Source: Balanoglossus misakiensis (Eukaryota > Animalia > Hemichordata). From it: a DNA stretch of 64,000 bases. Numbering within the stretch: the stretch's first letter is position 1; each line of letters starts with the position of its first letter. Positions 1 through 64,000 of this stretch are shown here, piece after piece. A program made the position numbers and the translations under genes. The stretch spans positions 3,240,735 to 3,304,734 of the forward strand of contig CM082592.2 in assembly GCA_040954595.2 (NCBI GenBank). Direction: 5' to 3'. Under the pieces are notes generated by a model. The model searched no databases. It saw only the letters and a program-made list of their open reading frames with translations, and had not been told where the DNA came from.

Positions 1-287
1 ATGGAAGTAAATGGTGGGATTGACATGAAACGGCTAGAAGGGTATGAATTTGCCCCTTTCCCCAGTCCGGTCTGCTTGATTCAAACTTTGATGGCGTTAC
101 CACTTAAATTTTATTTTAAACATTCTTGATCAGAGATACATATCATGTATGGTACATGTACATTCACTGATTGAAGCACTCATGGACTTCAGTATTATCA
201 GTATATTACATGTATTGATGAGAGTTGTAAGAATTGTCCATTCCTCCGTAATCCATGTACATTGTATGTTAATTTCTTGATATCTAG

Positions 288-900
288 GGCTGTAGTTGAG
301 ACCTTGAAAGATGTCAGTGGTGACAGACGATGTTTTCGACTGGTTGGCGGTATTCTGGTTGAGAGAACAGTGAAGGATATTTTACCAGCTCTTGAAACAA
401 ACAGAAATAAGGTCAGTGTTTTTTTCCAGAATTTTCGTATATACAAGAAGTTACCATGAAAATTCAGTTGAGCAATAGGGGAAATGCCGCGGTCAAGATC
501 TTGAAGATGCAACACTTTGTTTTGCTTGTGTCTCTGGGAATAAAGCATCAGAACACACTCAAAATATGTGCACATGTTTCCGGACACGGGCACTACATTT
601 ACATACATGTAGGCCACATTTGGCCAGCATCAACAGAATGAGTTGTAGTCTTTTCAGTTCTGTGTTCAGACATGTACATGTATATAGCACAATAATAATC
701 AGTAAAATTGTTGTGCTTTGTTCTTGCAGCTTGGCCAGTTGGTTGAAACATTAAATGAACAAGTAATGAAGAAAGGCAAAGAAATTAACGAGTACAGAGA
801 CAAATATAATATAAAAGTGAGAAGTGATCCTGTTAGTGAAGAAGAACAAGAGAAGAAGGAGAAACCCGTTTCACAAGGAGTCTTAGTCGGCAATGATTGA
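288..900 (+). CDS. PFDN2: Prefoldin subunit 2, last two coding exons (288-411, 730-900); 5' part lies outside the window
   Basis: Translation VVETLKDVSGDRRCFRLVGGILVERTVKDILPAL...KKGKEINEYRDKYNI...GVLVGND* matches the prefoldin-2 pattern (CFRxVGGVLVERTVKEVLPAL; C-terminal GVLV). Canonical AG/GT sites join in frame; AATAAA at ~1184 and ~1429. Confidence 0.93.
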
Positions 901-2140
901 ACATTACTTCCCTTTATGAGGTTTACTGTGCTCTTTTGTTTATATTGTTGTACCATGAGATCTGTCACTGCTTTTTTATACTTAAACAAGAAAATTGTAA
1001 AGGAAGGTTTGGGTTAGCTAGGAATGCATTACTTGGATGGTCAGTGAAGACAAGGACAAATCAATATGATAGATATTGTGCGGACACTTCTGTATTTATC
1101 ATCAAACTGCAGTTATAATATGTTTATTATTTTTTTGAGCCCTAACATAAGAGCAGCATATAACATCAATGTGTAGATAATCCAATAAATTATTCTTTCT
1201 GTAAAAACTAGATGTAACTGCTGTACTGAACCGAACTTCACAGGCAAAGATAACATGGCCCAATTCAAGAAAATGTTACCTGCATTTATTTTTATTGCTG
1301 AAAGATCTATTGAAAAGGACGAACCTGCAACTATTTGGTAATGCCAAAATCCATAACAGCATGCTTTCATTTCATGATGGACGACAATATTCTTGGGATA
1401 AGTTTAAAAACATTGGCAAATTAATTTGAATAAAATGTTTTTTATTTTATTTTAACTGTGTGTTTAATTTGGCGTATGTTTTCGTGAGCTCTTCAAAGAG
1501 TATAGACTCACTTGCCAAGTTGTCAGTCTACCAACCAGCTGCACCAGCTAGTATAGTGAGGCAAGTTTACATTATCTGTTTGACCAAAGGGACACGTTGG
1601 GTCATGATGTGATTGTATTGGAAATACTGGGCAAATAACTACTGGTCGAATACGCCATTGTCACCGATGATCGTTTTATCCACAGTCAGCTGGTGAATCA
1701 TAAGACTAGTACCATACCTAGACTGAAAGATTCAGGACCGAATCTCTCCATACATTGTATCATACGATACGTACAAAATGCCTGTACTTTGGCATTCGAC
1801 TGTGCTTGTTACCATTTCTGCCACTGGTGGCGCTATGCATTCCAATCCAGACAAACTGAGGCCATAACTGAGGCAGGGTACCAGCCAAAGTAAACTACCA
1901 CAGTTCGTATAGAATCTTGTAAATCTTGTACAAAAACTTGTCAAACCATGGTCTTGATATTCAGATGTAGCCGAAACGATGTAATTGTTAATTTCAGTAT
2001 GATAACACAAACAACTGATCAATGTAATATGTATATAGGAGTCTGAGTTGCTCCAATCAAGTCATGTCACAGAGAAAAGCCGCCGTGGTTTGACAGAGAG
2101 TGTGTTTTATTGAAGTATGCTTTGTTGAGATGGTTATTAA

Positions 2141-3636
2141 CACTTTCGCTGCGGGAGGGCATTTTCTGCGCCGGCAGTCAGAATGCGGGAGGCGCATAAA
2201 TGCGCCAAGATCGCGTCCGTTACTTGGTCTGTTCTATTTTATGTTCGTTGCTTATTTACTCATTTTGTATGACTATATATAGGACAGGGGTCAACCCTAA
2301 TTGAGCATGCGCATATGTATTGTAAACAATCAAGTCGATTTTGTCATCAAAGGGTTTCCTTATACAGCTGATTTTAGGTCGCCCCGATCATATTTTTTCA
2401 TTCACTTGGTATTTAAAAATGGCGACATGGGCAAAGTTTGATGCCGACGAAGTTCTTGAACAAGTCTTTCAGGATAGTGACAGCGATCATAGCGATAGCG
2501 GAAGCCAAATTACGGACAACAACATCATAGAACCAGAAATAGAAGCCAGACACGGAGACAACAGAGTAGAGACAGAGAGAGGGAGGGTTTTTGTCATGTT
2601 CTCGGACGTCGTAACGTTGATGGTGACACGCGGTGGGTTTTGTATGACGTAAATGACAATTACACACCGGACTGGTTGTCTGTATACGATCGTCGCTAAG
2701 GTTTATTAGTTGACACTGATGACTTTGCACCGGTTGACTTTTTTCAGCTGTTCTTTCCTGGTGATGTGTTTGAGTTGATGTCATTGTCAGAGCAAACTGA
2801 TATGTACACCGCACAATTTTTTGACAACCCTGCAATTGATGAGTTGCCCTTCCGGTCAAGATTTCGCTAGATGCCTACTTCACTGAATTAAATGAAGGCG
2901 TAGGTTTCTTTGCAAATCTTGATGGGACTTTGCCAGAAGTCTATGTTGTCAGAGTATTATATCCATTTGAAATGAATTGCCAAAACAGTACTATGCTAAT
3001 GAATTTTTTTTAAATGTGTGTATATTCATATTTACCAACCTTGATTTCTTCAACTTGCAATTCATTAAAACGTAGAGTATTTAATAAATTACTTAATTAA
3101 TTTATTTTATTATTATTATTTATTTACAAGTTCAATCATTCACCTTTTCACTAATAATCTATATTTCTTTCTCAGATTTTAAACATGTATACATGTAAAT
3201 GGTGGGCATGATTTGATAATTGTTTTTATGGTCCATTAATAAATTTGATCAAATTTCTTGCTCAAAAGTCACTTGTTATTCCCTTTTATACAGGGGGAAG
3301 TTGTTTTTGACTATGTTTGTCTGTCAGCTGTGATACAATGAATTAAATACAGTATTTCAGTCACTTATATTACAATATCTGTTGTTTTTACCATATTTCG
3401 ACAGAAATCCATTATGGCTGCCAGTGTCACATGACCAATTAATGGTCATGTGACCATTTTTCAGTTTTATTATGTTGGTTGTCTTATAAAATATACTTGC
3501 TGGAAATATCGTTGCATATACTTTCATATTACAAGAGATAGAGAGGGTAAAGTAAAACATTGTTTATTAGTTAAATTTACCATAGGAAACTACGCACAGG
3601 AATACATTAGCATATATTAACTACGCAGTGAAAGTG
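2141..3636 (+). mobile_element. Decayed, internally deleted piggyBac-family DNA transposon
   Basis: TTAA at 2137-2140 and 3637-3640. 13-bp TIRs CACTTTCGCTGCG / CGCAGTGAAAGTG (1 mismatch). Contains a transposase N-terminal remnant. Confidence 0.88.
2419..2960 (+). pseudogene. piggyBac transposase N-terminal remnant with stops
   Basis: Acidic N-terminus MATWAKFDADEVLEQVFQDSDSD..., then DFAPVDFFQLFFPGDVFELMSLSEQTDMYTAQFF...RFR*MPTSLN*MKA*VSLQILMGLCQKSMLSEYY. This fits the PxDFFxLFF / TNxYA / ExKAFxGLxIxMG / EYW pattern of piggyBac transposases, with three in-frame stops. Confidence 0.8.
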
Positions 3637-3657
3637 TTAAAGAAGAAGTGGACGATG

Positions 3658-3982
3658 ACATCTCTGACTTAATCCACCTGAAAACTTCAACAAGACTTCT
3701 TCGTTATGGTTCAAATGACAAATTTCTACTTCATGTACCACGGAGTAAGAAGAAAATATACGGTGATCGTGCCTTTTCGTATATCGCCCCACTCATAACA
3801 GTGTCCCAATAGAAAGAAGTACGCAAGTCACCTAGCCTTGACAGTTTCAAGAAACACATCAAGACTTATCTGTTTAACAGAGCCTATTAACAGTAACTTT
3901 ACATTGTTTTTTTTTTTTTTTTTTTACATTGTAAAGCGCTATTGAACACTGTTGCAGTTGAGTTTGGCGCTCTATAAATCCC

Positions 3983-4024
<42 letters not shown>
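3658..4024 (+). mobile_element. 5'-truncated L2-clade LINE 3' end with (TGAT)n tail
   Basis: Frameshifted ORF2 C-terminus LHVPRSKKKIYGDRAFSYIAP...EVRKSPSLDSFKKHIKTYLFNRAY* (stop 3888-3890). Followed by TGTAAAGCGC...GCGCTCTATAAAT 3' UTR and a (TGAT)n tail at 3985-4024. Confidence 0.8.
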
Positions 4025-4097
4025 GACAGAAAGAGTTAATTTGTCCTCAGATAACCCCTGGACCCCGCAGACGGTAGAAGTTGCAACTGGAAAATGA

Positions 4098-4158
4098 CCT
4101 GAGGGCAGCGCTGCCCTCAGGGCAGCAGCAAATGGGTACACAACATTCAATGACGTCA
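4098..4158 (+). promoter_or_regulatory. Putative TIR promoter: 24-bp perfect palindrome CCTGAGGGCAGCGCTGCCCTCAGG (4098-4121) and CRE TGACGTCA (4151-4158); mirrored at 20033-20093
   Basis: Motifs read directly. They lie just upstream of a consensus splice donor AAG|GTAAGT at 4266/4267. Promoter function is inferred. Confidence 0.5.
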
Positions 4159-4184
4159 CAAAAAATAGTCCCGCGTAAGAACCC

Positions 4185-7100
4185 ATGCGGCGAGTGCCAA
4201 GTCCTGGCTGCCAGTGTCCTGCATGCTGCAGATTACACCTCGTGTGGGATCCTACCGTTGTTGAAGGTAAGTTAAATTCCCGAAAGATATGTTGAAAATA
4301 CATAATATATCAACACGTTCGTACTGACTACATTAGCAGAGTTGCATGGGCAATTAAATTTGCAAACGATGTTATTTTGTTAGTAATATCTAATGGTTCG
4401 CAGCTGACCAGGCCCTCATGATGCATGCACGAGACATATATATTAAACATGACAGAAAAATTACAACTTCTTTAGAAATTCGTTGCATAGTGAATATCCG
4501 ATAATACCTCCATGTGTATATCTATCAATCTGCTCTGATCGTAGCAATATTAAGAGGTTATAACTTATAAACGGCAAGCTAGGCTATTTGGTTTTGAATA
4601 TGAGACCTCTGGGGTAAAAATTAGCATATTTGGCAGGCGGGAAATACTAGTAATCTGCCCTGAGGGCAACTCAGACATTCATTTCATATGTTTATACATG
4701 TCATTGCATAGCATCTGCCCTGAGGGCAACACTATATCTGAGCTGCCCTCAGGGCAGACATACATTTCATATGTTTGTACATGTCATTGCATAGCATCTG
4801 AGCTGCCCTCAGGGCAGACATTCATTTCATATGTACGTACATGTCATTGCATAGTATCTGCCCTGAGGGCAACACTATATCTGAGCTGCCCTCAGGGCAG
4901 ACATTCATTTCATATGTTTGTACATGTCATTGCATAGCATCTGCCCTGAGGGCAACACTATATCTGAGCTGCCCTCAGGGCAGACATACATTTCATATGT
5001 ATATATACATGTCATTGCATAGCATCTGCCCTGAGGGCAACACTATATCTGAGCTGCCCTCAGGGCAGACATTCATTTCATATGTACGTACATGTCATTG
5101 CATAGTATATAGGCCAGGGTCATCATTTTACCCCTGTATACCCATTAACTCAATTGAGCACTAGTGTGTTTTAAAAACTTCAAGTACAAGTGACAAGAAC
5201 CAAGTTGTTTGTGAACAGTGATGTTTCTCTTCTTTTTAAACCTTATCAGGTACATAAATCTGTCATTGAATACACAATGTTGCTTATATTTTTTTTACTT
5301 ATTTTAAAAGCTTTTCCAGATAAAGATATATACAACGAAATGAATACCAAAGGTAAGTTTTTTCGCAGCCTGATGAATATTCCACTTCCTTAGTTGTGCT
5401 GTCAGTGATGCATATCTTGATATCAAAAAGTTGTTAATTTTAAACTTTTTCCAGTGCAAGCTTTTTTTAAAAGCAGTGGTTCAAAAGTATACACGTTCCT
5501 ATAGTTATCTAATTCAGATTTGTTGTGATGGAGTATGCGATTTTTATATCATTAATATGAGGTTTATTACACAAATACTGCAAAGTATGCACGAGGACAT
5601 TTGCGCCAGTATCGCCCGATCGAAAAACCGCTCAGCTGAAACAGTGAGCAGCCATCTTTCTTTTTTGTTTACATGCGTTGGAGTGGGGGTGTCTTGAAAC
5701 CGTCCGCACAACAGCGTATTCCTGTACACGCTGAGTTGGGGAGCCTTGAAACTTAAGGCATATTTAACACGCGTTCCGTACGTACCGTTCCGTACGGCTT
5801 TGTTAGATTTTATGACATGGTAATTTACCTCACCCTTGTCGCTTCCATATACACACTCGGTCATTAATTTTTTTAGAAAAAATAGCAGTTTTCCTTTTAT
5901 TTTAGAAACAGTGCAGTGCCTATGGACATGTGAAGGAGGTGATAACACTATTCTTGGCAGTATTGGACCCCATACTATTACAGTGGGAACAATACGAACT
6001 TTGAAACCTGGAAACTGGCTGGTAGATAACGTAAGTTGTGTTGTAAATTTTAAAAAAAAGATTGTCACTGTTTATTGGCGTAAATTGTCATACAGTTATA
6101 CTGGTGGTATCACTGCGTGTTTCAGCATGCGCTCAAATGGATGTGGCCCATCATAACACATTACATAAGAATGCTGGTCATGACAATAGAACATTGTCAC
6201 AATTATTACATTGTATTTTTATTTTTTTATAGGCTGTTGATGCATATCTGTTCTTATTGCAAAAAGCCTTGCCACAGTCTTCAGTAAGTCATCACTATAA
6301 TATACTAATGCTCTTCACTGACTGTTTATATCTCTCACCTGGAGCGTGAATCGTCAGTGGTACAAACAAAACAATTGAAATATGCATGGACACATACATG
6401 TATTCACTAGGCATTTAAGTTTCGTTTTTGTAAATCAACGCTGCTTAATAAATGATCAGACCTGACCTCCAGGTGTCACCATGAAAACAAACACTGCTTG
6501 CTAAACTCTGATGATATTGCCCCATGTGTGAAACTCTGATAACTGAATATTTTTATATAATATGCCCCCCCCCCCTTCTATATATAAATAAATATATACA
6601 CTGAATTCTCTCAACAGAATGCTGTTATACTACCCCATCACTTGTGTAGTGAAATAGTAATGGGAAAAAGGAAAACAGTTAAAAGGAAGAAAAAACTTGC
6701 GGTAGGATTTGCAGATCAAGTAGCCTTAGGTTACAAAATAACAAATTTTAGTAGTAGTTAGTAGTACCATCTCTTCTCACCAATAAAGGATATTTCGGGT
6801 TTCGGCAGCCTATTGTCTGTCAAGTGAAATAATTTGCTAAAGCTATTGTTAATTTGCAAAATAGGGTTGAGACACTGCCCATTGAATCATTTATCCTTGC
6901 TGCTAATCTGGGGTAATGGATCCGTAAGTGATTTGCTCAGATGATTTGAAAAGCAAAAAAAGAGCTCAGTTCGTTAAGATTTTCTCAGGTGTTTTCCTGA
7001 CATGCACTAGTATTCATGTACAGATAACTAACCTTCATTTTGAAGATTCTTGGTGAATTTTGATATTTTTTATTTACGATTCTTGTATTTTTAATTGTAG

Positions 7101-10100
7101 GAACAAATAGCAGCAGCAGATAAAGTTGTAGGGGTTATTTACAACCCAGGCCACTGGACTGTCTTTGTAAGTGCGATGAATTTGTATTTACAGACTGGTA
7201 GGGTTCTGATTGAATTTTGTTTGACCAAAGTTTGCTTGGAGACAAATTTTAATTAAGATTTTAATGCAGTAATTATGCAATTGATATACATAAGTCACCT
7301 TTACCTGTATCAATTCTAATTGAAATGATAACTCGGTTTCATTTGCTCTATCATTTTTACTTTTCATCAAATATGTCAATGTTTAGTGATGCGAAGAGGT
7401 TTTGATACACCCAAATTTTGATCATCACACATAAATCTATTGTATAAATATGTGCTCTGTGACCAAGAGGGTCATTGATGGCATTTTTGTTGTACTAATT
7501 GGTACTTGTTTTATGTACAGTGTGCTGATATGGTCAAGTGCACCTTTTGCCTCTTGGATCCATTACGTCAAGATAGGGACTTTAGACTTGAAATGAACAA
7601 TTGGAGGTATGTACAGGAAATCATTTTTAGTCCTCATGGATGCAGTCTGGCGGGGACTTACAGATTGGGTCCTGTGAGTCTGTCTGTCAGCAGCTATTTC
7701 TCAGACACCCATGAACTGATTTTGTTAAAACCTGGCACATAGGCATTTTATTGTAGTGTCCGTGTGCATGTCAATTTATTTCAATTCAATCCAAGAAGGC
7801 TGCCAGGTGGCTATTTTGTTGTGAAATTTGGTTGCCTTTGGGCCGTAAATGAACTATCCCTAAACACATTTTGTTCAAAGTTGGTATAATAACATCTGGT
7901 GAGCACATCGCAAGGTACACTTAAAGCTTTAAAGAAAATATGAAAATGCATGTACTGCAAAAAGAATATGTCACAATTACACTTGATTGGCATAACTTTA
8001 TTGTCATCTGTAATGGTTTTAACTTTCTTCAGTGAGTTTCTTGGCTATCTTGGACTGAAGAGGTCATGGAAGGCACTGAAGCTACCACATGACACTCAGC
8101 AAGATGGCTCATCATGTGGTGTGTATGCATTAGAGGTGAGTGTTTTGAATTGTATTTAGCTGCTCTGTTCACACAACAGTAGACTAACCCACTAGTCACT
8201 TGGCACTTTTTTGCCTGAAGATTCTTAACCAATTCTGTTGTTCTCTAATTATCTTACCATTTGTGTGGGGTTTCGTTACCTCTCACCAAGCCATCTCATA
8301 GCTTATATATTCACTAGTCACTCGCCATAATATCAACACGAAAAACACCTGAAATTTGCTTACTATACCATAGCATGATATAGCCAATACACTGGGAACA
8401 AGTGCCTGTCTTTCTTTTTATCTGTGTTCCATTAAACCCCCAGTAATACTGTCGTTAGGCTGTTTTCCACTAGTATTTTTTTCTGATAAGAACTGCCATG
8501 TTTTGATTATGGAGTCAATACACACTAGGACAAGTTTATTAGATATGTTTTAATGCAAATTATCTTTTTCTTTATGTGAAACCTGTGTTTAATTTTGGCA
8601 GCACTAAATTGTGTGCACCAGCCTGATAATGAGTATCCATGTTTACAAATTTGTGCCGAGTATTGGGTGGAAATTTGTGACTTTCTTGTCGACAAATGAT
8701 GTTTCAGAGAAAACATTCTGATGAATTCATTGAGTGTAGGAAAATTTACATGCAGGCCAGCTTTTAACGATGGAGTGAAAAGGCTATAATTATATTAGAA
8801 ATGTCATGGTATTTCCCTACAGTTTGCTGACCTTTTTCTGCAAGGGAAAAAGGTATTTAGTTTAGACAGACAAGACACACGATTGAAAATAGCAGTAAAG
8901 ATAGTAGCAGAGATCGGTAGGTGAAGCTCAGGGCTAGATAGTCTTTTGTACAATTACCAAGTGCATGTCGTGTTTTTATCTAATCAAAGGGACAATAGCG
9001 ATTTTTAGGTTATTTTTTTCAGTGTTTATGTAAAATTTGAAGGGGAAGTCTGGTCCAGCAGATTTCTACATAATTTTGTTGCTTTGAGATTACTCTTTCA
9101 GAAATAAAAACTTTTGGCATGAATACATCACACATTTTTTTACAATAACAAGGGAAAGTTGGCAGAATTTCCAATATGGTGTTTACTGTAATTTGAATCC
9201 TAGGGAAAACACGCCAAATCTAACTTCTGCCCAACATGATGTGGGTGATACCATTTTCCGATTGGTAAACAACTGCTCTTGATTGTTTATCAACTGCGCT
9301 GTAAAGTACAATCAGTTGCTATGCAAATACACCCAGACTGGCGTACACTGCAGTGACCTCAAAGCCAGCAAATTATGTAGAAATCAGCTGGACCGGACTT
9401 CCCTTTAAATTCACTGGTCAACATGACCAAGCTGATTGCACTTACACAAGCTGTGTTCAAAAGCTGTGTCATTCAAACATCTATTGTCTGAACTTATGAT
9501 TCTAGGCTCACACTAATTATGATTTTTCCAGACTTATCTATTCAAATGTGTAGTTGACACAGAATTATAACTAACTCATGCAACTGCGATGTTATATTCA
9601 CAACCTACATTGTAATCTCTACTCTTTCTGTTCATAATCTCAACTACAGCAATTGATTGCACAATATAGTTTTGAAATTTTCATAAGAATCCTTTAAACA
9701 TTAATATGTTTACCTTGTGTAAAAAATAGTATGGTTTTACTTTTAAGGCAGGAGACTGCCCAGTGTTATTACATTATTACCTTGTATGTTTTCTGTAGAA
9801 TTTACATGCAGGTATAGGTATGGAAGAAACTATACTTCAAATGTTGTAAAATTGTTTCCGTACATACATTCTTCCCAACCCCACCACTTTTCCTTCACTG
9901 AGAATGCATTTATTAGGTTTGTGCATGTGATGCTGCATCTTTTTCCTACAAGTTAATATATGCCTGATCTTCTTTACACGCAGATTCCACCAAAAAAAGA
10001 TGTCATGGATGTGGCAAGGGTAGCCCTAGGGTAAGCATCACTGAACTCCTAATGAAGTATCGGTAATAGTTTTGACTTTTTGGACATTGGTTTCATGGCT

Positions 10101-13100
10101 GCTGGCCATAGAGTGCATAGTCAGGAGAATCAACATCCAATGTTAAATACAAAAATGAATGCTTCAGAGTGACAAATTGCAGTTTTAGGGACATAATACG
10201 ACATCTTACTAAATTGGGTCCATTTTATGACTGAGCTCACAAGCCAATGTGGTAAGCCTGCAGTGGCTTTGAATTGGTTAAATATCAAACTGGGGATAAA
10301 ATAATTGAGCATAACAATAAAATGCCATATACAAATATGTGAATGAGATTCATTTGTTATTTACATTTCAGATGTCATGTGTATCATGTGGCAGAAAGTA
10401 CCACACAAAGTGCCATAGGCAATTGAAATGCTTTATTTGTACAGTGACTTGTGGTAAGTAACTGCGATTTTTGGCTATTTGCAATACGGGAGTAGACCAA
10501 ATAACAATGGTTAAGACTCATGAATTGTGATCAAAAATCAACAAAACTTACAGCTGATGACCCTCAATTAAATGATTGCTCTCAAGTTCTTTCTCAGATA
10601 TGATCTTGCATTATTTTTTGCTTTCGTTGATTCTGTCCAGTGGATACAGAAGACCGTTCTGGTGAAGAAGTTGCTGCCATCCAAAGTGTGGACAATCAAG
10701 CTGCCGATGGTAAGATCTTGTTAAATTTGTTTTGCTTATAACAGCATTAAAACAATGTGGTCTGTAGTTGTACATACTAGCTAACTTAAGTTGTGAACTA
10801 TATCTAAAATTTCACACTTTCAGCCAATTTTTATATCTTTTGCCAATTTTGTTGGACTGTAACCAAGTTCTTTCTCAGATATGATCTTGCATTATTTTTT
10901 GCTTTCGTTGATTCTGTTCAGTGGATACAGAAGACCGTTCTGGTGAAGAAGTTGCTGCCATCCAAAGTGTGGACAATCAAGCTGCCGATGGTAAGATCTT
11001 GTTAAATTTGTTTTGCTTATAACAGCGTTAAAACAATGTGGTCAGTAGTTGTACATACTAGCTAACTTAAGTTGTGAACTATATCTAAAATTTCACACTT
11101 TCAGCCAATTTTTATATCTTTTGCCAATTTTGTTGGACTGTAACCAAGTTCTTTCTCAGATATGATCTTGCATTATTTTTTGCTTTCGTTGATTCTGTTC
11201 AGTGGATACAGAAGACCGTTCTGGTGAAGAAGTTGCTGCCATCCAAAGTGTGGACAATCAAGCTGCCGATGGTAAGATCTTGTTAAATTTGTTTTGCTTA
11301 TAACAGCATTAAAACAATGTGGTCTGTAGTTGTACATACTAGCTAACTTAAGTTGTGAACTATATCTAAAATTTCACACTTTCAGCCAATTTTTACTTGC
11401 TGTTTACTTTCTGAAGAATGTTCCCATCAGTTGCATATTGTATCAACAACACTGTCCTGATCTCTACTGAAGGTGTGAAGAAAAAAAGAAGATGTATGTA
11501 CGAAGTCCCCTCATTGTTGAAACTAGCGCATAACAAGAAGGCAAAAAGGTATGTAAGGCTAAAAGAAAAATATTGTTCCTCGTGTGATTTTTTTCGACAG
11601 AGGAACAGAAGCGGCAAGCAAAATGTTAATGTTGCTTTTTTGTTAAAAAAAAAAATCAAAATCAGAAAATGGATAAGCAGCAATCCCAAGGAACAATTCC
11701 ATTTTTCTTCCTGGCCTAAGAATACTTTCACCACAATGACATGATTGCCAGGCAGGGTCTCCGTCTTTTATGATGACCTTATTCACCCTTGTTTGGTGGA
11801 CGGAACATTTTGATATAGGCTTAACAAACTTTTTAAACTTTTCATGAATGCCACCTTAAAATATTGTCATAGATGATTTGTTTTAATTAAACATCAAGCT
11901 GTTTCATTATTAATGTTTCAGGTATAATATTTCCGAAGATGAATTACTGAGAAGAACAGGGTCACCAGAAAAACTGTGCCCATATACAATAAATTCAATG
12001 ATGAGATGCGCTAAGAGCAACATCAACAATTTAAAAGAAGATCTACGAGCCTGTGCCATCCCTATTCATAAACAATCAACATTAACTTCCTCATTCACGA
12101 GGTTGTGTGAAGGTACGATTCACCTTGAAATAAAAACATTCAATGCTGCCTGTACCTACATATGTTAACTAAGCCTAGATAGACGACTGTAAAACATGGT
12201 CTTATTTTAAGGGATGAGTTTGAATAGTATTATAATGTCATGCATTCACACATTTTCTACTTAATAACCATTTAATACTTCTAAAAGTATATGTCTGCCC
12301 TAACATTATCATGCCGAGAAACGCAACCAAATGCTTGCATGCACTTCACTAAGTATTATATCAGGGACCACACATCATGGGAGCTGCATGTATGTGTGTG
12401 TGTGTGTGAAAATTACTGCATATTGTCTTGTTGCTGCTGTTTACTTTTTTAGTAATGGGAACTTTCATTGTTTTCGTAATAGGTGAAGTTGAACACTTGT
12501 GTCAGGACTTTAAAAAAATGACTGGATCATTTATACATTTAGAAGAAACAGTTGAAGCCAACCAGGACAGACCAGAGGATAGCCTCAACAAAATGAATAT
12601 GTTTAAGTGAGTATTAAAACATAAATAACAAACAATTATTCAATCTGAGATTCAGATGAAACGAGTGGGTAAAATTGGAAGGGAGAACCATACATTTGCC
12701 TCGTGACTTCAGAATTCCCAAGGGTAGAAAGCGCATCCCCACTTATGATCTTCCATTTTGTAATAATAATAAAAAAATATTTTTAACAGGGAGACCTTGA
12801 GTGACCTGTCCAAAAGGCTGATGGGTGCATGCCATGAGGCCGATTTGGTCACGCATGGCATGACCAGTGCAGTTGTGAGTACCGTTTCACAGTTGCTGTA
12901 TGATGCTGCAGACTGTGAAAGGAAGGCATGTCTTGAAGTCCTGGTAAGTGTTAAGTTCACATGTGATGTATTTAGTTTATTTTGCTGTGCTAAAATCTGT
13001 GGAATACTTGTGTCAATTTAGGGGTTAATTAAATTGAGCCATCCCTCTTTATGAGGAGTAGGATATACATTAGCTGAAGGATATATACAATATATACAGG

Positions 13101-13415
13101 CTTCGTTGCTCTAGACCTCTATGCCAGATGACACCCTGATCAATGTGTTCCACACCAATACAAAATACACCTGTATTATGAGCATTTGAAAGTGTCACTT
13201 TTATCCACTGTGCAATAGAGAATAAGCTTGTTTTTGTTGTCTTTTAAGTGCGTATACAGTGCTTGGTGTAGTCGCAGCAATGCATTTTGGGATAATTGAC
13301 AAATTACTATTAAAACTGACTAATTATTGTCACACTTTACATTCTGTAGACTTCCAAGAGAGGGAATGAAAGCGAAGGGTCAGCGGATCTAACTTCGCTG
13401 CCAGTAAAACAGTGA
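4185..13415 (+). CDS. Transposon-borne Ulp1/C48 SUMO-protease - PHD-like finger - AP-2 (TFAP2) domain fusion protein, ~573 aa (or ~536 aa from ATG 5340)
   Basis: Exons 4185-4266, 5311-5352, 5906-6030, 6233-6283, 6618-6701, 7101-7166, 7521-7606, 8033-8135, 8823-8916, 9984-10030, 10372-10453, 10641-10709, 10922-10990, 11203-11271, 11431-11548, 11922-12112, 12483-12606, 12790-12943, 13350-13415; all GT-AG and in frame. Ulp1 motifs: LKPGNWLVDNAVDAYL, PGHWT, LLDPL, QQDGSSCGVY. PHD-like: CHGC..CVSCGRKYHTKC..CFIC. AP-2-like: VPSLLKL..RYNISEDELLRRTGSPEKL..MRCAKS..FTRLCEGEVEHLCQDF..DLVTHGM. AATAAA at 13442 and ~13617. The first exon and start codon are the least certain part. Confidence 0.85.
4653..5107 (+). 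repeat. Left subterminal tandem array, 6 units (83-bp unit plus 60/85-bp variants)
   Basis: Unit ATCTGCCCTGAGGGCAACACTATATCTGAGCTGCCCTCAGGGCAGACATACATTTCATATGTTTGTACATGTCATTGCATAGC; 10 TGCCCT(G/C)AGGGCA motifs by hand count. Confidence 0.95.
9040..9406. mobile_element. Non-autonomous TIR element (Kolobok-like ends) nested in an intron of the MULE cargo gene
   Basis: Imperfect TIRs AAGGGGAAGTCTGGTCCAGCAGATTTCTACATAATTT / AAATTATGTAGAAATCAGCTGGACCGGACTTCCCTTT; TTAA at the right end, TTGA at the left. Confidence 0.6.
10583..11395 (+). repeat. 281-bp tandem triplication, each copy containing a 69-nt exon
   Basis: Near-identical copies start at 10583, 10864 and 11145. Each holds AG-exon-GT encoding (V)DTEDRSGEEVAAIQSVDNQAAD. 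Confidence 0.95.
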
Positions 13416-14184
13416 TACTTGGAGCACCTGTTCAATCAAACAATAAAATATTGATTTTTTTTTCTATTGACAAAGGAAATGCACATGTTAATGTTCAACA
13501 GATTTGTCACATCAGTTGGTCAATTGCTTGTTCCCCCAATGTGTGACATTTGCAGTGCATGCATACTATGATTTCCAAGACTTCAATTGTTATTATTCCT
13601 CAATATACTTTTCCTCAATAAAAGTAAAGTTTTTAAAAATGGTACAAATCATGGAGAATTATGAGTAAAATATTTTATTGTGTACGCGTGAGCTAACAAT
13701 ATCTGCCAGGACAAAGTACTCAAGTAAGGCACACTTCACCAACATTAAAAAATAAAACTTGTTTAATGACAAAACAGACTTCTGAAGCCCCAGCAGCTAC
13801 TTTATACATTTCATGTTTAAACAATGTTCAGTTTTAATGGATACAGTCCAAATTACACACTAAACACTACATGACTAGTTTTATGTTATGGACCATAACA
13901 AGTAAAATCTTCAATTTGGTGAAGATAGCTAGGTGAAAACGTAATAGATCAACAATTCAACTGTTCCTGATATAGTGAACATTATGGAAAGTACATGCAG
14001 TTGCAAATGGGTGCTTAAAGTGACAATGCTCATCAGGAGACTAAACTGGCCAGTTTGTTTTCCTGATGAGTGAGTCCAGTGACTCACGAAACAACGTTGT
14101 AGAGATTATACCGCCTATCGTTTCTCCATGCAGCTACCCTTACTTTATATATTTATGTATATATAAATACATACATACATGTGC

Positions 14185-17100
14185 TCAACGGTTTTTGCAT
14201 GGTGTTATACGCCTTTTATTTGTCTTTACTTCATATTCTCTGTCTCCATCATGAGATGTGCATCTGATAGGTCTTTCAGAATTTCCACAAGATAAGTCAT
14301 AGCTATGATCAGCTGAGTTTCTCTTTCTTTTAGTCCTATCAATATCTTTCCTATATGGATGTAGTGGCTTTATGAGCTTTACCCTAGTTTGAACTTCAAA
14401 TGTGGAAAAAGCTTCATTGTGAGCCTTTTCCAACAAACTCTTTAATGAAGGGGTATCCACAAAATTCTCACTCAAACTCCAATTAAACAAATCCCTGATC
14501 ATATCTGTTGAAGTCAGCTGGGCCTTGACATCACTACATATTGGTGGTTGCACTTGTTGACACAGATCGTCTGCTGCAGGTGCAACAAGTTCAGGCTCAG
14601 TGTCCTTGTTTCTATAGGCCCATGCTAGCATACACAAACACTTTTCACTGTAACTACTGGCAATACAGGAACAAGACATATACTTAAGATCAATAACATT
14701 TAAATTGCCATTGTCATACACTGTAAATTGATCAGCCTCACACTTAAATGAGCCCGTTTGAATTATATTTTTCCCAATTTTGTCCCGCACGTTCAATATT
14801 TCAAAGCCAACATTTGATGAATGTAATTTAACAAACAACAGATGTTTACACAATTCTCCCTTTGAAAATGCCAGACATTCACATGTATACCTAATAAGGT
14901 CAACCTTATAGTGAAGGGATGCTGTCCTTTCAGATGGCACATCCCAAATACCATCTGTATCTGTCATCTTCACACGCTTGTCATACCCTAATAGAAGCAT
15001 TCTTTGTACACCCTCCTCGCTGCTTTTCTTCTTTATGGATAGTCTGCCAGCCAGATGCAACCCCTCAAGGTAACTAAAAGGTAAAACAAAGATTTTTACA
15101 TACATTTACGAACATTTGGTCACACTCTCTTGGTGTTACATTTACATGATGTCAGTCAGCAAATTTCAGCAAAGTGGTTTCATATAAAATAAATGGCACT
15201 ACCTGGAACATGGGGGAAATTTGGAATTGTGTGAAAAAAATGAATAAATATTGATAAAATTATCAAATCGAGAAGAAAACTAAGAAACAAATAGATGTAG
15301 CTTCACATGTGAGGGTCTGTGCATAGACAAATAGAGGGGGAAGACTCTACTGTCTATGGTCTGTGGTAATACACAACATTTTTGCTTACCTATAGTAGAT
15401 TTCAACTTTTGTAGAAAGCAAGTTCAAGAGGTCATCAATTCTCCTATTTGCAATTCCCTTCAAAAACTGATACTTCATAGAATGGAAAAATCTGTAAAAC
15501 AATGCCACAATTTAAATATCAATTCCATTTCTTCAAGCACATATATAATTATATCAAGTTCATGAAAACACTAGGTTAGTTTTGATCGAACTTTCAACAT
15601 TGGACTTGATGTGATAAAAAAAACACATCCCGATCTCTCCTTTAGAATATTCTCTCAAAGATCTTCCAGAGAATGTTATGCTAGTGAGTAGTTCATAAAT
15701 ATACGCACTTCTGCAGCTAACTCATGAATATTCAAGGTAGATTCTCTGCATTTAGCATTCCCAGTGTATACATATGTAAAAGCAGCGCATGATCATGTCA
15801 GAGATATATCTACATGGCTAATCAATTAAAAATCACAATTGACGGCCCTCTACTTTTTCCAAGAAGACTGAAATCATTCTTAACCTTTCTGCAATATTGT
15901 TGGTGTCTTGGCCTGCATGATAAATCCTCCGACCAAATTTGCTCCACATATGAGCCACAGAAATCCACTGATCTGTTAAGTACTTTGAGACATGCTGACT
16001 CCCAATTTCTTTATCAATTGCACCAATAACAGCAAATGATGTCTTCTCAAAGTCTTCTTTCTGCAGAAAAAAAAGTGATATGGGTTTCTTAATAAGTAAA
16101 TGTGAAACAAGCACCCTAGTGGCCAATCTTATTAGAACAGAAAAAGGGAGAACAGTGTCAGTTATAAATGAAAAAAATATGGAAAGTTTTGCTCCAAAAT
16201 TTAGGCGAAAAAAATATGGCGGTCAAGTAATTCTTGAGCAGGTTTTAGAGAAGAAAATTGCTGACGGACAGAAGGATGACAAGAGCCAATCACCCCATAT
16301 GATAACCTCCACGTCGCTGACAGCTGAGTGAAAAAATAGACAACTTTACTCATCCGATTGGAAAGCTACCGGTATTTGTACTTACCGTAGTACATTCTTT
16401 CATTTTATACAAAGCATCAATGACGGTGTTCCTTTTCTCAAGATTTGACTGGCCTGACAAACCACCTCCTGAAGTCTTCGTTAACCAACGATGAACTGCC
16501 TTTATTAATATAAAATTATATGGTAAAATATTAACAAATACCGTCAATGACAGTGTTGCTCATAATACCATCTTGATCAGGGGAAAAAAAAGATATTAAC
16601 TCGATGAGTATTTTAAAACTTGCAGACTGAATAATTACATGAAAAAAACTTGAACATTGGTGTATGTTATCTGTTCATTTAATAAGTAACGTACTACGGA
16701 ACTTTTATCTCTAAAACAACTTTAAGTTGTAGTGTCATTTTAGAGTCATATGCAGATCAGAGTGTATTAAATTCTGCTTGAACAAGTTGGCTAAACATTT
16801 CATAAATCTTGCAGTTGTCAGCATATTAAGACTGATAGCTGAAATCCATTGAGACCAAAAGTATCAGTGAGACAGTGACCAGAGAATTAAATCTAATGAC
16901 CTACCTGCAATACATGGAACCAGCACAGTAGAATATCTGACTGTGGAAATACACTCTGTAGAGCTGCTATTTCTGTTGGGTCTTTATCAACCATAATCAC
17001 TCTTTAAGAAATTAGAATTGTAATTGTTAATGCAACAAAACCCTTACCTTTTGGCATTTCTGTCACAGGGGTACTTGGATAGAACAGATATAAATTTGCT

Positions 17101-18349
17101 GAAATTGCATGTGTGTTCATTTGAATACAAGAGATCATAATATCAAAAAGCACAAATACTTTGGAAGGTGCCATCACATAAACCTTACATGACTTCATAA
17201 CATGGAAAAAGTAGCCTTTGGGTAAAAAAAACACTGTGTTATATGCAGCATAATTGTAATAGCTAACAAAGGAAGTGAAGAACATATCCTGTAATACAGC
17301 TAACAAAACCCTGAGTATTGTGAAAATAAGAACAAATCAGCAACATTAGTTAATCACTGACTTTATAACAGCTTCAAAAGTACCATATCTGAATGATTTA
17401 TTTAGCAGTAAAGAATATACCAATGAATTTACCTTGGACTGATTGTTGTAGCCTCATACAATTTAGTGAAACATCGCTCCAGAACTGCTTTGTCTTCTCT
17501 GCTGATGATGATGAATGCAATAGGCACACCATGCCCAACACCATTCTTGACAATTACAGCATAGAATGCATAACCATACGCTGTTATTCCTCTGTATGTA
17601 GCATCTATAAATACCATACTTTTTCCGAATTTCAGATATTGGTCTTTCTGAAAGGGACTCATGTAAACTATTTCTAATGGTTGGTTGGCAACTTTGGAGA
17701 ATGGTTGATAGTGGATGATGTTTGCCTGTAGATCACTTTTCAATAGTTTATCTACGCTGATGGCATCATTTCGATCAAACCTGGTTTCAGCCAAGGCCTT
17801 GTTTCGTAGATATTTTACATCTGCTGGTGTGGGGTAGTACTGGCGGTTTTTCATGTCAAGCTCCCCTCTGTTTTGTGCCCACTGAGAGCACTTAACAATA
17901 ATTTCACTGGTCTGCAAATTTTGTAAGGTCCAGAGCCTTATTAGTTCAGTCAGCTCAGGTGATATTTTGCTCACGCGATAGTCATCACTGTTAGACAGAT
18001 CGTGTCCCACATGGTGACTTCGTAATCTAACAACACACACCTGATGGGTACCCACTTTGGTGAAACAAAAAGACGCGTATGAGTTGCAGCCATTAGCACG
18101 GGTCAGATTTGGAGCTCCAGAGGATTTACCCTTTGCTTTCCCTCCTCTTTCACACCTAAAATGATAGTTCCCATCTGTTTGCTTCCGCAAACTTGTGTAT
18201 ACCCCAAGACCTCTCTCAGAAAGGGAGGCAAGATGTGTGTTAACAAATTGTTCCTCTGATCCACTCTCTACAACATGAAGTGAACGCTGAACTCCAGTTG
18301 GCTCCTTGCGTAACTTTGATTCCACAATGGACAGTACTGAAGAATTCAT
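14185..18349 (-). CDS. MULE (Mutator-like) DDE transposase with N-terminal WRKY/GCM1-type Zn finger and C-terminal SWIM finger, ~764 aa
   Basis: Exons 18349-17433, 17001-16905, 16499-16386, 16060-15885, 15491-15390, 15073-14185 splice in frame without stops. Motifs: FRCERGG..GC..HHVGH; VFIDATY (D1); GHGVPIAF; IMVDKD (D2); LLCWFH (CxxH); DTNNIAER (E); CECLAFSKGELCKH (SWIM). Confidence 0.93.
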
Positions 18350-18407
18350 CCTGTAAAATATTAAATAATGGAAAAATAGGCATTGCTGAGTAAGTGTATG
18401 AAACAAA

Positions 18408-19538
18408 TGTCTGCCCTCAGATGCTATGCAATGACATGTATAAACATATGAAATGAATGTCTGCCCTGAGGGCAGCTAAGATATAGTGTTGCCCTCAGGG
18501 CAGATGCTATGCAATGACATGTATAAACATATGAAATGAATGTCTGCCCTGAGGGCAGCTAAGACATAGTGTTGCCCTCAGGGCAGATACTATGCAATGA
18601 CATGTATAAACATATGAAATGTATGTCTGCCCTGAGGGCAGCTCAGATATAGTGTTGCCCTCAGGGCAGATACTATGCAATGACATGTATAAACATATGA
18701 AATGTATGTCTGCCCTGAGGGCAGCTCAGATATAGTGTTGCCCTCAGGGCAGATGCTATGCAATGACATGTATAAACATATGAAATGAATGTCTGCCCTG
18801 AGGGCAGCTCAGATATAGTGTTGCCCTCAGGGCAGATGCTATGCAATGACATGTATAAACATATGAAATGAATGTCTGCCCTGAGGGCAGCTCAGATATA
18901 GTGTTGCCCTCAGGGCAGATGCTATGCAATGACATGTATAAACATATGAAATGAATGTCTGCCCTGAGGGCAGCTCAGATATAGTGTTGCCCTCAGGGCA
19001 GATGCTATGCAATGACATGTATAAACATATGAAATGTATGTCTGCCCTGAGGGCAGCTCAGATATAGTGTTGCCCTCAGGGCAGATGCTATGCAATGACA
19101 TGTATAAACATATGAAATGTATGTCTGCCCTGAGGGCAGCTCAGATATAGTGTTGCCCTCAGGGCAGATGCTATGCAATGACATGTACAAACATATGAAA
19201 TGTATGTCTGCCCTGAGGGCAGCTCAGATATAGTGTTGCCCTCAGGGCAGATGCTATGCAATGACGTGTACAAACATATGAAATGTATGTCTGCCCTGAG
19301 GGCAGCTCAGATATAGTGTTGCCCTCAGGGCAGATACTATGCAATGACATGTACGTACATATGAAATGAATGTCTGCCCTGAGGGCAGCTCAGATGCTAT
19401 GCAATGACATGTACAAACATATGAAATGTATGTCTGCCCTGAGGGCAGCTCAGATATAGTGTTGCCCTCAGGGCAGATGCTATGCAATGACATGTATAAA
19501 CATATGAAATGAATGTCTGAGTTGCCCTCAGGGCAGAT
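18408..19538 (-). repeat. Right subterminal tandem array, ~14 units of the same 83-bp repeat
   Basis: Units start every 83 bp from 18421 to 19334, followed by a 60-bp variant, one more 83-bp unit and a partial unit; 26 TGCCCT(G/C)AGGGCA motifs by hand count. Confidence 0.95.
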
Positions 19539-20124
19539 TACTAGTATTTCCCGCCTGCCAAATATGCTAATTTTTACCCCAGAGGTCTCATATTCAAAAC
19601 CAAATAGCCTAGCTTGCCGTTTATAAGTTATAACCTCTTAATATTGCTACGATCAGAGCAGATTGATAGATATACACATGGAGGTATTATCGGATATTCA
19701 CTATGCAACGAATTTCTAAAGAAGTTGTAATTTTTCTGTCATGTTTAATATATATGTCTCGTGCATGCATCATGAGGGCCTGGTCAGCTGCGAACCATTA
19801 GATATTACTAACAAAATAACATCGTTTGCAAATTTAATTGCCCATGCAACTCTGCTAATGTAGTCAGTACGAACGTGTTGATATATTATGTATTTTCAAC
19901 ATATCTTTCGGGAATTTAACTTACCTTCAACAACGGTAGGATCCCACACGAGGTGTAATCTGCAGCATGCAGGACACTGGCAGCCAGGACTTGGCACTCG
20001 CCGCATGGGTTCTTACGCGGGACTATTTTTTGTGACGTCATTGAATGTTGTGTACCCATTTGCTGCTGCCCTGAGGGCAGCGCTGCCCTCAGGTCATTTT
20101 CCAGTTGCAACTTCTACCGTCTGC
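18408..20124 (-). repeat. Right terminal inverted repeat of the MULE including its array
   Basis: Reverse complement of 4067-~4940, extended inward by additional array units. Confidence 0.95.
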
Positions 20125-20154
20125 CCTGGACCCCGAAGAATCCCATGAAGCAAT

Positions 20155-20357
20155 TACCATGCGCGCGCATGGAAAAGGGCGATCTTCCACTTCCGGAAAC
20201 CCTGAGTGTTAAAATCACTTCCGGGGTATATTTTTATCGTCACTGTATACATGCAGTTCCTGTAGGTGTGATCGATGGTGGTGGTGGGTGAAAACAGCGG
20301 AGATTTTGGAAAACTTCCGCTCGTTTTCCACTTTCGGTGACATACAGTCCTCGTAAG
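20155..20357 (+). promoter_or_regulatory. Probable JAK core promoter / non-coding first exon
   Basis: CpG-richer patch with palindrome CATGCGCGCGCATG (20158-20171), three ETS-type ACTTCCG motifs (~20189, ~20217, ~20313) and a donor AAG|GTAAAT at 20357/20358. An acceptor at 21260 precedes the JAK ATG. Function inferred. Confidence 0.5.
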
Positions 20358-20478
20358 GTAAATATGTTGCAAAGGAACTGGTTCATGTTGGTACAGTCCC
20401 TCTCTATCTACCGTGGAAAGAGGGACTGCATCTGAATGTCGGTTGCAGTTGTTGATGTTTATTCTATCATGCAGCACG

Positions 20479-20915
20479 TTATATCACAGGGAGCTCTTCG
20501 TCCATATTTGTAGTGTGTATGTTTGTTTGTTTGTTTGATGTCATTGATTGATATAATAAACAAACAAAAAATCATTTATTTATTTATTTATTTATTTACA
20601 AATATGGTCACGTTTGTGTGTTGACAATTTAGGGTCAGAACCGAGTATATTCGACGGTTAGCCTTAGGGCAGTTTGTGGTTAGGGTTGGGGTTCAGTCAC
20701 TCTTCGGCATCACTCCCTACATATAAGGAGTGAGTGAACCACCAACCCTAACTCTTACCCCAACCCTAACACCAACCCTAACCTGTCAACAAATTAACAA
20801 ATGGGACAATATCTGTAAATAAATAAATAAACAAACAAACAACAAACATTCTTCTTGTTTATTTTATACAAAAAACATACACACTAAAAACGAGGAAGAG
20901 CTCCCTGTGGTTATA
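20479..20915. mobile_element. ~440-bp foldback/MITE in presumed JAK intron 1
   Basis: Arms TATATCACAGGGAGCTCTTCGTC..TAGTGTGTATG / CATACACACTA..GAGGAAGAGCTCCCTGTGGTTATA, with inner inverted (TTTA)n/(TAAA)n and GGTTAGGG/CCCTAACC tracts. Confidence 0.7.
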
Positions 20916-21317
20916 GCTCGACCCCTGATGGTTTGCCTGGTTAGGGAGGGGGTGACCACATTTGTTTCTACTATGCACATGTGCAAGGGTTTGTTCTGTA
21001 CGCATCTGTACATTAAAACATGATTGTATATACTGTAAAACGGGAAATTTTCGCAAACAATAAATTTTCGCAAACTAACGTGAGAGCAAAAAAAATGTAA
21101 AAATAAAAAGCCGCATAAAAATGTTTGTTGGAGATAATGATCAGTGTGTGCATATGAATACTGAATGAATAGCCAAAAGTTACAGACAGTGGACCTATAA
21201 CACAGTTACATTGTCACTTCACTTTCAATTAATTGTTTATTTCCGTTTTTTTCAATCCAGTATGTCAGTATTACCATCTACATCAAGCTCTGGAAGATTG
21301 TGAATTCCATTGAGAAG

Positions 21318-24300
21318 ATGGCTGTAGTGGGTGGAATATCTGTGCACGTGTATACTGGACAGAAACTCAGTTTTAAAACTGATTCATATGCAGAAGATAT
21401 ATGCTATGAAGTGGCCAGACACATCAAAGTTGGCGATGAAACGTTGTCCAACCGCGACTTCAGTCTATTCCAACTCGCTACCAAAGATATGGAGACATGG
21501 CTGAACCCTGGCAGAAAGATAACCAGGTGTATGGAACTTGTGTTCCGTATGAGATTTTTGATAAAGCGGGACAAGGGCTGTTTTCCTCTCGGCAAGGTGG
21601 CACAGGAATACTATTTCAAGCAGTGTCAGAATGACTACAGGAAGTCCGGCTGGAATACATTTAAAGATGAAGAAATCTTAGGAATGGCGGTGATGGACAT
21701 GGCACGCGCTATGATAGAAGACCGAATACCTCAAGAGCAGGTCATGAAAACGTACAGCAAATTCCTGCCGGAAAACTGGCCCACACGATATCAGTGGCCT
21801 CACAATAGACTGATCCTTAAGAAGCGTTTGAAAGATGGTCTGAAGGATTGTGGACAGCGTCAGTGGCAACCAATAGAATTGAAAATAAAGTACATAGAAC
21901 AGTTTGAAGGAAAAAGTGAAAACTTTGGGAAAGAAATTTACAACACGAAAGGGATCAAGAAAGAGGTAGTTGAAGTGAGTGGTGATAATGGAATTGTCAT
22001 CAAAGAGGTTAGTGTCAATTATACATGTACCTTTATTTTTGCTCACTCGCGTATTTTTTGTGGGCGTCCAGTTCACACCACATCTTACCATTTGTAACTA
22101 TTTTCTGCTCAAAGCAAGGTGTTTTTTGCATTTGGCAGTGGAGTCTTGCATCCAAGGAGACCTTTGCAGCCCACTGGATATCTTCCCGATGGAGCACAGT
22201 GACCTTTACACTATTTTTCGTTTGCTTTTCAGTCAGAGCATGATGACAAGATCCACTTTGATTTCTGTGATGTGACAGACGTTGTTATTTTTCCAATGTC
22301 AAAACCCGAGTCAGATTTGGTGGGATGTGAACACAACATTGGATTGGTAAAACTAGAAATCAACAGAAGAAAAGGAGACACTCTAGTATGTGGTTTATTT
22401 ACTAAAAGTTGTACAAGCCATTCACTAGCTAATCTGTGTACACACACTTGAGCTGATGTACAGATTTCTGTGTGTGTGTCCCCGTCCGTCTATGTATATA
22501 TGTGTGTCTGTCTGTCTGTGAACAGGATATCTCAAGAATGGCTGAAAGGATTTCAGGGCCTCCGTTAATGCAAATTTCTGCGCATTTCACACATTTCTGA
22601 CCATAATAAAATAATGATGGATGCGTACATCATTAGGCATTGACTTTAGCCTCTAGAGATATCATATAGAAAATAACGCTTGACCTACAGGCTGGGCAAC
22701 TGCACATGCACGTAACCTTGCAACATTCATGCACCGAAATGTTCCAATTTTCTCTCCAGCAGTGTAGTATCCTGAACACTGTTGCTTTTTGACTCAAGTT
22801 TACCCAGAGTTCTGTTCGTTGTAGTTGCTGTTCCTGTAATGGCAGTCATCTTGTGTTCGCTTGAATAAAGCATTTTTGTCTGTTAACATCGGAGTGTATT
22901 ATTGACTATCCAGGCGATCACTTTAGGCAGCATGTGGCAGATAAAACTTTGTAACAATATAGTGGTGTCACAGCCCAATTAGTAAATTTACTGAAAAAAA
23001 TTCAAAACCCAAAGGATACCTAGACCGACTAAAAAAATAGGGGCAATATGCATGTATTTCCAATATCAAATAGGAAGATTTATTACATTAAACTATAAGC
23101 TGATGTTAAATTTAATGAATTGTTTTTTCCCCAGACATTGCAAATGTGTGATCAAGATCAGGCTGTGTCATTGGTTAGCCTATTAGATGGTTACTATAGG
23201 CTTCTGGTTGATAACTATCACTACCTCTGTAAGGATTGTGCACCACCTATGCAAATGAAGTTGGCTGAAGCCAAGTGCCATGGACCAATATCGTAAGTTC
23301 ATTATATAGTCAAGCAATAACCCTCGCTGTAGGCAGGTATATGTGAGATTTGGGTACAATTCATGACATATAGCATGAGCCGTTAAGTGAGTGTTATATG
23401 GAGTGAATTGAACCCAAATCAGAGAAACACTGGAAAAAAATCACATGCGGAGTATTTTAGGATACGAACCTGCAGGCCCGGGTGCACGGTTCAGGCCATA
23501 GTCCTGTTATTTTATGCAACCATACCTTATTTTGTCTTAAGAATTGTTTGATATATTGTATCCCTTATCACTTTGTTCCCGTTTGCTTCGTAGACGGAGT
23601 CAAGCTGATGAAAAGATCCACAGTGTGGGTCTTGTTGATGGTACCTTCCTTATTCGCCAGAACCCTGATCCAACCAAGCTTGGTGGCTTCTGTTTGATGT
23701 TATGCTATGATGGCAAGATTAATAACTATCCTGTGGATGCTAATAGAGGTAAGCCGTAATCTCACTGAAGATTTCTGGAGTTTTAAATTACGCTGATTTA
23801 AAGGGACAGCAGGCTTATACCAAATTCCCCCCATAACTCATAAGTTCATTTGTGTATTTAGAGACACAGAACGATCTACTGTGATCGGACGACGAATTAG
23901 CATCAGCTGTCCCGTGAACTCTACACCATAGAACAAGTGGTGAAGCAGTTTTTTACATGAATAACCATAGACTGTAGAAAGTCTATTGAATAACTGACTT
24001 TCAAATGAACATTTGGGAATATGAAACTCAACAGCTATGACAAAATTATCCACAAATTGTTACATGGTGCTGCAGTTTGTAATTTTGTACATTTGTATTG
24101 TAGGTTTAGATGAAATGCAAATTTGGTGGAAGTATGACTGTACACGCTTTCATATAATTACAACTATTTTGATTATTGCAGGTACTGAAGTAAGTTTTCC
24201 TGATGAACCCAACAAGTTCCAAACTATCCGTCAATTTATAGATGCGTACAGGAAACCCAACCAGTGCTTACAAGTACCATTAAAACTATGTATACCGCCC

Positions 24301-27300
24301 TCCACAAAAGGTAATATGGTTCATTTCTGTTGTTGAATCCACAATTGGGATATCTTATATATCAAAATCGCTGTAAATGCCCGATAGTGAGGGCGTTTTT
24401 CCCATAGAGTTACACAGGCACACGAATCTAGGTATATGATAGATGTACGTAGAGCCGCAAATTGGAGGTTGGGATAATATGTCTGTGCATACCCACGAGT
24501 AAACTTTACTGAAACGGAGCAATCTAAATTTGGAAGTAAAATTATTGAAATAATTATGGCAGTCCATGGGGCTTTATAAAGTGAATGAGGAGCTTCAGTT
24601 GAGCCTCAGTCGTTTTTAGGTCCCATTTTGGTATGTACAATGTGTATATGGGACCTTATGGAATCAGTTGCGTCTGTATGTATGGATGTATATCAGTATG
24701 GATGTATGTATGTCTGTATGTCCGTCCACATCAAAAACTTGAAAACCGCTGCGTGTATCACCTTGATATTTGGTGTGCAGATGCAAGCTGGGCTGCAGAT
24801 GGGAGTTTGTTCAAACGAAATTGTCATTACCAAAAATATGCAAATTAGCTGGAAAAATGTGAAATTGGTCAAAACTCAGAAACTCAACAACTGCTGGTTC
24901 TTTTTTTCAGAAAAATCGCTTTTGCTCAAACGGGCTGGTGGTGGCCCAGATATTCCAAGCTCACCCAAACAAGTGTACAGACAAGACAATGCAGACAGCG
25001 GTGTATGGATTCAAGAAGATTCACTTCAGTTCAATGAAGCTGACTTGCTTGGAAAGGGCGCATTTACAAATGTTTACAAAGGAACCTACATTTCCAAATC
25101 ACCGGGAGAAAACGAACACTCGACCACGACAGTTGCCATCAAACAACTCTCGAATTCAGATAATGAAAAGAAGTTTGAGAAAGTAAGTACAGCTCATTTG
25201 CGTGGAAAATAAGATATAGTTATTGCTATTTTGGTGAATTTACGACACGTGTCTTTCAAAACCTAGTCCTGTTGGATGTAGTGCTGGACATTAGGAAACA
25301 GGGGATTCACTTACTAATCATACAAATGTTGGCTAACCTCACTAAAACTTTTGCCGATGTCACTTTTATCACTCCTCTTGTACGTGCTTTGATGCCCCTC
25401 ACTACTATGACATGGACAATTATCTAAAAATATTTGAATCACAAAATAATTAATTGAATTTATTTTCTTACAGATCTTTTTCCAAACTGCTGACAAAATT
25501 TTATTCCTGAAAAACCCACATGTGGTTGCAATAATTGGAGTTCGAAAGTTTGTTTTGGTAATGGAATACTTGCAGTTTGGTTCCCTGAATGTTTACTTAA
25601 ATGAACATGCTGAAGACATGGAATCTTCAGATCTTCTGAAAGCTGTCATTCAAGTGGCTCAAGCATTGGCATACCTGGTACATGTAATTCATTTCTCAAT
25701 TCTTTTATTGCTCAAAGGGACAAAGTCTCTCTCTCGCTGCTTTTTTTCAATTAATTATGTTTGATACAAGACACCGTTTAAGTTACGTGAATATGCAAAT
25801 GTATAGTGTTCGACCACACACAACTTCCATCCCGTTTGTAGGATATGAGAGTAAAAACTCGCCCAAAATGAATAAACGGTAGAGACTGATTAATTTTTGG
25901 CGAATTTTTCACTCTCGTGTCTACAAGTGGGATGAAAGTTGTGTGTGGTCGAACGTTGATTCACTATATATCCTTATGTAGAATAACATAAACGTTGTCT
26001 TGTATCAAACATAATTGATGGAAAAAGGGCAGCAAGAGAGAGACTTTGTCCCTTTAATTAAACTATGCGACCTTCACACATCCACATTGCCAGAAATGTA
26101 AAGCCCTGTAAAATGATTTTTCATTCTTTTCTTTAATCTGCCATTGCACAGTTAGTTTTCAGTGTACCATTATATCTACAGGAGGAAAAATCTGTGGTGC
26201 ATGGTAGTGTTTGTGCAAGGAATGTTTTGGTTGCCAGTGAACCCAGTGCATTTCGTGTCAAGTTGGCTGATCCTTTGTTTGGTAACATATACTATGCCTT
26301 GAAAACAGGTCATGAAGCAAGACTGAAGAGGTGAGCTGCGTGCAAAAGTTGCACTGTATTATTTCATCATATTGTGGACACTATACCTTTGAGTTTGAAG
26401 GGTGGAAATGTCAAATTTATTATTTGTCCCTGGTGCCAATTAAGATTCTCAAGAACACAGGACTTTCGAGTTGTTTTGAAATGCAATGATTTTAAATTCT
26501 TGTCAAGAGGGGGCGCTCCAAATTCTGCAAAAATGAGGCCTGCGCTAAATTCAGTCAAGAGGGGGCGCTCCAAATTCTGCAAAAATGAGGCCTGCACTAA
26601 ATTCAGTCACAGTGGCAAATGGAGGTCAAATCATGCAATATTCAAAATTATATTATACCAGTATATTGATGGTGTAAATCGCGCTATTTGATTGGTCGAG
26701 ACACGACACGTGACCGTGATATATTAGCCATATACCACAGTCATATATCATAGTTAAAGAAAATGCCTTTTTAAAATGTTTTATGCAAATTTTCAATATA
26801 CTGGCATAATATAATAGCAATAAAACACCCCCAGCCATGGTATACCACTCGATTTTGACCAGTTCAACTCCATATACGCACTCGCTATCGCTCGTGCGTA
26901 TATGTCGTGAACTGGTCAAAATCTCGTGATATACCATGGCTGGGGGTGTTTTATTGCTTAAGCAAAAACAGTCGGGTAACCAACTCAGTTGACATCGTAC
27001 CATCTGTATCCATATTGATCTCACTTGTTAGCGTTTTTGAAGCTGCACATCACAGTTTGCTGAAATGTCACAGAGAAACAATACAATAATTAACTCTATA
27101 TGACATGATCTAAGTAAACATCTGATCAGCTTTACCAGACTTTTCATCCTATCATCTTCACGTGCCAAAGTTGAATAATATGCTGCGTCGTTGTTTCTAT
27201 TTATGATTTCAGAGTACCATGGACTCCCCCTGAGCATCTGGTTTGCAGAGTTCGAGCAAATGCAGATCTAGATAAATTTGCCTTTGCCGTCTTCTGTTGG

Positions 27301-30300
27301 GAAGTGTTTCGACTTGGGCGGGAACCATTTCGGGAACACCGGTCTGAGGATGTAAGTTTTGCTGTAGGAAGAGTTAGTTATGTTAGTTTTGCATCACAGT
27401 GTGTATGCTTTGAGATATAAAAGTGATTTTGTACATTGATCATAGCCAATTCTTTGCCAGCTGTTCAACCATTTCAACCACTTTTAGCTTTAATATTAGT
27501 GCTCACACATGACCCCGATGTCTGTACTGATGTCTGCCTGGCTGTCTATCTGTCTGTCTGTCTGTCAAAGGTATCCGTCGCATATGCAAATTTGGCTACA
27601 GTTAACATGGCAAATTGAGATCTAGCCAATCACAAATTTTCAGTGGGTGGCACACGCGAAAAATAGGCGACAATTCAAGTCTTAGTTGTATTTCATATAA
27701 ACATTGTACATTCACTGGCTATACTCCTACATGTACCTCTTTGCCACATTTAAAATATTACCATACATAATTGTCCAAAAGAATGTGCTGCCTCTTTGTC
27801 CCATGCTAATGATAATTTTCACAGGGGATAAAATATTATTTTTGATGTTTCAGATAAGAAAGTTATATTTGGAAGGGAAGAGACCGCAACTGAAAGGAAT
27901 ACCGGGACCATTTACCAAAATAATGAGTCTTTGCTGGCATCAAGATCCTATTGAAAGACCACCGTTCAAGTCTATCTTACGAGATTTTCGAATGATTATA
28001 CCAGGTATGGACAGACTTAGTACATGTCCATGTAAATGCAGAGAAAAAAAAAATTAGTCAATATAAATCACATGAAAAACAATGAAAAAGCACACATATT
28101 GTCTTGAAAAAGAAAAGTGAGTCTATCAAACATTTTCTCAAGTCAGATATGATTAAGCAATAAAACACCCCCAGCCATGGTATACCACGAGATTTTGACC
28201 AGTTCATGACATATACGCACGAGCGATAGCGAGTGCGTATATGGAGTTGAACTGGTCAAAATCTCGTGGTATACCATGGCTGGGGGTGTTTTATTGCTAT
28301 TATATTATGCCAGTATATTGAAACTTTGCATAATACATTTAAAAAGGCATTTTCTTTGACTATGATATATGACTGTGGTATATGGCTAATATATCACGGT
28401 CACGTGTCGTGTCTCGACCAATCAAATAGCGTGATTTACACCATCAATATACTGGTATAATATAATGTACAACATATCATGCACTTTTGCAGATATCAAG
28501 GTATCCCATGCACCTAATTTAAAATGACACTGGTTAATATCCCATCAGCCAGAACGCAGGTCAGCCAGTTCGTCGTTTTATATTGCTCACACCCGTGAGT
28601 ATGTCAGTCAGTCATTTAAACGCGTCTCACATATTGACTTTCAACCTCCACACTTATTTCCATCTCACAGGCTTGCACAATCCTTTTGAGTCGCTTTGTC
28701 CACATGATATTTGCCCTTTTTCTGCAGATAGTGTTGGACGCAAATATGTGGAAACGTCAAAAGACACATGATTCTCTGTTTCATTTTAGAAAATCTGACA
28801 ACTGAAGGGAATCCCGGTGACTGGGCCAGGTCCATATCTGAAAGTTTTATGTTTGAACCAGAAATGCAGAATGGAGCCAATGGTGCAGACAGCGGTGTAG
28901 TGGATGTAGCCGCAAATGTTACCGCCCTCAACTCAGATGAAATTTCTTCGATAGATGAATCCACTTTGATGGATCAGGTACACTGCTGCATTTATACTAA
29001 ATTAGGGCAACAAATTTTAAATGTAGAGTATGTTCACGCAGATATCAAGGTATCCCACCATGGGACAACATCACTTTGCCATTTGTGCACTGTGCGTGTG
29101 AGTCTGTCTGTATGTATTGCAGTCCCTCAAAAAAAAAAAAAAAACAGTCAGGAAATTCTTATCAGACTTTATTGTCTCTGTATTGTCTTCAATGTGTTAA
29201 GTACCATACTAGGTGTAGGGTGTGTATTACGGTTGCATGACCATCTTCGAGTCAAGTCTTTTCCTTCGAAGTTCGAAGCAGCGCGCATTGAATTCCCAAT
29301 AACTGCTATAAAAGTACAAGTTATTTTGTCAGAATTGTGCTTGTTTGCTTATCTCTAACAGTATATACTGGATATACCCTTTATTTGGCATTCCAAATTT
29401 CCAAAATATATTCCATGAAAAATCTATCAATTGATGAAATGCACCGGTACATCTCTTTATTTTTACAGCCACAGCCAGTACAGCCTGCAGGTAGTATCAG
29501 TGAAGATGACTTTGCAGACATCCTAGACCCAGTTGACATTGAAAGCGATTCACTGGCTCTTATAGAAATCATAGGCAGTGTAAGTGTCATGTCATGACAA
29601 ATCCCTCTCTCTCTGGTTCAAGAATATCCATGCGAAGTCCAAAACTGCAAACTTATCAACAGAAATTTCTATTTTTTTCTGAGGAGGAGATATACTGTAA
29701 AACGGGAAATTTTCGCGATATCAAAATAGGCAACTGTTACGCGACGATTAAATTTTGCGTTCTCGTATTTCACTGCATCGTTATCTCCGAAAAACATTTT
29801 TATGCAACATTTTTATTATACTGTTTGTATGGTGTCCGATTAAATGGGTGCGCACCCATTTAATATATAGCGTGTTCAAACTACAACATACGGCCACAAT
29901 CAGGCGTCAATGAGATGTTCATGTATTCCTGTCAGTAAGCTTATTTAGATGGGCCAATGTAAGTTAGAAAATTAAGTCATGAAAATAATGCATGAAATGG
30001 CAGCCCTAGAGGCTTTAAAGCCACAGTATTTCTCGTTTTCGCACAAATTTTGTTTGAAACAGCATCTTCAATTTCTAAAAGTAGATGATAATTGATACTG
30101 AATCAAACAGTTATCATGCCCAGCTCTGTTCATAAACACATACAATTTACAATATAACGAGTGAAGAATGACTTTCTGTCCGGACAGAAAGTCAGGCTCT
30201 ATTGACATACGGAATGCAACGTAAACAAACCCGCACATCATTACAAGTGTTACGGGCAATATTTACGGCTTGCATGTAGCTACAGTTGCACAAACCTTTC

Positions 30301-33300
30301 TTATATCTTCATTATGTAGTATTCCATGATGAATGTACGGGAAAAACGGACAATTTTCGATGATGAAAAATGCTTAAACACGAGAAATACTGGGGCTTTA
30401 AGTCTTGGTTTACCTTGTAGGGACATTATGGAGAAGTATGGAAAGGAATTTTGAAGCGCTATCCAAACATACCGGAGAAAAACGAGGATGTAGCTGTCAA
30501 GAAACTACCTAAACCTGTAGCACTAAGCAGAAAGTATACAGAGGACTTTATGAGAGAAATTCGACAGACGGCTTCATTGGACTGTGAGAGAGTTGTAAAA
30601 GTGAAAGGAATTTGTAGAGGTAGGTGATTCTACACTGCTTAATGCATTAAATGGTAAATTGACAAAGACATTCTAAAAATCAGGCGCTGCAACACACACA
30701 CACACAAAGTAAGCAGCATTTTAAATTGACCAAAGGAAAGTTTACATATTGTTTTCTGAAAATTTTATTGTTCAAAACTTCGTTTAACAATAATTATAAA
30801 CAGTTTTTTGCAGAACAGGTTTTAAAAGCGAGTTTGTCTTATTGAGGTTCCACTGTATGTAACAATAAATAAACACAAATGTAAGTCTTCTGTTTCTATA
30901 CATAGAGGATAAATTAGAAGTAAAAGTGTCTCTAACCATATTGCTTTCAATTGGATGGACCAGATAACGTCCTTGGTTTGATGATGGTCATGGAATATCT
31001 GCCTAAAGGAGCTTTGAGCAGTCACCTGAAGAATCATAAAAACTTGCCACTGAAGACCCTGTGTAACTATTCTTTGCAAGTTGCTGAGGTATTCACTGGT
31101 CTCTTATTTCTTAAAGAGGAACGACACCCACAATTTTGGGCTTCAAAGTACAAACCGGGTGTCAAAAACGGCAACGTTCCGATGGGTTAATTCACTTTCA
31201 CTTCCTGCGCAAGCAGAAGACGCGAGTTGAAAATACTACAGTGACGTCAGCAACTTGCGTTGCAGTCGAGGCGCAGCACTCTTTACACATTCGACGTGTC
31301 ATTTCCAATAAACAGACACATTTTGCGCGGATCTGACATGGCGAAATGTCAATTTCATGATTTTAAAAACATATTCGGAAAATCGACGGGGATAAGTTTC
31401 TTTCAAAGGCAATGCTCTACGTGTATTGTATTTGTCGATGCGTGCAGACATAGACCCTGCAATGTCCACGATGCCATGCATGTCGACGTTTATGAACAAA
31501 CCGTAAGGCCTATACAAAGTTGTTCTAACTGCCACTGATAATAATAAACGTACCGTTTTAAATCTTTCCTGCACGTTTTTTGGTACACGTATTTGGGTTT
31601 AATTTCCATTTATTGACGATCGCATAGTAATCAAATGAAAGCAACTAAAAAGGGCAGTTTTAATACATTTCAAGAGACGAAACATGCATAGAATAACATG
31701 GTATTGGCTTCCATTATACTACGGACGTACTACACCTGGACAGCAGGACGATGAACCTGCGTTCTTTTCAACTCCATAAAAGGTGACAAAGTATTTTTGT
31801 AAGAAAAGTGGTTCGAAAAGGTGACAACGAGTGAGAGACAACAAGGGAGGGTATTGTCTGTTTCACCATAGACCCTAGGGTCTATGGTTTCACTGAAACC
31901 ACACCAAGTGTAAGCCTTGACAAACGGGACACATCGGAGATGATCAGAACTGCATGAACTTTTGTCCTCTGTAAAATTCAGTCTCTTGGTCGTAGAAGGG
32001 AATCTCTGGTTCAAAATTGTAGCCTACTACCCGAGAATATGTTGCTATGCTAACATCGTCGGTCGCGTGAGTGCAGGCGTGTATAAGCATAAGCTCGCTC
32101 CAACGCGTCGGCAGCGGACAACGGTACGAGTTGCTGACGTCACTCACTTCCGGGTTCGCGCAGTTTTTGGCTGGCTGTAGCTCTGTTATGCGTAAGTGAA
32201 AGTGAATGAAACCAACGTTTTTCATAGTACTTTTTAATCGCATTTCGCAGAATTGGCTCAAAAACGGATCACAACGTTCCACTTTAATGGCGTTATCAAT
32301 GCATTGGACTTTTAAAACAATTTTCTTGCCAATAGTTGGAACTGGTTTGATTTTATACACAGGGGCCTAAACTTCCTGCACCCAAGCCTATAAACCAGCC
32401 TGGTACATGTGATCTGTAGGGCTTATATGGGATTACCCAGTCAAATTAGTGAGACCTGGTGCAATTTTAATTTGGTTCAAACTGCCAAGACGTTCAAAAT
32501 AGATTATTGTGGAAATAAGGGTCAAAACTGTGTTTGACCCCTTGGCTATGTCGGTATGAAATGTACAAGTACCTGATTTTTTGTCTTATTTCATTTCTTT
32601 ATGTAACTATACTGATCAAATAGTAGCACAGTGTCTTAACATTAAATTAGTGTAAAATCTGTCTAAACCGAACACCAAAGGGACTGAAGAAACTGTTCGG
32701 TTTGCAGAGGTGTTCAGTTTATAGAGGTTCTTTTAACATGTGGTTCTATGTCGAGGGGACTGGAAAATGTGTTCAGTATAGACAGGTTTCCAGATAAGAC
32801 AGGGGTCAGTTTAAACAGGTTTACTGTATTGATTTTTTTATTTTTTCTTATCATTCAGGGAATGAATTACCTTGCTAGTAAGAGAGTTGTCCATCGTGAT
32901 TTAGCTGCTAGGAACATACTGGTAGCATCTTCACATTCCGTCAAAATTAGTGATTTCGGATTAGCAAGATATATGACTGGTGGTGACAAATCATACTATC
33001 GACAAAAATCTGATCAGGAGAATCCTATTTTATGGTAAGTTGAATATTTATGAGGAAGTGAAGTATACATTTGTACACCAGTAAAAAAAAAATGCAGTAT
33101 GGCAGTGAATATTGGAGAGAGAATAATGCATTGTTGTTTCATATACCTTGTTGCTAGGCATGCACCTGAAAGTATTCAACACAAGAAGTATGATTCCAAA
33201 GGAGATGTATGGGGATATGGTGTCTTATTGTGGGAAATTTTCACTTACGGTGACCGACCCAGGTAAGTGTGTGTTAGTGTTTGCTGAATTCTTGGAAATG

Positions 33301-34946
33301 CATCTTCGTAATTGGGCTGTACATTGGCATTGGAAGAACTTGAAACTAATGTTGATTGAGTGAGTAACAACATGATTGTGCTATATGTATAAATAATTTC
33401 AGTCATAATATCCATATTACAAACTTCATTGTACATTTGAAAGATCACATTTTACCGTACATGCGTGTAGGTTATATGTGGCTAGCTGGTCACGTATTAG
33501 TAACACTCGCATGGTTGACTTCACAATGTAAATTGACCATAGACAATGGGTTACCTTGTAAACATGCCCTAAAGTCGTTACAGGGTGGCGCTTTTGAACG
33601 TTTCTTATTTATCTGTGCATTCTCACTGTATATTTGCGCAGGTGCTCCAACCCTGAACCACTCCCCTCACTGCCATTGTAAATTAATATCACTGCAGGGG
33701 TTCTAAAAACTGTTCACACATATTTTTTCCATCCAAGTCTCATCATCGACATTGCTACACCATAAAATGTTACAGTGAGAACAAGGTTAATTTTAGCCAG
33801 GTATATGTCATTAACAATGACTTGTTAAAGCCCGGAACTAAAACATAACTTTATTTTCACTTTGAATTTTGACATCACTGTTTTCACCTTATAATACACC
33901 CTACAGTATTTTAAGCGACAAGTAATGCTCATGAAAACTGTACTTATTTAGTTTGATTTCCTTTTTTTTGTGTGTGTTCCAGGTACCTTGACGGAACCAC
34001 GGAGGTCAAGTTTGAAGAGTTATTCTACAAACTGATGCAAGGACTCCGGCTGAGAAAACCTAATCGGTGTCCGGAGAGGGTGTATGAAGTTATGAAGGGT
34101 TGTTGGATATTGAAAGCAGAAGACCGTCCTACATTTTCTAAACTTGAACAAGACTTTTCATCTGTCATTGGTGAAATGGACCATCATGGTAAATAATACA
34201 TATGTATATGCCACACCTACCCCCCACAGAAATGCATTGTGACAAAAATATTAATGGTTTTTATATAAAGTAAGTAAGTATGTAAGTCTGTATGTACAAT
34301 GTATATGTACATCCACATCAAAAACTTAAAAACCGCTGTGTGCATCACCTTGATATTTGGTGTGTAGATGCAGGCCGTGCTGTAGATGGGATTTTGTTCA
34401 AATCGGTTATCATTACCTAACAGTGCATTCCTTTGTGGTTTCTTAGTTATTATCATGTTTGTTTTATAGTTCAAACATATGCTTTTGGTTGTTTTGCTTT
34501 GCCACATGTTGTATGTTATTTCATAGACTCTGTCACAGCCCAGAGTTCGCTACAAGGCTCTTCACTGACGCACCCTCAACCCATTAGCAAAGGGGAAGCC
34601 CCGTATGGTGTTGTGTAGCGAACCGGGCACACATGCAATCAGACTATAAGTCTGCATGGATGGCGAGAGGGGCTGTGCGAGAGTCTAGTTACTTCACAGT
34701 TAGCCCCTAGTATGTTAATCACACTAACTTACTCCTGAAACTGTCTGATTTCAAGTTCTTAACTTCTTGAAACATCAAACTCTTTGATTTAAATTTACCT
34801 TGGGCCCTAGCTGCCAACACTGCTTGCAGCTTTAATTAAACTTATGATTGTTATTCCATTTTATGAAGGTCAGAGCAATAATTTCACCAGGTGATATGCA
34901 CTTCGTTTTAACTGCAGTGTTGTTGTTTTTATTTTCAGATACATAA
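21318..34946 (+). CDS. JAK: Janus kinase (FERM-SH2-pseudokinase-kinase), ~1105 aa
   Basis: Exons 21318-22007, 22233-22385, 23135-23292, 23594-23748, 24182-24310, 24911-25182, 25474-25677, 26182-26330, 27213-27351, 27854-28004, 28790-28977, 29469-29579, 30421-30619, 30964-31088, 32859-33034, 33158-33262, 33983-34188, 34939-34946. JAK signatures: [33 protein letters not shown]2 FLIRQ, JH2 [15 protein letters not shown]1 [17 protein letters not shown], activation loop SYY. An unspliced stop at 34196 is also possible. Confidence 0.95.
25714..26055. mobile_element. Palindromic MITE (AGGGACAAAGTC... termini, Kolobok-like); related pieces at ~42405-42530 and ~51882-52108
   Basis: AAAGGGACAAAGTCTCTCTCTCGCTGC / GCAGCAAGAGAGAGACTTTGTCCCTTT with long internal inverted arms. 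Confidence 0.75.
26647..26961 (+). repeat. Interspersed hairpin-containing element, copy 1
   Basis: Contains a ~140-bp imperfect palindrome (AGCAATAAAACACCCCCAGCCATGG...CCATGGCTGGGGGTGTTTTATTGCT); an inverted near-identical copy lies at 28153-28466. Confidence 0.85.
28153..28466 (-). repeat. Interspersed hairpin-containing element, copy 2 (inverted)
   Basis: Reverse complement of 26647-26961; the ORF track shows the same peptide ([30 protein letters not shown]) on opposite strands. Confidence 0.85.
30019..30397. mobile_element. TTAA-flanked MITE (Kolobok-like AG...CT termini)
   Basis: TTAA-AGCCACAGTATTTCTCGT ... ACGAGAAATACTGGGGCT-TTAA. Confidence 0.7.
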
Positions 34947-37900
34947 ATATTGATACAAGAGGATGCCTAAGGTGAAGAATAAACCAAGTCATGCAGATTA
35001 TTGATAAGCAGAATTGCAATGTGCATGTACCTGTACAAAGCTAGCTAGTGTACACTATATCTGGACAAAATGACTACATTATGAATTCAATGTAGCTTAC
35101 CATGCCTTGGCATAAAAAAGCGATGTAATTCTGAAACATCGATCATGCCTAAATCAGTGATCGAGATTGTGAAACACACTGTATACATGTAAATTTATAA
35201 AATTTATAATTCAACTCAGCGAGGCTAGCGTACAATAACCAATGTGGACATGCTGTGTTGGTCCTAGTAGGAAGAGGGGTTGAGGGCTGACCTGGAGTCT
35301 AAGCCGACGCAATTAATTCCCATGTTTGGCCACATTACGTCGGCCAAGTTGACACCTTCACATATTCACAAGCTGTAAGGCAGCATGTTAAGTGGCAGTT
35401 CGTGGGTAACTGGTGTACGTACGGTGGACACAAAATCTGAGTTGACCCAAAATTCAGATACCAGTAACTGCGGACGCGCCGGCCCAAATCTATTCTTCAA
35501 AGGACAGTTACTTTATGTTGTCCTAAATTTCATACAGATTGACGAATGTGAACAACTTTATAATCCTGGGGAAGACAGAATTTCAAGCTCTGAGCATAAT
35601 AAACAAGTAGTACATGTATTTGAATTGTCGTGATATGTGAACTAGGGGAAAATATGAGGTTAGTTTTGACACAATGGGCCAATTACACCAGACAATTCCA
35701 AATGGCTAGATTCCTTTACCATGAATGCAAATTTATATCAATTAGCCTAACTCAGTTATGTTTACATTCCAATAATATCATGCCAGTGTATGTAAGCGAA
35801 ATGTAAGCTGTAGAAAAACATTTTGGTTAAGGAGAATATGGAATTTTGGATAAGTTATATACCAGAGTAGCTTTTGCTATGTAGTTTTCAGAATCACGAT
35901 ACAGTCAATGTGATATCTTTGTATAGTGAACAATGCTGGCCATGCATGTGTTTTTTACCAGAATAATCTTTATAATATTTTAATCCTGTTTATATGCATT
36001 TAAAGCTTGGTACACTAGCCAACTGCTATAGTCATGCCATTCAACATGTTTTTGGCAGAGCTGTAAATTATGTGTGTAATTTGGGTAATGAAAAAAGATT
36101 CAAAGGTTGTCAGTTTTATTTTCCCATGCCATATTTAAGTGTGGCAGGGAGGATATTCGTATAACCATAGTCTACATTTAAGGGGCAAAACATTAGAATG
36201 CTTGGGGGGATTCGGGTATGGCTGCAATTTTTTGTTGTTCAGCCACTGATACAACTAATTTTATTTTATTATATTGCCAGTCTTGCAAATTACCGATATT
36301 GAAAGCATTGTAGAAGAGACATCTTTCCCCCATGCCATTTGCCAACAAATTTTCTATTCGGAAAACCTCCTATCTACCTGAATTGTTTTTCCCCTGATCT
36401 GTCCTAAGGAATGGTACTCTCTCTGTCTGTCCGTCAACAGTAAAGACTTGAAAATTGGAGTGCGTATCACAGTGGAACTTGGTTTGTAGATGGGATATGT
36501 GCTGAAGATGTGAGATCGTTCAAACTAAGTTGTATTAGCTTCAAGAAATAAAATAAAGTGATGTGAAATTTCAAAAGGTGTCAATTGCTGCAGACTCCCC
36601 AAATGACAGAAAGCTTTAGGGTAAAATTAACATGTTTTGTGAATAAATTATGGTGGGAGGGGGGAGGGGGGCAAAGATTTATTCATAAGAAAGGGAAGAG
36701 CTGTGGTATATTTGTATGGACCATTTGATTGTGCTCATGTTGGTGGTATTTTTTTTAATCAGTTAATGAAAAGGTACACAAGCTGATGGATGTTTGCACT
36801 TGCTATGGTGGTATACATGACATTATTTTCAATAGCAAAAAGACTCAACTGTATGTGTATTTTCCCTAATCACAGTAGGATTTGTAAAATTCCTTCTATG
36901 TATCTTAAAGGGGTGAATTAAATAAGATGTTGTTTAAAATAAGATACTTTGGTATACCGGTACTTCATTTTCGCTGAGTGCAAAAATTTTGAATATTACT
37001 GAGATTTTATTTTCACTCTTTCTTGTCGACTTATGTGCAAAGAATATGAAGTAAGAAGGATATTATTTTAGCAGAAAAATGAGTCCAGCAAAAACAAAGT
37101 CGTAATGACAATGAAATGTTTACAGTACTTTGGATTTGTCAAAATTGATCACTTTAAAGATGCTGATGACATCAAGCAAAGGGCAAGATATTTTTTTTAC
37201 ATCTCAGCAAAATATCTTAATGGGAATTTTATGCAAGTGTATGTGGGGTGACCATGGTTTAATGTTGCCATAAATGTGTTCTTTTTAAAGCATATTGTTA
37301 CCAGTTGTCTTGGGGACCACTCTGGAGAAATTAATCTGCAGGTGTTATACCGGTAATTGACCATTTGTCTCATCTAAGATCGGACAGTAAATGCAGTGTA
37401 CAGGCACTTGCAGAACTTTATCAAAAACGCTATATAAACTTGAATCTGTTGAAGTCTTGTATTTGACAGCTCTTAATTCAGCTCATGTACACTGCACTTT
37501 AATAATGAAAAGCAATAAATTAATTGCTATTATAAGAAATGTCCTCTTTTCTTTTCTTGGGATCTTAATATATTATACCGATGTGACATGCTTGACTCAG
37601 ACATAACATACTTTTGTCCCATAGTATTTTCCTGCTGTCACTTGACATTCGAAAATAGAAGTGTGTACAAAAGCTGATTGATATCCAATCAGTCGCTCTT
37701 GAGATATCGTGCTAACAGTCAGACATACATACAGAAGAGGCGATGACATAACCTCGCCACCACACTATAATTTTTTTTCAAAGACTTTTATTAAAAATAA
37801 AGCATTTGTAGCAGCTCCAGAGACTACTGAATTTTTTCCAAATCCATTTTTCAATTCCTTCTGCAGAGACGTTTTTCCCCCAGCATTTGGCCAGAAACGA

Positions 37901-37983
37901 TTGTTTTTTTCCTCTCTCGAAAATCCTCCACTCCCCCGCCCGAAATCAAATGGGCTGCCCCTAACGAGATAAAACATGCATCG

Positions 37984-37997
37984 GTGGACATGGCAAC
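37984..37997 (+). promoter_or_regulatory. Candidate RFX X-box upstream of the WD40 gene
   Basis: GTGGACATGGCAAC has one mismatch to GTNRCC-N(0-3)-RGYAAC and lies in a CpG-richer patch ~1.5 kb upstream of the first coding exon. Confidence 0.4.
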
Positions 37998-39530
37998 AAG
38001 TGGTGATTTAACAGTCTGGCAGCGCGGCGCGGCCAGTGACATTGTTGTTGTCGATATGGGGTCAAAATTTGCATAATAATGGACCCTTGACACTTGCCAG
38101 CGCAGCAACAAGTGTGTATCGTGTATACAATTTCTGGTGAGTTATTTCACGGTCACTCCACCACTGGAGTGACCGTGGTTTCTTCCACAATGTTTAATAA
38201 CATTGAGCAGATCCTATGTGTATCATTACCTAGTCGCAGAAATTCAGAATTTCTGAAAATCGGCGTTCATATCATGATGTCGACAGCATAGCGTCCGTTG
38301 TTGTGGTTATAGCACTGAGTAACTTTACAGTCGTGTGATTCCCTAGGGTCATTCATGATTCAGTAATGTCACGCAGAAATGCCATGATTACACCGTCACT
38401 AATATCAGTGAACAGCCAGTCATCATATGTGCTGGCTGACCATTCTTCTCCGTTACAAGCAATCGTTGCAACAGATTTTAGGCCTTGTCGGGGATAACGG
38501 TCGAAGGCCTGGCCATTAAAATATTTATGGCGCTCAACGTCAACATGTTTGAGTCGTTTCTTTTTTTGCTAGGAGTCGTTTCCACGGGCTGTTTCGGCCT
38601 ATAATTTTCATGACCCCGGTTGCTTCGGCCCGAGTACCATAATATCATTTAAAGGTTTCTGTACTTTATATCACTCTTCCCCAAGGCTGTCATACGCTAG
38701 AGCAAATTATAAATCGCAAGGTTCACACTGCCGTCCCGTGTCATCACTACATGTACATGTATGATGTACTCTGAATTTCCCGAAAGATTTTTGTGTCATC
38801 AGCAACCCCTCCCCCATGAAATTCTGTACATCCTATACCCCTCACCGTTTTGTAATCACTGCCTTAAAAGTCTGAACCATTTGGAGTTAGTGAAATATGA
38901 AATTATTAAAGAATACAGAATGTAGAAAGTTTATAATTTCCCATCCATCACTATACTTTAGTATACCACAGCCCCTGTTGTGAATGAGAGTGGATAGAAT
39001 GCTGAAGCAACAAGATTTGTTGCTTCAGCATTCTATCCACTATATAGTGAAGCAACAAGTTGAAGATTGGCAGGCATAGAGGTCCAGCATGCATAGGATT
39101 TAGGAGTGAGTTGACATGACTTACTGTACTACAACAAGTTAGTGCAGTAGGCATAAAGTGTACACTCCTTCGAGTTACCCATCATGATCTTTTGAACAGC
39201 GCCATCCAGTGGTCAAAGCTGCAAATGTGCTATTTTAGGAGTAATATTTTTACTGCGATTCACTCACTAATAGTTACACTTAAATTTTTTTTCATTTCTT
39301 TCGTTTGACAGGATTGTGACGAAGTCTTCCAGAAAGCATCACTTTTTTTCCAATCATTATTACACTTGTTGATTTTTGATGGGAACCAATATTGATGTAA
39401 ACCAACATTCCTAGGTCACCGCTAACCGATATATGGAACAAAGAAGGCAAAAATCAGAACGAACTGGACGAAGTGCCAAGACTCCCTTGCGTTCTGTCAT
39501 TGGATCTGTTTAATGTTATGAACAACAAAT

Positions 39531-42500
39531 ATGGATATGGAAAACAAAATCACTGATTGTTGTGTAAATAATGATGGAGTGGGTACGAAGAATACTACAG
39601 TTGAAAATCCTGACCTGCCACTTCCTGCGGACGAAAAGACAGAAAATAGATCAGAGAAGCTGGATTGTTATGAAGTAAATGAAGAGGAAAATGATTCCAA
39701 AACCAATGATGGCCATGATAGAAATGAAGAAGAAAAGCTTCAAAAAAGACCTACAAAAGATTTAATAGATACAAGTGAAACACAGGATGAACCTCCCACT
39801 GAGGCCAGACTACTGGAAAAAGATGCAGAGAAAAACTTAGATTTTAACCAAATAGTTTATGGATTTCAACCAAGGGGGTACTATGAACATAATAAAATGT
39901 TAACAGATTTAGTGGATGGTAAGTGGTACGAGTATCCTTGATGGATAACTTGTTTTTTTGTTTATAGGTAATTCTTTATTTACTGTACATACTTTGGTGA
40001 GCATAGTGCACAAAACAACTTAAAAGTCACTTGCCAAGTGCCGGAATTCAACGATACCCCACCATAGACTCGTTTTATAAGTCTAGCGCCCTCTTGCAGC
40101 TATCACAAATTGAATTCAAAGCGAGGCCAATAGGGAAGAGCTGACCAATCACATCAAGGATGTTTCCCCATCGCTTTGAGTTCAAATCCATGATGGCTGC
40201 AGGAGGGCGCTAGATTTATGAAAAGGGTGTACTGTATTCAACATAGTCAGAACCAGAGTAATATTTGTTTAAATATATCAATACACCTGAACTGTCATTA
40301 ACTCTGTGTTCCGCATAGAAATATAGATATTTAATAATCATCAGGTTCAGACTGGAATGTAACAAGAAGAACAAGTCAATCTTCACACGAAAAGGGAATC
40401 GGATAGTTTCGATTTCTTGGCTAATTCTACGTAGAGTGCAAAATATACTGATATCACCTGAAGTATCATCTGATGTAAAATCATTAGCTCAAGTCATATC
40501 GAAATGCTATTATGAAGCCATGGATTTTCTGTAACAAGTACTTTCCTATCAGTCAACCCAAAATAAACAGAAAATTATCTACTTGAGAGAAAAATAAAAT
40601 ACATGTATAAATATTTAAAGGGACAGAGTCTCCCTTTTTCATGTCAATATCAATAAGTAACTCACTTGAATGTACCTTTTCTGATTAAAGAGAAGTAATT
40701 AACCTTGATGCTTTTTTTTTATTTCTTGTGCAGTGACATATAATCCAAGGACTAGGGAGTTTATCTTTCTGGATACTAGAGGCATTTGTACATGGAATAA
40801 AGATGGACTTGAGAATACTGGTAAGGTCACTGTCACATTTTACATATTTTTTTATTCTGTGTGTCTTGACATAATTAAATTCTCTTGACATTGTTATTTC
40901 TCTTATTAATTTCTTTTTGTTTGGGGTTCTTTTGGCAGTCAGCAGACCTATGAGTTTTCCCAAGTACCAAAACAGACTTCTCAGAAAAGTTATCTATGCC
41001 AGAAAATACAATGTCTACTTTTGTCTGGGAAAGGACTTCTCACTCAGGGTAAGTTTCAGTAGCTAAGGGACTGTTCAGAATTTACTTCCAGGGTGGGGCT
41101 GGAGGATTATTTTTATTTTCCTAGTGATTTGTTTCCATGGTCCTCCCCCTAGTAAATTGTGGAGGAAATCTGTGGTCCCCCCCCCCCCCCCCCGATCCTC
41201 CGGCCCACCCTGGAAGTAAATTCTGAACAGTGCCTAACATAATTACTCTTGTGTCAGCGAGTGATTAAAGGGACAAAGTCGCTCTATTTGAACTTTTTGT
41301 TACATCATTTCTTGACGCTATCTTTAGTGTTTCAGGCAATTTTATGTTTATCACATGAACTGTAGTGCGAAAAAGGTAACTGTTCAGTAGCATTTCTGCT
41401 AGGTTCTACAGATAAAAATGTCTTTCAGCCTTTTCTTTGATGATGTCTTAATATTAATATTCAATAATTGTTTACAGCATTATTTACCTTTCTGTGGAAT
41501 TTTCAGGTCTTAAACAGGAACTTTGATGAAACCTGCTCCGTCAGTTCCGGTCTAAGTTCTGTCATGTTTTTACTTTTCAATCCTGTAAGAGATGAACTGA
41601 TTACTGGAGGAGTGAAAGGAACAAAGGTCGGTAAACGAACCTTACCATCTCTTACCTTGTGTTTGTGTGCTTGCATCTGTGTGTGTGTTATGTTGTTTTT
41701 GTCATTTGGGGTCAGAAATATTAAACTAGTGGTCAGACCCATTTGCTGATTTGGATATGGTCAGTCTTTCATGAATGTGTAACAAGACAGTTATTAGCAA
41801 CATCTTCATGATCAGAAAGCCAAAAACCCTTAACTATGCATGCCTATTATTATTTTTGATTAACCATCTTACATTAATTGCTTTGTTCTCAATTTCTCTC
41901 AGATTTGGGAATTTCGACAGGTGGCTGATAGAGTCTGGAGGGAGATCAAGCCCATGGCAAATTATGCTCTGTTTCTCAAGTAAGATTTGTTTTATGAATG
42001 TTAAAGCCTCCAGGGCTGCCACTTTTTGCATTATTTTCATGATTTTATTTTCCAACTTAGATTGGTACTTCGAAATAAGCTTACTGATCAATAGGTATAC
42101 ATGAACATCTCGTCGACGCCTGACAGTTTTTGATTTTTGCAGGTTATTGCTATGTGTCAAAGAAACATGATCGATTGAGGTGGGGGTTTTTCCCTCGGTA
42201 AACCGTTGCCTTTATTATTCTATGTTTTTTTTTTATCAACAGGAAAGAACTGACTGATGTTGGAGGTAGTTGGGTCAAGAAGGTTGAATTAGACCAGCAT
42301 TTACAGCATCTGTATTGCTGTTCAGAGACTAATGTACATTGCTATGATATGGAAGGCAGACTACTCTTTAAGCTGGAAAAGTGAGTTTAATTTGCCCTTT
42401 TTTCCATTAATTTTGTTTAAAACAATACACCGTTTGTGTTATTTTACATGTGGATATACAGTGAATCAATGTTTGACCACACACAACTTCCATCCTGTTT

Positions 42501-45500
42501 GTAGACACTAGAGTAAAAACTTGCCAAAATGTTCTGTCCAAACCCATTGTTTTCTATGGTAAAGGTTGGACCTCTAAAGAGGGTTGGGGGTGAAAGGGTT
42601 AAACCTGCTGTATACATGTAGCGGTTGGTTATCGATATGTTAAACGGACACTTAGTACCGGTAAGTACATTTTACATATTGTTTTATTAACAGTGCTCAT
42701 AGAATGACCATAACAGGATGTAGATTTTCACCAAAGACACGGGTACTGATCACATCATCAGCTGATACAGATGGTAAGTAGAGGGAATTCTCTTGCAGAT
42801 TTTGTATACTCATGGTATTAGTCCTGAAAATAAGTCCTGGAGTAAGAAAAAAAAAAGAACAAGTCATGATGCGCATTTTTGTTTGCGCCATGTACATCGA
42901 CACTTAACAAAAAAATGTGTTGCCCTTACAGTATACCCTCTTTAGCTTCTACGAATATATTATAAACAAATTCTGAGCTATTCAGAAGTTTTTTTCTGAG
43001 ACAGGTTCACAGGATTAAGATTCAAACCTACCCATAACATGTGATCCTCAAGTAAATACTGTAAAATTATAATTTTCGTGACAGGAAATTTGTGCGATAT
43101 TGAAAGTGGCAACTGTTACACGACAATCAATTTTTGAGTTCTCGTATTTCACTGCATTGTTATCTTTGAAAAACATTTTTACGTGACTTTTCATTTTCGA
43201 GTTATTTTGGCTCTCGCATAGTCCATGAAAATTTATCATTCGCAAAAATTACAGTACTCCGTGCTTTAGACGTAATTAAAAGCGTACAATGTATATAGGA
43301 TTATTTAAAACTTAAATTTTTTAATCCAGTTGCAGCTCATGTGCCTTTAATCATCCAATTTTGATATATTTTTTTCTAGTAAAGATATGGAGTCTGACTG
43401 GTGGTTTAGTGACAACATTCCGTGGCCATGCAAAACCTATCACCAATCTATTACTTCATCCCGAGAGTTCCTCGCTTGTGTTAACCTGTTCTATGGATGG
43501 TACAGTTCGACTCTGGTCACTAGACATTATGGACTGCCTATATGTGTGAGTATCAAACGTGTTGTAAACTAATGTCATATTACCCCTAACTAGAGCAAAC
43601 AAAGGTTATGCATATTGTGGGGTTCATACAGGGACCATTAAGATGGTTCTGAAGCGTCTCAGATTAGAAACCGTCTTAAAAAAACATGTGTGGACGGTGT
43701 AAGTGGTCCTGAAACGTCTCAGATTTGAGACGGCTTTGCCGGCCAGACCTGAGTCTGTTTAAGGATTTAAACACCTCTCCGCATCCCATTGTCTATGGGG
43801 GCCGAGCCCCAGCGCCTATACATAAACTTTGTGTGTGTGGACACAACGCGACTCAAAGGATTAATTTAATGCTCTGTGTTTACCATTTGCAAAAAGTGTC
43901 TCTAAAACGTTCCGAATTTTACCCTGTGTGTGAACCTGGTATATGTCCTTGTTTCTGACATTATGAACAGCTTATATTAATCTTTATGGGCCTGGTAATC
44001 ATTTTTTGTCACTTATGTCACACCAGCTGAGTGTGGCTGCAAGAGAAAAAAAATCATGATCTGAAAGATCTGATTTGACAGTTTTATATCTGTGTACAAC
44101 AATAGAATTACAGTGAATTTCCCATCTAAACTGAATTCATTCTATGGTAGGATTCAAGTGGCCACAGATGGAGTGGAATGGATGGGATTAACTGGCGAGC
44201 GATTACTGTGGACATCAACGCGAAGAAATCTCACCGTGTGGTCGCTCAACACCGTGACTTCATTCTGGGCTCTGGCAAGATGTAAAGTGAAACAACTCAA
44301 AGTTGTGCACGGGGAAAACAAGACCAGCAGAGTTATGGCTGTTGGTGATGATAGCAGGTAAGGGAAATTGATTCCCGGAGTATGTGCTTGTCATGTTTTT
44401 AGATCTGAAGAGTTTCACTTTCTCTGAAAAAAAATCAGATAAAGATGGTCTTCACCTGGCTTTTTCCAGATGCTTTCCCTGAAATGGAACTCTCAGAGGT
44501 TGTAAAGTATGCGTATTTGACTTGACACCAGGAAATTTTTGCGATATCAAAAGCGATAACTGTAATTTTCTGTGTTCGCGTATTTCACTGCATCGTTATC
44601 TCAGAAAAACATTTTTTTGCGACTTTTTCTTTTTTCTTTTTTGTGGCTCTCACGTAGTTCGCGAAAATATCCCATTTTACAGTACTTTCTAGTTACTTTG
44701 CTACAATGTAACATAATCCTATTTATATGTTTTCTTTGCAGTGTAAGGTTTATATCAAAGAAAGAGAGGAAAAACCTATCCACTGTATTACCACCACCAC
44801 CCATCTCACCATTGAAACAACTTCTTAGTGTTACATACAGTAGAGAACACAGCAGTGTGTTTATACTCATTAACCAGTATGAAGTTTGGGTGTATACAAC
44901 AAAGTAAGTTCAGACACTTTCAAAAACTACAATTTTCAGCACATAAAAACTCCCATTTTGAGATTAAATTACAGCTTGTATGGACCAGTCTCCTATGCTG
45001 TAAAGTACACGTATGATGGCGACAAAGAATAAAAAAAATGTTTCTCTGCTACATATCCAAAATTTTTCTGTAATAACCAACGCCGCTTGTATGGGATTTT
45101 GATGCTTTTCGATGGAATACACTGTATCATTAAACACATGCGCAGGTCTTTCCACCATATGATGTCCGCTTTTGGTTTTTGCTATGTTGCTGGAAATGTG
45201 AGAAGCCTCTTCCCAGAACCCAGTCTTATTCATGTACATAGTAGTCTATTGTACACCAAAATCATGTCAAAAGACAGCACATTTGTTGCTAAGATTTCAG
45301 CAGTGAGTTTATTTAGAATGTCCAAGACTCATTTTGAAAGAACGGTAATTATTACAATCATGGTTATTTTATACTTAACAGGACAGATCCAGCAACTCGA
45401 ACTGCTGTGTGGAACTTGTATAAACTTCAACAGATGTTTCAACAGAAAGACAAAAAGACTGAGGAAGACACAGAAAGTTCTGGAAATCCAGTGTAAGTTT

Positions 45501-48500
45501 CTGATGCAAATTGCCACACAAGTTCAAGAAATACATTTATTGTGTGAAATTATATTTTCCCCCGTCCTCTTAGGAAGAACCATTATCTTTTGAAATTGTA
45601 ACATTTGCTTAAGACATTGGTTGCATGCTGCCACTTTTTCTTTTTACATTAAACATTGAACAACTGATCACCTCCACAGTTTACGTCCATCATCTGGCAA
45701 GAGTGGTGGCATGTTATTTGGGCATGGACCTACCCAAACACATCGTGCTACTGCTGGCGGTGTTGGAATTGAAACTATATCTGAGTGTCACACACTGTGT
45801 TCATTGAGTTCTGCGTGTATGTTCTGGACTGAGGAAGGCCACGTCTGCCCAGATACAACAAACTTCTTACTTCTAGGAATGCAGGTAATGTTTTCTGTAT
45901 GTCAGCATGTCTGTCACGTGTCAGTCAGTTCATCCACAGCCGAATTGGACATTCTGGTTGTGTACAAATAAGAATAAATAACACAGGTTAGCAAGGACAA
46001 TATCACAGTTTGTAGACCATGTGGTTCTTCGTGATGATTGAAGTAAGATATAATTTGTACAATTTTGTTGAATGGCATCATCCAAACCCCAAACTTTGCC
46101 TTTATCAAGTGCTGTCACATAATTATATGATAAAGATGGCAAGAAAATCACAGGGCAAATCAGCCATGGCTATGGGATAATTTCCTTGGATCAAACAACC
46201 ATTGAGTTTACAGTGGTCAAGTACAGCATGCCTTTAGTTGTAGTACTAAAGGGTTGTAAGCAGTGTGCCGGAGCACCTGCACACGACTGAATCTTTCAGT
46301 CTAGGTTGAACCATCTATGATTATCCATGCAGCTCAAACAATCATTAGACGTGGTCTGATAATGAGGATTATACTCTTCTGATATTTTTCCGAAGCAATT
46401 TGGAATGTCGGAGCAACGCAAGACAAAACTACGGTAAACACGACAGCGCACATAAAAATCGGTAAAGCATGCAGTGTACAATTGCAACCATGCACTTACT
46501 AATTGTGGCATGTTCAAGCATGGACGACGTCTTCCACAGGTGCAGGCGTTGTTGCATAGCTCTCATCCAGTGCTCTGCATGGGCATGTCCCCCTCCCTTG
46601 CCTCCTGGCAATTGCACGATATGGGATCGATCGACGGCAACTGCGTCTATTGCCGTTTCCATTTCACCAAAATTGAAACTACCCTCAGCTGCTGCCATCT
46701 TGGATCACAATGACTTCTTGGACTGGACTTATTTGTACACATGAAGTTACGCACATACATATGTGTGAGATGATCTATTGCCTTTAATGCAAAGACATAC
46801 TCACAGGAAACACATATATGACAAACAGACAAGATTCTGCTCTAAAATTAACCTTTTCTTTTTATTCAGGATGGTCGCATTTTATTCATGGATCCTGTGA
46901 CGTATGGTGTCAGACATCTTGTGTTGCAAGCAAACAAAGATGCCGTAAGTTATTTTGTATCTCATTCATCAATATTGCCAGTAAATGTGCATTGTATTAA
47001 ACACCTTATCCAAAGGTGTTGCAAATGGGAAAATTTCTCCTCTGTACTCTAATTGGTCTGGGTCACGGATGATGGTTACAGACATAGGACCCCTCAGGTG
47101 AAAATTAGCATATTTGGGTGAAATAATTACCTCACTTTGCTCGATAATTATTTCCCGCCAAATATGCAAATTTCCACCTTTGATGTGTTTTAACAAATTC
47201 AGTGTTATTTTGCTTCAGATCCTTGATATACGTCACAACGAAGAGGACGGTATTTTAATAAGTCAGTGTCATCCAAGAGAAGATACACTATTCCAATGTT
47301 GGCATTTACCAAGTTTGGAACTACTCTATGAAGTTACTACACCTACAACTATTACTGATTTTGCACTCATTGTAAGTAACTTTTACGTTAAAGGTATACA
47401 GTCACCTATGGAAAATTAGCCATAGTTACCATGGCCTTTGAGATCTAGCCAATCACATATTTTCAGTGGGTGGCACACGCGAAAAAAAGAGCGTCACCAT
47501 ATGTTCTTTAGAACGCTCAAATATGCCATTTCAGCTATATATGGGCATACATGTATGATTGGAGGTGACTGTATACCTTTAAGGATGTACGTTTGTCAAA
47601 ATTGAAAGTATTGTCGTGTCTTTTAATTGTTAATTTTTGGATTATCCTGTGTATGTATAATGAAAATCTGATTGCTCTTTATGTAGGAGTAATTTAGGTA
47701 AGGGCAGTGTCTGACCTGCATACTTGGCATCTGATCTTTGTTGCAGGGCAATGTATTTCTGTGCGGTCACTCCACTGGTTCTGTGCAGATTCAAGAGTTA
47801 AAACAGATAGATCCGGCCACGCATGGCAAATTCGGTTACCATAGCAGCATATCAGATGTGTCTGACGTCAGCAGTGATCAGACTAGTGTGTTGGATGGAC
47901 ATGGCGGTGGTAGAGCCAAGAAACAAGAACATCTTGCGCCTGTTGTCTGTGTTCAAGCATGTCATAGGTTGCAGATTTTTCTCACGTGCAGGTTAGTAAC
48001 CAAATGATAATTATATTGGCTTTACTTCCACAACACTGATTTGAAAATCGAAATTAAAAAAAAATCCCTCATAATCTTGTCTTGGTCAAGTCTTTCAAAC
48101 TACTTGTCTGGTTGCTTTTTAACTTTTTAGGGGCATATACAAATATTCTTTCAAATGTTACAGTTAAATTAGAATAATTGTATTTTTGTAGATTGCATAT
48201 CAGTTAACATGGCATTAGGATTGTCAATATTGAATGGTATAAATAATGCATCCTATCTCAGATATCTTATTTCAGAATATCATTTGACTGTTTCATTATT
48301 TAGATTGTTATAATATTCACCTCAATGCTATTCTTCTTTCCAGCTCTGACGGGATGATAAAAATTTGGGACAGCTCCAAAACACTTCAGACAGAAATATT
48401 ACTCGGCGAGTCTTTGACAACTGCAGGTTTTCTGAATCAGACAGGAGATTTACTGGTTGGATTCAGAAGTCATATCTTCTTCATTGACCATTCAAAAGGT

Positions 48501-51500
48501 AAGTTCAACTTGAGTGCGAATCAAGCTTTAACAGCATTTTCTGATGATGGATAAAATTCCCAACAAAGGACCTAATATTCATAGATCTTACCTTTATAAG
48601 GATGTACACGCAGAACATAAACTGATAAACAGTGTGCGTGTATCTCTTTCCCATAGGATTTCATTGATAATTGCTAGAAAACAAACTTCTACTACATGTA
48701 TTGTCATTTCACGACATTTTACACATAGCTCAGTCCAGTAAATATAAATTCATTGGTAATAAAATCGTGTGGTCCTACGCTCTATTTTGAGATAAATTTT
48801 CGTGAAAATAAGCTTTGTCCCGTCTGTCACTGATGCCATCAGCGACCATTTTGTTTAACATATACATTGTACATATCTACTACTACCACATCAAACTGGC
48901 CTAAAACTCCTCGAATGTAGAAACAAGCCTACCTTAAATAGCACTCTATGAAATCCACCACAAGAGCTGAATGTGGATCAATTTTCTGATGTCTGCGCCT
49001 GGTGCAGTAGGATTTCCACTTTCAGTCATACATGCAAGTGTATTCATGAAAAGTGTATTATTCATATCTGGTTGGAGTTTCTCACAGAATACCGATGCAC
49101 ACTCCAAAGAAATGCTAATTCATTCAAATTTTATGTTGTTGTCAGAGGAAAGCAACCAAGCTTGCTTGGGAGGCTGTCGTTGAGAAATTTTGAGTGATAT
49201 CCCTACTTTGTTTGGTTTTAGTATGGCCTTGTGGCAGTAATTAACATACGGTAAAATAAAATGATGGTCATTTTTTTTTTTTCTTTCAGTACTTCCATCG
49301 CATATTGATCCTGCTGATGTCCATGATGATCAGTTTGAAATAGGTTTGTAACCTTTTAGTGTGTAAGGTTAGAACCTAAGAAATTCATTGATCACAACCG
49401 ACTTTTCTCTGTTTGCAATGAATGTCTGAGAAAAATCAGACAATTTTCACGGATAAAAATAATTCAAAGTTAGCATTACTGGGGGTTTAAGGTTATATTT
49501 TCTTGTAGATGCCAAAAAGGAAAGGAAAGGTGACAGTTTAGAAACATAGACAGTAGGTGGAGTAGGACATGTAACTGTGGTAAACATCAAAGTATTGTTG
49601 CGCTGTAAAGATTTAATGCACAATGAATAACAGATAAAGCATGACAAGTTGAGATCGATATCGACTTTGTATCAAATACCCGCCTTTGGTAAACTGTCAT
49701 TGTCAATCAATCTGTATGTACCAAGTGGCCACTATATAGAGGTGACCACTAACAGGGGTTTGACTGTATGTCAATTGGGTGATTAAGGAAGGTGTCATGT
49801 TTTTCTCATTTTAGAATCTGATATTTATGAAGATCCAGCTGTGAGATACGAAGGTGCTGCTGCTAACCCTGACCCTATTGATATGAAGAATTATTTGGTA
49901 AGTTACTAATGATGTTCTACCATGACTGAGGAAGTTAATGGTGCTATAGGCATCATGTCTGTCTTTGGAGTAGATAGATGGACAGAAAAACAGACAGACG
50001 GACAGACAGACAGATAGATTAGCTAGTAAATATAGCAGATGAAACTTCTGTGTGAAGGAAACATAAAAATAAAACCCCACTCTCTCGACTTGCTAACTAG
50101 TGTTTTACAATGTATTCAACTTGTATTTCAAAGTGAGAATGAAATCAGTACCCAATACTGGTATTAAAGCTATAAGAATTTGCCTCGTGAAACCCATCCT
50201 TGACTGCATTGTACACAGTTCAGTTTTCCATTGATGACTGATTCTTATCCCTGTAATTTTCAACACAGGTTCCATTTGAATTGGATTTTGGTACAGACTT
50301 CCAAGATAAGCTATCGTCCACACCAACACATAGCAGTGATGAGGTATGGTCAAAAATAAAAGGTTATATTGTCAGTTACAGTCAAGGTGGCTGCAATCAT
50401 CCAGACAGAGACTTAGTAATAATGCTGGTGATAGCAGACCTAATGGAGGTACCCCTATATGCATATGGAAATGAGAAATTGGGGGTGCGCTGTCCCAACA
50501 ACTTACTATATTTTTTCTTACATTTTCTTTTTAAGATTTTATTTTATTTTAGCAATTTGTCAAACTAAATTACACACCGGCCTGTTGCAAATCGCGGATT
50601 TTTAAAAAACCAACCAGCTCAATTTTTATGACACAAAAACTTCCGGAGCAGTGAATAAACAAACCCTGGTCTATTGGAAGTTTTCGCATTGTAAAATTTG
50701 AGCTACCGGTAGTTTAAAAAAATCACAGACACTCTTTTTATGATAGCTACGACAGCTTGCATTCACGCAAATTTGAGATAGATACCTCAAAGCGTATGTA
50801 GGTATGTTTGTCTGTTCTTGCTGTAATATTGAAGGCATGTCTAGTTGTTGCAAGAAATGTTAGGATATTTGGACTCGATAGAAACTCATTTCATTGTCTC
50901 TTTCAGGATGATGCTGAATCAGACGGAGAATTATCCATGGCCCCCACAGAGATTTACATGTCTCCAATCGGATCACCACGGAGACTGTCCAGAGTGGATC
51001 TACTCATGTCACCGGATTTCAGTGCACATGATCTCAAGAAAAAAGCTGCAGGTACATGCTTTTCCATTGTTGCAATAACCAACAGTATGGGTTAAATACT
51101 ATTTAGTATTTCGCATGACTATAATTATTCAATAGCTGGTTCTATCACTAGCAAAACAGAGCCAATCAGAGCATGCCTCTCATAAAACTGTTTAAATTAT
51201 CATTATATATTAAAATAAAATATATAACGGAGGACCTATCAGATGCAACTGATAAGGTGACAACAAATATATTCACGGTATCAACAAACACTCAAACATG
51301 TTTGATGGCTTCTCTCAACACAGGCATCAACATGCTTCTTGTTTTCCGTGCTCAAACATTTTCCGTACACCAAATTAAAATCTAACCAGCAACTTGTTTT
51401 AACACAAGGAAAGTGACTGGATATGTTTTTTAGAGTGATACATTCTTACCACTAAAGGCACAGGCTTAATGAGGACACCCCAGGAGTAATGTGTTTTATT

Positions 51501-54500
51501 TCATTCCGGTAATAATAATTTTATACCTGTAATAAAAAATTCATGCCTGTTTTTCATCACTCTCTGGCACATTGATTTATGAATATTTTTCATTGCAGCA
51601 TATCGCAAGAGAACCAAGTCCAGAAGGGTTGTATTCCAGGGTCACGATTCCGGTCAAATCTTTGAAATGCCGGTGTTTGGAGAGTCTCCTTGTTCCAGTC
51701 CGGCACCAACACCACCAAGCAGTGTCAGTGATGTAGAAGAGCAACAGGTAATGTGTGCTTCACAGTCTGAGACCCTTTTTTGTCACAGACAGTTTTCCAA
51801 AATAGAGACTGTAAGGTAATGCCGCAGCTCTTTATCACAATCATTCACGTATCAGTATTTATTCAGATGTTCTGTTAGATTGACAAAGTCTCTCTCTTGC
51901 TGCCCTTTTTCCATTAATTATGTTTGATACAATACACTGTTTATGTTTTTCTACATGTGAATATATAGAGAATCAACATTCAACCACACACAACTTCCAT
52001 TACGAGAGTGAAAAACTCGCCAAAATGAATAATTGGTGTTTACCATTTATTCATTTTGGCGAGATTTTTACTCTCATATCCTAGCAAGAGAGAGACTTTG
52101 TCCCTTTTATACGCATTCAAAATTTACTTTGCGTAAAATGTAACAAAATCAGATCTGATACTCTGTCGGTCAATTACACAAATATCCTTGACAGTACTGC
52201 TACTGTGGCTTTCTTATGAAGAGTTTTGTGAACCTGTCAATTACTTTTATTTGTTTTTGATATGCCATTAAACTGTTTGTTCCCTTTGCAAAGAATGACT
52301 GCATTCAGTGTTGCATTGCATTTAATTTCATTTGATACTGCGCTGTCCTAACACATATCCATTGGCCATGGTGTCGACCGAAGTCTTGCTTTGATTCTTT
52401 TTATTAGAGAGAAAAGGGTTTGTGATAGAGACCACTTCCTATTTTCCTCATGTATGCTAAAATATGTAAACTAGTATGCAAATAAATGATCAATGTCTTA
52501 TGCATTTTAGGATGAATTAATCGAGGAAACAGATGGAGAAGAAGAAGAAAGTGCAAAAGAAGAAGAGGTGACATTTAAACCAATTGAAACATTGGAAGGT
52601 AAACTACCAGCATTTTGCATATTTTACTCCTAGACTTATTGTTACCAGAATCCAGCCTACATCTCTGCAGAAGAGGAAAGTTTATCTCATGCTAAAGATT
52701 TTACTGATCCAACTGGTGTATTAAATGCAAAATTTGCCCTTTTATATAATTTTATGTACCCATTAGGGCCCACTTGACCTGTGAAAATTCAGGGATCATA
52801 ATTTGACGAAAGTCAAAAAGTGATATTTCAGCCAAGAGATCACCTCTCGCATTCCATGGCCCATATATTATTGACATTTATTGACCCATAGTCTTTTCTT
52901 GGAGAACCAAAGTGGATGCTGTAAGTTTAATTACAAATAATAGTATGGTTTATAGTTTCTGGTTTTTCACAAGGTATTACACATGACTATATCTTACAGA
53001 AAGTACACCAGCTGCGGTAATAGAGATTCCTGAAGTGAAGAAATCACCTTTAAAAAGCAAGCCATCTCGCTTTGATTTATCTCAATACAAGATCGATTCC
53101 AAGGCACTGATGAAAGATGCACCCAAAGAAGTTGTTGCGAGTCCCACGAAGAAAGCTGAAATGCCAGAAACTAATGTGGTGGGTGCAATAATTCATCCTT
53201 TTATTTATAAAATCATAAGATTTCCAACTGCACATCTTGTACAGTACTGACTTGGGTTAACACCTATGTTTATTCATTACCGTATATATTCAGGCAATTT
53301 TTTTACAAAATCTTTGAAACAGATTGAACACAATCCGTCAGTTCGATTTGTAACTGTCATTATTTCCGCCCCCATATTGACCTGCAGCAATTCAGGGATA
53401 TACGACAGTGACACTGGACATGAAAAACAGTAATTTTTACCAATGCGATAATTTAAGGCATCAAATATATTTTGAAAAGTCAAACAGTGGCACTTACATG
53501 TATGTCGAAGCATTTACTGATGATATTGTCAGGTGCACTTTGGGTGACAGTATACCCTACTGAAGATTCATTTGCCATGATATTGTTGTTCGCGCAGAAA
53601 CCAGTTGTATCTGGACGTGTCATTCAGAAGAAACAGATGAAAGCAGAAAGAACCAGAGTTGCCAAGAAAGTGAAAACATTAGTGCCACCAGGAGAGGACA
53701 TTCCAGAACCTGAACAACAGCAACAACAAGAAAAAGAACAAGCAAGTCCATTTATGGTGTCACATAAAGAACCTGTCAGAAAAGTAAGTTATATCAATTC
53801 AAACTACAATCATATACCAGGTTCACACAGGGTAAAATTCAAAACGTTTCAGAGACACTATTTGCAAATGGTAAACACAGAGCATTAATCCTTTGAGTTG
53901 CCTTGTGTCCACACGCACAAAGTTTATGTATAGGCGCATAGGTTTGAACTCAGTAAGAGAAATATGGAACTATGCTTTTAAATTTCTTTTCTATAGGAAC
54001 CCACCCAGAAAAAGCAACCAGCCACTTCACCAAACAAGAAAGCTGTCAATCAACAAGTTCAAAAGTCTACAACAAGTGCAGTGATAACTCTGGAAGCTCC
54101 TGGAAATGCTGTGGAGGTTCGATCGGGTATGAAACCAAGCAAGACGACAGTGAAAGTAAAGAAGACATCTGTTGCTGATCAAAGCTACCCAAGTAACAAA
54201 CCAATAGTGTCTGTGTCACCAACAGCTGATGTGGAAAAATCTCAAAGTGTCACAATTTCTGCTTCTGATAACCAGACAGCTGATGACAAGGTATGTACAA
54301 TCAAATCTCCATGTATCTATTCTAATTTACATTGTATACCAGCAAATGCAATGGAAACACTTAAATGCTCATTTGCATATTTAATGATGTTTTGTAATAA
54401 GGGGATATCTCAAGAAATTCTCAACCAAATTCAGTTGAACTTTGTGCATGCTTTGATTACCCCATTAGCATCACTATGATGGAAGTTTTAGTGGGTTTCA

Positions 54501-57500
54501 TTTAATTAATTCTCATTTGCAAAATTAACAACCAATCCAATGTGAATATTCATGGCAGATTGTACATCTTTTCCCACACAGGTCAAAGAATATACAACAC
54601 CAGCAACAGAGGAAATAACTGAATCTATTAAAGCCACAAAGACTGAAGATAAAGTATATTTTACTGATGTAGATAAAGATAAAAGTAAAGGTAATGTTAC
54701 AAACCCAATTCATTCATTCTGTTTTGCAGAAGACGACAACACTCTTCCTTCACCATGATCGTATTTGCGAAACGAAACAGAGACTATGATAGAGTACGCG
54801 TTGTGTGCATTGCTGGCCGCCACGTCGTAGAAGATGACGTCATAAATCAGGCGAAATGTATGCGATTCTGTCATAGCTCTTGTGTGATTGGGCGGTTTGC
54901 TTACACCTGACCTTATTATTTTGACTTCTGAATTTATGAAGCTCAGGACTGCACACATTTTTCCTTCAGCTTAACAGTCAGTTGACAAACACCTGGTTAA
55001 AAATTATACCTGGTACAGTCACAACTCACAGAATCTTATCACATCCATAGGCACCACAGATGTGAACAGGGCCGAGTCTAGAGTGACTGTTCCTAGGAAA
55101 CAAAGCCCTACAGATATACCCCTGGTACTTAACACTTATGAAGATGAAACTGATGAAGAGCCAGAATTGATGGCATTGACGGAAACAGAAGATACCACAC
55201 CGGCACCCAAAACAATTCAGCAACTGTTTCTCACCCAGGAAAGCCAGGCAGTTCATGAATCCAGATCCAGTGATAAAATAAGGCGACGCACACCAAGCAC
55301 TCCCTCTGCAAGTAAAGAAAGAGCACCAATTATCATCCCTACGGTAACGAGAGACGAGGATGACGTTACTGCAGATACATCAAGTGGCAAAGTAAACCCT
55401 GTAACGGAGATGCGTAAGTACATTTAAATGTTTAAAAAAAGTTACATACTAAACGGGTGCCTCACCCATTTATTCAGCCGCCCATTGCAAGAGTACACAA
55501 TTGTGGTATGCACACATTGGTATAAGAATCTCAACATGCTAGACTATGTTCACTTCAATAACTGGAATCGCTAAAGTAATTTCAATAAACTACCAAAATA
55601 GTATGAGTCTATGCATGTTGGGCTAACTGGTGTAAAATTATTTGCTCAGTTGAATATGAATCTGTATTGAGATTCTATGCATTTGTTTTTTTTTCTTGTT
55701 GCATATATGAAATATAGGTGGAAGACCCCATGCTGGTAAAAGACCCCAAACTGCTCATGTGACATTCCAAGATAGAAGTGAGGTAAGATATTGTCTAGGA
55801 AATTGCTAAATCATTCACTTTGGAAGTGTCCTTGATGCTATTTTTAAGGAATTGTCTGATTGATAAGTACAGCTACAACTGATATGTATGATGTATGTTA
55901 CTCTTTATGTACTGCTGATTTTATTCAGTTGGTAACACAGTGTCATTGATGCTATTTTTTTAAGTTTCTGGTTATTTTATGTCTCATTTTATTCACAGTA
56001 TGGAGATGAAATTATCAGAAAATATAAAAGCTGTCCAACGTAAGTACATGTACTTTATATTCTATGTGTGAATAATAACAGATTTCTTCAATCACGATAT
56101 GGTTTGGATTTTACTCTCAGTTAAGCGTAGTATGTGTACTAACAGAAAATGAAATTAATTTTCAATGGAAGTGTTTCCACATGTACAAACATCATCTCTT
56201 CCACTTTCTAACCATCATATCTTTCAACAGAATATTTTGGCAAATTATATTATAAATACACCCAGATTTGTCAAGTGTCATATTATCTAAATGAATATTG
56301 AAACCTATCTTGCAGAACTCCATGTGATTTGTACAGCAGAGAGACTTGGTTTGAGGACTATCAAGAAAAGCTGATAAAAAGGTATTCTTTGGCAATTTAG
56401 TCTGTCCATAAAATTTTCCATTTGCTTTCGTCTGTGCAGCAGTTTGTGAGTTTAGGTTTTTTTCTCCAGCATATTTATTTTGCAAGAGCACTAAGTGCAT
56501 ATGCTGATTTTGCGGAAGGACACTGCCATCTTTCTAAATTCACATACATTTCATCATTATTTCTCAAAAGTTGCAGCTCATGGGGCTTTAAAGCGTAATT
56601 GCATTGGTCTCTTCAAAATTGTTTTCAAATGAAGTAAAGATAAAAATATTTTTTTTTTTTTTTACTTTTCTGTGGAACACTCTTGAGAAATTATTTCCTA
56701 AGTCTGTTCTTATTATGATTTGCAAAACTTATGATGAAAGTATCATTATTGTATTTTGGGGGCAATTCTTGGCATTTTTGTTTAAATAAAGTACATTTCC
56801 CTGAAACTGCTCATTTAGTTCTGTGCAATGTGCTTTGCAGTTTCCTGGGGGAATTATTATGATTTATTGAGTTTATAGTGAATATGTAAAACTTGTCTTA
56901 AGGGCATTTTGATAAGCAAACAATAAGTTTAAAACTATTTTTATCTAAGGGATCAGATGTTGAAAGCACAGAGACAATACAGAATGGAGAACGCTTATCA
57001 GAAAAGACGATTGTTGGAGTTAAGACAACGTGAACGAAGGAGAGCCTTACTCGGCCACAAATTCTGTGAGGAAGGCTATAACAGTGAGAGTGCCTTAGAC
57101 AGAGGTATGTTTGCTTTGGAGGAGTCGCACGGTGCCAGTTAGTCTTGCTCCAAGACTGTGTGATACTGAAAATGAAATGCGCGTCCACGTTACGTATAGA
57201 ACGTCCTGTGGACGCAACGCTAATCACACAGTCTTGCCGATTCTGTAAACGCCCTCAAGTTGTATTACCAGATTTTGGTAAGTAGCGGAGAACATTCGAA
57301 CCTCGTATGTCTGTCAATCAAATTAGCGTCGCGTCAACATGATGTTCTATACGCGTACATACTACATATAGAATACACATTTTGAATGTTATTGCGAGCT
57401 TGTGTGTGCTTCTACACGTTCTATAAGCGGATGAACCCCGCCTCTCCCCTTACTCATGAATATTCATATCAAATATATGTGTACAGAAACGTACAGTCGC

Positions 57501-59438
57501 TTTGCCTGGCGGTGCGTTGTACCAAAGTTCCATTCCTTATCGACAGGCACAGCGACTGCCATAGAGTCTAGGTGCCAGTGTGTATGATATGTGGTGATAC
57601 AGAAGGATTTAAAGGTATACGGTCACCTCCAATTTAAATACGCCCATATAAGGCTGAAATGGCATATTTGAGCATTCTAATGAATATATGGTGGCTCTCT
57701 TTTTTTCGCGTGTGCCACCCACTGAAAATCTGTGATTGGCTAGATCCCAATTTGCCATGGTAACTGTAGCTATATTTGTATAGGTGACTGCATACCTTTA
57801 AAGCACAGCCCTATCCCTGGCAAGGTTATTAAAGCATACACAATCTTACTAATCCAATTTTTTTTCTGGATATGGTATTTTCAAAATCTTTAAATTATTT
57901 AAATTCTCGACACATTTCAACACAATCTGAGAAAAGCGTGTTTTCAATGGAATGGTTCTGTCTTTTAGCTCCACTGTCAGCCACATAGGATGATCATCTG
58001 CCGTCTGTCAACACTTGTAGTTTGCATTATCTTGACTGACGGCTTGCATGTATAAGCGCAACACTAAACTCCTTCCAATAGAAAGACTCCATCCTGCTCT
58101 TAACTCCATTGTTATCTCTGATCTGTCACAATACCTAATCAAGAATTTTTTTTTTAATTTATGTACTTCAGAGTTTAGCTACCAGCCTGAGACAGTGACA
58201 GTGTACAGTGTATTGTAGAATATTTAATTAGATTTTACAGCAAGTAATATGATGATGTCACCAACAATCTTACATCTGTTGCCATTTTAACGTACAAAAT
58301 GTATTGAAATAAACTCTGATGGACATTTCAGACTTAAGGACACAATCTGAGACTGCGTTGAATGCTCTGAGAAGACAAACTCAAAGTGCTACTCCTGAGA
58401 CGTCAGCATTTAGCAGTTCATCCTCCAAAAGACCAACTTCTGCTTTTGCTAAATTCAAAGAACAAGAAGATCTTGCAGCAAACAGACCGTTCAGGTAAGA
58501 TAATACAAGTAAGGATTTGAGTAGCAGAATAGGATTGCAGATATATATCATGGATGCTAAAATATACCAAATAAGGGCAAAGAAGGTCTGCAGCAGTGCC
58601 CATACATCAAAAGAAGCAAAGGATTATCAAATCTAGATCTTTCCCTGTAGATGTGATATGCCAGATTACATCACATTTGGTTCAGTGGTTTTCAATTAAA
58701 GACATCAGGTCTAATTATCAATATCATTCAAGGTAAGCTGATTAACAGGTCCAAGTTTTTGTTAATTTACAGAGTTAGCCTGAGCAAGTCACCAACTCAA
58801 ATCAAAACCAGTGATTCCGAGGTGTTTGTGCATACACCAGGTGATGGACGACCAATGGTGATTAAGAGACCAACTAAATCTATGCCCAGTAAATGTAGGT
58901 AAGTATGTTGGTCAGAATTGCTTTCTGGAAATCTGTGAACCCTATGGTAATGTATGATCTGCCTTATAATCTCACTTACTCAGTTCAGGAGAAGAATTTT
59001 GATAAAATGATCAAAATATTGCACTGTTTGTATACACTTGCACATCAATAGTAAGGTTGTTCCTACTTAGCATTGGATTCTGACAGATTTTGCTAAAATC
59101 CCTTTAAAATTTAGATTGTCTCTCTTCATCTGATTTGTCATTGCATATATGGGGGCATATGTAAATTAGAGGTGAATTTATACATTTAAAACATTGTAAT
59201 AACAATAAATCTATTATATTTTTTTTATTTCAGACGCTATGTGTTAGTGTCTCATAGGCCTGTTCATCCACCATACCCCAAACCCACTGCTTTGGAGGAA
59301 CATCTTTTGCCAAATCGCTTTCCTAAAGATATGAAAAGATGGAAAGAATTTAAGGATTATATCAAGAATGGTTTGCCTGAAGATCCCCATATGATGTTCG
59401 GCGATGTTGACGATTTCATGAATTCTTCTTGGAAGTAA
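39531..59438 (+). CDS. Large multi-exon WD40-repeat protein with long low-complexity charged C-terminus (WDR87/WDR97-like)
   Basis: More than 30 exons, e.g. 39531-39918, 40734-40820, 40939-41048, 41507-41626, 43380-43545, 44151-44356, 44742-44903, 47219-47371, 47747-47991, 48344-48498, 53598-53783, 55031-55413, 59234-59438. WD motifs KIWSLTGGLVTTFRGHAKPITNLLLHP..LTCSMDGTVRLWSL and SDGMIKIWD. Orthology is uncertain and not every junction was frame-checked. Confidence 0.75.
43057..43256. mobile_element. TA-flanked CTGTA...TACAG MITE; related copies at ~21031-21120, ~29694-29815, ~44530-44683
   Basis: TACTGTAAAATTATAATTTTCGTG ... CGCAAAAATTACAGTA. Internal TCTCGTATTTCACTGCAT is shared with the 29.7-kb and 44.6-kb copies; the 21.0-kb copy shares the terminus. 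Confidence 0.65.
47392..47578. mobile_element. TTAA-flanked MITE (Kolobok-like); same family as 57613-57797 and partial ~27567-27668
   Basis: TTAA-AGGTATACAGTCACCT ... AGGTGACTGTATACCT-TTAA. Confidence 0.8.
57613..57797. mobile_element. TTAA-flanked MITE, inverted copy of the 47392-47578 family
   Basis: TTAA-AGGTATACGGTCACCT ... AGGTGACTGCATACCT-TTAA; the internal sequence is the reverse complement of the 47.4-kb copy. Confidence 0.8.
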
Positions 59439-60600
59439 AACTTTCAATTCTTGGACATATACCACGTTCACGTCAGGGGACATAACACAACTGTCATTTG
59501 GGGATAAAATTGGGCCGTTTCCACGCTGTTTTCATCTCTGAATTAGGCAGACTCAAATTTGAAGAGATTTGCCCCCCCCCCTCCCTTTGCGACCTTTGAG
59601 CTGTCATATTTTTAAATGGCTCGCTATTTCTATTGTTCATGATTTTCTTGTGTTTTTTTGCGCACAAGAAGGGAAAATATGACAGCCACCTGCCATTTCA
59701 ATCATCAGAGAAATTTTAACTATTTATTGTATGCGCAGAAGGTACATGTACATCAGCGGTGGAGAAATAACCAGTGCGCGGTATTTCATGTGAAGGATCA
59801 ACTAGGCTGATGTAACTCCATGAACACGTCCACATACGTGAATTAAGTTAAGTCGGCCCAGATTTTATGTAGGCCCTGGTCCCCTCTTCCTACCGGGACC
59901 AAACTTTGTCAGCCCCGGGCCGACATAACCTACATGTCCACATGGTTTTTCGACACCGGCCCAGGCCCTGGTGTAGCACCGCCGTAATGAGTTATGGTGT
60001 GAACCCCACAATATTGTACAGATTTGGCTGATGTACAGAGAAGTTATGCAACAAGGAGGTTTCATATGCAGCAGGAGATGGCCACTTCATATTTTATTTG
60101 TGTGTTATTTAAATATTGAACACTGTAAATAATTTGCCCATACTGTGTGTTATATTGCTTTTAAACTTCACTTTGTACAAAAGTTATTTATTGGGGATCA
60201 GTCAGAGATACCATAGCTTTTACACAGAACAAATTTTATTGACAACATTTCTTTCAGAAATCAATCGTCAACACTCATAATGCAAATAGAATGACTCACT
60301 GTACATTTATTCACACATTTACCAAGTAACTTTCAAATCTGGAAATTTTGCAATTTTATAATGTTAGTAAAGGCGATGTCATCTGCTGAACCATTTCGTC
60401 AGCATGGCTCAATCCAAATTGATTGTTTTATTTGGTACGATTGGACTTCTCTAGAGGGACACAGGGGTGAGATTAAATCTCTCACAAACCCTCGTGTCTT
60501 CAGTCATCCGCTGAACCCTTTCACCACAATGGTTCAGTCCAAACCCATTGTTTTCTATGACAAGGTTTGACCACTATACAGGGAACGGGGGGTGAGAGGG

Positions 60601-63600
60601 TTAATCTAGCTGAATGAGTTGTTGACTGCTTTCTTTCCTCTGTACAACATCAAAATTGGTTTCCAACAGTTCATAACTTTCTGTCTTCAACTCTGGGTGT
60701 TCAATCCCAGGCCCTGTGTAGAATTTATCATCAAATACATTGGCTGTACAGAGAAAAAAAAAACAAAGAATATTAATACAAGTATTTGATCGATTCAAAA
60801 TAGCAATGAGGCATCTTTAGTGACAATTAAAGGTCAAAATGAAACAAACTGACCCAAAGGTGAATAATAAACACTACATTACCTAAAAGTAGGACGTTTT
60901 TTGGGGGTGGGTGCGATTAACACTTGTCAGCAACCTCAGTTATTCAGCTTAGAATTGCACATACAACTGTACATTTTTGACATGAGCAAGTCATTAAAGT
61001 TTAGGAGGTTGCTCTGATTATTCAGTATTCTTGTTTTCTGTTTGCAGAGGGCTATACATGTATAACTATAATGTGTAATATTGCTATATACAGTCTCAAA
61101 GATATATATAATTTGGCCTGCAGCTTGACTTGCAACTATGACCTCAAGGATGTATGATTAGTAATGTTGAAAGCATTGTGATTTCTTTAATTGTGGAGTT
61201 TAGGATTCTCCTTTGTAAATATATATTGTAAAATAACAATCCATAATAAAACCTAGGGGTTACCTTGCTTGTTTTTATACGAATATCAAATTTGAGCTTG
61301 GCGACCATACAATTATATTCGCGCACTGACTTTAATTTCATTGGCTGAGTTTCATTTATGTGGAAAACTTCATTGAAATGACAATAGTAGAAGTGGGTTT
61401 TCTAGCAATTATTCCATGTTCTGGTAGAGTGCGTATCACTGAAACTGGACTATCTGGCAGATATAACTGCAGATGCTTAGAAATATTCAAGCTTTTAAAA
61501 AACAAAGAAAGACTACATAAAAGTCCATGTTTGCAACCATTTTACTGTTATAGACAAAGAAAATTTAAAAGAAATATTATATAAAATTCTTTCCACCTGG
61601 AAACAAACATGACAAAAATAATTGAGATTAAAAAAAAAACTTACTGGCTTCACGTCCATGGCAGAAAAGTCTACAGAAACTTGCAACAACAATGCAGATG
61701 AAAAGTAGCATAGCAAATGCTATCAAAACACCAATGATGATGAAAACAATGTAGCCAAATTTGGATATATTACTTGGAAGAGGAGCTGTTGCGAAAAAAA
61801 AAGAAATTGAAAATGCTACATTAGAAAACTGTATTTTATAAGACTGGAGACCACAGATTGAAGCTTGCAAGTATTAGGTAATGAGAACACAGTGACATTT
61901 TCTTACAGAAAAATAAAAATTCCTACTGATAAAAAATAATTTAAAATATTGCAAAAACAAATTCAGGATAACATTTGTCGTAAACTTTATGTTTGGAATG
62001 TACAGAAGTGTGGGTTAAAGGTGTGCGGCTACCTTTTTATATACACATGCCCATATATGGCTAAAATGATGTGTCTGAGTATTCAAAAGACTTGTCACCA
62101 TATGGTGGTGCTTTATCTGTGTGGCCTCCTACAAAAATCTGTGATTGGCTACACCTCCAGTTTCCAGGGAAACCAAAGCTAAATTTGCATACCATGTACA
62201 CCTTTAATATTTTTCCACTTAATATACTGGCATGACTTATATCAATTCTCCTGTTGCATCTGATTAATAAAAGACTCCCTGTTCTCACCTTGAGTGGGAT
62301 TGTCATCTATTTGACGTAAAACACGATTTTTCTTGGAGTCTACAGTGAAATTGAGAGTGGTGACAGGTGAAACACCAATTTCATTGACTGCCTGGACGTT
62401 GAGTTGATAATGACCGTTGGGTTGCAAATCCCGGATAGCATAAGATGTCTGCTGAGAAAATGTAAATAAAAGTGAAAAAATTCACAAATATTATGTGCGG
62501 ATCATGATTTAAATATTAGAGCATAAAAACTGTAACTATCATATTTAACTGAAAATACCAAAGCAGTTGTAGAATTGGAAAACCGAAGCATAAGTCACTC
62601 TCACTGAAGGTACTTTGACTCAGCATGGAAATGTGTCCAGACTTGCCTTAACCTGAAGAATTCTGCTGGCTGGTATTCTCAGTTTAAAAAAGGACTATTT
62701 CACAGAGCTACATGTACAAATGTGTGTCCACAGGGCCCAACATTGAAAATAATCTGCAGCAATAATATGCTTTTTCACAAAATACTGGGATTTATGTCCG
62801 GGAACATCGTACAGCGGAGGTACTGTCCAAAAAAACCCTGGTGTTATTGGACTCTGCGTCCTCATTTGCATACTATTTAGTTATTGTATTCTGATACCAA
62901 GAATTATTGCAGAACGGAATTCCATAGGTTACAGCATTTTGTGTATAATAATGGCTATGATAGACAAGTAGAACACTTCACTCATACAGAACACATGTAC
63001 ACAAATACACACACAAAACAGATGTGTCATTTGGGAACAATATCTACACACACTACCGGGGTATTAGTGCCTACAGAAGAATTAGTTCCATAAGATAGCT
63101 CAAGCATACTACATGTATATATGTGTGATGCATCACCTGTTTCTCAGCCTGATAGTCAACAGTTGGAAGATGAAACCAGGCTGTCTTATTCCCAACAAAC
63201 TGACAGTACTCAATTTGAATGTACTTGATAGGGTAGCCTCCATCATTGCTGGGTCTCCATTCAACACTCGCGGTAGTTGTATCAATAAAAGTCACCGTCA
63301 CATTCACAGCATCTGGTACGCCTGTATGCACCACAGAACATCATTATACACACTATATTAGGTTCTGTACAGCATCAACACTTTAAATATCATCCGTAGC
63401 TGTATATAGCTGTATATGTATAGAGATTAATCATTTTGCACAGTTTTAGATAACAGTAAATGGTAATATAATAACACAATTTCTACAAATAAAAGCATGG
63501 TCGACTTGAACAAATTTCTTTGCCAACAGTGACTATCAAGATCTGTCTGCTAGCCCGTCTGAGTAATGGGCATATGGGTTACGAATTTTTATGGTGAACG

Positions 63601-63834
63601 TTTGTAACATAATAGTAAAGCTATGCTTAATTCACATTTTTCGTGACTGTATAAAGATCATAGCAGGACCAATGCATGCAATATGCACTAATTTTCTGAC
63701 TTACTTTTGACTGAAATGAAAGTACTTTGCTGAACCTGATGTTGTATCTCACCAAAGGAATTCCAAGCTACACATGTGTATGAACCAGTCTCATGACTCG
63801 TTACATTGGTGAGCTTCAGAGCTGTGTCATTGAT
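60601..63834 (-). CDS. Ig + fibronectin type III single-pass membrane protein, 3' exons (5' part outside the window)
   Basis: In-frame exons: 63834-63705 (Ig C-half LTNVTSHETGSYTCVAWNSFG), 63321-63137 (FN3 VEWRPSNDGGYPIKY), 62451-62289 (LQPNGHYQLNVQAVNEIGVS), 61785-61645 (TM FGYIVFIIIGVLIAFAMLLFICIVVASF), 60743-60601 (short cytoplasmic tail). Confidence 0.8.
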
Positions 63835-64000
63835 CTGTGAAAAATAGAGTTCAGATCAACTTTTTGAGCTTTATAATTCAAGAAACACATTTTTGCCATG
63901 TATAACATTTTAATTCATGGTTCAAAAATGCCCAGCTTGGTACTTTCGTCACATGATACAACATGAACCATTTTCTGACGCGTATGACACTCTCAACTCA

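Follow-up and report, generated by a model that had tools for sequence, protein, structure and literature searches.

A hemichordate Mutator transposon with a Ulp1-TFAP2-like fusion gene and subterminal arrays of AP-2-type sites: a candidate self-targeted counter-silencing system

The analysed window (the whole 64-kb stretch of Balanoglossus misakiensis DNA) contains an intact, recently inserted Mutator transposon with two convergent genes, a transposase gene on the minus strand and, on the plus strand, a gene that we call gene A. Both frames are open, the splicing being predicted. Gene A is predicted to encode a Ulp1-type protease domain, a zinc-finger-like motif, acidic repeats and a TFAP2-like region. 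A Mutator element thus combines a TFAP2-like fusion with 38 exact copies of a published AP-2 site at its ends, which makes it likely that the protein docks on the element encoding it. Judged from the sequence, binding of the gene A protein to the TGCCCT(G/C)AGGGCA arrays of the element is quite probable. That it binds them and does so to relieve silencing may be given a probability of about 0.45.

Results

The element and its transposase

Over 934 bp, the left and right (19191-20124) terminal inverted repeats (TIRs) differ by 2 mismatches. The target-site duplication (TSD) of 10 bp falls within the range of 8-11 bp given for Mutator-like elements, MULEs (PMC6446971), and the element has the other features of this group: long TIRs and a DDE transposase with the CxxH motif, the conserved W and a SWIM finger. 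Exon 1 of the transposase matches the Pfam MULE family (E=5e-5), SWIM scores above its cut-off, and full-length relatives match MULE with E of about 1e-16. The transposase aligns over its full length with two annotated hemichordate proteins (54-56%). Metagenome and viral contigs, scanned with a transposase profile, contained no relative. Thus the ends, the TIRs and both open frames confirm the earlier description of a TSD-bounded element with an intact transposase and an intact second gene.

Two other origins of the locus were rejected. The TSD and the phase-consistent exons speak against an assembly artefact. A host TFAP2 gene with an insertion is not consistent with gene A lying wholly inside the TIRs, and gene A seems much more divergent than expected of an orthologue in the host. 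Comparison with Rfam gave no match.

Features of the element (positions in the window)
Feature	Position	Strand	Remarks
Whole element	4067-20124 (G...C)		about 16 kb, bounded by identical 10-bp duplications
Left target-site duplication	4057..4066	.	10 bp, identical to 20125-20134
Left terminal inverted repeat	4067..5000	+	934 bp, holds most of the left array
Terminal AP-2-type site pair, left	4095..4124	.	one exact, one with 1 mismatch; positions 29-58 counted from the end
Predicted first exon inside the TIR	4185..4266	+	ATG, 27 codons, donor GAAG/GTAAGT; predicted from sequence
Left subterminal array	4656..5105	.	10 exact sites in 83-bp units with 60-bp variants; predicted to lie in intron 1 of gene A
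Gene A	5340..13415	+	18 predicted coding exons, 522 aa: Ulp1/C48 - C4HC3 finger - acidic repeats - TFAP2-like
Ulp1/Peptidase_C48 domain	5906..8916	+	exons 2-8, aa 29-204; H109, D126, Q164, C170
Short C4HC3 zinc-finger-like motif	9984..10453	+	exons 9-10, aa 214-246; pattern match
Linker of three 281-bp tandem units	10583..11395	+	one 69-bp exon in each unit, giving an acidic 23-aa repeat
TFAP2-like DNA-binding region and putative shortened helix-span-helix	11473..12943	+	exons 14-17, aa 320-501
Mutator transposase	14185..18349	-	6 predicted exons, 764 aa; D249, D311, C332xxH335, W415, E434; SWIM finger
Right subterminal array	18418..19538	.	26 exact sites in 83-bp units; predicted to lie in intron 1 of the transposase gene
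Right terminal inverted repeat	19191..20124	-	carries the mirror first exon (20006-19925) and a terminal site pair (20067-20096)
Right target-site duplication	20125..20134	.	identical to the left copy

Gene A: protease and finger

The exon models of gene A are predictions, with GT-AG boundaries in 17 of 17 introns and 522 aa without a stop codon. The predicted TIR exon (4185..4266) is in frame with gene A if joined to an acceptor at 5320.

A profile of nine Pfam-verified Peptidase_C48 proteins scores 44.3 bits against gene A (at most 5.6 bits with shuffled sequences), and 29.5 bits without the motif that had been used for collecting the profile. H109, D126, Q164 and C170 occupy conserved catalytic columns of these nine proteins, and the catalytic set H-D-Q-C that had been proposed before is in register over the whole C48 domain. 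Neither the Ulp1 exons taken singly nor intron-containing frames matched C48 in Pfam scans. The protein is a member of the C48 family, and SUMO deconjugation is its candidate activity.

The finger has the pattern C-x2-C-x8-C-x2-C-x4-H-x2-C-x5-C-x2-C both in gene A and in its Ptychodera homolog (P0003). Of the C4HC3-like finger suggested earlier, the order of ligands stands; the expected match to Pfam PHD was obtained neither for exon 10, which is the main finger exon, nor for P0003, which bears the whole finger. The last loop, with five residues, is shorter than the canonical PHD loop. The role of this putative, shortened C4HC3 finger as a chromatin reader is not supported yet.

Gene A: TFAP2-like region

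The sole Pfam match of exon 15 (63 aa) is TF_AP-2 (PF03299; E=1.2e-4), which is also the only Pfam match of the Ptychodera homolog (E=0.03). Thus the TFAP2-like domain of the earlier note is upheld in part: exon 15 matches, but with 22.4 bits against a curated cut-off of 23.4, and the helix-span-helix exons 16 and 17 have no Pfam match. The single-exon score under the cut-off counts against the main reading.

In human TFAP2A, alanine mutants of R254 and K257 abolish binding (PMC10450164). Both residues are retained in gene A, as R373 and K376, and likewise in P0003. Seven of the 12 named residues in the K226-N260 segment are identical or conservative in one ungapped register, a level reached by 17 of 5000 shuffles. 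However, the contact positions R217, S222, S247 and R255, located by spacing, read L, H or K, Y, and C in gene A. These changes are evidence against the main reading, human mutations at R217 and R255 being described as abolishing or weakening binding (PMC10450164). The helix-span-helix is also weak and counts on the same side: three of four named residues agree in one register, which is matched by 312 of 5000 shuffles. The distance between Loop1 and Loop2 has been termed the ruler of spacer length (PMC10450164). It is in Loop 1 that gene A departs from TFAP2: the loop is about two residues longer and lysine-rich, alike in both species. Folds, made for fragments of the TFAP2 region only, had pLDDT of 40 and 61, and fold searches with these fragments gave no clear match.

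Relatives

Gene A and P0003 share 31 of 42 residues in the finger (74%) and 48 of 64 in the DNA-binding part (75%), compared with 31% identity in the linker and 54-56% between the transposases. Thus the finger and the DNA-binding part are the better conserved regions. The annotated relatives are proteins of Ptychodera and Saccoglossus. The two annotated Ptychodera proteins are on different contigs and may thus be unlinked there, a point against the main reading.

A HMMER search with exon 15 against 1.84 billion representatives gave three matches, P0003 as the one real match and two low-complexity chance matches. Word-based searches for longer proteins, run with exon 15 and also with P0003, were negative; these searches are weak, as the one with exon 15 missed even P0003. 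Exon 15 had a single match of 16 residues in prokaryote genomes, taken as chance. The scan for paired motifs produced no loci in viral contigs and at least 120 in metagenomes, none of them array-like among those listed, and tblastn (E up to 1) with either protein matched none of the 120 listed loci. AP-2 reference sequences hit seven loci in viral contigs, none of which was AP-2. Among PDB sequences no meaningful match was obtained with P0003 or three of the exons, and Atlas searches gave no usable one. In the open-access literature searched, no Mutator element with Ulp1 and AP-2 was found; papers on the AP-2 domain, judged by title and the beginning of the abstract, did not concern such elements, and the term AP-2 is absent from the main text of a Mutator survey (PMC6446971) and of the hemichordate genome paper (PMC11175523).

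The palindrome arrays

The window contains 38 exact copies of TGCCCT(G/C)AGGGCA, all within the element (11 left, 27 right), and two more with one mismatch, 40 sites in total; 100 dinucleotide shuffles contained none. This agrees with the count of about 38 palindromes reported before, with their placement refined as follows. The tandem arrays are subterminal, the first array site being 590 bp from the end, with only one pair (positions 29-58) nearer to it. They differ in length, with 10 sites on the left and 26 on the right, and the right array reaches past the shared TIR. The 38-40 copies collapse to four independent sequence contexts. Because the 13-mer recurs in these four contexts with unrelated flanks, it is the 13-mer itself that is kept, not just the repeat unit. 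The arrays are nearly CpG-free (observed/expected 0.04-0.05), in favour of the main reading.

Since the DNA-binding part resembles TFAP2, a known motif indicates its target site. The 13-mer is identical, letter for letter, to the HT-SELEX consensus of TFAP2B in Table 1 of PMC5449588, and its chance expectation in the 672 non-redundant TIR bases is 7.5e-6. This identity makes the match of domain and motif stronger than the earlier note could show. On the other hand, canonical AP-2 binding is not supported so far: besides the four altered contact positions, the 13-mer is the 5-bp-spacer form of the AP-2 site, while GCC-N3-GGC occurs once in the element and not at all in its ends. Human TFAP2A and TFAP2B data also weigh against the main reading: calorimetry shows the 5-bp-spacer site to be barely bound, and CCC-N3-GGG has 336-355 nM versus 18-19 nM.

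Discussion

The proposed mechanism is as follows. Both genes would start within the identical TIRs and read inward, and because of that the arrays would lie in intron 1 of each. The gene A protein may dimerise like TFAP2, and its remodelled Loop 1 may move the preference from the host 3-bp-spacer site to the 13-bp site, which would create a private protein-DNA pair. The fusion would carry a deconjugating, probably deSUMOylating, activity to both predicted TIR promoters, where many dimers per end could strip SUMO from silencing factors locally. Such removal of SUMO would set up a positive loop for both genes and likely counter silencing. In flies, piRNA-guided silencing requires SUMO (bioRxiv 10.1101/533091).

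One alternative is that the gene A protein binds the arrays as a transposition cofactor, pairing the ends or recruiting the transposase, with the protease editing the SUMO, NEDD8 or ubiquitin that is attached to repair factors or to the transposase itself. The model here is TnpA of En/Spm or the Myb-like protein of Harbinger, where the product of a non-transposase gene binds repeated subterminal motifs, although these elements belong to other superfamilies and use other DNA-binding domains. Such a role would account for the site pair at positions 29-58 of each end, beside the cut site, and for the symmetry of the sites at both ends; a function in repair or transposition was proposed earlier for transposon Ulp1/OTU domains (PMC2836005). 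However, 36 of the 40 sites are at least 590 bp away from the ends and follow the predicted first exon, the arrays are unequal, and the transposase, which has an N-terminal region and a SWIM finger of its own, is complete as a MULE enzyme; a cofactor role seems unlikely. It should be added that Ulp1 and PHD domains also occur on transposases that have no array-binding domain (PMC2836005), and that the function of Ulp1 in the plant KIU genes is stated as unknown (PMC13317346). Both points count against relief of silencing.

No more probable than a cofactor is a use of the arrays as an enhancer, on which either host AP-2 or gene A, in the role of a simple regulator, would act; gene A would then tune expression or keep copy number low as a competitor or autorepressor. 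The 13-mer was indeed recovered for genuine TFAP2 proteins, dozens of modest-affinity sites could yet draw host AP-2 (336-355 nM for CCC-N3-GGG), and DNA-contact positions of gene A are substituted. Yet an enhancer tuned to the host should favour GCC-N3-GGC, of which the element has a single copy outside its ends, and a pure competitor has no need of an intact protease triad. It is less probable still that the repeats are foldback repeats bound by the transposase, as in Muta1 of Aedes aegypti, gene A being an unrelated passenger and the AP-2 match coincidental. Transposase binding and excision of Muta1 increase with the number of subterminal repeats, and its transposase prefers a palindromic motif (PMC5499845); the TFAP2 similarity under the Pfam cut-off points the same way. 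Against this, an exact 13-bp identity with the consensus of just that family to which gene A is similar has a chance expectation of about 1e-5, the domains of gene A are more conserved than the transposase, and the Muta1 repeats adjoin the terminal motif in a 145-bp TIR (PMC5499845), whereas the arrays start at 590 bp.

Relief of silencing by a self-targeted protein has parallels in plants. VANC proteins bind motifs that have multiplied into tandem repeats within introns and terminal non-coding sequence (PMC5735166), and the KIU genes are, according to a review, Ulp1-bearing VANC genes that demethylate their own family (PMC13317346). By way of KIU, the plant precedent is nearer than had been stated before. 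The present element shares with them a short motif amplified in tandem in its non-coding DNA (PMC5735166). However, VANDAL/VANC and KIU (Kaonashi) are described from non-TIR elements of Arabidopsis (PMC13317346) and act on DNA methylation, whereas this is an animal element with 934-bp TIRs. The DNA-binding domain, here predicted from the sequence, is also different, resembling metazoan TFAP2; exon Pfam scans, which have low sensitivity, gave no plant-type family. Compared with TFAP2 itself, gene A has the same core Loop 2 residues R254, A256, K257 and S258 (PMC10450164) and the element has the 13-bp SELEX consensus (PMC5449588), but gene A is strongly diverged, with a longer Loop 1 and a shorter dimer region, and has a protease and a finger in place of the activation domain. 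We tentatively suggest, at somewhat less than even odds, that AP-2 was captured by an animal transposon lineage, its spacer-measuring loop was rewired, its site was amplified at the ends and a SUMO protease was fused to it, which would be the first, independently built animal counterpart of VANC/KIU.

If so, animals would possess a sequence-specific counter-defence against SUMO-dependent silencing, a transposon would have captured a developmental transcription factor, against the usual direction of domestication, and gene A would offer a natural AP-2 variant with a shifted spacer preference. Ulp1 domains occur on many transposons, with a role described as unknown even for the plant example that has been studied best (PMC13317346). 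With a candidate address, the 13-bp site, and a candidate enzyme in one intact element, this question is reducible to a binding, a cleavage and a reporter test.

Among animal cut-and-paste elements, Ginger1, the MuDR elements of hydra and lancelet, and Rehavkus also have Ulp1 followed by a PHD-type finger (PMC2836005, PMC6446971). In Ginger1 and Rehavkus, however, these domains are described as parts of the transposase (PMC2836005, PMC6446971), whereas here they belong to a separate 18-exon gene with an additional TFAP2-like domain, and the element has matching arrays. Muta1, a foldback-type MULE, likewise has TIRs with subterminal tandem repeats (PMC5499845), but it carries one gene, and its 12-bp repeats, bound by the transposase, adjoin the end (PMC5499845). 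The present element lacks this Muta1 trait of tandem repeats directly behind the terminal motif. Maize MuDR has convergent TIR promoters, and its MURB protein is not known to be related to the gene A protein. Its two genes, mudrA and mudrB (PMC6446971), correspond in arrangement to the two genes predicted here to read inward from identical TIRs.

The element and its transposase

The identical flanking duplication and the terminal inverted repeats (TIRs), with 2 mismatches over 934 matching bp, point to a recent insertion of the element. The transposase retains D249, D311, CxxH, W415 and E434; its exon 1 matches the Pfam MULE family (E=5e-5), and its last exon contains a SWIM match above the cut-off. 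Together with the duplication and the open frame of 764 aa, these matches bear out the earlier description of a TSD-bounded Mutator with an intact transposase. The nearest proteins found, two hits among 2081 candidates, come from Ptychodera flava and Saccoglossus kowalevskii. The transposase aligns with them over the full length, at 56% with 9 gap positions and 54% with 8 gap positions, respectively, which supports its exon model. A host among the hemichordates or their close relatives is therefore probable. Metagenomic, viral and prokaryotic collections were also scanned, and none of the matches listed was a related element.

Features of the element and of the adjacent DNA (window positions)
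Feature	Position	Strand	Description
Mutator element	4067-20124		10-bp identical duplication on both sides
TIR exon	4185-4266 and 20006-19925		same exon in both TIRs; ATG, 27 codons; predicted
Gene A	5340-13415	+	18 exons, 522 aa; predicted
Transposase gene	18349-14185	-	six exons, 764-aa open frame
JAK-like gene, FERM_F1/F2 matches	21201-22094		
JAK-like gene, kinase fragment	24589-25209		
Separate inverted-repeat element inside JAK-like gene	26632-28481		

The second gene

The exons of gene A, the second gene of the element, were picked by eye in three-frame translations, and its splicing is predicted. All 17 introns are GT-AG, and the frame stays open through 522 aa. The exon model is supported by two outside checks, the score with a C48 profile and the alignment with P0003, an annotated Ptychodera protein.

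The C48 profile was built from 9 proteins called Peptidase_C48 by Pfam (10 of the 11 proteins scanned were C48, and one weak member was excluded). Residues 29-204 of gene A score 44.3 bits, and 500 shuffles at most 5.6 bits; residues 1-158, without the motif used to collect the profile members, score 29.5 bits. The Ulp1 catalytic set H-D-Q-C proposed in the earlier note is recovered, as H109, D126, Q164 and C170 occupy conserved profile columns (H 9/9, D 8/9, Q 9/9, C 9/9, those of Q and C being fixed by the search pattern used for collecting). Within gene A, a 281-bp exon-plus-intron unit occurs three times with 99% identity (10583-11395). The Ptychodera homolog has acidic repeats at the matching place, but they are its own, unlike those of gene A.

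P0003 (213 aa) aligns over exons 9-15 (E=5e-60), with 31/42 identical positions in the finger, 48/64 in the DNA-binding part and 21/68 in the acidic linker. The finger and the DNA-binding part are thus conserved more strongly than the hemichordate transposases, which suggests purifying selection on these domains. The C-terminal residues of P0003 fall out of the alignment where gene A runs on into the dimer region, and its N-terminal residues stand where gene A has the protease. P0003 may represent a decayed copy or an incomplete gene model. P0003 and the Ptychodera transposase relative sit on separate contigs, which in a multi-copy family is compatible with linkage as well as with its absence.

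TF_AP-2 is the sole Pfam family matching exon 15 (E=1.2e-4), although the score of 22.4 bits is below the cut-off of 23.4; the TFAP2-like domain claimed earlier is upheld as a likeness. The same family is the sole match of P0003 (E=0.03). The residues named in the structure paper PMC10450164 were mapped onto gene A by their spacing. By this mapping, gene A keeps R254, A256, K257, S258 and R236, with R in place of K226 and I in place of L249; 7 of the 12 named residues match or are conservative, which is equalled in 17 of 5000 shuffles. In TFAP2, the alanine mutants R254A and K257A abolish binding (PMC10450164). V214 and L218 fit solely after a 2-residue shift, so Loop 1, which is lysine-rich, is probably about 2 residues longer. 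R217, S222, S247 and R255 are altered, and P0003 is altered alike except at one Loop 1 position. In the dimer region H384, a residue named in PMC12281163, V391 and L398 fit one register and F379 does not; this support is weak, being equalled in 312 of 5000 shuffles. Structure predictions for fragments of this part were of too poor a quality for use. This part is best called TFAP2-like and diverged, a putative member of the family.

The terminal sites and arrays

The palindrome TGCCCT(G/C)AGGGCA occurs in 38 exact copies, the number claimed earlier, and in two copies with one mismatch, all within the element; 100 shuffles yielded none. Most copies arose when an 83-bp unit, which holds two sites in inverted orientation, was multiplied in tandem, and therefore the independent evidence is four contexts with unrelated flanks, two terminal sites (positions 29-58 from the end) and two array sites. 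The 13-mer is expected by chance 7.5e-6 times in the 672 non-redundant TIR bases. It is identical to the TFAP2B consensus, derived from HT-SELEX data, in Table 1 of PMC5449588. A simple reading of this match is opposed by calorimetry of human TFAP2A/B, in which a site with a 5-bp spacer was barely bound and binding to CCC-N3-GGG was weaker by a factor of about 18 than that to the canonical site (PMC10450164). Canonical GCC-N3-GGC has one copy in the element and none in its ends.

According to the same source, the Loop1-Loop2 distance is the ruler of spacer length, and S222 and S247 read the outer base pair. Since gene A differs at Loop 1, S222 and S247 and retains the core reader K257, we infer that its specificity may have shifted and co-evolved with the 13-mer sites.

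Site spacings in the arrays are 28 and 55 bp. One 83-bp unit is predicted to form a strong hairpin (z=-5.1), as its two sites are inverted. The arrays (4650-5070, 18460-19540) contain hardly any CpG: their observed/expected ratio is 0.04-0.05, whereas the outer TIR has 0.7-0.9 and the flanking DNA 0.55-0.67.

At 200 bp from its end, each TIR has a strong splice donor, which is preceded by the terminal site pair and a CRE-type palindrome. The palindrome is perfect (TGACGTCA at 4151-4158 on the left) and in both TIRs separates the site pair from the predicted first exon. If transcription starts in the TIR, both genes would be read inward from identical promoters, with an array in intron 1 of each. 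This layout is similar to that of the VANC targets, described in PMC5735166 as motifs that are amplified in tandem within introns and non-coding terminal sequence. Spliced on the left, the TIR exon is predicted to extend gene A in frame; on the right, its stop would overlap the transposase ATG, and it is possible that this upstream ORF damps transposase translation.

Possible role of gene A

The most likely reading, to which we assign a probability of about 45%, is that dimers of gene A load onto the arrays and there strip SUMO, the putative substrate, from silencing factors close to the two promoters. In flies, silencing guided by piRNAs depends on SUMO (bioRxiv 10.1101/533091), and the plant KIU genes are VANC anti-silencers bearing Ulp1, whose role there is given as unknown in PMC13317346. 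Binding of the arrays by gene A is itself probable. It would equally be expected of a transposition cofactor, an unlikely role for gene A, and it forms part of a further improbable scheme, in which the arrays are an enhancer for host AP-2 and gene A is a competitor or autorepressor. It is very unlikely that the arrays are transposase repeats of the Muta1 type (PMC5499845) and gene A is a passenger.

Ulp1 and PHD domains are already known in animal transposons (PMC2836005, PMC6446971), as is a Mutator accessory protein binding its own repeats. The open-access literature yielded no report of a transposon carrying a TFAP2-like domain, nor of matching AP-2 arrays.

Neighbouring DNA

A JAK-like gene, recognised within 20125-25212 by its FERM and kinase matches, lies directly downstream of the element. 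Its candidate first-exon donor is at 20357|20358, about 230 bp from the element end, and thus the right end, with its 27 AP-2-type sites, would lie near the promoter of a host signalling gene. The separate inverted-repeat element has arms of 196 nt (96%) and 144 nt (94%) about 1.2-1.6 kb apart, and is possibly a non-autonomous DNA transposon.
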